Assembly: GCA_051294905.1 (NCBI GenBank)
Contig: CM119371.1
Coordinates: 35,156,001-35,220,000 of the forward strand
DNA from: Botryllus schlosseri
Taxonomy: Eukaryota
Length of the DNA stretch: 64,000 bases
Direction of reading: 5' to 3'
Both the position numbers and the translations under genes were made by a program. This document shows, piece after piece, positions 1-64,000 of the stretch (positions within the stretch are counted from its first letter, which is position 1; each line of letters starts with the position of its first letter). The notes below the pieces were generated by a model, which saw nothing but the letters and a program-made list of their open reading frames with translations, ran no database searches and had not been told where the DNA came from.

Positions 1-3000
1 GGCCATGTGCTAATTTTCGACAAACATTGGCGGAGTGATGATACTCGCGCAATTTCTCTGAAAAGTAGAGATGAAATTCGACTCGAACTAGACGGTAGAA
101 TTGGCTAAAACTCGGTTCGATTATGCTTTGGGACGAGACTCGACTCCTGTACGTGGTTAAAAGTGGAGCACTTGTCTATAATGGAAATATCGGCGTCTTT
201 AATCCGAGAGCTATACGTGTAATTTTGCGAAAGACGTTGGCAAGGTGATGATACACGCGCAATTTCTCTGAAAAGTAGAGATGAAATTCGACTCGAACTA
301 GACGGTAGAATTGGCTAAAACTAGGTTCGATTATGCTTTGGGACAAGACTCGACTCCTGTGCGTGGTTAAAAGTGGAGCACTTGTATAGAATAGAAATAT
401 CGGCGTCTTTAATCCGAGAGCCATACGTGTAATTTTGCGAAAGACGTTGGCCAGGTGATGATACTCGCGCATTTTCTCTGAAAAGTAGAGATGAAATTCG
501 ACTCGAACTAGACGGTAGAATTGGCTAAAACTCGGTTCGATTATGCTTTGGGACAAGCCTCGACTCCTGTACGTGGTTAAAAGTGGAGTACTTGTATAGA
601 ATAGAAATATCGGCGTCTTTAATCCGAGAGCTATACGTGTAATTTTGCGAAAGACGTTGGCCAGGTGATGATACTCGCGCATTTTCTCTGAAAAGTAGAG
701 ATGAAATTCGACTCGAACTAGACGGTAGAATTGGCTAAAACTCGGTTCGATTATGCTTTGGGACAAGCCTCGACTCCTGTACGTGGTTAAAAGTGGAGTA
801 TTTGTCTATAATAGAAATATCGGCGTCTTTAATCCGAGAGCTATACGTGTAATTTTGCGAAAGACGTTGGCCAGGTGATGATACTCGCGCAATTTCTCTG
901 AAAAGTAGAGATGAAATTCGACTCGAACTAGACGGTAGAATTGGCTAAAACTAGGTTCGATTATGCTTTGGGACAAGACTCGACTCCTGTACGTGGTTAA
1001 AAGTGGAGCACTTGTATAGAATAGAAATATCGGCGTCTTTAATCCGAGAGCTATACGTGTAATTTTGCGAAAGACGTTGGCCAGGTGATGATACTCGCGC
1101 AATTTCTCTCAAAAGTAGAGATGAAATTCGACTCGAACTAGACGGTAGAATTGGCTAAAACTCGGTTCGATTATGCTTTGGGACAAGCCTCGACTCCTGC
1201 ACGTGGTTAAAAGTGGAGCACTTGTCTATAATAGAAATATCGACGTCTTTAATCCGAGAGCTATACGTGTAATTTTGCGAAAGACGTTGGCCAGGTGATG
1301 ATACTCGCGCAATTTCTCTGAAAAGTAGAGATGAAATTCGACTCGAACTAGACGGTAGAATTGGCTAAAACTAGGTTCGATTATGCTTTGGGACAAGACT
1401 CGACTCCTGTACGTGGGTAAAAGTGGAGCACTTGTCTATAATAGAAATATCGGCGTCTTTAATCCGAGAGCTATACGTGTAATTTTGCGAAAGACGTTGG
1501 CCAGGTGATAATCGCACGGATTCTTTTGAAACTACACTCTAATTTCAACCGGAACAAGACGGTAGAATTCGATGAAACTTAGTTCGAACATGATTCAGGA
1601 CAAGCTTCGACTCGTGTACGTGTCTTCGTTTTGATGCCGTATCGATAATTTATATGATGACATCTTAAATCAGATGGCCATGTGCTAATTTTCGACAAAC
1701 ATTGGCGGAGTGATGATACTCGCGCAATTTCTCTGAAAAGTAGAGATGAAATTCGACTCGAACTAGACGGTAGAATTGGCTAAAACTCGGTTCGATTATG
1801 CTTTGGGACAAGACTCGACTCCCGTACGTGGTTAAAAGTGGAGCACTTGTCTATAATAGAAATATCGGCGTCTTTAATCCGAGAGCTATACGTGTAATTT
1901 TGCGAAAGACGTTGGCCAGGTGATGATACTCGCGCATTTTCTCTGAAAAGTAGAGATGAAATTCGACTCGAACTAGACGGTAGAATTGGCTAAAACTAGG
2001 TTCGATTATGCTTTGGGACAAGACTCGACTCCTGTACGTGGTTAAAAGTGGAGCACTTGTATAGAATAGAAATATCGGCGTCTTTAATCCGAGAGCTATA
2101 CGTGTAATTTTGCGAAAGACGTTGGCCAGGTGATGATACTCGCGCATTTTCTCTGAAAAGTAGAGATGAAATTCGACTCGAACTAGACGGTAGAATTGGC
2201 TAAAACTCGGTTCGGTTATGCTTTGGGACAAGCCTCGACTCCTGTACGTGGTTAAAAGTGGAGTACTTGTATAGAATAGAAATATCGGCGTCTTTAATCC
2301 GAGAGCTATACGTGTAATTTTGCGAAAGACGTTGGCCAGGTGATGATACTCGCGCAATTTCTCTGAAAAGTAGAGATGAAATTCGACTCGAACTAGACGG
2401 TAGAATTGGCTAAAACTCGGTTCGATTATGCTTTGGGACAAGCCTCGACTCCTGTACGTGGTTAAAAGTGGAGTATTTGTCTATAATAGAAATATCGGCG
2501 TCTTTAATCCGAGAGCTATACGTGTAATTTTGCGAAAGACGTTGGCCAGGTGATAATCGCACGGATTCTTTTGAAACTACACTCTAATTTCAACCGGAAC
2601 AAGACGGTAGAATTCGATGAAACTTGGTTCGAACATGATTCAGGACAAGCTTCGACTCGTGTACGTGTCTACGTTTTGATGCCGTATCGATAATTTAAAT
2701 GGTGACATCTTAAATCAGACGGCCATGTGCTAATTTTCGACAAACATTGGCGGAGTGATGATACTCGCGTAATTTCTCTGAAAAGTAGAGATGAAATTCG
2801 ACTCGAACTAGACGGTAGAATTGGCTAAAACTCGGTTCGATTATGCTTTGGGACGAGACTCGACTCCTGTACGTGGTTAAAAGTGGAGCACTTGTCTATA
2901 ATGGAAATATCGGCGTCTTTAATCCGAGAGCTATACGTGTAATTTTGCGAAAGACGTTGGCAAGGTGATGATACACGCGCAATTTCTCTGAAAAGTAGAG

Positions 3001-6000
3001 ATGAAATTCGACTCGAACTAGACGGTAGAATTGGCTAAAACTAGGTTCGATTATGCTTTGGGACAAGACTCGACTCCTGTACGTGGTTAAAAGTGGAGCA
3101 CTTGTATATAATAGAAATATCGGCGTCTTTAATCCGAGAGCTATACGTGTAATTTTGCGAAAGACGTTGGCCAGGTGATAATCGCACGGATTCTTTTGAA
3201 ACTACACTCTAATTTCAACCGGAACAAGACGGTAGAATTCGATGAAACTTAGTTCGAACATGATTCAGGACAAGCTTCGACTCGTGTACGTGTCTTCGTT
3301 TTGATGCCGTATCGATAATTTATATGATGACATCTTAAATCAGATGGCCATGTGCTAATTTTCGACAAACATTGGCGGAGTGATGATACTCGCGCAATTT
3401 CTCTGAAAAGTAGAGATGAAATTCGACTCGAACTAGACGGTAGAATTGGCTAAAACTCGGTTCGATTATGCTTTGGGACAAGACTCGACTCCTGTACGTG
3501 GTTAAAAGTGGAGCACTTGTCTATAATAGAAATATCGGCGTCTTTAATCCGAGAGCTATACGTGTAATTTTGCGAAAGACGTTGGCCAGGTGATGATACT
3601 CGCGCAATTTTTCTGAAAAGTAGAGATGAAATTCGACTCGAACTAGACGGTAGAATTGGCTAAAACTAGGTTCGATTATGCTTTGGGACAAGACTCGACT
3701 CCTGTACGTGGTTAAAAGTGGAGCACTTGTATAGAATAGAAATATCGGCGTCTTTAATCCGAGAGCCATACGTGTAATTTTGCGAAAGACGTTGGCCAGG
3801 TGATGATACTCGCGCATTTTCTCTGAAAAGTAGAGATGAAATTCGACTCGAACTAGACGGTAGAATTGGCTAAAACTCGGTTCGATTATGCTTTGGGACA
3901 AGCCTCGACTCCTGTACGTGGTTAAAAGTGGAGTACTTGTATAGAATAGAAATATCGGCGTCTTTAATCCGAGAGCTATACGTGTAATTTTGCGAAAGAC
4001 GTTGGCCAGGTGATGATACTCGCGCAATTTCTCTGAAAAGTAGAGATGAAATTCGACTCGAACTAGACGGTAGAATTGGCTAAAACTCGGTTCGATTATG
4101 CTTTGGGACAAGCCTCGACTCCTGTACGTGGTTAAAAGTGGAGTATTTGTCTATAATAGAAATATCGGCGTCTTTAATCCGAGAGCTATACGTGTAATTT
4201 TGCGAAAGACGTTGGCCAGGTGATGATACTCGCGCAATTTCTCTGAAAAGTAGAGATGAAATTCGACTCGAACTAGACGGTAGAATTGGCTAAAACTAGG
4301 TTCGATTATGCTTTGGGACAAGACTCGACTCCTGTACGTGGTTAAAAGTGGAGCACTTGTATAGAATAGAAATATCGGCGTCTTTAATCCGAGAGCTATA
4401 CGTGTAATTTTGCGAAAGACGTTGGCCAGGTGATGATACTCGCGCAATTTCTCTCAAAAGTAGAGATGAAATTCGACTCGAACTAGACGGTAGAATTGGC
4501 TAAAACTCGGTTCGATTATGCTTTGGGACAAGACTCGACTCCTGTACGTGGTTAAAAGTGGAGTACTTGTCTATAATAGAAATATCGGCGTCTTTAATCC
4601 GAGAGCTATACGTGTAATTTTGCGGAAGACGTTGGTCAGGTGATGATACTCGCGCTATTTCTCTGAAAAGTAGAGATGAAATTCGCTTCGCACTAGACGG
4701 CAGAATTGGCCAAAACTCGGTTCGATTATGCTTTGGGACAAGCCTCGACTCCTGTACGTGGGTAAAAGTGGAGCACTTGTCTATAATAGAAATATCGGCG
4801 TCTTTAATCCGAGAGCTATACGTGTAATTTTGCGAAAGACGTTGGCCAGGTGATGATACTCGCGCTATTTCTCTGAAAAGTAGAGATGAAATTCGACTCG
4901 AACTAGACGGTAGAATTGGCTAAAACTAGGTTCGATTATGCTTTGGGACAAGACTCGACTCCTGTACGTGGGTAAAAGTGGAGCACTTGTCTATAATAGA
5001 AATATCGGCGTCTTTAATCCGAGAGCTATACGTGTAATTTTGCGAAAGACGTTGGCCAGGTGATAATTGCACGGATTCTTTTGAAACTACACTCTAATTT
5101 CAACCGGAACAAGACGGTAGAATTCGATGAAACTTAGTTCGAACATGATTCAGGACAAGCTTCGACTCGTGTACGTGTCTTCGTTTTGATGCCGTATCGA
5201 TAATTTATATGATGACATCTTAAATCAGATGGCCATGTGCTAATTTTCGACAAACATTGGCGGAGTGATGATACTCGCGCAATTTCTCTGAAAAGTAGAG
5301 ATGAAATTCGACTCGAACTAGACGGTAGAATTGGCTAAAACTCGGTTCGATTATGCTTTGGGACAAGACTCGACTCCCGTACGTGGTTAAAAGTGGAGCA
5401 CTTGTCTATAATAGAAATATCGGCGTCTTTAATCCGAGAGCTATACGTGTAATTTTGCGAAAGACGTTGGCCAGGTGATGATACTCGCGCATTTTCTCTG
5501 AAAAGTAGAGATGAAATTCGACTCGAACTAGACGGTAGAATTGGCTAAAACTAGGTTCGATTATGCTTTGGGACAAGACTCGACTCCTGTACGTGGTTAA
5601 AAGTGGAGCACTTGTATAGAATAGAAATATCGGCGTCTTTAATCCGAGAGCTATACGTGTAATTTTGCGAAAGACGTTGGCCAGGTGATGATACTCGCGC
5701 ATTTTCTCTGAAAAGTAGAGATGAAATTCGACTCGAACTAGACGGTAGAATTGGCTAAAACTCGGTTCGATTATGCTTTGGGACAAGCCTCGACTCCTGT
5801 ACGTGGTTAAAAGTGGAGTACTTGTATAGAATAGAAATATCGGCGTCTTTAATCCGAGAGCTATACGTGTAATTTTGCGAAAGACGTTGGCCAGGTGATG
5901 ATACTCGCGCAATTTCTCTGAAAAGTAGAGATGAAATTCGACTCGAACTAGACGGTAGAATTGGCTAAAACTCGGTTCGATTATGCTTTGGGACAAGCCT

Positions 6001-9000
6001 CGACTCCTGTACGTGGTTAAAAGTGGAGTATTTGTCTATAATAGAAATATCGGCGTCTTTAATCCGAGAGCTATACGTGTAATTTTGCGAAAGACGTTGG
6101 CCAGGTGATGATACTCGCGCAATTTCTCTCAAAAGTAGAGATGAAATTCGACTCGAACTAGACGGTAGAATTGGCTAAAACTCGGTTCGATTATGCTTTG
6201 GGACAAGACTCGACTCCTGTACGTGGTTAAAAGTGGAGTACTTGTCTATAATAGAAATATCGGCGTCTTTAATCCGAGAGCTATACGTGTAATTTTGCGG
6301 AAGACGTTGGCCAGGTGATGATACTCGCGCTATTTCTCTGAAAAGTAGAGATGAAATTCGCTTCGCACTAGACGGCAGAATTGGCCAAAACTCGGTTCGA
6401 TTATGCTTTGGGACAAGCCTCGACTCCTGTACGTGGTTAAAAGTGGAGCACTTGTCTATAATAGAAATATCGGCGTCTTTAATCCGAGAGCTATACGTGT
6501 AATTTTGCGAAAGACGTTGGCCAGGTGATGATACTCGCGCAATTTCTCTGAAAAGTAGAGATGAAATTCGACTCGAACTAGACGGTAGAATTGGCTAAAA
6601 CTAGGTTCGATTATGCTTTGGGACAAGACTCGACTCCTGTACGTGGTTAAAAGTGGAGTACTTGTATATAATAGAAATATCGGCGTCTTTAATCCGAGAG
6701 CTATACGTGTAATTTTGCGAAAGACGTTGGCCAGGTGATGATACTCGCGCTATTTCTCTGAAAAGTAGAGATGAAATTCGACTCGAACTAGACGGTAGAA
6801 TTGGCTAAAACTCGGTTCGATTATGCTTTGGGACAAGCCTCGACTCCTGTACGTGGTTAAAAGTGGAGCACTTGTCTATAATAGAAATATCGGCGTCTTT
6901 AATCCGAGAGCTATACGTGTAATTTTGCGAAAGACATTGGCCAGGTGATGATACTCGCGCTATTTCTCTGAAAAGTAGAGATGAAATTCGACTCGAACTA
7001 GACGGTAGAATTGTCTAAAACTAGGTTCGATTATGCTTTGGGACAAGACTCGACTCCTGTACGTGGTTAAAAGTGGAGCACTTGTCTATAATAGAAATAT
7101 CGGCGTCTTTAATCCGAGAGCTATACGTGTAATTTTGCGAAAGACGTTGGCCAGGTGATAATCGCACGGATTCTTTTGAAACTACACTCTAATTTCAACC
7201 GGAACAAGACGGTAGAATTCGATGAAACTTAGTTCGAACATGATTCAGGACAAGCTTCGACTCGTGTACGTGTCTACGTTTTGATGCCGTATCGATAATT
7301 TATATGGTGACATCTTAAATCAGACGGCCATGTGCTAATTTTCGACAAACATTGGCGGAGTGATGATACTCGCGCAATTTCTCTGAAAAGTAGAGATGAA
7401 ATTCGACTCGAACTAGACGGTAGAATTGGCTAAAACTCGGTTCGATTATGCTTTGGGACGAGACTCGACTCCTGTACGTGGGTAAAAGTGGAGCACTTGT
7501 CTATAATGGAAATATCGGCGTCTTTAATCCGAGAGCTATACGTGTAATTTTGCGAAAGACGTTGGCAAGGTGATGATACACGCGCAATTTCTCTGAAAAG
7601 TAGAGATGAAATTCGACTCGAACTAGACGGTAGAATTGGCTAAAACTAGGTTCGATTATGCTTTGGGACAAGACTCGACTCCTGTACGTGGTTAAAAGTG
7701 GAGCACTTGTATATAATAGAAATATCGGCGTCTTTAATCCGAGAGCTATACGTGTAATTTTGCGAAAGACGTTGGCCAGGTGATGATACTCGCGCTATTT
7801 CTCTGAAAAGTAGAGATGAAATTCGACTCGAACTAGACGTTAGAATTGGCTAAAACTCGGTTCGATTATGCTTTGGGACAAGCCTCGACTCCTGTACGTG
7901 GTTAAAAGTGGAGCACTTGTCTATAATAGAAATATCGGCGTCTTTAATCCGAGAGCTATACGTGTAATTTTGCGAAAGACATTGGCCAGGTGATGATACT
8001 CGCGCTATTTCTCTGAAAAGTAGAGATCAAATTCGACTCGAACTAGACGGTAGAATTGGCTAAAACTCGGTTCGATTATGCTTTGGGACAAGCCTCGACT
8101 CCTGCACGTGGTTAAAAGTGGAGCACTTGTCTATAATAGAAATATCGACGTCTTTAATCCGAGAGCTATACGTGTAATTTTGCGAAAGACGTTGGCCAGG
8201 TGATGATACTCGCGCAATTTCTCTGAAAAGTAGAGATGAAATTCGACTCGAACTAGACGGTAGAATTGGCTAAAACTAGGTTCGATTATGCTTTGGGACA
8301 AGACTCGACTCCTGTACGTGGTTAAAAGTGGAGCACTTGTATAGAATAGAAATATCGGCGTCTTTAATCCGAGAGCTATACGTGTAATTTTGCGAAAGAC
8401 GTTGGCCAGGTGATGATACTCGCGCAATTTCTCTGAAAAGTAGAGATGAAATTCGACTCGAACTAGACGGTAGAATTGGCTAAAACTAGGTTCGATTATG
8501 CTTTGGGACAAGACTCGACTCCTGTACGTGGTTAAAAGTGGAGCACTTGTATAGAATAGAAATATCGGCGTCTTTAATCCGAGAGCTATACGTGTAATTT
8601 TGCGAAAGACGTTGGCCAGGTGATGATACTCGCGCAATTTCTCTCAAAAGTAGAGATGAAATTCGACTCGAACTAGACGGTAGAATTGGCTAAAACTCGG
8701 TTCGATTATGCTTTGGGACAAGACTCGACTCCTGTACGTGGTTAAAAGTGGAGTACTTGTCTATAATAGAAATATCGGCGTCTTTAATCCGAGAGCTATA
8801 CGTGTAATTTTGCGAAAGACGTTGGCCAGGTGATGATACTCGCGCAATTTCTCTGAAAAGTAGAGATGAAATTCGACTCGAACTAGACGGTAGAATTGGC
8901 TAAAACTAGGTTCGATTATGCTTCGGGACAAGACTCGACTCCTGTACGTGGTTAAAAGTGGAGCACTTGTCTATAATAGAAATATCGGCGTCTTTAATCC

Positions 9001-9688
9001 GAGAGCTATACGTGTAATTTTGCGAAAGACGTTAACCAGGTGATGATACTCGCGCAATTTCTCTGAAAAGTAGAGATGAAATTCGACTCGAACTAGACGG
9101 TAGAATTGGCTAAAACTCGGTTCGATTATGCTTTGGGACAAGGCTCGACTCCTGAACGTGGTTAAAAGTGGAGCACTTGTCTATGATAGAAATATCGGCG
9201 TCTTTAATCCGAGAGCTATACGTGTAACTTTGCGAAAGACGTTGGCCAGGTGATGATACTCGCGCAATTTCTCTAAAAAGTAGAGATGAAATTCGACTCG
9301 AACTAGACGTTGGAATTGGCTAAAACTCGGTTCGATTATGCTTTGGGACAAGACTCGACTCCTGTACGTGGTTAAAAGTGGAGCACTTGTATATACTAGA
9401 AATATCGGCGTCTTTAATCCGAGAGCTATACGTGTAATTTTGCGAAAGACGTTGGCCAGGTGATGATACTCGCGCAATTTCTCTGAAAAGTAGAGATGAA
9501 ATTTGATTCGAACTAGACCAGTGGTTCCCAACGTGGGCGATATCGCCCCCCAGGGGGCGATTTGGCGATCTAGGGGGGCGAAAATGACGAAGGGGGCGAT
9601 AGGGGGGCGAAAATGGACAAAGGGGGCGACGGGGGGCGAAAATAGCGAAGGGGGCGATAGGGGGGCGATGACGCGTCAAAACGGCTGA

Positions 9689-9721
<33 letters not shown>

Positions 9722-12700
9722 TCATCCACCTAGCAATTCGGAGAGAAAAAACGTTATTTGCAGCTCTGAGCGGAGAAAGATGACCTTTTTTTTTTTTTTT
9801 TTAGTCAACCCGCCGGTGATTACAGTCTGTATGCCCAATTATCGGTGCACAAAATTTTGGGGGGCGATGATTGGTGTTGACCTTCAAAAGGGGGCGATGG
9901 GTCGAAAAAGGTTGGGAACCACTGAACTAGACGGTAGAATTGGCTAAAACTCGGTTCGATTATGCTTTGGGACAAGCCTCGACTCCTGTACGTAGTTAAA
10001 AGTGGAGCACTTGTCAATAATAGAAATATCGGCGTCTTTAATCCGAGAGCTATACGTGTAATTTTGCGAAAGACGTTGGCCAGGTGATAATCGCACGGAT
10101 TCTTTTGAAACTACACTCTAATTTCAACCGGAACAAGACGGTAGAATTCGATGAAACTTAGTTCGAACATGATTCAGGACAAGCTTCGACTCGTGTACGT
10201 GTCTTCGTTTTGATGCTGTATCGATAATTTAAATTGTGACATCTTAAATCAGATGGCCATGTGCTAATTTTCGACAAACATTGGCGGAGTGATGATACTC
10301 GCGCAATTTCTCTGAAGAGTAGAGATGAAATTCGACTCGAACTAGACCGTAGAATTGGCTAAAACTCGGTTCGATTATGCTTTGGGACAAGACTCGACTT
10401 CTGTACGTGGTTAAAAGTGGAGCACTTGTCTATAATAGAAATATCGGCGTCTTTAATCCGAGAGCTATACGTGTAATTTTGCGAAAGACGTTGGCCAGGT
10501 GATGATACTCGCGCAATTTCTCTGAAAAGTAGAGATGAAATTCGACTCGAACTAGACGGTAGAATTGGCTAAAACTAGGTTCGATTATGCTTTGGGACAA
10601 GACTCGACTCCTGTACGTGGTTAAAAGTGAAGCACTTGTATATAATAGAAATATCGGCGTCTTTAATCCGAGAGCTATACGTGTAATTTTGCGAAAGACG
10701 TTGGCCAGGTGATGATACTCGCGCAACTTCTCTGAAAAGTAGAGATGAAATTCGACTCGAACTAGACGGTAGAATTGGCTAAAACTCGGTTCGATTATGC
10801 TTTGGGACAAGCCTCGACTCCTGTACGTGGTTAAAAGTGGAGCACTTGTCTATAATAGAAATATCGGCGTCTTTAATCCGAGAGCTATACGTGTAATTTT
10901 GCGAAAGACGTTGGCCAGGTGATAATCGCACGGATTCTTTTGAAACTACACTCTAATTTCAACCGGAACAAGACGGTAGAATTCGATGAAACTTAGTTCG
11001 AACATGATTCAGGACAAGCTTCGACTCGTGTACGTGTCTACGTTTTGATGCCGTATCGATAATTTATATGGTGACATCTTAAATCAGACGGCCATGTGCT
11101 AATTTTCGACAAACATTGGCGGAGTGATGATACTCGCGCAATTTCTCTGAAAAGTAGAGATGAAATTCGACTCGAACTAGACGGTAGAATTGGCTAAAAC
11201 TCGGTTCGATTATGCTTTGGGACGAGACTCGACTCCTGTACGTGGTTAAAAGTGGAGCACTTGTCTATAATGGAAATATCGGCGTCTTTAATCCGAGAGC
11301 TATACGTGTAATTTTGCGAAAGACGTTGGCAAGGTGATTATACACGCGCAATTTCTCTGAAAAGTAGAGATGAAATTCGACTCGAACTAGACGGTAGAAT
11401 TGGCTAAAACTAGGTTCGATTATGCTTTGGGACAAGACTCGACTCCTGTACGTGGTTAAAAGTGGAGCACTTGTATATAATAGAAATATCGGCGTCTTTA
11501 ATCCGAGAGCTATACGTGTAATTTTGCGAAAGACGTTGGCCAGGTGATGATACTCGCGCTATTTCTCTGAAAAGTAGAGATGAAATTCGACTCGAACTAG
11601 ACGTTAGAATTGGCTAAAACTCGGTTCGATTATGCTTTGGGACAAGCCTCGACTCCTGTACGTGGTTAAAAGTGGAGCACTTGTCTATAATAGAAATATC
11701 GGCGTCTTTAATCCGAGAGCTATACGTGTAATTTTGCGAAAGACATTGGCCAGGTGATGATACTCGCGCTATTTCTCTGAAAAGTAGAGATCAAATTCGA
11801 CTCGAACTAGACGGTAGAATTGGCTAAAACTCGGTTCGATTATGCTTTGGGACAAGCCTAGACTCCTGCACGTGGTTAAAAGTGGAGCACTTGTCTATAA
11901 TAGAAATATCGACGTCTTTAATCCGAGAGCTATACGTGTAATTTTGCGAAAGACGTTGGCCAGGTGATGATACTCGCGCAATTTCTCTGAAAAGTAGAGA
12001 TGAAATTCGACTCGAACTAGACGGTAGAATTGGCTAAAACTAGGTTCGATTATGCTTTGGGACAAGACTCGACTCCTGTACGTGGTTAAAAGTGGAGCAC
12101 TTGTCTATAATAGAAATATCGGCGTCTTTAATCCGAGAGCTATACGTGTAATTTTGCGAAAGACGTTGGCCAGGTGATAATCGCACGGATTCTTTTGAAA
12201 CTACACTCTAATTTCAACCGGAACAAGACGGTAGAATTCGATGAAACTTAGTTCGAACATGATTCAGGACAAGCTTCGACTCGTGTACGTGTCTTCGTTT
12301 TGATGCCGTATCGATAATTTATATGATGACATCTTAAATCAGATGGCCATGTGCTAATTTTCGACAAACATTGGCGGAGTGATGATACTCGCGCAATTTC
12401 TCTGAAAAGTAGAGATGAAATTCGACTCGAACTAGACGGTAGAATTGGCTAAAACTCGGTTCGATTATGCTTTGGGACAAGACTCGACTCCTGTACGTGG
12501 TTAAAAGTGGAGCACTTGTCTATAATAGAAATATCGGCGTCTTTAATCCGAGAGCTATACGTGTAATTTTGCGAAAGACGTTGGCCAGGTGATGATACTC
12601 GCGCAATTTCTCTGAAAAGTAGAGATGAAATTCGACTCGAACTAGACGGTAGAATTGGCTAAAACTAGGTTCGATTATGCTTTGGGACAAGACTCGACTC

Positions 12701-14826
12701 CTGTACGTGGTTAAAAGTGGAGCACTTGTATAGAATAGAAATATCGGCGTCTTTAATCCAAGAGCTATACGTGTAATTTTGCGAAAGACGTTGGCCAGGT
12801 GATGATACTCGCGCAATTTCTCTCAAAAGTAGAGATGAAATTCGACTCGAACTAGACGGTAGAATTGGCTAAAACTCGGTTCGATTATGCTTTGGGACAA
12901 GACTCGACTCCTGTACGTGGTTAAAAGTGGAGTACTTGTCTATAATAGAAATATCGGCGTCTTTAATCCGAGAGCTATACGTGTAATTTTGCGAAAGACG
13001 TTGGCCAGGTGATGATACTCGCGCAATTTCTCTGAAAAGTAGAGATGAAATTCGACTCGAACTAGACGGTAGAATTGGCTAAAACTAGGTTCGATTATGC
13101 TTCGGGACAAGACTCGACTCCTGTACGTGGTTAAAAGTGGAGCACTTGTCTATAATAGAAATATCGGCGTCTTTAATCGGAGAGCTATACGTGTAATTTT
13201 GCGAAAGACGTTAACCAGGTGATGATACTCGCGCAATTTCTCTGAAAAGTAGAGATGAAATTCGACTCGAACTAGACGGTAGAATTGGCTAAAACTCGGT
13301 TCGATTATGCTTTGGGACAAGGCTCGACTCCTGAACGTGGTTAAAAGTGGAGCACTTGTCTATGATAGAAATATCGGCGTCTTTAATCCGAGAGCTATAC
13401 GTGTAACTTTGCGAAAGACGTTGGCCAGGTGATGATACTCGCGCAATTTCTCTAAAAAGTAGAGATGAAATTCGACTCGAACTAGACGTTGGAATTGGCT
13501 AAAACTCGGTTCGATTATGCTTTGGGACAAGACTCGACTCCTGTACGTGGTTAAAAGTGGAGCACTTGTATATACTAGAAATATCGGCGTCTTTAATCCG
13601 AGAGCTATACGTGTAATTTTGCGAAAGACGTTGGCCAGGTGATGATACTCGCGCAATTTCTCTGAAAAGTAGAGATGAAATTTGATTCGAACTAGACGGT
13701 AGAATTGGCTAAAACTCGGTTCGATTATGCTTTGGGACAAGCCTCGACTCCTGTACGTAGTTAAAAGTGGAGCACTTGTCAATAATAGAAATATCGGCGT
13801 CTTTAATCCGAGAGCTATACGTGTAATTTTGCGAAAGACGTTGGCCAGGTGATAATCGCACGGATTCTTTTGAAACTACACTCTAATTTCAACCGGAACA
13901 AGACGGTAGAATTCGATGAAACTTAGTTCGAACATGATTCAGGACAAGCTTCGACTCGTGTACGTGTCTTCGTTTTGATGCTGTATCGATAATTTAAATT
14001 GTGACATCTTAAATCAGATGGCCATGTGCTAATTTTCGACAAACATTGGCGGAGTGATGATACTCGCGCAATTTCTCTGAAGAGTAGAGATGAAATTCGA
14101 CTCGAACTAGACCGTAGAATTGGCTAAAACTCGGTTCGATTATGCTTTGGGACAAGACTCGACTTCTGTACGTGGTTAAAAGTGGAGCACTTGTCTATAA
14201 TAGAAATATCGGCGTCTTTAATCCGTGAGCTATACGTGTAATTTTGCGAAAGACGTTGGCCAGGTGATGATACTCGCGCAATTTCTCTGAAAAGTAGAGA
14301 TGAAATTCGACTCGAACTAGACGGTAGAATTGGCTAAAACTAGGTTCGATTATGCTTTGGGACAAGACTCGACTCCTGTACGTGGTTAAAAGTGGAGCAC
14401 TTGTATATAATAGAAATATCGGCGTCTTTAATCCGAGAGCTATACGTGTAATTTTGCGAAAGACGTTGGCCAGGTGATGATACTCGCGCAATTTCTCTGA
14501 AAAGTAGAGATGAAATTCGACTCGAACTAGACGGTAGAATTGGCTAAAACTCGGTTCGATTATGCTTTGGGACAAGCCTCGACTCCTGTACGTGGTTAAA
14601 AGTGGAGCACTTGTCTATAATAGAAATATCGGCGTCTTTAATCCGAGAGCTATACGTGTAATTTTGCGAAAGACGTTGGTCAGGTGATGATACTCGCGCA
14701 ATTTCTCTGAAAAGTAGAGATGAAATTCGACTCGAACTAGACGGTAGAATTGGCTAAAACTAGGTTCGATTATGCTTTGGGACAAGACTCGACTCCTGTA
14801 CGTGGGTAAAAGTGGAGCACTTGTAT
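1..14826. repeat. 210-bp tandem satellite array (~69 monomers in window, runs off the left edge) with interspersed ~205-bp divergent monomer
   Basis: The unit gtgatgatactcgcgcaatttctctgaaaagtagagatgaaattcgactcgaactagac... recurs every 210 bp. A divergent monomer (gataatcgcacggattcttttgaaactacac...) starts at about 1507, 2552, 3177, 5062, 7157, 10086, 10921, 12176 and 13851. Confidence 0.98.
9519..9924. mobile_element. 406-bp hAT (Buster/Charlie-type) MITE inserted in the satellite
   Basis: Perfect 14-bp TIR cagtggttcccaac/gttgggaaccactg. 8-bp TSD aactagac at 9511-9518 and 9925-9932. Internal gggggcga repeats and poly-T runs. The empty paralogous site is at 13690-13697. Confidence 0.95.
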
Positions 14827-14911
14827 CTTACTCGCCACCGACAATAACATGGACAGAAAGAACAAACTACACCCTGCATGTAACCAACTACACGTCGCGC
14901 GGGTTACATAA
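14827..14911 (-). mobile_element. Putative Helentron/HINE (DINE-1-like) terminus bounding the satellite
   Basis: The minus strand reads TT-atgtaacc-(16 nt)-ggttacat (inverted pair at 14878-14885 and 14902-14909), then gtttgttctttctgtcc, then the tandem array. This resembles the DINE-1 layout of subTIR, IR, microsatellite and central tandem repeats. Confidence 0.45.
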
Positions 14912-15455
14912 TTCGGATAGTTGCCATACTGACCTGATTAGATTGATATATACCCTACACAACGCAAGCTACGACCTTTTTATATATTACTATTCCTCAT
15001 GGCAGTTTCATAGATTGTTGCGTCTGTAGGATTACCAAGTCACCGTTCCGAGTCGTAAGTCCTCTGATTCTTACATTTGACCCGACTCAACTCGAGCCAT
15101 TTTTATTTAATCACCATTCCAATCCGAAAATTTTTATGAAAGGTAGCACAAATCCAGATCACAATTTTCAGTCACAAATCATCAACTGGTCATGTTTTAT
15201 CATCATGAACTAGAAATGTGACGTAATAGCCGATCTTCTACCTCATGGTATTTTTTAAAAGTGATGTTATACTGTAGTTAATTGAGATTTCAGTGATTAT
15301 TATAGTAGTTTTAAGGTGAACTTTAAGTTCTTATATCTAAAAAAGATATGTGGAACTTGAACATTTGTCGAATACTTGAAATTCCGAAATGCCATCGCGG
15401 GTCGCACAAAATGTTCTCGAGGGCCGCATGCGGCCCGCGTGTTTGAGACCTCTGC

Positions 15456-15640
15456 CCTAACCCAAGGGTGTCCTTACATTACGGGCTCACCCTAACCCTA
15501 ATATTACGGTACCCTAACCCACCTTCAAACCTTATAACCGTCTCCCCATATGCTAATCTTACGGTACCCTAACCCAAGCCCTCTCCCTAACGCACCACCA
15601 ACCCTAATCTTACGATTCCCTAACCGACCTCCAACCTAAC
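15456..15640 (+). repeat. Degenerate CCCTAA-rich repeat patch
   Basis: Multiple ccctaac/accctaa motifs separated by short spacers. Similar patches occur at about 26730-26776 and 36040-36470. Confidence 0.55.
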
Positions 15641-18579
15641 AAGACGCGAAAAATAATTTATTTTGATGTTTTGACATGTTCAAGGGAATAATTTATTGGT
15701 GATTATGGTGAACATTGTTCGATGACTGGCCACTATCGAAGAAGCGCCGTTATTTTCAATAAAAGTCATTTTCTTGCTGTTTATCACTAGCCTACAGTTA
15801 ATATTTTAGATGACGGAGCTTAATTTGAACTGGTGGCGGGACGGTTTAAAAGTGGTTCACGAAGACAAGAAGGTTGAGAACCACTGCTCCAGACAGTTCC
15901 AAGGATTCTGCATTTTTTGAAATGACTCTCAGAGTCAGAGTTGTCTGAAATTTGGATACGATGATGCAGATGGCAATACGAAATTTCACATTGCACAATT
16001 TTGCATCCTCGCATATAACGTGTAATTTTCCACATATCTAGTTGGAACTCTTTGTTTTGTGAAGTAGCTTGGCTCATGTACCTGGCTGAATTGGTAAGCA
16101 TCAAAACAAAATTATTTCTTTCAATTTCCAGCTTCTTCAGTGCGTCGTCAATCTACGTGCTGGATCACTGTCTCCACTATGCTGCTGGTGTCCAAGATAT
16201 AGGACTACGTCTTTTCATACACAGAAATGTCGCCAATGAGTATATTGAAGTAGTTTTCCCTCTCGTCAACTACGAGAAATGTGCTTCCCATAGAGGAGCT
16301 CCTACGACACCAACGAAATGCAGTTTGCAAAAAACTTTTCACACCGGTAACAAATTTGAAAAAAACGTCAACGCAACAATTTTGATCAAAATTTAGACTT
16401 TTTTGACATGTCAAAAAATATTAGCCCTAGTCATCACTAATAGTGTAATATTAACATATTCCCCAGTGAAAATTGTGAAGTAGATTTGTAATGCGAAACA
16501 AGTATTTATACTTCCTGTATGACCTTGCATGTGAAATGCATTGATTACCTTGAACGAAAATTGAAAAGGAAGGAACATTCACATAACTTGCCATTTTTAT
16601 TGCTGAGAAATTGCATCATTTATATTAAACAAATATCACCAGAGCAACAAATTACTTGTCCAAATCCTATATCAGACTTTGGTTTGTGTAGGAAAGTAGA
16701 TTTGCGGTTTGTAACTTCTGCTGTCATATATCACACACATATCACTCGCAATTTGCTCTAAGGACGTATGGTAACCCTAGGATATGGGGAAATGAAGTAG
16801 GCCTACTTGGCGGGGCAGGAATCCTGAATGGATATCAATCAATCAGGTTCGATAATATTTTCATCGTTTCAAAACATCACATGACTGCGATACAATGAAA
16901 AGATAGGAAGGTGTCGAAACAACTGGGAGTAGCCTTCAAGATCAGACACCCACATTAGCCTAGGCATGCACAGTTGCACACTGAATGAAAAGTATGCAGA
17001 GAATATAAGACGCAAGCGACGAAATGATGTGGCGGAGGGCGATGTCGATGTTAGATCGTGGTCCGGTAGTCCTGAAGACTGACTAGTATTCATTTAGAAG
17101 AAATTGCTTGTATTTCGACTTGAATGCGGACATGCCCGACGACTGTCGGATAGCCGGCGATATATCGTTGACGCACTTGTGCTGTACTTGTGCGCTTTAT
17201 TGGCTTCGAGGTGAAGTAGTCGTTGAAAGTAGATCTGATTTTCTCTTCTGCTACATCTTAATATTTTGTGATCTACTTACTTACTTTTCGCTATTTTCAG
17301 TTTGTAGAGTAGAAGTAGTTTAATCCCCCAATACGAAAAAAAGCCTGAGGAATTTCGACATTTGCTGTCTTAGGGATGATTTATTGAAAGTATTTCCTAC
17401 AAAATATCTCAACATTTGTTACGAGTGTGCTGGATGATAAGCATGTTTCAATTTACTCAAAATTGCTTCGCGGGCCAGATGAAATCGTCCGACGGGCCGG
17501 ATGTTTGACACCCCCGGTGTAGTGTGTAGCGCAGTGACGTTCATGACTGGTGAGGCACCCCCCCCCCCCCCCCCAACACCCCCAACATACGAGCACACAC
17601 ACAAACACGTACGCACGTAACAATGGCAGTGGGCATAGATAGCATTTTCTGTGCACACCAATAGCCGTTGCGATTCCATATTTTACAATACATGTAGGAC
17701 TGGTCGCTATTTTGCTAAATGGTCAAGTTTACTATCTCTTCAAGTACCGGTATCAATTATTCGGAGCGCATGAAAATAGCATCCTCATTCCTCAGTTACA
17801 AATTTGTTCAGTAAAAAAAAAACCTATTTGCCTAATTTCGAAGGAAAATGTACTAGGCCAAGTCAAAATTTACACTGGATCTAGTGTAAAAACACTAGGA
17901 GTGGCACCACTGACCATGACCAAACAACGACAACGCAGGCTATGTAAGTGTAGCTATCAAATACCACAATTAGGGGTTACAGGTATAGCAGTCGAACACA
18001 GCATAAAGGACACAAAGGAGCTATCACATACCACAATTTAACGCAGCTATGGATGTAAAATATCCAATTTAACGTAGCTATGGATGTAAAATATATAACA
18101 GCTACACAAGTATAAAGGAAAGTATTGACTCCGCATTGCGTGTTGGCCGTCGCTACTATATAATTCCTAGTTACAAGACTGTTGGAAGTTGGATTCCGGC
18201 ATCGATAGCGCGTTTCACTGCGCTTCGACTGTCCAATTGTTAGCGAATAGTGCATGAATCAGATTCGTTTGTGCCTCACCTGGCCATCGTTTCTCTGCGA
18301 TCGCATTGTCTGTAATAAAGCCGAATGAAACATTCATTGGCGATTTTGAGGGGGTTCTACTAGCACAGTATTGTTGCATATTAATAGCTACTTAGCTCGT
18401 CTCTTATCGTACCGTCTCTGTGTTGTTTGAATAGGCTACTCATGTGTTCTGGTTTCTTGATATATGCTCGAGTTTAGATTTGTTAATTTGAATCCGCATT
18501 CCTCTGAACTCTGGTTTAAGAGAATCCCGCTGTGTCGTACACTTTTAAAGAGTGTTTCACTCACCGCGAATAGTTTGAA

Positions 18580-20430
18580 CAGAAACAGGAACGAGAAATT
18601 AAAAGGTGAAAACTGTGTTTGTAACACTCCGTGGAACAATGAATTTGCTTTCTCAGATATAAATGGAAAACCGATTTGTCATATTTGTCGTCGAACAATT
18701 GTCGTAACGAAGCGTAGAAGCTTCAAATGATACAACGTAAGTTTCTTCTGGATTATACATATCGCCTGATCTGGAAAAACGTTGCTGGCTAGGTGTCAAG
18801 CCCAGCAATCCATATTTCGAGGCAGTGTTAACATTACCGACGACGATACAGACTCATTGGAATATCGCTAAACACAAAAAATCTACTGGAGAAGGTATAA
18901 TTTCAATAAAAAATTAACATAGGCCTACTGTGCGAATATTCACTGTTTCCGGAACTTAGCAGAATGGACACCATCACATGACAAATTACGAAGTGGGCCT
19001 ACAGCTGTCTGATGCAACCGTGACCAGAAGAGTAAAAGAAATGTCAGTCGATCTTTTATTGCACGTTGCCGCGTAGACTACATTAGCCCAGTGTTGGGAT
19101 AAAGTCACTATACCTTCGAGTCACGAGTCATTCGACATTTTGACTCGAGTCAAGTCAAGCTCAATCGATTTTCGAAGGTGACTCGAGTCAAGTCAAGTCA
19201 ATCGATTTTTGGAGGTGACTCGAGTCAAGTCGAGTACAGTCAAGTCAAGTCACGAGTCAAGTAACAAGTCAAGTTGCCTTTTCGAAGTATGAGGCATGCT
19301 TACGTCATTGCATTTTACTAGCTCTAGCTGTCTGAAATACAGATTGAGTGGTCATTGATTCTGAACCTATGAACAAATATAGAGATAAAAATCAACGCAA
19401 AAAAGGCGCTTTATCGCTCACATATACGTAGAAATGCTAAACTACGTAAGGAATTACATAGCGTCGGATTAAAGTTACCAGCCAAAATAGAGAATAAAGA
19501 AACGAATTGATAAGATGCAAAACATTACCAATTTACAAATTGATATGATACAATTCTAGCCTGCGCCAATGGTTGAGGACTATATAAACTATATTGCAAT
19601 TCAATTTCAACAAGGCAAGAGGTTTGGTTAAGTTATGAACAGAGATGAGAAATTGACATTTTGCTAATAAATTACTTTACTATACTAGTTTACGACAGCG
19701 TATGCTGTAAGCTTCGATCACTTCGTTTGCGGCCAAGTTATTTGTGAGAGAACAATGGAGGCCTATAGTAAAACGCACGATCATTGAACAATCGGTCGCT
19801 CTCATGGGCTCACGCTCTCACGCTCTCACCAGCGTTTCGCGTACGATCCGAACATATGCAAGACACAATGATGTTTATCGACATCGATTGCTTGATGACT
19901 CGAAATTGACTCGTGAATTTTGCTCCGAGTCACGAGTCAATCCACATTTCTGATACGCCGAGTCAAGTCAAGTCAAGATATTTTAGCAAAGTGACTCGAG
20001 TCAAGTCAAGTCATACGAAAAAGGTGACTCGAGTCAAGTCATGACTCAAGTCATGACTCAGGTCATGACTCGAGTCATCCCATCACTGCATTAGCCTAGC
20101 ATTGGACGAATCCACCGACATCACATCAGACGTTATCTGGGTGGGTTTTATCAGCGAGAGCTCAAAATAACAATGGCCTCGGTAACGAACAAGTTACCGT
20201 AACGCACCCCGGGAAGATACATATTCTTACAAAAAACAGCAGTTTACGAACGCAGTCCATTATTGCTTTAGAATGCATGAAAACGTACTAAGCGCACGTA
20301 TACGAAAGGTAAATAGACTACATTAGCCTAAATTAGTAGCTCACAAATACATGGTAAGAATGTTCTGCGACCCGCGGCCTCTTTTGCTGGTAAAATGCGG
20401 CCCGTTACACATGGGAAGTTGAGACCCCTG
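18580..20430 (+). pseudogene. Degenerate hAT (Buster/Charlie, GTF2IRD2/ZBED5-like) transposase relic, split by a MITE
   Basis: Fragments: WNNEFAFSDINGKPICHICRRTIVV (BED-like, ~18630-18710), LQLSDATVTRRVKEMS (~19000-19045), SLALDESTDI (~20093-20122, first catalytic-D motif). A TIR-like ttgagacccctg is at 20419-20430. Many stops and frameshifts. Confidence 0.7.
19089..20088. mobile_element. 1.0-kb non-autonomous hAT element with gactcgagtc/caagt subterminal repeats
   Basis: TIR cagtgttgggat / atcccatcactg (1 mismatch). 8-bp TSD cattagcc at 19081-19088 and 20089-20096. Confidence 0.92.
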
Positions 20431-22217
20431 GTGTAGCAAGGCTTGGTCGAACACCGCATCGGCACAGCTAGGCCTGATGCGTGTCGTTCGACATCCTTTA
20501 TCTGTTCATAACACCTCATTGTATCTTATCGCATTGTACATTAATTGTGTGTGACTTGTTCACATGAAAAATATAACTCAATGATTATTATATAGTGACC
20601 TATGGACAATGGACGTGATCAACATTTGATCTCTTGAGGGGTGATTTATTGAAAGAATTTCCTACAAAAAATCTCAACATTTATTACGAGTGTGCTGGAT
20701 GATATAAGCATGTTTCAATTAACTCAAATTTGCCTCGCGGGCCGGATGTTTGACACCGCTGGTGTAGTGTATAGTGTGTGGTTGGTGCGACGCAACCACT
20801 AAATTTAAAATCGTAAGATAATTAGGATTATTGTCGTTGCTGAAACTTGGAATTGTCTGCACAGATTGAACTCATTCCGAATTCAAGAAACTTCATTTCT
20901 CTCAGGCGGCTGTAGTGTATATACTTTATGTATTCATTTGCGTCGCTGTTCCTCACCGGCTGACAACCACTGCTTTGGATGTTACCGGCGTAAGATTATA
21001 GAAAATGACCCGCAATTATGATTCGTGACCGAAATCTGTTTATTTGACTCGACATTTTGTACAATGATGAGCTTGGTGGATAGGCATCCTGATTCGAGGA
21101 AAAAGTATGTTAGGGAACCTCGATCGTTATCTCGGTACATCCCAATTGAATCTGCGATACCAATGAACAGATAGAATTCCGACACTACCGAGTACAGTTT
21201 ATCACAGGAGCGGGCAACATACAGCCCACGACGGGATATTGAGCGCCCTGCATACAGTATTCTGTCTTGCATGATAATGCCAACTCTTTATGCTTCACTG
21301 AATAATTCCACGTTTGCCAACCTGAGAAAGATGGCCATGGAGCTACATGTTCTAGTCTACATACATTTTCGACCATGAACATTAACGAGACAAAGCTGCG
21401 TCCCAAGCCAACTGATGTGCGGTTTCTACGTCCGACATGCAGCCTTCGAGTTAAAAGAACTTGTGGACAACTTTGATCGACCGCAGATGTCTCATTGACT
21501 TCAACAGCTACAGAAGTACTACAGCTCGTTAATAAAATCTTTGTGTACTGTTTTTGGTCTCTATATTTTAAACTTAAAGCTCACAGTAGATAAGATTTAT
21601 TCTTTGTGTTGGTGGATAAACACGCGACTGATATATATCCATTCAGGATTCCTGCCCCGCCAAGTAGGCCTACTTTATTTTCCCATATCCGGCCCTCTGG
21701 CTGAAGAAGTTGCCAGCCCCTGGATCATCAGGTATTGTTACTAAAATAGCCGCATATATATATTGGCTGCTATGCGATTGTATATTTCGTCGGCTTTGTC
21801 CAAAAGTATTTCCGCCAACACAAAACATCACTTGACTACGAGTTAGACAAAAAACAGAGGAAGGCCTCCAAGCTACTGATTTGTACTGTTTTCTCTCAGG
21901 CCTTGCTTCCTTATCTCAACGCCAACACAGTAACGCAGAGTAGTGCACGTTATCACAGTAGCAGCTCATAGACATAAGATTTATTCTCTACCAAAATAAT
22001 CTCCACACTAATTCGAGCACAGGCAAAACAAACTACCCGCTTTCAATTATCAAGCCTACAATACAAATAAATGTCTATGCGGTTAAAATCATATCCAACG
22101 CTGACAGTTAACAAATCCCAGAAAATACAGTCAAGACAACGAGGTATTCATCACTAGACAGTTGATAAAATATAGTGCGATAAAATTATTTTAAACGATA
22201 GCAAAAAATATCAGCTT

Positions 22218-25200
22218 TTAACTCTTCAACCCTTTCTGTGAGGTCTTCTTCTTTTGACCGTCGCTGCCATAGGGTCCTCTGGTGACCGTTATTTCTTTCG
22301 TCGGAGTGTAAGGATATTTGACTGCGTGGCTTAACGGCTGTTCTGTCTGGTAGTTCTGAGAACGCATCAGATATAAACAAACGAAAGGTCTATAAATTAA
22401 GAGTAAATTTTGTTTAGGGGTCGGGTTGTTGTAGCGTTTCATATTCCTGGTGTTTCGACTACATTGATAATTTTACACCAGGCCCATATTTTGATTACGA
22501 TCCCGTAATTGCCCACTTGTACCACGGCCCACTTCTAGGCTGCTTCAAGACACCGCTTACCAGGGTTGTAATGGCCCGAGTCATTTCCTCAAAATTACAG
22601 AAATGACTCGATTTGACTCAAACCAAGTCATATGACTCGAGACTCAGACGGCTAAGACTGACATTTCATTGTAATTTCGAAGAATGGTGAAGTAATCACA
22701 CTATTGGGATTTCGTCTATTGGGTCTGGTACTTGAAAATGCGACCTGAAACTGCTAAAAATGGGAAAAATTAGTATATTATAAATGTGAACCATTCGATA
22801 TCACCAAACAGAGTTATAAAAGTGGATTTAACAAGACTTTAACTGGAAACTCGTACTCGAGTCATAATACCATGACTTGGACTCGACGGTGAATTGAAAA
22901 TGACTCGATTTGACTCGAGTCAAAACTATAAAAGCGAGATTGACTTGTGACTCGGAGCCTTGTGACTTACAACCCTGCTGATAACCACCCACTACATTTG
23001 ATTCTAGTGTACCTGAAGGTTTGGATGATGTCTTTCAACCAGTACTCCGTGTGGTGGCGGTCCGAATTTTTCCGCTTTCCCTTGCTGCGTTCTTTTTCCT
23101 GGGACACCAAAACGCACAAGGAACGTTACTTCGAAATATCTACCCTTCGAAATTGTCGAGTTGAATAATCATTGCTCAATTCCAATTGGTAAAAGCGAAG
23201 TCATTGCGGTTGGAAGTTTTGGATTGGCAAAAATAGATGGGACAGTGAGTAATCCCAGAATTATTAATGAAAAATTCGAATAACATTACTTCTACGTATT
23301 GGAATTGCGTCAAATTTGTCTCGCGTCGATTTTGTACACAGCTCCATACTTTCATGGGGTCGACAGTAAAATTTGTAAACTTTTTATTAAAACTTTACTG
23401 TGATAAATTCAAAATTTTCGAACTCCTGCGCGTTCACATCTACCAGATGTAATCGAGCCAAATTTGGCGTGCAGCATTTTATTGAGGCAACCTAACAATT
23501 TGATCAGCAGATCCCCGGAATCCGCGGAAAAAGTTATTTTTGAACAACCAATTCTCTACTAGTTGCCGACGGTTACCCCTGACGAGCGTCAGCCGAAAAT
23601 ATTCGGTTCCATTTCAATATCAATATACTATTCAATTGAATATAGATTGAGAAACTTTGTGAAGTTTACTAGCTCGGCATGAGTTAAAGGGGCACTGCGC
23701 TCTAAAAATGGTGTGGTCTCTAGTTGAAGGGCAAAACGAAAGAAAAATTTTGGCCACAGCCGTTTTTTTCAGAACGCCACCGTAATGGAGCTGTAATGTA
23801 TTGAAATTTCCAGACTTGCAGCACGCTCCAGCAGTTACGCAGAGATCGAACTTTATATAGTTGTCAGCCGATGTTATGATGGAAATATGTCGTACACGCC
23901 AATGTGGTTTAGAAACCGCGTTCAACGGAAGATGTCCATTGCACAGTCAGATCCATGTCAAAACCGGGTCTGGTGTATTCTATTTCCTTCATAACATCGG
24001 CTGACAACGATATAAAGTTCGATCTCTGCGTGACTGCTGGAGCGTGAAGCCCCTTGTGGAAATTTCAAAACATTGCAGCTCCATTACGGTGGGGTTCTGA
24101 AGAAAACGGCTGCGGCCAAAATTCTTATTTCGTTTTGCCCTTCAATTTGAGACCGCACCATTTTTAGAGTGCAGTGCCCCTTTAACAAACCTAGAAACAC
24201 AACACAAACATACCTGTTACTGTAGGCGCTATGTTCGCAGACAACGTTCGACTTCTGTTGACAGGATGCTTACCGCCTACGTTTCTGATCGGCGGGTTCG
24301 AGAGGTACTGAAACCAAGAAGCATAATTTGAATTAAAAACGAAAAGAGATTTCCCAAGCTTCACAAACGCGCTCGTGTTGAGACTTGTACAACTGGATAG
24401 TAATTACAGTGAAATGACGGTGATCTAATTCTAATCAAATTAGTGAAGTTTTTGTATTTTTTTTTTTGATTCCAAACTAATTTCTGGCATTCTTGCAAAT
24501 GCTACAGAAGAGCTGTATAGCGCGAAACGAGCCAAGCTTGCTGTACAGCAGAGATGAGCGTATTTGAAATTTCTGTCCTAATCCAATCCAAATCCGAACC
24601 TTAGAATCCAAATCCAAATCCTAATCCATAACTTTTTCATATTCAAGTATATGTCCAATCCTAATCCGATTCCAACCGGAAATTCAGAAAAAATACTAAT
24701 TTATGCAATGGTGGGATTCGAAAATTTTCTTTCACAACCAACGATTCACTTGATTCAAGATAACTTAGTAACCATAAGTACATTAATAACTGATCTGAAT
24801 AAAGTTTCCCACACGATATTTCAATCTCCCCGAAAATCGGTAAATCCAATCCAAATCCTAATTCGTTCTGAAAAAAATGTCCAATCCAAATCCGACAAAA
24901 TTTCACAAATCCTGTTTTTTCAAAACCTAATTCTAATCCAAGCTCATCTCTGCTGTACAGTAGGGGTGTGTACAGTATTTACGGTGGGCACCACTATAAT
25001 GTATAATTAAGGAATTGGTCCCCGTTTATACTATTTTATTCATAATCTAAATTCTTCGACGGCAATAACTCCTACTGGTTGGAATTGAACCAAATTTGGT
25101 GCGTAGGCCTAAATTAGGTACCCTAACACTTTTATCAGGTAGCCAGTACGATTTGAGAAAAAAAGTCATTTTTGAAGAGCCCTACTGTACAGACATTTCC

Positions 25201-28200
25201 TATTCTCGCGCTCATGATATTAACGGAACTGGGTTCAATGTCCAAGTTTTCGCAAATCAAGTAATTCGTCTCCACTTAAATTTGGAAAAAACTGCAACTA
25301 GCCAATCGGCCAATCGAGGTTTCAAGGCTTCAACACCAGTAAAAAGCATCGAGACTATAATTATCGTTGATAATATAACTCTTAGTACAAACGGGCGTAT
25401 ATTTTCAGTGCTAGATAAAGTCGTATCATTGTGTCCAGCACTAATGCAGCGCAATGTACTGAAAAGGTTCCCCACTCCTGCTATCAACACACTCAATTCG
25501 ATTGGACCGCAAATAAGACACTGGTGTCAATACTGCAGCTTACTTTTCCTGTAACCACAGAGCCTTTGGCGGGGCCGCCGCCAGACACCTGCCGATTCGC
25601 TGGCCCCGAATAGTCAACGGTGACAGACGCGGTGTCGTACGGCAATCGCGTGGGTTCGAAATCTGAAAAATCAACCGAACACACCCGGTAAGATTTTTGA
25701 TACGTGTTTTTTTGTTCCCAAATTTTCATTTGACAAATATTTAAAATCAAAATTTGGCGTCCGAAGCTAAAAGCTGGTGCAACCGAACTCAAGTCACGAT
25801 TTTCTGACGACTCAAGTTGACTCGAGTCCTTTTCCCAAAATATGGAAATCTGTGTATTGACTAGACTTGGACTCGCGTCATTGCGCATGACTCAAACCCG
25901 AACCAAGTCATATGACTCGAGACTCAGACAGCCAAGACCGACATTTCATTGTAATTTGGAGTCATTTGAAAATATAACTCGAGCCAAGTCGAGTCATCAG
26001 AAAATCGTGACTCGAGTCGAACTTGAGTCATTACAACCCTGGAATATACCCATAATTCTACCCAGATTTTCGTATGAGCTACCATTGCGAAGGCTCAAAA
26101 GTATAATATGAGCAAGAATTTATAATACCGGAGTGCACATAGTCTGGTTTCCTGGCCTGGTGGAACTTGAAAGACGCGCCGGGGTTATTTCCGTCCGGGG
26201 CACAGTGCAACGCGTCCACAGCGGCAGCCAACGTCTCCACTTCGCTCGGACCTGACGAAAGAATTTTTAGCAAAAATATTATTTTCGATGAATTTTTGCT
26301 CATCAAGCAAAAATTTTTTAATCAGTATAATCAGTTTCTAACGAAAGAAATCATTTTAGATGGAAAATAGTCAGCCACAAGCAGGCCTGTTTCACTCGTA
26401 CCATAAGTAACTAAATGAAAAAAATTCACTCAACTTACCTGGCTGACCTTCGCCACCCTCGAACATGGACATCGCTTCGAGGTTGAGCGCACACACGCCA
26501 CGCATGAACGCTTTCTTCATAGTCTCCTCGTACTTTTCCCGTTCCTTGTGAAGGCCCGCCACTTCGTTTCTGGCGTTCCTGAGCTGCGCGTTAAGCTGAA
26601 AATTTCGTTTTTGGTAAGTCACGCTAACTCAACAAGGGTGACATCCGCCAGTTAACTTACTACAGATGAATTTACCCGATATCTGAGCATGCGACACTAT
26701 AGCATGCTTCAATTTAGCATACAACTTTATAACCCCAACCCTAACCCTGAAAAGAACCCTTACCTTTATCCTAACCAGGGTTGTAATGACTCGAGTCAGT
26801 CAAGATTATAACCAGGCACATAGCCAGGGGGTTCGGGAATCCACACCCCCCCTGATCTTGAAATGTGAAGCTAATATTCAGTTGCAATTCAATATATCAG
26901 TGTTGCTTGCAGCCAGTTACCGAGAAGCATGTTGCCAATTAGCGAGATCAGTCTGTGCACAATGTAACGTGACGCGATCTCCCGCTGAGATGATTGCGAA
27001 TATACCATCGCTGGCATGTACAATCGCATCTGCATCGGCCTGGTTCCCACAATATCATCGCTGGCCTACACAATCGCATCTGCAATAGGCCTGGTACGAA
27101 AGATATCATCGCTGGCCTAACTATCGCGTCTCGAGCCTAGCATGCTTTGGCTCCGATCTCACGATGGCATGGAGACAATGCAGTTAAGTGTATGCTGGTT
27201 AGCGATTGTGATTGAATAGTGACATCACAAAACTGAATGTCCGCAAATATGCGCGTGCGTACATGCGTAGGTTAATTGATTTCAGTTAATACTTGAACAT
27301 AACCATCAGAAGTTGTGTGTTAATGCTTGAAGTATAAAAGATGAGAACCACCTGAAATCGGTGCCATTATAGAACAGATTCCATAACAACTAGGACAATC
27401 TGACTTGTGCAAATCGTCGCATAGGCAGCGTAATACATGTTGCTAAGCAGGCGTATTTAATTATTCACGAGAGATCAGGGACTCGCTAATTGACAGCACT
27501 TCCGGACTCGTTGGCCAGCTTGTCATGTACGCGTAAGTTTGTCAAGACAAGGAGATTATATAATCGGCATTTACGCATGTACTTAATCATGATGAATTGA
27601 TGCTATACTAGTAAATTCCCCAAAAAAAGAAACCCCCCATTACTTTTCGGCTGGCTACGAGCCTGAATATAACTGTTTATGTACTACCCACTCAAAACGG
27701 GCATCAAATTCTCCCAACCTCTTTAATTTTCTCTTCGTACTCGTCGGTGAGCTGCACGCAGACTTCCTGTGCTTTTTTCTGGCAAGCCTTCTCCACCTTT
27801 TCCTTCCATTTTGCCTCAATCGTGGAGCGCCAGGCCTGCCAGACCTTGAGCGAAATCGTACGCTCTCTGTGTTTCCTGGCGAGATGAGTGGTGAAGCTCT
27901 AAAAGATATGAACCGTAACGTTAGACGCGTCAAAATGCTACAGATTTTACACCGTAGGAGAATGCCTTTGCAGTTACGATCCAAAAAAAAATACGATACG
28001 TATCTAGAATGTGCGCAAATATGGCCCGGAAAAGTACAAAATGAAATCAAACGTTAGGTTGTCTGAAAAACGATGCGTGACAAATTTGGCTCAATCCCAA
28101 CCAGTAGAAGCCAAGTCATTGGATAAATTTTGGATGAAAAAAATAGCATTTACGGTGACAAATTATTCAATTATTTATTATAGATCTACCCATATTCTAT

Positions 28201-31200
28201 TCATTAAATAAATCAATGACTTTTTTCTTATATAGCAATGCTTCTATAGCTTGGAATCGAGCCACAATTGGTGTGCAGCGTTTTTCAGGCAACCAAACAA
28301 TTCGGCGCTTCTTCGATACACCCCCCGAGATCAAACAAGCGCTCACAACGACACCAATAAACGCTTCATATGAACATGCCAAAATTTATAAACGTCAAAA
28401 TAAATTGTATTTCGTGTTGAGATTGGAGTTGTGGTTGTTGTGGGGTATATCCAATAAGCACCAACAATTCTATACATCATGAGTCCATTTATATGTTGTG
28501 AACACACCGAGGACAAAAATAACGCAGGAATAGGCCGTTATATATTTTTGTCCTGATGTTTTCGCGGCAGATAACGTCCTTTTTCTAGTCCTATCCCGAC
28601 TGCAAGCAGTTAGTGTTATGGTCGATTTGGGGCAAGGTTACGTTAAGGTTAGCTGAAGTTATCTTGAACGCCTGCCTTGTTATATTGAATGCTCACTATA
28701 ACGACACTCGCTATTTACCCCTCATGTTACACACATTGGCACGGTTTCAACACACAGATTCGATCAACGCACGGCAGACGAAGAGTCCCAACCTGTCTCC
28801 TCTCGTCCATCATCCTCAGCTTCCACTGCATCATCCTGCGCGCCATCTCCAAACGGTCCTGCCCGGTTTGGACGGCCCGCGTCAAGTTCGATATCACCTG
28901 GTCCTTCCGCCCGACGGAAACCTCGTAAGTGTGCAGGAGCTCTTTCAGCTGCGAGATCTCGTCCTGGAAAATTTGCGGGTAGGAATATGAATAAAATGAC
29001 TTAATGAAGAAATACATTAGCGGAAAACTCAACGACAGGCTTCTAGAGGCGCAAAACTTTGATATCGTGTTGAAGAGGCACTGCACTCTAAAAATTACGT
29101 GGTCTCGTATTGAAGGGCAAAACGGAATAGAAATTTTGGCCGCAGCTGTTTTCTTCAGAACACCACCGTAATGGAGCGGCACTTTTTTGAAATTACGATA
29201 GCAACTTCACGCTCCAGCGGTCACACAGAGATCGGACTTTATAGAGTCGTCAGCTGATGTTACGAAGGAAATATGTCGTACACGCCCTATGTCCTAAAGA
29301 AATAGAATACATTAGGCCTCTTCAAAAATGATTTTGGATTATGAATAAAATAGTATTTACGGTGACCGATTCTTTAATCGTTTATTATAGTAGTGCTCAC
29401 CGTAAATACTATTTTATTCAAATCCAAATTTTTCGACGGCAATAACTCCGTTTCCACTGGTTGGAATTGAACCAAATTGGGTGAGCATCGTTTCTATAGA
29501 CAGCCTAACACTTTCATGGGGTTAACAGAAATTTTTTATCATTTATTTTTATATAATAAATAAAAACTTTCTTCTCCTGTAGCAAAGTGGTTACTGGGTG
29601 GAATTGAACCAAATTTTGTGTGTAGGCTTAAATTAGGTAACCTAACAATTTTATCAAGTAGCCAGTGCGACTTGAGAAAAAAAATCATTTTTGAAGAGGC
29701 CTAATGTATTCTATTTCTTTAGGACATAGGGCGTGTACGACATATTTCCTTCGTAACATCAGCTGAAGAGCCCTAACATGCCGTTCTCGTGCTTATGATA
29801 ATGCAATCAATCTTATTTCATGAACTCAATTTAATTTTTGTTGTAATTCTTTCTATTTTGGAATTTAAATAAAATTAAAAGATTTTTGGAATTCAGTAAT
29901 TCAAATTACAATCCGAATTAATCTAAAAGCTTACTAGAATGGGTTAGGGCAGCGGGTTTAGATTTAGGTTTGGGATCTAAGGTACAGGGGTGCTTCGAAG
30001 ATTCGCTAAACTGATTCTACATGATTGTATCTATGACGTCAGTATATCTAGTTTAGCGGAGATCACGTGAAACAACATAAATTATGATATCTTCACGGGG
30101 AGCATTGTTTGGTGATGGTCACAGGGAGCACTTCTCGTTGTATATTAAGACGTACGCCGGGCCCTAAAATCGTTTTGAGGCATGGATGACAGATTGGCGG
30201 GAATGTCACCGCGCATTTTCTGGTAAAAGAGGTCACCTGCAGCTTGTCCACGTCGGATTTGTGACCCTGCTCCATATCGGACACTTTTCTGCGATGCTCC
30301 TCGTCAATCGAAATTTTGGTCTGGCTCAGCTCGGCCTGCAGACAATGTAGTACGAGAGTTAACAAACTTTTTCAGAGCAAGAGAAAAATAACATCAACCC
30401 TCGATGTATATTCATTATTCATATTATTATTTGAAGAGCTTCTGGGAGGTACAGAACTTCAATAAAAAATTCAGGTTCATATACCGGTTTATTTCAATAT
30501 GTAGTCCTATTTACTATGCAATTGTATACCATATGCCAGCGGTACCCAACCCTTTTGGATCTCGGAGCCGCATTTCAAACTTCAGAGTACGTATGGAGCC
30601 GCATGAAGACACTCTAGTAGACTACTTGTAACGATAATTTAAGGTAGCCAGCCTACCTCTGGATCTCACCATCCAGATAATTCAAAAGCAAGCACATAGA
30701 CTTCTGTAGATTCTATCTCGGTTATTTTAGCATTGATAGACGCAGATTGGCGAGTGCTATACATTGAAATAAACTGAAAATGCATATCATTACTACAACA
30801 TACTATTATATCGTTATGCGATAGCTCTTCGTACATTCCAGCATTTGATTCACAAGTTTGTGGGGGATAATACGCTGAGTAATATTGGACTTATTGCAAT
30901 TTATATTTGATTATGAGCCGTTATTTTTATGTTAGCAAGATTGTGTTGAAATTTACTCTTCACAGAGACGATATGTAACGGTCTATGACCTGCAGAACCC
31001 AAGATATATCCTTGTCTGACACGAATTCATCCATGGCAGCCTTAGACGGCTTTAGACATAACTAATATCCCTCATTTTAGCATTCATATACAGGAATTCA
31101 CTATAACTATTCATAGAAACAAACAACAACTGTCTGTTATATTTTTGTGGCATATTTAGAGGTCACCCAAAGCCGCTAGAAGGCTACCTTGGAGCCGCGG

Positions 31201-34200
31201 TTGGGAATTACTATTTGCTGACAATTACACCTGACGAGTGTCAGCTGAAATTACTCAGGTTGAATTCAATACAAATATATTTTTCAACAGCAGGCCATCA
31301 CCATATTCTCACACAGGCCAGAGAACATCATTAATTCATGGACTCGTGAATAAGTCATTACAATCAGAGACTCACTAAAACTCACCAAAACCATAGTCTT
31401 CAATTTTCCGTGCCACTGGTCCAAACGCTCGTTCATGCGCACCATATGCGGGTCTTTGTGTCTGTACGCCCCTTCTTTGCCCGTCTTTGGGTCCTTCAAG
31501 TATGTCGAGATAGCGACCGGCTGTCTCGAAATGGGGTCGGATCTGTCTGACGCGGAGGTGGGCGAGGGTGAAAGCATGGGGCCGCGGTACGGGGTCCGTC
31601 CTGGGGACGGCATCGGTCTGGGTGTGTGCTCTTCTGCAATAAGCGGATATAAATCAGACCCAATTTAAAGACAGTATGAATTGTGAAGCAGTGTTGTGTA
31701 GATTAGGTTACCTCATTTTGAATTGGCGAGTAATTGGGTACATATGCGGAGAGATTTAGCAATGGGGCAGAAAAAAAAGAGGTTGGGGGCTCTCCTTTGC
31801 GTGCGGTTGTTCAAACATAACTGCCTTCAAACAGGACCATGCTTTATACATAAATTATGTCTACTGTGTAAAGATAGGGTAATACTAAAATGTCCCTCAG
31901 GTTGATATCTAGATTGTTATTTCGCATGAATTACTCATCAAATTCATCAGAAGTACCGTACAATCAAAACGAACTGCAATCGAATGCTAAAAAACAATCC
32001 ATGACCACCATATCCTACTATTATACACTAGGCGAATGGTTCTCAACCGGGGGTCCGCGAAACCTCCAAAGTTGCAAAATCGTTGATAACCTGGTTTGTA
32101 ATTTTTTTAAATAAGGGAAATCACGAGGCAGTTTCGCTTCATAACTGCTAAAACTTCATGACTCATATAAACGAAATGGATGTCTGAGATGAAATATCCT
32201 GGTGTGTAAATTCATTTCAATTGCTAAGTTGCCGATAGCATACTGATAAAATATTGTTGTTTACAGATGTTTTGTTGGGATTTTGTAAGAAAATTGTTTG
32301 CAAAAATCCACTATCTCCAGTGATATGCATAACCATTGTTTCAGAATAACTTCAAGATAAGCTGCTAGACGGAAATTACTATGTTGGACGCTATGTGCAC
32401 AGTTCACTAAAAATCTGTTTCTCAATTTTGGTGTAATATATGTTGCGATCACACTTAAAGGTGTCATCGGATATGAATATTCGGCACTCGTTAATCAATA
32501 GGGATTTGATATTAATATCAAGTATAAGGCACGAACATTCAAGGCACGACCGCGGATTCCACGAGATTCAGCAGCAGAATTCGCTTTGAAACAATAAAAC
32601 TAATATTTGCAAAGCACAGATGACGGTTGCACGGTGATTCTGGGAGCCAAATTTGAATTAAAGCGTTAGGGGTCCGTGGCGGTCCAAAAGGGGTCCGCGA
32701 AGACATAAAGGTTGAGAACCACTGCACTAGGCTATCTGGTTCTGAAAACAAACTAATTATGTGCCACTGACCAATGTTTGACAATTGGGACCAGTGGTCA
32801 CTACGAAACTTTGGCAACTGCTTGAAAAACCAAATGCACTCTTTCGTCAAGACGCCAGCCACAAGAGCTTCAAAGTCAATATCATGATTGATACAAATCT
32901 GGAAATCTGAGCAGTTTACGTTTTAATATCAGTACCTGGTCGCCAATTCTCCGTCTGCCTTCTAGCAGTCTCCGGCTCTTCGCTACCGACTGCGCTGTCT
33001 TCCTCTGTGTGTGTCGAACGAGTGGTTACCGTTGAACCAGCTGTATACAAAAAATCATGAAATAACGCACAGAGCTTCTTTGAGGTACAGAACTTCAATA
33101 TACAATTGAGTAGTATATTCATATTGAAATGAACTGAATATTTTCGGCTGACATTAGTCAGGGTTAATTGTCAGCCATTAGCGGAGCATTGGATAGACCT
33201 TCGCATCATCAACAGTCGTATCACAAGGAAACTTGAATAGTCAGGCCGAAGAGATCGCTAAAGCTTAATGCAGGCCCACAATTTTTAGACGGTAGGCCCT
33301 ACACAAACTCCTTCTGTAGGCCGAAAATATTCGGGTTCATATCAATATGAATATACTATTTGACTGTATATTGAAGTTCAGCACCTCCAAGAAGCTACTT
33401 GCAAAACATGTCACGAAACTACTTTATACCTGGAAAATCGTAATTATTGAGGTCCAGCATCTAATATACTTCTGCCCACTAAACTGTATTTAAGAAAGAT
33501 AACTAATCAAGTAGGCAAAGCCAGGGCATGGTATGGTATGGAACCAGAATTTTCCATACTCCATACTTGCCTTACTTTCTCCATACCATACTTGCAATTT
33601 TCCATACCATACCAACATTGTTCCATACTTTCAAATACTTCAATATCATAAGTATAGTACCTTTTCTAGCACCTATATTATTGATATCTCGGATCGGATG
33701 TCATTATTGCTTAAACTATAGGAATGATGCGGATCTAATCCCTGGTAATAGTTTCACAGAGTCTGTTTTGATGAGGTTTAGTTCACATTGGTGAGGTGCC
33801 GTGTACCTCTACTCTACAGCTTCCACGAGCAAATTGAGATAGTCAGCAGATTGTTATCTAGGACCGTCCATAAAAGGGACTGGCAACATACGACCTGCAA
33901 CGAGATTTTTTTCGGCCCGCGGACAGTTTCCCTGTCTTGCATGATAATGTGGCCGCGGCCGAGATTCCCTACTACTTGCCTAAACGTCAAATATAGTGAC
34001 TGCATGTTATTACATAGGTCTGCGCACTGCGCAGTGTGCGAGAGTGGAGCTTACGGGTAAGCTCTTCGAAGCGAGAAGACTTGCATTATCGGCATTTACG
34101 ACGTATACTCAACACTAATGAATTGATATATATCTTGGTAAATTTTGGGTAAAGGGGCTTATCAAACGCCTGTATGACAATGCTGTTCTCAAATCCCCAT

Positions 34201-37200
34201 TGTATTTTCATTATCGGCGAGAAATGGCTTTTTTGCTGTCGATAAAATACATCCAATAAATACGATTTATTCCTTGTATATATGGGCGAACAATTTATCC
34301 ATTCAGCAATCGGGCCTCCAAGTACTTAATTTTCCTATATCCGGCCCGCCGACTAGAGAAGTTGCACGCCCCTGCTCCGTAAGAATATCATCGCATTTCC
34401 GGTGCATTGGCATGAGGCACATGCAAGTTTGAAGTAAATACTCGCAAAGTAATTTATAATATAGGCGCACCCATAAAATATCGCAGCTGCAGGCGATCAA
34501 TACTGCAGCGATCTGCGTGATTATTAGTACAGTATTTGGTTGGGGTTAGTGCGGCGAGAATTTCAAACTAACTCTACCCCACTCCCTGACCGATAATCCT
34601 AATGGGAGAGCGTTTGAAATATGACCAATAAGATATCTCGGTATGTACATAGTATAAATGTACGGATAATGTTCAAGAAGAAATGTAATTATCAATAACA
34701 TTGAGCATTAAGTACGTTGCATCATGATTGCTTGTAAGATATCGGTAGTTGGAGTAGCAAACATTACCAATTATTGCGTCACATGATAGACTATCCTCGG
34801 AGACGTCGTGTCTAGACTCAATAGAATATCGGATCAACAATTCAACATTACTGTTGTCATTATTACATCACAAAATCAAGTCATTTCAAGTGCTCCTAAA
34901 ACCGTTGCACAAGCGTGTATTTGATCCTACACAGCGTTCAATAGTTCACGTTCACACATAATAAAAGCGATCGTATTCCGTGAACAGCGAACAACGTACG
35001 CTTCATGAAGCTTGCACAGATCACGATAAAATGTATAAAACACCAAAGTATGGAAGTATGGAAATGTCGTTCCATACCATAGATTAAAATCTTCCATTCC
35101 ATACCATACTTGCATTCTTCCATATTCCATACCAAAATATCGATCCATACCATACCATACTTCCATACCATACCATACCATGCCCTGGGCAAAGCCGTAC
35201 ATGATTTACTTTGGAAAAGTTTACATGCTTCACCAAAGACGACCTCTGTCAACGGCATAATACTAAACTCACCGGAATATTCTCCGATTGTCGTCAACGG
35301 CTGTTGGTCAACACCAGATAATCGAAGTTGCGGCAAGGTAGTAGACTCCGTCGCGACTGTACTTGGGTTCCATTTCGGGGTAACGATTGCATACTTTATG
35401 AGCTCATCATACTCCTCCTGTCACATTAAGTTGACGAGAAATGAAATGTTAATGTTTTGGGACAATAATATAGCATCTGAACTTCATCAACTGCGACAAA
35501 CCAGCATGTCTAACGAAGACTTGGACTAATTGGAGTGAAATACAGGTAATATAATTATATTCTGAATTAAATTGTTAGTTCTAGGTAATTCTAAACTAAT
35601 TTTATAATAAACTCAATTGTGAACGTTATTCTGAACTGGTTTTTCTAAAAATGCTACAGAACTGTATAGTGCGGAACGAGCCAAGTTTTCTGTACAGACA
35701 TTTGCTATTCTCATACTTATGAGCTCTTATTTTGTATGAATTGAACTTAATTTTTGTTGTTTACCTTCAACTAGGAATTTATTGAAATTCTAAAGTTTAT
35801 ACGAACTCTATAATTCTAATTCAAATCTAATTCAGAAAAGGTGGGAGTGTTCTAGTTGGCGAAGTCTGGTATAGCAGTCTTGTTGAAAATAATTGCATGC
35901 ATCTTCACATTATTGCATACACAATATATACATGTCTTACAAACCACATATATTGGAGTGGATACAAATTGGCTGCGTCAGCAATGACAACATATAGCCT
36001 ACTCTGGTGATACCCTCCATGTTTTGACGATTGGTCAGGGCTTGGTTAGGTTACCGGTAACCCTTTGGATTGGTTTGTGTGGGTTAAGGGCTATCCGTAG
36101 GTTAGCGTATCTGTTTGAGTATCTGTGCCAGTGGAAGAATGTTGTGTTGCATGGTTGAGTGAGAGGTTTGTTGGGGGCTAGGGTAAACCTGTAACCTAAC
36201 TTGAAATCCCAACCCAGCAGGCAACCCTACTATGAGATCTTCTCTCCCCTAAACCCAGAGTGGAATTGGTGGCAAGTGGCAACGTCACACCCAACTTTAC
36301 GATTAATTGCTTGATTATTCTATGCAAGAAACCTGAATTTGAAAACAATATCGATATAATAACTATCCGTTTCCAGTCTGGCACAAAACCAAACCAACTC
36401 CACCCCTATAGACGCTCCCCAACTAAATCCCTAATCTATAAACCAACCCTATCGCCAATATCAATCCACCCCTTATATTCCATGGGTGATATTTTTCCCA
36501 CTGCTGGTGTAGGACTGTTGTTCTTGATTAATGGATGTAGTGATAAGGTATATATATTACGTTACAGTCGCAGAGTCCTAGATTGAAGGGTATACACGCT
36601 CAATTCTATTTTATCATTCATTTAGTTGAATGTGGTTGATAGTTGATACGCAACGGTTGGCCAGCAAACGGATAATAATCTTTCAACTGTTTTGCTGATT
36701 AAGTGATTATGATTATACTAGACTACACCGCACGTCATTACGAAAACCAAGGGGCATCCCTAAAAGACGGAGAAGCGGAGGCAGCGGAGACAGCGGAGGC
36801 AGCGGAGAACGGACTCTAAAACGCAGAAGCAACGGAGACGGCGGAGAGAGCCAAAAATGCCGATTCCTAAAAGACGGAGACAGCGGACCTAGCGGAGAGC
36901 GGAGCTTTCGGTCATTAACCTTTATAGACACGCGCGACATAGCGGACGGATACTGAAAGCGGAGTCCGGGACCCCGCGAAATGGACATAGCGGACAGTTA
37001 TATAATATAGAAAGCGGAGATCGGGGCGTATCGGAAGATGTTTCGAAGCAGTGGAGAATAACGGAGAAGTCAGCCATGCAAGTTCAAGGCCAATTGGGCG
37101 ACTGATTGCCCATCGATGAGATGACATAGCGGGCGGTTATATAATACAAGGAAAGCGGAGTTCGGGGCGTATCGGAAGATGTTTCGAAGCAGTGGAGAAT

Positions 37201-40200
37201 AACGGAGAAGTCAGCCATATGCAAGTTCAAGGCCAATTGGGCGACTGATTGCCCATCGATGAGATGACATAGCGGACGGATACTGAAGCGGAGTTCGGGG
37301 CCCCGCGAAATAGACATAGCGGACGGTTATATAATATAGAAAGCGGAGATCAGGGCGTATCGGAAGATGTTTCGAAGCAGTGGAGAATAGCGGAGAAGTC
37401 AGCCATGCAAGTTCAAGGCCAATTGGGCGACTGATTGCCCATCGATGAGATGACATAGCGGGCGGTTATATGGTACAAAGAAAGCGGAGTTCGAGGCGTA
37501 TCGGAAGATGTTTCGAAGCAGTGGAGAATAACGGAGAAGTCAGCCATGCAAGTTCAAGGCCAATTGGGCGACTGATTGCCCATCGATGAGATGACATAGC
37601 GGGCGGTTATATAATACAAGGAAAGCGGAGTTCGGGGCGTATCGGAAGATGTTTCGAAGCAGTGCAGAATAACGGAGAAGTCAGCCATATGCAAGTTCAA
37701 GGCCAATTGGGCGACTGATTGCCCATCGATGAGATGACATAGCGGACGGATACTGAAGCGGAGTTCGGGGCCCCGCGAAATAGACATAGCGGACGGTTAT
37801 ATAATATAGAAAGCGGAGATCAGGGCGTATCGGAAGATGTTTCGAAGCAGTGGAGAATAGCGGAGAAGTCAGCCATGCAAGTTCAAGGCCAATTGGGCGA
37901 CTGATTGCCCATCGATGAGATGACATAGCGGGCGGTTATATAATACAAGGAAAGCGGAGTTCGGGGCGTATCGGAAGATGTTTCGAAGCAGTGCAGAATA
38001 ACGGAGAAGTCAGCCATATGCAAGTTCAAGGCCAATTGGGCGACTGATTGCCCATCGATGAGATGACATAGCGGGCGGTTATATGGTACAAAGAAAGCGG
38101 AGTTCGAGGCGTATCGGAAGATGTTTCGAAGCAGTGGAGAATAACGGAGAAGTCAGCCATGCAAGTTCAAGGCCAATTGGGCGACTGATTGCCCATCGAT
38201 AAGATGACATAGCGGGCGGTTATATAATACAAGGAAAGCGGAGTTCGGGGCGTATCGGAAGATGTTTCGAAGCAGTGGAGAATAACGGAGAAGTCAGCCA
38301 TGCGAGTTCAAGGCCAATTGGCGACTGATTGCCCTTCGATGAGATGACATAGCGGACGGATACTGAAAGCGGAGTTCGGGGCGCCGCGAAATAGACATAG
38401 CGGACGGTTATATAATACAGAAAGCGGAGATCAGGGCGTATCGGGAGATGTTTCGAAGCAGTGGAGAATAACGGAGAAGTCAGCCATGCGAGTTCAAGGC
38501 CAATTGGCGACTGATTGCCCTTCGATGAGATGACATAGCGGACGGATACTGAAAGCGGAGTTCGGGGCCCCGCGAAATAGACATAGCGGACGGTTAAATA
38601 ATATAGAAAGCGGAGATCAGGGCGTATCGGAAGATGTTTCGAAGCAGTGGAGAATAGCGGAGAAGTCAGCCATGCAAGTTCAAGGCCAATTGGGCGACTG
38701 ATTGCCCATCGATGAGATGACATAGCGGGCGGTTATATAATACAAGGAAAGCGGAGTTCGGGGCGTATCGGAAGATGTTTCGAAGCAGTGGAGAATAACG
38801 GAGAAGTCAGCCATGCAAGTTCAAGGCCAATTGGGCGACTGATTGCCCATCGATGAGATGACATAGCGGGCGGTTATATAATACAAGGAAAGCGGAGTTC
38901 GGGGCGTATCGGAAGATGTTTCGAAGCAGTGGAGAATAACGGAGAAGTCAGCCATGCAAGTTCAAGGCCAATTGGGCGACTGATTGCCCATCGATGAGAT
39001 GACATAGCGGGCGGTTATATAATGCAAGGAAAGCGGAGTTCGGGGCGTATCGGAAGATGTTTCGAAGCAGTGGAGAATAACGGAGAAGTCAGCCATATGC
39101 AAGTTCAAGGCCAATTGGGCGACTGATTGCCCATCGATGAGATGACATAGCGGACGGATACTGAAGCGGAGTTCGGGGCCCCGCGAAATAGACATAGCGG
39201 ACGGTTATATAATATAGAAAGCGGAGATCAGGGCGTATCGGAAGATGTTTCGAAGCAGTGGAGAATAGCGGAGAAGTCAGCCATGCAAGTTCAAGGCCAA
39301 TTGGGCGACTGATTGCCCATCGATGAGATGACATAGCGGGCGGTTATATGGTACAAAGAAAGCGGAGTTCGAGGCGTATCGGAAGATGTTTCGAAGCAGT
39401 GGAGAATAACGGAGAAGTCAGCCATGCAAGTTCAAGGCCAATTGGGCGACTGATTGCCCATCGATGAGATGACATAGCGGGCGGTTATATAATACAAGGA
39501 AAGCGGAGTTCGGGGCGTATCGGAAGATGTTTCGAAGCAGTGCAGAATAACGGAGAAGTCAGCCATATGCAAGTTCAAGGCCAATTGGGCGACTGATTGC
39601 CCATCGATGAGATGACATAGCGGACGGATACTGAAGCGGAGTTCGGGGCCCCGCGAAATAGACATAGCGGACGGTTATATAATATAGAAAGCGGAGATCA
39701 GGGCGTATCGGAAGATGTTTCGAAGCAGTGGAGAATAGCGGAGAAGTCAGCCATGCAAGTTCAAGGCCAATTGGGCGACTGATTGCCCATCGATGAGATG
39801 ACATAGCGGGCGGTTATATAATACAAGGAAAGCGGAGTTCGGGGCGTATCGGAAGATGTTTCGAAGCAGTGCAGAATAACGGAGAAGTCAGCCATATGCA
39901 AGTTCAAGGCCAATTGGGCGACTGATTGCCCATCGATGAGATGACATAGCGGGCGGTTATATGGTACAAAGAAAGCGGAGTTCGAGGCGTATCGGAAGAT
40001 GTTTCGAAGCAGTGGAGAATAACGGAGAAGTCAGCCATGCAAGTTCAAGGCCAATTGGGCGACTGATTGCCCATCGATAAGATGACATAGCGGGCGGTTA
40101 TATAATACAAGGAAAGCGGAGTTCGGGGCGTATCGGAAGATGTTTCGAAGCAGTGGAGAATAACGGAGAAGTCAGCCATGCGAGTTCAAGGCCAATTGGC

Positions 40201-43200
40201 GACTGATTGCCCTTCGATGAGATGACATAGCGGACGGATACTGAAAGCGGAGTTCGGGGCGCCGCGAAATAGACATAGCGGACGGTTATATAATACAGAA
40301 AGCGGAGATCAGGGCGTATCGGGAGATGTTTCGAAGCAGTGGAGAATAACGGAGAAGTCAGCCATGCGAGTTCAAGGCCAATTGGCGACTGATTGCCCTT
40401 CGATGAGATGACATAGCGGACGGATACTGAAAGCGGAGTTCGGGGCCCCGCGAAATAGACATAGCGGACGGTTAAATAATATAGAAAGCGGAGATCAGGG
40501 CGTATCGGAAGATGTTTCGAAGCAGTGGAGAATAGCGGAGAAGTCAGCCATGCAAGTTCAAGGCCAATTGGGCGACTGATTGCCCATCGATGAGATGACA
40601 TAGCGGGCGGTTATATAATACAAGGAAAGCGGAGTTCGGGGCGTATCGGAAGATGTTTCGAAGCAGTGGAGAATAACGGAGAAGTCAGCCATGCAAGTTC
40701 AAGGCCAATTGGGCGACTGATTGCCCATCGATGAGATGACATAGCGGGCGGTTATATAATACAAGGAAAGCGGAGTTCGGGGCGTATCGGAAGATGTTTC
40801 GAAGCAGTGGAGAATAACGGAGAAGTCAGCCATGCAAGTTCAAGGCCAATTGGGCGACTGATTGCCCATCGATGAGATGACATAGCGGGCGGTTATATAA
40901 TGCAAGGAAAGCGGAGTTCGGGGCGTATCGGAAGATGTTTCGAAGCAGTGGAGAATAACGGAGAAGTCAGCCATGCGACTTCAAGGCCAATTGGCGACTG
41001 ATTGCCCTTCGATGAGATGACATAGCGGACGGATACTGAAAGCGGAGTTCGGGGCCCCGCGAAATAGACATAGCGGACGGTTATATAATATAGAAAGCGG
41101 AGATCAGGGCGTATCGGAAGATGTTTCGAAGCAGTGGAGAATAGCGGAGAAGTCAGCCATGCAAGTTCAAGGCCAATTGGGCGACTGATTGCCCATCGAT
41201 GAGATGACATAGCGGGCGGTTATATGGTACAAAGAAAGCGGAGTTCGAGGCGTATCGGAAGATGTTTCGAAGCAGTGGAGAATAACGGAGAAGTCAGCCA
41301 TGCGAGTTCAAGGCCAATTGGCGACTGATTGCCCTTCGATGAGATGACATAGCGGACGGATACTGAAAGCGGAGTTCGGGGCGCCGCGAAATAGACATAG
41401 CGGACGGTTATATAATACAGAAAGCGGAGATCAGGGCGTATCGGAAGATGTTTCGAAGCAGTGGAGAATAACGGAGAAGTCAGCCATGCGAGTTCAAGGC
41501 CAATTGGCGACTGATTGCCCTTCGATGAGATGACATAGCGGACGGATACTGAAAGCGGAGTTCGGGGCCCCGCGAAATAGACATAGCGGACGGTTATATA
41601 ATATAGAAAGCGGAGATCAGGGCGTATCGGAAGATGTTTCGAAGCAGTGGAGAATAGCGGAGAAGTCAGCCATGCAAGTTCAAGGCCAATTGGGCGACTG
41701 ATTGCCCATCGATGAGATGACATAGCGGGCGGTTATATAATACAAGGAAAGCGGAGTTCGGGGCGTATCGGAAGATGTTTCGAAGCAGTGGAGAATAACG
41801 GAGAAGTCAGCCATGCAAGTTCAAGGCCAATTGGGCGACTGATTGCCCATCGATGAGATGACATAGCGGGCGGTTATATAATACAAGGAAAGCGGAGTTC
41901 GGGGCGTATCGGAAGATGTTTCGAAGCAGTGGAGAATAACGGAGAAGTCAGCCATGCAAGTTCAAGGCCAATTGGGCAACTGATTGCCCATCGATGAGAT
42001 GACATAGCGGGCGGTTATATAATGCAAGGAAAGCGGAGTTCGGGGCGTATCGGAAGATGTTTCGAAGCAGTGGAGAATAACGGAGAAGTCAGCCATGCGA
42101 GTTCAAGGCCAATTGGCGACTGATTGCCCTTCGATGAGATGACATAGCGGACGGATACTGAAAGCGGAGTTCGGGGCCCCGCGAAATAGACATAGCGGAC
42201 GGTTATATAATCTAGAAAGCGGAGATCAGGGCGTATCGGAAGATGTTTCGAAGCAGTGGAGAATAGCGGAGAAGTCAGCCATGCAAGTTCAAGGCCAATT
42301 GGGCGACTGATTGCCCATCGATGAGATGACATAGCGGGCGGTTATATAATACAAGGAAAGCGGAGTTCGGGGCGTATCGGAAGATGTTTCGAAGCAGTGG
42401 AGAATAACGGAGAAGTCAGCCATATGCAAGTTCAAGGCCAATTGGGCGACTGATTGCCCGTCGATGAGATGACATAGCGGACGGATACTGAAAGCGGAGT
42501 TCGGGGCCCCGCGAAATAGACATAGCGGACGGTTATATAATACAGAAAGCGGAGATCAAGGCGTATCGGAAGATGTTTCGAAGCAGTGGAGAATAGCGGA
42601 GAAGTCAGCCGCGAGTTCAAGGTGACTGATTGCCCATCGATGAGATGACATAGCAGACGGTTATATCGTTATAATATACTGAAAGCGGAGTTTGGGGCGT
42701 AGCGAAATATATTTCGAAACAGCAGAGAATAACGGAGAAGTCAGCCATGCGAGCTTCAGGCCAATTCGGTGATTGCTTGCCCATCGATGAGATGACATAG
42801 CGGACGCGTTTCGTATGACAATTTAACTGTTGATAGTTGTGGAATATTATACTGAACTACTTTCTACTTTACAAAAACCGAATTGCAAATGTAATTATTT
42901 CATCCAGAATACTGTTCAGGTAGATGTTGAAGTAATTGCGAAACATTACCACTTCAGTAAGTACCGGAAATAGCCCAAATCTACTTGATTAGCTCGAAAA
43001 AGTAGAAATATTCAACATATATAATATCTGAACAACGTGATGTGATAAAGCAAAAATAACGTCAGATTCGTATTCAGCGCCCCCAAATTAGGCATAATTG
43101 ACCCGAAGAAGTCCTGGCGCAAAAATCCTGTAGATCAGCGTTATTGGTGCTGCGGCGTGCGACGCCATCAAACCAGGAAATTGGCCCGTGAGCACATTCT

Positions 43201-46200
43201 AGTTTGAGACCTCTGCACTAGTGACTATAGTGCGAAATCCGTAACTACTTGCTATGAACCCAATATCGGGGCATTTTGCCTGGCCTTAACAATCCACCTT
43301 TGCTCGACTCGATCTTCTCCTTATTTGCTAACACATGTCACTTCATTAACGAAATATCTTTTACAAATTATATACAGATGTTACCAAAATGAAACAATGA
43401 ATGAAACGAAGAAAATATATAGCCTACACTATACAGTCATGATAAAAGGTTAAATAAAAGTTCACGGCTGAATTTTAGCAGCTAAGCAGTTTTTGCGGTA
43501 GCAAATGAAGTATGTCATCTCATCAGCCTTTTCATCGACTAGGCAGGACTTGTGGAACCATCTTCGGCATTTCACACACATTATCTGCTGATCTTGGTCT
43601 TTACTACCTTTACATAAGCTGCTGTCGCAGTTATCCCATTTCGATTTATTCATGACACCAATGGCAGATGAGGAATCGGCTAGCTCTGCATATGTAATAT
43701 CACTTTCTGATATCGCATTCCAATCATCCAAAATACAACGGGATTCTGATTGCGTTTCGTCAGTCGGTCGACGGCCGGTTGGCAGTTGGTTCTCAGTTGA
43801 CCGTTCTCGAATCCCTGCCAAGTAATCTACCCAGACTCGGCACTTTCCCGACGGAAAATCACGCGCTAAAGGCAAATTATTTGTCACGCAATAAGCATTT
43901 GCTATCACATGTATGCCGCAGTCAAATGTGTTCTCCTGTTGTTTAACGTCCCTGCACAGAAAAAACTGCCACTCGTCAATTGTGCATCTCACATTCGCAA
44001 CCCTGAAGCAAGCACTGACAATTTTGAATGAGTTGCGAAAAATACCTTCATATCTCGTCCGATTAGGAGATATAAAAGAGTCCATCACCAGTATAGTTTT
44101 GGTACTCAAGTTAACTACTGTCAGTATCCAGTGATTTGGAACATGCACTAGAAAAATGAAGAAGTCTTTGTTCGCTGCTTGGTGCTTACGCGCAAATCGG
44201 CATAGCGACGGCACGTTGTGATCTTGTCCAGTCCACTGATACCTGTACGAGGTGAAAAACAAAACCAAAGGTTTTTCGGTACAAAATGCTTCTATCGCTC
44301 GCTCTATTGTTTCATCATCTAGCCATTGCTCAGGTTTCAAGCATTGGCGTATCACATGCTGCGGATCTTTATTTTCCTTTGACGACGAAAGCCAAGGGTA
44401 ATCATTGAGGGCGGGCAGCTTCACAGAGTCGGTCGTCAAGTCCAATGGCGCTGTTTCTTCATTGATTTCAGACATCTGCTCGTCGGATATCATTGATAGA
44501 TCAGAATGCAATAGCGGTTGTTTGGGTTGCTGTTTTCTTGGTGTTGAATGGTGAGCTGGTGTACTATTTACGGTATAGTCAAAATCTACCCGGCGAGGCC
44601 TTTTCCGACCGGACTTCCTGGTCCTACCCTTGCGATTTTTCAGGAGCTGACTCAAATTGCAGGGGACCGCTTTCTGTGTGCTGTTGTCCCTTAATGACAT
44701 CGCTACAGCTAGAATATGATAGCATATTGTTGTGCTTGGGCAAGTACATGAGGGAGGCTTTGGGAAATACCTGACGCAATGAACTTGACGTTGAGTCATT
44801 GAAGCAACGGTGAACACACCATTGGTCGACGAGAATCCAACCATATTATTTATCCCGCACCACCTCGCCATAGCGCGCTGGGAGAATCTTTGATTCAACT
44901 TATTGTTTGACCTGAAGAATTTTGTCACATTTTGGTCATTGTTGATTTCACTTATGATATCGTCAAGCGTCAACATTTTAGGAAATTTGATATGTTCGAG
45001 TTTTTTTCTCATGTAACTAAATTCCGTTTTAAGTTGATATTCCCCATGTCCGCATTCCGCACGGCGAAAATCATGTAAGTAGTTCGTCTGCAGATTATGC
45101 ATCCATAATATGATGGCATCCAATGTCATTTCTTTACGCCCGCTCGCAGCCTTCAAAACGTTGTTCATTGACTCGCTGATATTGTTAGTGGGTGGGCTCT
45201 CACTAAAAGCGGAAAAAAATTTCGTTCTGAATCTGCAGGTATTTCTGGAAATGTCACCCTTCAAATGTTTGTCAAAATATTCTCTGAATTTGCCTGTCCA
45301 TCCATTTGCCAGCGTACGATATTTATCGTTGAATTGATCTTCTCCATCCGACAAAACCAACTTGCGTATATCACCTAATAGAATGCTCACTTCGTGTGTT
45401 TTAAAAGAGTGTTCGCGAAGCCATCTTTTTGCATCATTGAGGATATGGTTCAGACAATAAAACTTTGGCAAGTCTGGAAAGTAATCATGGAGTGGTTTAG
45501 TTATGCCTTTTTCCCGGTCAGTCACAAACGGAATGTTTGAGCATTTATCCATACCGAGGCAATGCAATATGTCGCGGAACATCTGTTCATGGTTTGTCAT
45601 GAACTTTTTCTCATGCACCATAAATGCAACTGGGAATATTGGGTCCCCCTTCATTAGCACATTGCGGCACACTAAAATGGAAACGTAAAAGTCCCCTAGG
45701 GAGAAAGTTGTATCGTAGGATAGCACTTGGGGTAGTTCCGTATTCTTCATTGAGATATATATATATATATCCGTCCGCTATGTCATCTCATCGAAGGGCA
45801 ATCAGTCGCCAATTGGCCTTGAACTCGCATGGCTGACTTCTCCGTTACTCTCCACTGCTTCGAAACATCTTCCGATACGCCCCGAACTCCGCTTTCCTTG
45901 TATTATATAACCGCCCGCTATGTCATCTCATCGATGGGCAATCAGTCGCCCAATTGGCCTTGAACTTGCATGGCTGACTTCTCCGCTATTCTCCACTGCT
46001 TCGAAACATCTTCCGATACGCCCTGATCTCCGCTTTCTATATTATATAACCGTCCGCTATGTCTATTTCGCGGGGCCAAGAACTCCGCTTTCAGTATCCG
46101 TCCGCTATGTCATCTCATCGAAGGGCAATCAGTCGCCAATTGGCCTTGAACTCGCATGGCTGACTTCTCCGTTACTCTCCACTGCTTCGAAACATCTTCC

Positions 46201-47630
46201 GATACGCCCCGAACTCCGCTTTCCTTGTATTATATAACCGCCCGCTATGTCATCTCATCGATGGGCAATCAGTCGCCAAATTGGCCTTGAACTCGCATGG
46301 CTGAATTCTCCGTTATTCTCTGCTGTTTCGAAATATATTTCGCTACGCCCCGAACTCCGCTTTCAGTATATTATAACGATATAACCGTCCGCTGTGTCAT
46401 CTCATCGATGGGCAATCAGTCACCAAATTGGCCTGAAACTCGCATGGCTGACTTCTCCGTTATTCTCTGCTGTTTCGAAATATATTTCGCTGCGCCCCGA
46501 ACTCCGTTTTCAGTATATTATAACCGTCCGCTATGTCATCTCATCGATGGGCAATCAGTCACCAAATTGGCCCGAAACTCGCATGGCTGACTTCTCCGTT
46601 ATTCTCTGCTGTTTCGAAATATATTTCGTTACGCCCCAAACTCCGCTTTCAGTATATTATAACGATATAACCGTCTGTTATGTCATCTCATCGATGGGCA
46701 ATCAGTCGCCCAATTGGCCTTGAACTTGCATGGCTGACTTCTCCGTTATTCTCCACTGCATCGAAAAATCTTCCGATATGCCCTGATCTCCGCTTTCTGT
46801 ATTATATAACCGTCCGCTATGTCTATTTCGCGGCGCCCCGAACTCCGCTTTCAGTATCCGTCCGCTATGTCATCTCATCGAAGGGCAATCAGTCGCCAAT
46901 TGGCCTTGAACTCGCATGGCTGACTTCTCCGTTATTCTCCACTGCTTCGAAACATCTTCCGATACGCCCCGAACTCCGCTTTCTTTGTACTATATAACCG
47001 CCCGCTATGTCATCTCATCGATGGGCAATCAGTCGCCCAATTGGCCTTGAACTTGCATATGGCTGACTTCTCCGTTATTCTCCACTGCTTCGAAACATCT
47101 TCCGATACGCCCCGAACTCCGCTTTCCTTGTATTATAACCGCCCGCTATGTCATCTCATCGATGGGCAATCAGTCGCCCAATTGGCCTTGAACTTGCATG
47201 GCTGACTTCTCCGTTATTCTCCACTGCTTCGAAACATCTTCCGATACGCCCCGATCTGCGCTTTCTATATTATATAACTGTCCGCTATGTCCATTTCGCG
47301 GGGTCCCGGACTCCGCTTTCAGTATCCGTCCGCTATGTCGCGCGTGTCTATAAAGGTTAATGACCGAAAGCTCCGCTCTCCGCTAGGTCCGTTGTCTCCG
47401 TCTTTTAGGAATCGGCATTTTTGGCTCTCTCCGCCGTCTCCGTTGCTTCCGCGTTTTAGGGTCCGTTCTCCGCTGCCTCCGCTGTCTCCGCTGCCTCCGC
47501 TTCTCCGTCTTTTAGGGATGCCCAAAACCAAGACATGTCCCACCTGCAGCTCAGTAGAAACGGAGCTTCCCCTCGATGTTTCGGACGGCAAATTGGGTAA
47601 TTCCTCTCTTTCTTCGCTCATCGTCGACAT
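22218..47630 (-). CDS. POC5: Centrosomal protein POC5, 13 coding exons, ~583 aa
   Basis: GT-AG exons with consistent phases: 47630-47544, 35417-35273, 33040-32936, 31633-31386, 30335-30237, 28963-28793, 27898-27719, 26595-26439, 26251-26129, 25662-25544, 24307-24214, 23098-23013, 22355-22218 (1752 nt including stop). Recognised motifs: SRGSSVSTELQ|EEYDELIKYAIVTP, LKELLHTYEVSVGRKDQVISNL, KVWQAWRS..KWKEKVEKACQKKAQEVC, MKKAFMRGVCALNLEAMSMF, VLVERHHP. The last acceptor is less certain. Confidence 0.93.
22561..22977. mobile_element. hAT-like MITE of the gactcgagtc-rich family
   Basis: TIR cagggttgtaa / ttacaaccctg with a degenerate TSD. Related copies or fragments at about 25790-26041, 55385-55860, 56885-57080, 59670-60130 and 63667-64000. 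Confidence 0.75.
23688..24181. mobile_element. 494-bp palindromic MITE with TTAA target (Kolobok-like termini)
   Basis: TTAA at 23684-23687 and 24182-24185. Termini are aggggcactgc...gcagtgcccct with ~190-bp imperfect inverted arms. A half copy lies at about 29072-29290. Confidence 0.85.
24549..24952. mobile_element. 404-bp hAT MITE with aatcc subterminal repeats
   Basis: TIR cagagatgagc/gctcatctctg. 8-bp TSD ctgtacag at 24541-24548 and 24953-24960. Confidence 0.92.
26813..27665. mobile_element. Non-autonomous hAT element
   Basis: Imperfect TIR caggcacatagccag / ctggctacgagcctg. Near-TSD attataac / aatataac (1 mismatch). Confidence 0.75.
32034..32724. mobile_element. 691-bp hAT (Buster/Charlie-type) MITE
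   Basis: Ends gaatggttctcaacc / ggttgagaaccactg. 8-bp TSD cactaggc at 32026-32033 and 32725-32732. ggggtccgcg subterminal motifs. Confidence 0.85.
33522..35187. mobile_element. 1.67-kb non-autonomous hAT element with (CCATA)n subterminal repeats, POC5 intron 2
   Basis: Perfect 20-bp TIR cagggcatggtatggtatgg. 8-bp TSD ggcaaagc at 33514-33521 and 35188-35195. Confidence 0.93.
36752..42806 (+). repeat. Left arm of MULE: ~6-kb TIR made of 141/143-bp and ~186-bp tandem units
   Basis: The unit gacatagcgggcggttatataatacaaggaaagcggagttcggggcgtatcggaagatg... repeats with a 141-bp period (38711 to 38852) and a 186-bp period (38341 to 38527). Higher-order periods are 470 and 1878 bp. Confidence 0.95.
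43462..45750 (-). CDS. MULE transposase (DDE core + SWIM) fused to Ulp1/C48 SUMO-protease-like domain and PHD finger; apparently 5'-truncated
   Basis: 762-aa open frame. Transposase motifs: LSYDTTF (D1), FVTDREKG (D2), CLNH (CxxH), TNNISESMN (E). SWIM: CTCPSTTICYH. Basic NLS-like KNRKGRTRKSGRKRPRR. Ulp1 motifs: WLDDETI, NHWIL, VMDSF, QQENTFDCG. PHD: C..C..CVKCRRWFHKSC..C..C. Confidence 0.92.
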   Translation of the reverse strand: MKNTELPQVLSYDTTFSLGDFYVSILVCRNVLMKGDPIFPVAFMVHEKKFMTNHEQMFRDILHCLGMDKCSNIPFVTDREKGITKPLHDYFPDLPKFYCLNHILNDAKRWLREHSFKTHEVSILLGDIRKLVLSDGEDQFNDKYRTLANGWTGKFREYFDKHLKGDISRNTCRFRTKFFSAFSESPPTNNISESMNNVLKAASGRKEMTLDAIILWMHNLQTNYLHDFRRAECGHGEYQLKTEFSYMRKKLEHIKFPKMLTLDDIISEINNDQNVTKFFRSNNKLNQRFSQRAMARWCGINNMVGFSSTNGVFTVASMTQRQVHCVRYFPKPPSCTCPSTTICYHILAVAMSLRDNSTQKAVPCNLSQLLKNRKGRTRKSGRKRPRRVDFDYTVNSTPAHHSTPRKQQPKQPLLHSDLSMISDEQMSEINEETAPLDLTTDSVKLPALNDYPWLSSSKENKDPQHVIRQCLKPEQWLDDETIERAIEAFCTEKPLVLFFTSYRYQWTGQDHNVPSLCRFARKHQAANKDFFIFLVHVPNHWILTVVNLSTKTILVMDSFISPNRTRYEGIFRNSFKIVSACFRVANVRCTIDEWQFFLCRDVKQQENTFDCGIHVIANAYCVTNNLPLARDFPSGKCRVWVDYLAGIRERSTENQLPTGRRPTDETQSESRCILDDWNAISESDITYAELADSSSAIGVMNKSKWDNCDSSLCKGSKDQDQQIMCVKCRRWFHKSCLVDEKADEMTYFICYRKNCLAAKIQP
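45769..47523 (-). repeat. Right arm of MULE: ~1.75-kb TIR of the same tandem units in inverted orientation
   Basis: It is the reverse complement of the left-arm units. The ORF track gives the same spurious peptides on the opposite strand. Confidence 0.95.
47544..47630 (-). CDS. POC5: POC5 first coding exon (MSTMSEEREELPNLPSETSRGSSVSTELQ)
   Basis: 29 codons ending CAG|GTGGGA. It joins in phase 0 to exon 2 (EEYDELIKYAIVTP) across the 12.1-kb intron that holds the MULE. Confidence 0.88.
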
Positions 47631-48892
47631 TTTTTGATTACAATTCACGGAAACACGGATTTTCACACAAAACAAAACGATTCGATGTTTGCAATGATAA
47701 TGATTTAAATGGCGTACCGGTTGTCACGCTTCACTAGGCTAACATATGGCTCTCAGCACCCGAACCAAATAACGGTCTCTTATGTGAACCGTAGCTGAGA
47801 CACAACATTCATCCAGTATTTAGTGTCATTATGCAATGTTCTGCGAGTGTTACAATGCGGTACTACCATCTTCCGTGGTGCTGACGGACAATATTTACCA
47901 CAAAATACCCACGACAGCAACATGAAGACATTCTTAAAAGCTTATCACAGGAAATGTAATCTGTAGCTCTGAATCTTTGCTCTTTTTATGGATGTAGCAA
48001 TCACGTCGGTGACGATTCTCTTCATCTCTACGAAGACAGGCCAATATATACGTTATATATGCACCTGCACCTCACTCATGTATCTCTCCAACAATTCAAT
48101 CCACAGAGACTTCCCTGACGCAACCTCAGTCCTAGTATTAAACTTTTGGCATTTCTCAAGCATCTTGGACTTTAAATAGAGGCTCTTACTACTAACAACT
48201 GTCATTGTTTAATGTTTATACAAGTTTTCAGACAAAAGCACAGATAAAAGTCGAAATGTACACACATCAAAAATTGTAACAGACAAGCGGTACAGTGCAG
48301 ATTCACATAAATCAAACATATCCGACATCTATACAGACGTTTCCTTGGAAATTCATCAAATGAAGGTATCATGAAAAACAGCTCATACCGGCTGCTTGAT
48401 AGCCTTAAGCTTCTTAATACGGCAGAAATTGAAATGATGGAAAATATGTGCCTGTAACAATCATATTGCACAGGAAATCAAGAAAAAACACCAGCCGAAC
48501 AAATAACCAAATAGCATCGTTCTCTCCCAAGTAAAGGGCGCCATTTGAACTGCGAATTAAGTGCAGAAAATTACACAACACGTACTTCAGTGATTTAGTG
48601 TTCAATTATCACTAGCAAGCCTTCGCTGATACGCAACGTTTTAAAATTCACAGGACCAATTCTCTACCATGGTTAAGGTAAAATTACGCCTCAGGTTATA
48701 ATACTGATTCTTGGCAGAAGGGGGTATTGGTCAGTACTTCTACGTTTTAACAGTACTTAAGCGGTTATGTTTTTTCACAGACTGTCTGTATCTCGAAAAT
48801 GCAGTGCAAATCATCAAGGATTACATATCTTACATACAAAACTGAATTCACACGCTAAGAAATGCGACCAAGGCCTGTATCTGGCCCATTTT

Positions 48893-51800
48893 TCAAGCCG
48901 TTTCATCGTACTGTTGTTCCGCGTCGGCCCGCAACACTAGCGCCTGCACGGTGCGGGTCAGGTCGCCCGCGCACTGGTTGAAAATGTCCCTGTTCAAGTC
49001 AAGGTCGTGAAATCCCATCTCGTAGAGTTGGTCGAGAGGGCCCAACTCCACCTCCTGATAGCGCCTGGTCTGGAAGCTCGGGGGCGGCGTGTGGAATATT
49101 TCGTGGTCCTGATCGTCGGATGACCCGGGGCCGTCTGCAGAAACTCCTCCATCCTGGAAAGGAATTATGCACTAGATGAAAATATCAGTGGAGCTCAAGG
49201 GAAAATCGTATAGCTTAGCGAAGATTTGGAGACTTATTTAAAACTCATAACTAGGGTTTCGTTTGTATCGTAGATGTTTGCACTGTCGGTGAACTTATCA
49301 TTTGACATTTTACAGCTTGTTGTTAACTTTATACGCCTACCATTGTAGACGGCCCATTGTCTGCTCAGTGTGAATCATAAACAAATAGGTTGACATGGTG
49401 TTATGCTCAATGTACCGCAATATCCTAACTGAAGCAAGATTGCATGGGCATTGGTTCTTATATCAAGAAGCGCATGATAAAAAATTGTGATGTAGACAAC
49501 ACGGTGAGTCACCAGCAGCGTACGCACAACTTCAATGTTGTCAGTCAACAACTGCTGCTGTTGAACGTTCTTTTTCCATTCTTAGCAAGCTACTTAGTAA
49601 GGGAAGGACAGGCACTTTCTACCCGAGAATGTAGAAGGAATCTTTCGTTGTACTATAAAAATTTTAATATTTCCATCGTAATGCGTGATGTAACAACTGG
49701 AATTCTTCATAGATCAAGCTTCGTTAAAACTAAGTTTTTTTCATATAAAAATTGTCAGTTTTTAAGTCAAAAAACTTCATGAGGACAGACAGTTCCAACC
49801 AGAAATGAAGATAAGTAGTACAATTCTAACATTATGTGCGGAAACACCTAGTTTACATACATGAGGGCAAAATTTTGTCAAAATGAAGTTCATTAAAGTC
49901 AAAAAATGCCAAAGTTTTGGTTTTTTAGGTCAAAATCTCCCATATTTTAGATAAAAAATCGCCTTACTCATAACTTATAAATGTTAAACTTACGACATTT
50001 GTGTTATTTTTCTCTGTAAGTGTGAAAAACATTTCAAACTTCAAAAATTATCAAACTTATGATATCAAGGGTAATTAAAAAAAATGCAAAAATAATTCAT
50101 ACTTCAAACTTCAGAAAATGCGAAACTCACGGTTTCAAGACTAGGTATCCTGGGCAGACGCAATCTCTCCTGCGTCTGTCTGTCGTCCTGTATACTATGA
50201 CTCGGAGACGCCACCGCAAACGGCTCAGTCGGAAACACCCCGACAAACTCTAAGGGCGGCTGAATAGCCCCGGCGGTGCCCCGAGGGGCTGGAACTGGTT
50301 TTTCACCTGACGACGGGTTGCTATCGACGACAGACTGTGGTACTGGAATCGGGTTTCGAGCCCAACCTTGTTCAAAAGGCGGGAACGGCGGGGCAGTGGT
50401 TGAATTCGGGATTTGGTACGGGGCGTCGATATTCAACACAGAATTCGGGACTGGTTTCGGTTCTTGCGCGTAAAGCACGATTTTAGCCGGCGACGCGGTA
50501 GACATTTGGTTCATCGGGACTTTTGGTTTTGTGGCGGGGCACTCCACGGGATGGTCCGGGTTGGCCAAAAATTCATCAAATTCTTTATGAATACGCTCGG
50601 TTAGTGATTCGTTATCGACAGACTGAGGGGTGACACCTCCGCTCGATGGCGGACCGGTTGTGTCTGGGTTGGGTGGTATTACGATGTGCGGGGCGGTCGA
50701 TTTCGGAAGGGTCTCCGTTTCGGGGAGGGACGAATTCTCGGGGCGGGTTACGGACCCAGGTTGAGATTCGGGTTCCGAGTCGGATTCTTCGTTTTGGGGT
50801 GAGGCTGCGTCTTTTTCCGCAGAGTCTACGCTTGCATCTGAATTAAAAAAATTGAATTTGTAAAATAAAATTATTTAAAAAAAATCAAATTTAAAAAATA
50901 TTGAATCTACTCATCTCTGACACCAGCGAAATTTAATTCAATTTTCAAGTTTTTGCGAATTCACTAATTCCGATACTCAACAAACTGTGTAGCTATCATT
51001 CCAATCCTAATTTGAATACTGCCGAAATATTCTAGTTTTCAAACCTTCTTCGGTGTACTGCGATTCGTTGAGAGGCTTGTTCACGTCAAAGCAATCCGGC
51101 AGCGGCACGACCACAAATGACATCATAGAGGGCGGTTCCTCCTCCAAGGCGTAGTCCACGCTTTGCAGATCTTCAGAGCTGGCTCTCTCCGGTTCGGCCA
51201 CTTCAGATCCGCTCTCTTCTGGCTGTGATAAGAAACAACAGTTAAGCCCGGAGTTGATAGGTTGACAAGGAAACCATTCATCTATTTCTAAAGGAATAGA
51301 TAGCGCAGAGCTACTGCTGCTGTTGAACGTTCTGTCTCCATTCTTGGCAAGCTACTTAGTAAGGCCAGACACTTTCTACCCGAGAATGTAGGAAAGTATC
51401 TTTCGTTGTACTACAACAAATTTTGATTATTTCTACCATAATACGTGATGTAACTACTGGAATTCATCATAGGGCCAGATTTCGGTAAAATGAAGTTTTT
51501 TTCATGTAAAAATCTGTCAAAAAAGTTTTTCCAGGCCAAACCACTTCGTAAGGACAGACAGTTCCAACCAGATATGTAGATAAGCAGTACAATTCTTACA
51601 TTATGTGGGAAAACACCTAATTTGCATACACGAGGTCAAAATTAAGTTTTTAGGGTGAAAAAATATCAAAAGTTGGATTTGAATAATCGCCTAGTTATAT
51701 GAAGCTGTTTAAACGTAGCCTACAACTCATTTCGGATAAGTTGTATGTGAAAGAGACTTTTAAATAAGCGCCGTTAAATTCGCTCCACCATTACGCTATC

Positions 51801-54800
51801 ATATTTAACCACACCTGTTGACAGCACAAGGCACAAAATCCCACTTCAAATTTTGTATGGCAAATTCTACCGGAAACAAGCGTACCGTTGAATTTATTTT
51901 CAACAGAATAATACAAACCTCATCTTCGGCGTCGCTTTCCTCGTCGGAACTGAAAGAATGCGCGTGCGGCTCCGTGAAGGTCTCAATATCGTTCTGTCAA
52001 CAAAACGCGTGCATTGTTACCGTCATGTTCGCATGCGTCTACAGGGCAAACATTGTACTGTGAGTCAACGGAAGTCATCATTTGCTCACACGTTCAGTTA
52101 TTCTATCCACGTCGGTTTATCATTTCATTCGTGGAACTATTTCTACTTTAGTAAAGAAACAAGTGGTCAGTAACGCAGTAGTACTGTTTTTTTCAGAGCA
52201 CTCGAGTACGTATTGCTCGAGCGTTTACGTTTGATGAATACTTCTACTTCAATTAAAACATATTTTTAGTCAAAACCACTCAATTTTTACACTTAGGATT
52301 TTGGTAACTACAAAGAGGTTTCGGGACGATTCCATCGCGTGTGTGAATGTAATTGTCACGACGTTCGGACGAAATAGCACTCTTATAGCGGTGACCAATA
52401 CATTTCTGAACATTGCATATATTTGTGTTCACAATTTCAATCAACTGTTAGCAGTATGCGACCCATCCGACGAATCCACAAATCTAAATGCGTCTCTCCG
52501 ACTGCGAAAAGCTACAAACGGGTCAACGGCTGACCTCGACTTCTTCCTGCGTCTGATCGACTTCGTTCTCCAAAGTCTTCGGCTCCTCCTCGGTATCGGA
52601 CGGCGCGGCTACAGTCAAAGGCGTCTCCGACAAAGGGCTTTGATCTGTCAGAATTTAAAATAACAGAACTTCACAGAGGATATCTTACAACAAAGTATTC
52701 ATAGAGCGGAATATTCCTGTTTGTAGTTTCCAGAGATGGTCAGTAACGAAGGTTTTCAAGACAAAACTGTACGTGGTGGTAGCAGAAAATGAAAGGCCTG
52801 AAAACTGCCAGTGGGGTAAAAGCCTCTGATTCCACTACTAATTGTTATGATCTACAGGGGCGTAGCCAGGGGGGTAGAATTGAAGAACGTTCTACCCCCT
52901 TCCAGGCTCGATTCTATCCCGAAAATCCCAAATAAACGCTACTGCTATAACAACATTTCTTCACGATATCGCCTAATTCCAATTTGCTACGCGCGGCGCC
53001 GATTGCCGACGCTTATTACATGCCTTTTTCTCGTCGATCTCTCGTCTACGGAAGCGCGTCTATGCAAGCGTGAAAGGGGCATTGTTACATTTTTCTCTCG
53101 GCGAGTCAAGCTTAATCCCTTCATTCTGAATGCAGTCGTCGAGCAACAATAACATTTGTCGCGTCGTTCACGCATTGGTTTTCTCATCAACAGTTCATTG
53201 TAAACGATAACGAACATTGATAACATGAAAATGACAACTTATAACTGAATTAAATCATCTTTTGAAGCAATAGCATCTGATTCGTGCTTTGCCGAACTCA
53301 AGCCTGTTCCCAAAACAGCGTGAAGACGCAATACATTCGATTCGCATTTTATTTTAGACGCCATTGTTGTGCCTTGTCTTGACCTCAATGACCATCTATA
53401 CGTCATACTAGAGTATGCCTTTCGTGATCGGTATCCCATCGGGACGCATTCAGCCTTCAATAGCCGCGCCGAAACTTGTTTGCGATTACCTCACTTTGGG
53501 AATAAGTCATTATTCACGCGCCGATACAATTAGTATATGCGCCATGTTCGAAATGAATGGAATTGAAACGCCGAGCAGACGTTACTCTTACACGCGAATT
53601 GAATCATGTCAAAATTCATGAAGATATAACTGATTCTGCGCTGTATAGATTGTTCGTGTGAAATGTTGTTCTTGTATTGTTTCAAGGTCCATTACTTATT
53701 TGAATGCAAATAAGATCTCCTGCACTGTAACAGGCTGAGCGCGTGCGCATCGTAATATGATCCCGTGCAAGTTGTTGATTGCTCACTCGCTTTCAGTAAT
53801 TAGATCCACCAATTAGTTACGCTCTCTAAAGCGTACGGGATACAGAAGTCGCTATCGCTAAAGGTATGACGCATAGAAGGTCATTCTGCCCCCTTTATTC
53901 AGTTCTACCCCCTTTTTATCACGGCTGGCTACGCCCCTGATGATCTATGCCGAGTATTGAAAGATAAATAAATTATTCAAATACTAAAATTATACGCTCC
54001 TAGCCACTAAGAGCTGATTTATGAACAGGAAATATACGTTCGATACTATTTTCCGCTGTCGAAGCCTTGAAACCTCAATTGCTTCTAGCACGGCATACGA
54101 GACAATGGTTCTCGACCTTTTTCGACTCAACGCCCCCCTCATCAAGCTCGACATATTATTTATCGCCCCGTATTTTCGGATACGAGAAAGAGGACATAAA
54201 AACAGGAAATTTACACAGCTAACTCTGATCGCCGGCAATCAACTGAAAAAAGGGTCAACTATTCGCGGCGGTCCCGGTATCTGAGGATAGTCTGTCGCGA
54301 GTTGACCTTTTTAGTCAACATTCGCGGCAGCTCCGGAATAACGCGTTTCAAGGGTGTTTCGTGCGGCATCCGGCAAATTAAATATATCTGACTGAACGTT
54401 TCAACATTTTTGCCCCCCATCTTTGCCCTCTTTCTCAAAATCGCCCGCGTTGGGAACAACTGCTGTAGCACAACACTGTGCACGCTAGTGGAAACCCGCG
54501 GCGTTGTCACAAAGTGCAATGAGATAGATATACCTTGGTATCTTTATGCGGCGTAAGGCATTATATTATTTGCGGTCGCAACGAGGGTGAGGTGAATATT
54601 TCTACTTCCAGTATCACCCACACTCTTATGAATGATAATAAGTAGGGTAAGTTTTCGCAACTTTTTTTTACAGCTTCCGGCAGCTTCCTAAATACTTGAA
54701 AGTTATGTAGAATGCTGTTTTAAGCTGTTTGAAGGGATCTTATGGTGCAACTTTTTGCAATTTTTTCGATTTTTCATTCAAGTTTTTTCGATATATCATA

Positions 54801-57800
54801 AAACCAACTTTTTACTGGAAATGTTTGGCAGTATATGTCACTGTTTTTGAGAAATTTGGTGAAATACACGGCCAAATTCGGCTGGAATACCGTAAATCAG
54901 CACTGACGTAACGCTCTTACCGGTAAGAGTATCGATTTTGACAAGTCGCAATCCCGATAGACTACTGACCAACACTGCACAGTGCTGATGCTGACGCAGG
55001 TTAGATTAAATTCAAAAACTGTACCTTCATCATCAACGCTAGCATCTGAGCTGTGCTCAGTCGCATTCTCCACCTTATCTTCACTACCGACGGCAGACGC
55101 CTCCTGATCTGTTGTGTCAACGCTACGCGCCCCTTCTGCAAAACAAAATATTTGTGCCTGCAGAATATCCGAAGCAAATCTCGTAGAAGCCTACCTCTGA
55201 TATCGTCAGCGTTAAAAGACGCTACGTTGTAATCGTTACGTTGTACCTGTTCCTCACTTGGCTGGCTTTGTTCCTCTGTAATGCATTAAAAAAAAAATGT
55301 AAACCATCAATCAGCCAGATTCGAATCAGATACTGAAAATTTGGCTCACATTAAATAGAATCAGCATTTTGCAATAGCGTCACACAGTGTCGTAACCAAG
55401 TCACAAGGTTCCGAGTCATCATTCAATCTTACTTTTATAGTTTTAGCTCGAGTCAAGTCGAGTCAATATCAGTTCACAACCGAGTCATGTCCGAATTCGA
55501 GTCAGTTAATAGAGGGTCGAGTTCGAGTCAAAGTGTTCAGTTTTGAGTTTAACCAGGTTCAACCCACTTTTTCAACTCAGCTCGAGTGATATCGAATGGC
55601 TCGCGTTCATAATATTCCTCAGACCCAACAGCTTCTGGCCCTATTTTCCAAGTATCAGGACTGATAGACGAAATACCAAAGATGTGGTGACTTTACTATT
55701 CTTCAAGTTACAATGAAATGTCTGCCTCGGCCGTCCTAGTCTCGAGTCATATGACTTGGTTCAAATCATGCACAATGACTAGAGTACAAGTCGAGTCAAT
55801 ACATAAGTTGACTCGAGTCGAGTCATTTTACGCATTTGAAAATATGACTCGAGTGATTACACATTTTTCTCGCATTAAGAAAGTTTATTCAAGCAACTAA
55901 AAGGCCTATTTTACACAAAACCTGAATCCAGCTATATATATTTTATGTAGAATCTCATATTAATTTCTCAAGTGGTTGCGGTTTTAGGCCACTTTCTTGC
56001 ACTTTTCTAGGCCTAGAATACTTGCCCTTAATTCCGTACATGGAAATCACCACTTCCAGCTGTACTCCAGTAGAAATTTACAGTAACTTCTATTTCTACT
56101 CAAGCAATCGCTAATTAAATCTAATTTTAACAATAACTCACCAGGCTGGATTTTTGACTCCGTAACTACAGATTCCCCGTCGTCCGATTTCACTTCATTC
56201 TCTTCTTTTGGATTCTGGACTTGAACGAAACTATCCAGGCTTTGGTCGGACGATGAATCTGACTTTTGCTCTTCGATATGGACATTGCACGTTACTCTGA
56301 AAGAAAAAAAATTGGGAATACAAACTACCATAACATATATTAGCGCGAATTCAAGTTACAAATGGTAAAGAACTAGGCTACAACATAAGAGTGATTTCAT
56401 ATCACCTATTTAAATCAATCAAATGTTCTTCTCAGTTTTCTACTAGTTGCTGACGATTACCCCTGACGAGTGTCAGCCGAAAATATTCGGGCTCATAAAT
56501 AAATTATTCAACTGTATGTTGAAGTTATCTACTGAATTTAGAATATGGACTTTTCATTTCACAACTGTGTCTACAAAGCAAGCTTTTGAAATATCCATAA
56601 ACATTAAAACAGATCTTAAGGTCTCTACGGTATCATTGCATCCATCCTTGACACGATTACTCACTCTGGCGCTAACTTATAAGCATACATATTGGCAGGA
56701 GGAAGAGAAATTCAACGTACAATTAAATAATATATTGATATCGAAATAAACCCTAATTATTTTGGCTGACACTCGTCAGGGGTAATCGTCAGCGACTAGT
56801 TGAGAATTGGGAAGAACATTGTACACCAACAATCGTATCACAAAATATGAACGTGAAATATTTGTTGGCTTGTAATTTGTACATTTGCGCGACTCGACTT
56901 GAAAGATTTTAAATCCGAGACAACTTAACTTGCCTTGACTCGAGTCAATTTGTAAACTTGCGTGACTCGACTCTAAAGATGTTCAATCTGAAACAGCTAG
57001 ACCCCACTCCGAGACACTTTCAAAATTATTCAACTAGAGACTGAAAATTTTGAAATGACTCAAATCAAAAGTTAGAGACTTGATCACAACATTAAAACAA
57101 ACAAACATACAAACACTAGACCACTCACGTGCGTCCGAAGGGTACGTTGCTGTGGCTCAGTTTCCACGAGGAACGATACTCGCACTGGTGAACCGGGGCC
57201 AAAAGCTTGACCACCAGCACTCCGGTCTGCCCGGGCCGCAAAGACGGCACCCCCACGCTTTTTCCCTGGGACCCCCAATCCGACAGACTGGACCCCCTAC
57301 CGGCCGCGGGCTCACAAGACTCCTCGATGAGATGCAGCTGTGATAAGATATTGCTGATTAGTAGGGACATTTCAAAATAAGTAAAAATTGTAGCGTTAGG
57401 TCAAAAAGTTGTCAAAATAGTTGTTTTGCAAGCCTGCATTTCGTTTGTATCAGAGATGTTTGCACTGTCGGTGAACTTATCATTTGACATTTTACAGCTT
57501 GTTGCCTACTTTATAGGCCTACCGCTGTAGACGTCCCATTGTCTGCTCCTTGTGAATCATGAACGGTCAAATGAAACAAATAGGTTGACATGGTGTTATC
57601 CTCAAAGTACCGCAATATCCCAACTGAAGCAAGACTGCGTGGGCATTGCATGGTTCTTATATCAAGAAGCGCATCATGAAAAATTGTGATGTAGACACCA
57701 TCGTCAGAAGGAAGCAACGCGGTGTTTCACTAGTAGTGTCCGCACAACTTCAGTGTTGTCAGCCAACAACTGCTGCTGTTGAAAGTTCTTTCTCCATTCT

Positions 57801-60800
57801 TGGTACGGACGGACACATTCTACTTGGGAATGTAGTGAAGTATCTTTCGTTGTACTACAGTTTTTTAATTATTTCTACCATAATGCGTGATGAAACTACT
57901 GGGATTGTCATAGGGCCGGATTTCGTTAAAATAAAGTTTTTCATATAAAAATTAGTCAGTTCGGGGCCTACGATACGGGTATGAATATGTGATTCCAAGA
58001 AAATTCCAAAGTGACCCCATTGAAAGAAGGTTCTCGCAGTACAGGCAAATGAGTGGGGGGCGTTTTCTGGTCGGTTTAACAGAAGTTACCAACTCTGAAA
58101 AGATAATACTGCTCCGTTCTATGTTGAAAATTGACATTAATTTCTGGGAGCATGATGTTGGTGTTCAAAGCTCAGTTCATTTGGATCATTTCAAACAAAC
58201 AATTGAAGATGTGGCAATTGAAATTACTGGATCATTTTTATCTCCTGACAGTGAGGAGGTGTCCTATTATGTTGCTGGGTACGTCGGCAAAAAGGTCCTA
58301 AGAAAATGAATTGCAGGGAATGTTCTAAGTTAATTGTTGAAGAATCCGGTGACACTAATTCATTATATTTCGACATACTCTCTCGTGGGGGATTGCTTGC
58401 CCCTTCAGAACCACTCGCTAAGTTTGCTGCATCCAGTTTTTCAATCCTGGAGGGTTCTGATACAATCATCTGCTCTCATCCTCAAGTCTCAGTGAGAGAA
58501 GCTGCCGAATATGTTTTGCAACGTTTTGGGGGTCCATAAGCTTTGCCTGTTGTAGTCATCAAGAGCGAGCTTCAAAATTGGCGAACAGAATCATTGTGAA
58601 CATATATTACAATAACAAGCAGAAGCTAGTTAATGCCTCTGTGAGAAAAGATGTTATGAAGGGCTTTAAAAAGCGGCAGTTGAGCAAGTCGTAGCTTACC
58701 TACATCATTGGTGCATTTGATTCGCTGAATTTGAGGTCGAATCTTTGTAACCATAAGCTTGGTGTTTGTATTTGCGAGTATTTACTTATGAAAATGACTT
58801 AAATTTATTCTTTACATGCTGTAATTGATTTTACCATGCATTAAAATACTTCTCATTAGCAAGTTTATTCCTTACCGCTATATAGTCTATTTGTGTGATT
58901 AGTGGATAAGGGGATATACTGGATAACTGTATCTTGGACGCTGTCAATTGTAACTTTGGTAAAGTACTAATTTCGTCTGTTATACGGCTTTGCTAGACTT
59001 ATCCTAAGGGAGGGATCTGGTTGCGAGAAACGAAATCGTAAGCAATCGCTGATGTCTGTTTTGCGAACGTCGGCCTCCCCGATGTTGCAAGTGGAATGCG
59101 CAATATAAGGCCGTAAGTTATCGTAGGCCCCGGTCAGTTTTTGATGCAAAGAAGGTTTTTTTCAGGTCAAACTACTTCGCAAGGACAGACAGTTCCAACC
59201 AGAAATGAAGATGAAGATAAGTGGTACAATCCTAACATTGTGCGGAATAACACCTAATTTGCATAAGCTAGGTCAAATTTGGTCAAAATTTTGATTTTCA
59301 AGGTAAAAAAATGTCAAAATTTTGAATTTTAAGTTCAAAATCTTCCGCTTTTTAGGTAAATAAATATCTCGTTTTTTTAGCCAGTAAAATTTGAAGAAAA
59401 AGTTCATTTTCGACAACCAACACAGTAACCACCCCCGCTAACTTACTCGTGTATCGTGGTCCCATTCAGAGTTACCGTCGTTCCTGAAAACCCAATGCTT
59501 CTCAAAACTGGTCCCGCATCTTACAACGCTGTCGTCGGGCAGACTCTGACAGACGACCGAAGCCTCGAAGTCGCACCCTTCACCTTCGGAACTGGCTACG
59601 CTGCTGTTGAATAAAGGAAAATTCTAGATTTAAAGCAAGACAGGCCATTGAAATACGCAGAAATGCTAGATATGACTCGACTCGAGTCATTTTTCATATT
59701 TCAAGACTCGACTTGAGGCAATTTGTGTATTGACTCGACTTGTACTCAAGACTCAGATGGCTAAGAGAGGCATTTCATTGTAAGAATAGTAAAGTTTTTC
59801 GTCGATCAGTACTGGTGTTTGTAAAATAAGGCCAGAACCTTTTAAGAGTGAGGAAATTACGATATTATTAATAATTCGTTGAACCGATAGCAGACGATAT
59901 AGATAATAATAATAATATCTTGGTCGCTTTCACACCTTACTTAATGTCCACTTGCTAAGTAACAATTACTATATTATGAATAAAATTCGTTGAGCCTATA
60001 GCAGAACGATATAGATAATAATAAGAGTAATTATTACTTTGCAAGTGAACGTTAAATAAGGTGTGAAACCAACCAAGATCTTATTATATTACAAATGCGA
60101 GGCATTCGATATCACCCAAGCATCGTTGCAAAGAGTATATTATTATTATCATTCATTTTTTATTATTAAAATCGTGTTATGGTGCTTCTAACAAGTTTGT
60201 CAAACACGAGAAGCTTGTACTAAACCCAGTTAACACTAATGAATTGATGCTATAATTGGTATATTTGAAAAAAGTCAAACCCCCTCTGTTTTTTTCGGCT
60301 GGCTACGCGCCTGACGTCATGACATAATGTTATACGTCAAAGTTCAAACATCTATCTTCTATGCCACCCAGAAGTATATAATGTCTGTTATCCCTCACAA
60401 AAGATTCTTTGGTATTCTTCTGACCATACCGATCGCATTGCACTTTGTGACAATGTTGTGGGATCATTATGACTTACGAAATGTTTATTTCATTCCAGTA
60501 ACGTCTGTAGCTTTGTAATATATCTTTCGTATGCTCGAAGCATTGTGCCAAGCCCTAGTAATGAAGTATTCTACTTTAATTGTGAGTAGTACAGTAGGTT
60601 ATGCCTACTTCATCTACTGAAGAGTTTACATTACAGACAGTTACATGACGGTGTTACAAGTAACTAATCAATCACAAAACGGCCCATTTCAAAGGCAGGC
60701 AAAGGCAACAATCCAACAATGAAACACTCTAAAAGCTAATAAGATAGTCAATCATTCACAAACCCGACATTCACAAAGAAAATGCCAACGCAAGGTCACA

Positions 60801-63353
60801 AGACAAGCACGTGTTATTGAGATTTGCGCGCTGCTGTGAATCATTGTCAATTATCGTCCTATGGTATGAAATTTACTGTATCGGGAAATCCCCAACACTG
60901 AATTATCATGTAATCCTTTGGAAGGTATTGGCCTGGTCTTAAACAGTGTTTAACTAATATTATTCTGTGTTGATATTGAAAATGTCAATTCGGAAAGTTT
61001 AAAGGTGGTAAACTTACTTAAGAGAGAGTAATGCGCCACGTAGACTTGGTCACTAGAAAATTCCAGTTATGTGCCTATTGATTACAATACTTGAAGCGAA
61101 ATGACTGTAATCTAATATTATAATTATCAAAATCAAATTTGTGGAATGTTTCCATGGTCTAAATGTAATCTAATTCCTGCATTTTCTGAAAATGCTACAG
61201 GAGAATGGTATAATGTGTAATGAGCCAAGTTTCCTGTACGAACAGACATTTGTCAAAAAAAGTCAAAATTAGATCAAAATTGCAGTGTTAGGTCAAAAAA
61301 TGACAAAATTATTTACAAAGTTTAAACTTTTTTGCAACCTGCATTTCGTTTGTATCGTAGATTTTGCACGGTCGGTGAACTTATCATTTGACATTTTACA
61401 GCTTGTAGCCTACTTTATAGGCCTACCATTGTAGACGGCCCATTGTCTGCTCACTGTGTATCATAAACATATGAATTCAATAAATAGGTTCACATGGTGT
61501 TATGCTCAACGTACCGCAACATCCCAACTGAAGCAAGACTGCGTGGGCATTGCATGGCTCTTATATCAAGAAGCGCATGATGAAAAGTTGTGATGTAGAC
61601 AACATTGTCAGAATGAAGAAACACTGTATGTCACCAGCAGCGTACGCACAACTTGAGTGTTGTCAGCCAACAACTGCTGCTGTCAAACGTTTTTTCTCCA
61701 TTCTTGGCAAGATACTTAGTAGGGACAGACACATTCTACTCGAGAATGTAAGAAAGTATCTTTCGTTGTACTACAATTTTTTTTTACTATTTCTACCATA
61801 ACGCTTGATGTAACAACTCGAATTCTTCATAGGGCCAGATTTTGTTAAAATAAAGTTTTTTTGTGTCAAAATTTGTCAGTTTTTGAGGCAAAAAAGTATT
61901 TTCTCAGGCCAAACTACTTCGTAAGGACAGACAGTTCCGACCAGAAATGTAGGGCTGGATAAGTAGTAGTATTCTAACATTATGTGGGAAAACACCTAAT
62001 CTGCATACGTTAGGTCAAACTTGGTCAAAATTAAGATTTTTAAGGTCAAAATTTTGGATTTTTTTTAGTCAAAATCTCGTGTTTTTACGTAAAAAAAATC
62101 GCCCTACTGATTAAATGTCATCTGAACTTGAATCAATTTTTTAAGTTTTCGAGAACTCAGTAATTCTGAATCTAATCTAATTCGGCAAAAACCGTGCGAG
62201 GTGGTTAGGCCTATAATTCTAATTTTAAGCTTATTGGAAAAAAAACTGTGCAGCTATAATTCTCATTCTAATCTAATTCGGGAAAACTGTACATTAACAA
62301 CAAGAGTTGTCTGATGTGACCATTGATCTCGATATTGACAAGAAAAACCATGAAAACCAAACGAATGCAGTGTGCAGCGATCCAACCAATATCGTGGGTA
62401 TTTTACCATATACAGAGACGCTTAAGTAATTCAAAGCGGAATGGTTTTCAGTAACCACACATCAGTAGATTAATCTTTATTAATATAAACAGATTGCAAT
62501 AGAAACACATCTGGAGATCTGGCCCGAGTGTTTAATCTCTATGAGATTCAATACCATCTCACAAAGGCGACCATATGTTACTTTGGCAATGAAATTAACC
62601 ATTGATTCGTGTGACTGAGGGTTGCACAGCCTGTGTCTATTGATTTCCCAGTCAATTCATAACACCCTTGATAGTTAGTGACTAATTGGTGACTAAATGT
62701 TCGTGATAATGAATCATAAACGCTTTTGTATGATAGATAGCAAAGACGAGGCTGAGACTGAGGCTCTTTAATGATCGCCATCAGGTTTAACCTGATTATG
62801 AATTGACGCATTCTGCAAAATTTAGGATTTCAAATCATAGTATTTACTGTAGGTAGATCTATAATAAATAAGTAAAGAATTTGCTACTGTAAATACTATA
62901 TTCTTCAAATCCATAATTTTATACTCAAATAACTTTGCTCCTACTGGTTGGAATTTAGCCAAATTTGGTGAGCATCGTATCTGCAGACAACCTAACAATT
63001 TCACAGGGTAGCCAGAAAAATTTGAAAGTTTTATATTTATATATATAAAATTAATCCCAAACTTATACGGCAATGCTTACATAGGTTGGAATGAAACCAA
63101 AATCGGCGCCCAGCGTTTTTTAGGCAACCCAACAGTTTTATTGAAGAAACAAGTCAACTTTGAACAGCCCCATCGTCTAATTATCATATTATCAAGATAC
63201 TACATAATTTAGACAACAGACATCATATCAAACAAGCAAAACAGTATCTACGTTACCTTAAACTTGAGTGTGGCGAAGCCTCTTCTTCGTCAGTCCTGTT
63301 ACTTGCAACCTGTTCTACGGGTTCAGGCGTACGAAGCTGAGCCAGTTGCTCAC
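48893..63353 (-). CDS. NBR1: NBR1 autophagy cargo receptor homolog, 3' 11 coding exons (5' part lies beyond the right edge of the window)
   Basis: Phase-consistent GT-AG exons: 63353-63257, 59603-59447, 57337-57129, 56296-56142, 55275-55195, 55135-55025, 52644-52535, 51993-51919, 51222-51045, 50837-50131, 49153-48893. FW domain: LPDDSVVRCGTSFEKHWVFRNDGNSEW...VPSLRPGQTGVLVVKLLAP...YRSSWKLSH...FGR. LIR region: SFVVVPLPDCFDVNKPL. C-terminal UBA: QLYEMGFHDLDLNRDIFNQCAGDLTRTVQALV. Confidence 0.9.
49257..49960 (+). repeat. Interspersed repeat carrying a hAT C-terminal dimerisation-domain relic (copy 1 of 4)
   Basis: Shared blocks tttcgtttgtatcgtagatgtttgcactgtcggtgaac... and aaggacagacagttccaaccaga. 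Other copies are at about 51311-51695, 57395-59400 and 61255-62105. The family translates to CQPTTAAV(E/K)R(S/F)FSILGKIL. Confidence 0.8.
52855..53939. mobile_element. 1.09-kb non-autonomous hAT element
   Basis: Perfect 15-bp TIR caggggcgtagccag. 8-bp TSD atgatcta at 52847-52854 and 53940-53947. Confidence 0.93.
54103..54462. mobile_element. Degenerate hAT MITE related to the 9519-9924 family
   Basis: Ends caatggttctcgacc / gttgggaacaactg with cgccccc motifs. No clean TSD. Confidence 0.5.
56425..56820. repeat. Palindromic (foldback) repeat
   Basis: actagttgctgacgattacccctgacgagtgtcagcc at about 56443 is inverted at about 56764-56800. Half copies lie at about 23560, 31215 and 33140. Confidence 0.7.
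57962..59132 (+). mobile_element. 1.17-kb internally deleted P-superfamily (THAP9-like) element
   Basis: 14-bp TIR cggggcctacgata. 7-bp TSD gtcagtt at 57955-57961 and 59133-59139. It encodes the transposase C-terminus YVIPRKFQSDPIERRFSQYRQMSGG...YYVAGYV...CxxC...LSRGGL..PS, with two frameshifts and a stop at about 58694. Confidence 0.88.
61255..62105 (+). repeat. Interspersed repeat with hAT dimerisation-domain relic (copy 4 of 4)
   Basis: ORF 61550-61801 contains CQPTTAAVKRFFSILGKILSRDRHILLENVRKYLSLYYN. It is flanked by gtcaaaa-rich tracts. Confidence 0.8.
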
Positions 63354-64000
63354 CTGCGTGTACAAATTAGATTTTTAGCTTCAAGCATTTTCAATTTCAA
63401 ATTAGAACCCGCCATTAACCAGAGCTAGACAGCATTGCTACTTGCGTTGTTGTAGTAGCAGTAGCACAATTACTTTCTACTGGATTACCAGCAGAGTATC
63501 GATTCCCAAGACGCGTCAAAATTACTTTGAATTGAAGTAATAAATGTAAGGTCGGAAAATTACTGAAGTAGTCTCTAGAAGTAGATTTTTTCGAGGGTTT
63601 GCACACTTTCTGCAAATTATATTTGGCTACTTGTGAACGATTACTGATTTTATGACTACTGCAAAGCAGGGTTGCAACGACTCAAGTCGAGCCATTTTCT
63701 CAAAATACGGCAAAAGAGTCGAATTGAGGCAATCTGTGAATCGACTCGACTTGAACTCGAGTCATATGACTCGAGACTAGGACGGCCAAGAGTAACATTT
63801 CGTTGTGATTTCGAAGAATAGTAAAGTTACCACACTACTGGTATTTCGTCTATTAGTACTGGTACTTGAAAATGCGACCAGAAACTGTTACAAGTGAGGA
63901 AAATTTGCATATTATGAATGTGAAGCATTCGATATCACCAAGCTGAGTAGTGAAAAGTGGGTTTAACACTAAACAGTCAACACCTATGACTTGGACTCGG

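Follow-up and report, generated by a model that had tools for sequence, protein, structure and literature searches.

The window analysed here, a 64,000-nt stretch of the Botryllus schlosseri genome, holds a single ORF of at least 180 aa, namely a 762-aa frame lying inside a large repeat-armed element. A preliminary description, made from the DNA letters, had taken this frame for the uninterrupted gene of a giant Foldback-type Mutator element, possibly of an undescribed family, in which a PHD finger joined to a deSUMOylase on a transposase could counteract silencing. The locus raises the question of whether its ORF encodes a complete transposase of a new kind, and what a SUMO-type protease and a PHD finger would do on such a protein.

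Structure of the element and its genomic copies

The element occupies positions 36752-47523 (10,772 bp) and is flanked by a flawless 9-bp target duplication (TSD), AAAACCAAG, identical on both sides, inside which the termini read GGGCATCCC at the left and GGGATGCCC at the right (Table 1). The outermost segments of the two ends pair as a terminal inverted repeat of 390 nt with 99% complementarity, and the arms are joined by many more inverted matches of 260-608 nt each. These arms are ∼6.1 kb and ∼1.8 kb long and are built of tandem units, so both the perfect TSD and the kilobase-scale modular arms of the preliminary description were borne out. The ∼9-bp TSD together with the terminal inverted repeats places the element with the Mutator-like elements (MULEs), and the long inverted arms of tandem repeats, which differ in length between ends and between copies, mark it as Foldback-type.

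Table 1. Coordinates of the element, its arms and its coding features (positions in the window; aa numbering of the 762-aa ORF unless stated)
Feature	Position	Strand	Remarks
Left TSD AAAACCAAG	36743-36751	.	identical to 47524-47532
Left terminal inverted repeat	36752-37141	+	390 nt, 99%; initial ∼230 nt non-tandem
Four AGCGGAG motifs, 9-nt spacing	36774-36807		within left terminal inverted repeat
Left arm (3′ arm relative to ORF)	36984-42806	+	tandem array of 141-, 186-, 327- and 470-bp units
1878-bp higher-order duplication in left arm	37313-39190 and 39191-41068		identical TRF rows at 1878-bp offset
Non-repeat spacer downstream of ORF stop, presumed 3′ UTR region	42807-43461	-	collinear with full-length copies
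Truncated transposase ORF, 762 aa	43462-45750	-	matches residues 252-1013 of the intact family protein (1013 aa)
PHD-type C4HC3 zinc finger, aa 708-755	43486-43629	-	model pLDDT 80-90 there
Peptidase C48 (Ulp1/SENP-like), aa 504-627 by Pfam	43870-44241	-	H540, D557, oxyanion Q605, nucleophile C611
Basic stretch KNRKGRTRKSGRKRPRR, aa 371-387	44590-44640	-	SGRKxPR conserved among homologues
SWIM-type CxCx5CxH	44716-44748	-	C335, C337, C343, H345; invariant in 6/6 sequences
DDE/RNase-H-like MULE core, aa 1-250	45001-45750	-	Pfam, invariant residues, profile match to 6xg8
Deletion junction, arm unit ...GACATAGCGGACGG + (TA)8 to codon ∼250	45751-45770	-	collinearity from 45756
Right arm (5′ arm relative to ORF)	45758-47523	-	left-arm tandem units, inverted; tandem array 45758-47339
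Right terminal inverted repeat	47134-47523	-	pairs with 36752-37141
Right TSD AAAACCAAG	47524-47532	.	identical to 36743-36751

Searching the genome with the ORF DNA returned 49 matches, six of which span all 2289 nt at 98-100% identity, and searching with the terminal 209 nt returned 165 candidates, of which 40 were scored and all 40 proved at least 95% identical. Among 15 elements with both ends examined, a perfect 9-bp TSD was found in 12, all different in sequence, an 8-bp one in two and none in one, and the copies span 1.0-15.1 kb. Two elements, L028 and L029, have in common an internal deletion of the entire DDE core and sit within different perfect TSDs, which points to trans-mobilisation of deleted copies.

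The window copy has lost the N-terminal part of a 1013-aa protein

At three other genomic loci, elements of 11-15 kb carry an intact ORF of 1013 aa that opens with an ATG. Relative to these three copies, the window ORF has 21 differences in 2289 nt and seven in amino acids, none at a catalytic residue; it is short of 251 N-terminal codons, and the element of 4.5 kb of internal sequence upstream. Collinearity of the window with the intact copies begins only at codon ∼250, and the ORF opens 12 residues ahead of the first catalytic Asp. Residues 7-878 of P0001 could be aligned without a break in the frame at C2, C13 and C14 (1018 aa each), but in the window the alignment begins only at its residue 96. 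The first 747 nt of the intact ORF, compared across eight loci, were complete at five, partial at two and absent only in the window. An upstream exon restoring the N-terminus within the window was considered and rejected, as the stop-to-stop frame adds just nine further codons, beyond which arm repeats run to the terminus. The whole 120-nt junction was matched only at the window's own place among the 150 of 230 matches listed, and within that set the deletion appears private to the window copy. The 4.5-kb 5′ internal region of the intact copies was also searched for a second gene, and only stop-to-stop frames of 70-137 aa were seen there.

The 762-aa frame is therefore open, as the preliminary description had it, but it is not a complete transposase, the intact form being the 1013-aa protein. 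Having lost the presumed DNA-binding domain (see below) along with the 4.5 kb, the window copy is most likely non-autonomous; its termini and both arms are retained, so it could be mobilised in trans by the intact copies. That the frame is still open would be due to the young age of the copy and not to any need for the truncated protein.

Domain composition of the encoded protein

The N-terminal region missing from the window gave a structure model with a pLDDT of 86.6, for which the top seven rows of a VIA search were the DNA-binding folds of WOPR, SSR4, GCM, NAC and WRKY, at middling Z scores of 5.0-7.5, and for which Foldseek returned no match at E ≤0.001 (E values of 7e-3 or weaker). Residues 137-202 of the intact protein resemble transposase HTH domains (Z 4.3-4.7). 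The Pfam CG-1 domain, present in 8 of 40 homologues, was not found in the 1013-aa protein. The WRKY/GCM1-like β-sheet and the helical HTH-like region may together constitute the DNA-binding domain, a designation that we keep presumptive because the fold matches of the N-terminus are middling (Z <8).

In the core, the DDE residues D13 (45712-45714), D78 (45517-45519) and E193 (45172-45174), as well as the C99xxH102 motif, were invariant in all six sequences compared. The Pfam MULE model scored 24.7 bits on the window ORF, under its cut-off of 27.6, which is exceeded by many homologues (e.g. P0097 with 36.0 and P0070 with 35.4), and the family profile matched the ISCth4 Mutator-family transposase 6xg8 at E 8.3e-5. 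The DDE core with its CxxH, and the 804 library proteins matched at E ≤1e-10, assign the protein to the MULE superfamily. After the transposase core follows the SWIM signature C335-x-C337-x5-C343-x-H345, on which the Pfam model scored 14.3 bits (E 0.03) under a cut-off of 19.6, and further downstream a basic stretch, KNRKGRTRKSGRKRPRR, which is a candidate nuclear localisation signal.

For the protease, Peptidase_C48 (PF02902) scored 59.5 bits on the window ORF versus a cut-off of 20.7, with H540 located in NHW, D557 in MDS, and Q605 and C611 in QQENTFDCG; the Gln-x5-Cys spacing is a hallmark of Ulp1. Across 25 sequences the His, Gln and Cys are invariant and the Asp is conserved in at least 90%. 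The structure model of the C-terminal region (pLDDT 87.3, pTM 0.88) had Ulp1, SENP5, SENP1 and SENP2 as its best Foldseek matches (E 1.8e-9 to 1e-7, TMt 0.64-0.77), Ulp1 2hkp being at E 1.8e-9 and SENP5 at TMt 0.77. In keeping with this, the family profile reached SENP1 at 1.3e-35 and Ulp1 at 3e-31, and the NEDD8 protease SENP8 more weakly at 2.9e-17. The profile match, the Ulp1 fold and the His-Asp-Cys triad with its oxyanion Gln all identify the domain as C48, and it is probably an active SUMO-type isopeptidase.

At the C-terminus, all eight ligands of a C4HC3 zinc finger are present (C708, C713, C725, C728, H733, C736, C750 and C755), the first and last pairs being spaced C-x4-C. The Pfam PHD model scored 20.5 bits on the window ORF, under the cut-off of 24 that is attained in six of the nine PHD-matching homologues. 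The family profile matched solved PHD fingers at 4.9e-6 to 1e-3, and nearly all hits of a phmmer search with the PHD sequence are PHD-finger proteins by name (best E 0.0025). The pattern and the profile match thus define a PHD finger, although its nearest relatives differ with the query, namely UHRF1 and DPF-type fingers for the single sequence versus MLL3, SHL, TAF3 and KDM5A-type fingers for the family profile.

All residues named in the preliminary description for the DDE, SWIM, Ulp1 and PHD parts were hence recovered. In Pfam terms, C48 alone lies above its cut-off on the window ORF, while the MULE, SWIM and PHD assignments, with scores below theirs, draw on invariant residues, on the homologues and on matches by profile or structure. 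These data support a Foldback-type MULE whose protein joins a DDE core, a SWIM finger, a C48 domain in which no catalytic residue is missing, and a PHD finger.

Selection and transcription

Comparison of subfamilies A and B gave dN/dS values of 0.24 for the N-terminus, 0.21 for the DDE core, 0.21 for SWIM, 0.24-0.25 for the linker, 0.31-0.37 for C48 and 0.27 for PHD, against 0.90 for the C48-PHD spacer, and since the subfamily B copies show partial decay (a premature stop in B1, a 5′ truncation in B2), the ratios mix selected and neutral divergence. Judged from these alignments, C48 and PHD appear to be under purifying selection and constrained like the transposase core, and their contrast to the spacer speaks for add-ons that benefit the element rather than for dead cargo.

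In the single-cell run X22, sparse reads covered the ORF body on a single strand, presumably the sense one given the usual 3′ library geometry, with the depth highest at the ORF 3′-end. The bulk run X24, of which ∼6% was read, had almost nothing over the ORF except scattered reads; RNA depth was very low. At position 43567, an A was found in 12 of 12 RNA reads and in all six other copies checked, where the window has a G; what RNA was read at the ORF shows the allele of the other copies.

Distribution of the architecture and comparison with described elements

Among 40 homologue clusters of at least 700 aa, C48 was present in at least 21, PHD in nine and both in four. The two domains also occur together in P0003, P0012 and P0028, and a PHD follows C48 in these three and in P0046, P0052, P0092 and P0098; two further homologues, P0021 and P0023, are labelled at source as Hydra vulgaris. 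Ulp1 domains in hydra and lancelet Mutator transposons were already reported by Bao, Kapitonov and Jurka (2010, PMC2836005), citing Repbase Reports of 2008/2009, and in Ciona and C. elegans a C-terminal PHD is found on MULE-type transposases (PMC1702500); these two papers, as well as PMC3169594 and PMC6446971 below, are cited from the portions of their text available. As in the element here, the hydra and lancelet MuDR proteins combine a DDE Mutator-type transposase and Ulp1/C48 in one ORF (PMC2836005). The transposase-C48-PHD architecture is thus not new, being widespread in homologues and in print, and the suggestion of an undescribed family with this architecture was not supported. The closest database protein is nevertheless only 35-44% identical, and at the sequence level the family would therefore be a distinct one, with the hydra and lancelet Repbase MuDR families compared by description.

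Mutator/Foldback elements have been described as well (PMC3169594). Tm1 of root-knot nematodes shares with the present element the composite inverted arms of tandem repeats, the 9-bp TSDs, the unequal arms between ends and copies, and many MITE-like, internally deleted derivatives. In the available portion of that source, Tm1 differs in its ∼14-bp repeats and in a 496-aa transposase with a FLYWCH finger and without protease or PHD, compared with the 141-470-bp units, arms of up to 6 kb and 1013-aa C48- and PHD-bearing protein found here. The same source also cites FARE of Arabidopsis, along with Phantom elements whose ends are FB-like. Rehavkus (Dupeyron et al. 2019, PMC6446971) was likewise compared by description: of its features, a PHD, a TSD of 9 bp and tandem arrays next to the ends occur here, but its terminal inverted repeats measure 26-400 bp, a minisatellite precedes the 3′ one only, and Ulp1 goes unmentioned in the portion available; homologues of the present protein score above the Pfam MULE cut-off. 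FLYWCH had no match in the 1013-aa protein and was seen in the distant homologue P0172. Its absence is not decisive with respect to Phantom, because Table 1 of PMC6446971, as available, lists Phantom as ‘None or FLYWCH or SWIM’.

On the plant side, the ULP MULEs (KI-MULE/Kaonashi of Arabidopsis, melon and rice) likewise have an Ulp1-like C48 on a Mutator-like element, though in plants and not in animals. The ULP-like gene of Kaonashi is a separate, acquired one in elements without transposase; it is not known to form the C-terminal part of a transposase, nor do we know of a PHD following it. The same C-terminal module, Ulp1 or Ulp1 plus PHD, sits on the cut-and-paste transposase of Ginger1 (Ginger1-9_HM, Table 1 of PMC2836005), which differs in having a Gypsy-type integrase core with YPYY and GPY-F motifs in place of the MULE DDE, and another TSD and other ends. 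A bioRxiv survey of DDE transposases makes no mention of Ulp1, C48, PHD, SUMO or protease, and a 2026 arthropod MULE paper none of Ulp1, C48, PHD, Foldback or protease.

Discussion

The locus is thus very probably a young copy, shortened by an internal deletion and most likely non-autonomous, of a multi-copy animal Foldback-type MULE family. Intact members consist of one intronless 1013-aa gene in an 11-15 kb element, the protein carrying in order the WRKY/GCM1-like and HTH-like parts, the DDE core with CxxH, SWIM with the basic stretch, C48, and the C-terminal PHD. The transposase presumably recognises the termini and the repeats of the arms, with AGCGGAG as a candidate site, and would then cut and paste the element, leaving the 9-bp duplications that are seen around the copies. 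The PHD may tether C48 and the transposase to histone H3 tails, and by this tethering SUMO could be removed locally, at the donor or the target site, from chromatin or repair factors.

Two other views of the truncated frame have to be weighed against this. Were it expressed, the 762-aa protein might serve as a DNA-binding-deficient regulator, i.e. an inhibitor, of the family transposase; truncated transposase repressors exist in other cut-and-paste families, and here the frame is unbroken, with an ATG in phase 6 nt inward of the junction. However, the expected place of a promoter, in the 4.5 kb ahead of the ORF, went with the deletion, the 12 RNA reads at the diagnostic position all belong to other copies, and the junction, unique among the matches listed, gives no sign of propagation, which makes such a regulator very improbable. 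Taking the ORF instead as a complete functional transposase of an undescribed family, with PHD-C48 as a putative element-targeted anti-silencing device, would agree with the open frame and the full set of DDE, SWIM, C48 and PHD residues, with the purifying selection on C48 and PHD, and with a literature in which, as searched, no functional test of the module was found. Yet the three intact copies possess 251 extra N-terminal residues, which are conserved in homologues of other animals and have a dN/dS of 0.24, the window junction is a private deletion among the matches listed, and the architecture is widespread and in print. ‘Complete’ and ‘undescribed architecture’ are refuted by the intact 1013-aa copies, the C48/PHD homologues and the available text of PMC2836005, and the proposal as a whole is left highly improbable.

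Within the preferred reading of a deleted Foldback-type MULE copy, the function of the PHD-C48 module can be conceived in several ways. The PHD could steer target-site choice through the H3 tail state at open chromatin, and C48 could modulate SUMO-dependent repair or chromatin factors after the cut, so that the module would provide efficiency and damage control rather than anti-silencing, an idea that we consider possible but doubtful. The best PHD matches of the family profile include TAF3, KDM5A, DIDO1, CFP1, Spp1, EBS and SHL, whose fingers we take to be H3K4me3 readers, and the family consensus keeps two Trp residues, W705 and W731 (in WFH), whereas the best match of the single sequence is the PHD of UHRF1, a reader of unmodified H3, and 13 TSD sequences are without obvious consensus. 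In its available text, PMC2836005 suggests a repair-linked role for the Ulp1 and OTU domains of transposons, which would fit this idea as well. Alternatively, C48 might be a self-processing protease that, for example, frees the transposase from its C-terminal tail and has no trans action on SUMO conjugates: polyprotein processing is proposed, in the portion of PMC1702500 available, for an OTU protease that is joined to MULE transposases, and C48 is flanked here by a long and fast-evolving linker/spacer. But the closest matches in both sequence and structure, such as SENP1 with a profile E of 1.3e-35, are SUMO-specific isopeptidases and not viral processing proteases, the poxvirus I7L appearing only at a Foldseek E of 1.5e-5 and a TM of ∼0.3, and self-processing is accordingly improbable. 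The PHD-C48 tail might also, though this seems rather unlikely, be a transposon-encoded ‘reader-eraser’, in which the PHD docks the transposase on a particular H3 state, the SUMO protease takes SUMO off silencing or repair factors in place, and the hundreds of arm repeats act as a landing pad concentrating the enzyme; its direct support consists in the domains being intact, constrained like the core and common to many animal MULE clusters. If true, the element would evade SUMO-dependent heterochromatin formation or bias repair in its own favour.

For annotation, the long ORF of the window is to be regarded as a truncated transposon gene, and not as a host protease or PHD gene. Because of the three near-identical intact 1013-aa copies, the many trans-mobilised deletion derivatives and the low-level transcripts of presumed sense orientation, the family is a candidate active Foldback-MULE in an animal. 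Why SUMO/ubiquitin-type proteases and PHD fingers are found on so many cut-and-paste transposases has been asked, and never put to the test, in the literature searched, and this family offers a natural setting in which to study it.

The 762-aa ORF of the window copy is a remnant of a longer transposase ORF

The Foldback-type Mutator-like (MULE) element carries the only ORF of at least 180 aa within the 64-kb window. This ORF starts 12 residues ahead of the first catalytic Asp, and extending the frame upstream to the preceding stop gains only 9 residues ahead of the arm repeats; homologues from other genomes possess 100–290 additional N-terminal residues, a conserved PRxxKQxxNxKY block among them. 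By querying the window's own 495-Mb assembly with one homologue (P0001), its residues 7–878 were aligned stop-free in 1018-aa frames on contigs C2, C13 and C14, and the alignment to the window copy began only at residue 96. The three loci hold ATG ORFs of identical length (1013 aa) in complete elements that share their termini, but not their TSDs, with the window copy. Collinearity between these elements and the window copy holds only from 45756 downward, i.e. from codon ~250; the window copy lacks the initial 747 nt of the ORF as well as a 4.5-kb internal region devoid of long ORFs (none >137 aa in the intact copies), which is 98–99.8% conserved among the three intact copies and could be a promoter plus long leader, or else a second gene that is decayed or spliced. 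At the window junction an arm unit is joined to the ORF via a (TA)8 run, and among the matches listed (150 of 230) the whole 120-nt junction was matched by the window's own place only. Across eight loci examined, the first 747 nt were complete in five, partial in two and absent only in the window copy.

The window ORF is a remnant of the 1013-aa ORF. The preliminary description was right in its structural observation, namely a perfect 9-bp TSD, inverted tandem-repeat arms and a 762-aa ORF, and the DDE, SWIM, C48 and PHD residues that it named are all present; its 'complete fusion transposase' is wrong for this copy, given the missing 747 nt and the 1013-aa ORFs at C2, C13 and C14. Across the 2289 nt of ORF that it retains, the window copy differs from the intact ones at 21 positions, which alter 7 amino acids, all outside the catalytic residues, so the open 762-aa frame is a sign of youth, not of need for a truncated product.

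Features of the window copy and of related elements in the same assembly (domain scores: Pfam)
Feature	Location	Strand	Detail
Element, window copy	36752-47523		10,772 bp; start GGGCATCCCTAAAAGACGGAG, end its reverse complement
TSD	36743-36751 and 47524-47532		perfect 9-bp direct repeat AAAACCAAG, flanking the element
Left-arm tandem arrays	36984-42806		Tandem Repeats Finder
Right-arm tandem arrays	45758-47339		Tandem Repeats Finder
ORF	43462-45750	-	762 aa
MULE/DDE core, window ORF	D13, D78, E193, C99xxH102		24.7 bits (cut-off 27.6), E 3.2e-5
SWIM, window ORF	C335-x-C337-x5-C343-x-H345		14.3 bits (cut-off 19.6), E 0.03
Peptidase_C48, window ORF	H540, D557, Q605, C611		59.5 bits (cut-off 20.7), E 5.4e-16
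PHD, window ORF	708-755		eight C4HC3 ligands; 20.5 bits (cut-off 24), E 4.8e-4
Complete element	C2		15,117 bp; TSD AAAATGTC (8 bp)
Complete element	C13		14,044 bp; TSD TACACTAAC
Complete element	C14		11,263 bp; TSD ATAGCAGGA
4.5-kb internal region	L013 3115-7651 (C14 element); also in C13, C2		between 5' arm and transposase ATG
Deletion derivative L028	C6:11454342-11459625		perfect 9-bp TSD
Deletion derivative L029	C12:16434257-16444140		perfect 9-bp TSD
Diverged subfamily copy	C1:7.136 Mb		912-aa frame, premature stop at end
Diverged subfamily copy	C4:16.797 Mb		C-terminal 624 aa

Arms and terminal repeats

Over their outermost 390 nt, the element ends showed 99% complementarity, and a repeat finder detected 532 inverted pairs in the element region, the longest being 608 nt (96%). 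Both arms are arrays of 141-, 186-, 327- and ~470-bp units, with a 1878-bp higher-order duplication inside the left arm and sharp shifts of GC content and GC skew across them. The heptamer AGCGGAG was observed 89 times in the window versus 4.2 expected; 85 of the 89 lie within the arms (67 in the left on the + strand, 18 in the right on the - strand), and each terminus has four at 9-nt spacing inside its first 56 nt. The excess is mostly because the arms are tandem repeats; as it is found in the non-tandem terminus and in every unit, AGCGGAG is a candidate protein-binding site. Arm repeats at 38220–42332 and 45920–46997 hold open frames of 105–167 aa (MSSHRWAISRPIGLELAW...); these recur with the tandem units and are artefacts rather than genes, a possible trap for gene callers. 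At 35–14824 lies a 14.8-kb satellite array, unrelated to the arm repeats, in which a 210-bp unit is present in 70.7 copies (86% matches) and GC skew stays positive at ~0.16.

Mobility and transcription of the family

The window ORF DNA had 49 genome matches, six of them full-length at 98–100% identity, and the terminal 209 nt yielded 165 candidates, with all 40 scored being at least 95% identical. Eleven further elements (1.0–13.2 kb) were retrieved from paired termini, flanked by perfect 9-bp TSDs in nine, an 8-bp TSD in one and none in one; together with the window copy and the three intact elements, 12 of 15 had a perfect 9-bp TSD, and no two of these were alike. Two elements, L025 (1.0 kb) and L026 (1.4 kb), consist of arms only. 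The deletion derivatives L028 and L029 share a common internal junction that removes the whole DDE core, and the window copy retains everything that they retain. Because one deletion is found at different TSDs, deleted copies of the family moved in trans; with several more genome matches beginning at ORF nt ~788–820, a non-autonomous sub-lineage of this type was therefore amplified in trans.

In the single-cell RNA run X22, sparse reads covered the ORF body, all of them on a single strand, which we take to be the sense strand given the usual 3' library geometry, and peaked at the ORF 3' end (43372–43639). At position 43567, where the window copy has G, all 12 reads carried A, as did all six other copies checked. 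Thus the family is transcribed at a low level, and these reads gave no sign of transcription of the window copy itself.

Structure and constraint of the protein domains

An AlphaFold2 model of window ORF residues 441–762, built on a 25-sequence alignment, had a mean pLDDT of 87.3 and a pTM of 0.88. Its best Foldseek matches were yeast Ulp1 and human SENP5, SENP1, SENP3 and SENP2 (E 1.8e-9 to 1e-7, TMt 0.64–0.77), with NEDD8 proteases, bacterial CE-clan effectors and poxvirus I7L ranking below. The family profile matched SENP1 (1.3e-35), Ulp1 (3e-31) and SENP8 (2.9e-17), as well as PHD fingers of MLL3, SHL, TAF3, KDM5A and others (4.9e-6 to 1e-3); the last 67 residues alone matched almost only proteins named PHD-finger, with UHRF1 the best (E 0.0025). 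For residues 1–251 of the intact protein, the part missing in the window, the model (pLDDT 86.6) gave beta-sheet DNA-binding folds, i.e. WOPR, SSR4, GCM, NAC and WRKY, as its top seven structure matches (Z 5.0–7.5), residues 137–202 resembled transposase HTH domains (Z 4.3–4.7), and Foldseek returned no match at E 0.001 or better. WRKY-GCM1-type DNA-binding domains are described for MULE transposases in PMC1702500, and the modelled N-terminus would fit these at middling scores.

Nei–Gojobori comparison between the intact ORF and a diverged subfamily from the same genome, whose copies are partly decayed, gave dN/dS of 0.24 for the N-terminus, 0.21 for both the DDE core and the SWIM region, 0.24–0.25 for the linker, 0.31–0.37 for C48, 0.27 for PHD and 0.90 for the 50-residue spacer between C48 and PHD, at a synonymous divergence of ~0.4–0.6 in all regions. 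C48 and PHD are therefore constrained almost as the catalytic core, and the spacer drifts. A third subfamily (C8:4687–4692 kb; L019 3140–4171 and 6895–7998) is much more diverged and saturated at synonymous sites; its MULE core (367 aa) and C48+PHD part (343 aa) lie in separate open frames ~2.7 kb apart, a split that could be due to decay, insertion or an intron. About 4 kb from the diverged subfamily copy on C1 lies a 543-aa ORF (L017 557–2188, - strand; C1:7130556–7132187), which by eye has a BTB/Kelch-repeat look.

A new sequence family of an already known kind

HMMER searching of 1.84 billion cluster representatives identified 2287 homologous proteins with E no worse than 0.001; of these, 804 pass 1e-10 and 178 pass 1e-30. 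Ciona intestinalis, Hydra vulgaris and Ptychodera flava are among the named sources. In 40 scanned representatives of at least 700 aa, C48 was detected in 21, PHD in nine, both in four and a CG-1-like N-terminus in eight; P0046 combines CG-1, MULE, C48 and PHD. C48 plus PHD is likewise present in P0003, P0012 and P0028. In print, PMC2836005 reports that hydra, lancelet and plants have Mutator transposons encoding Ulp1, and its Figure 1e legend gives an alignment of Ulp1 and PHD domains from Ginger1 and Mutator transposases; PMC1702500 gives a C-terminal PHD for transposases of the MULE type in Ciona and C. elegans, PMC3169594 describes Mutator/Foldback elements, and PMC6446971 lists Rehavkus as combining a PHD finger and a 9-bp TSD with a minisatellite. 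With C48 so frequent in homologues, C48 plus PHD in several, and Ulp1 on Mutator already published, an 'undescribed architecture' finds no support. The element is a new sequence family of an already known kind, in which the function of the PHD–C48 module is a testable question.
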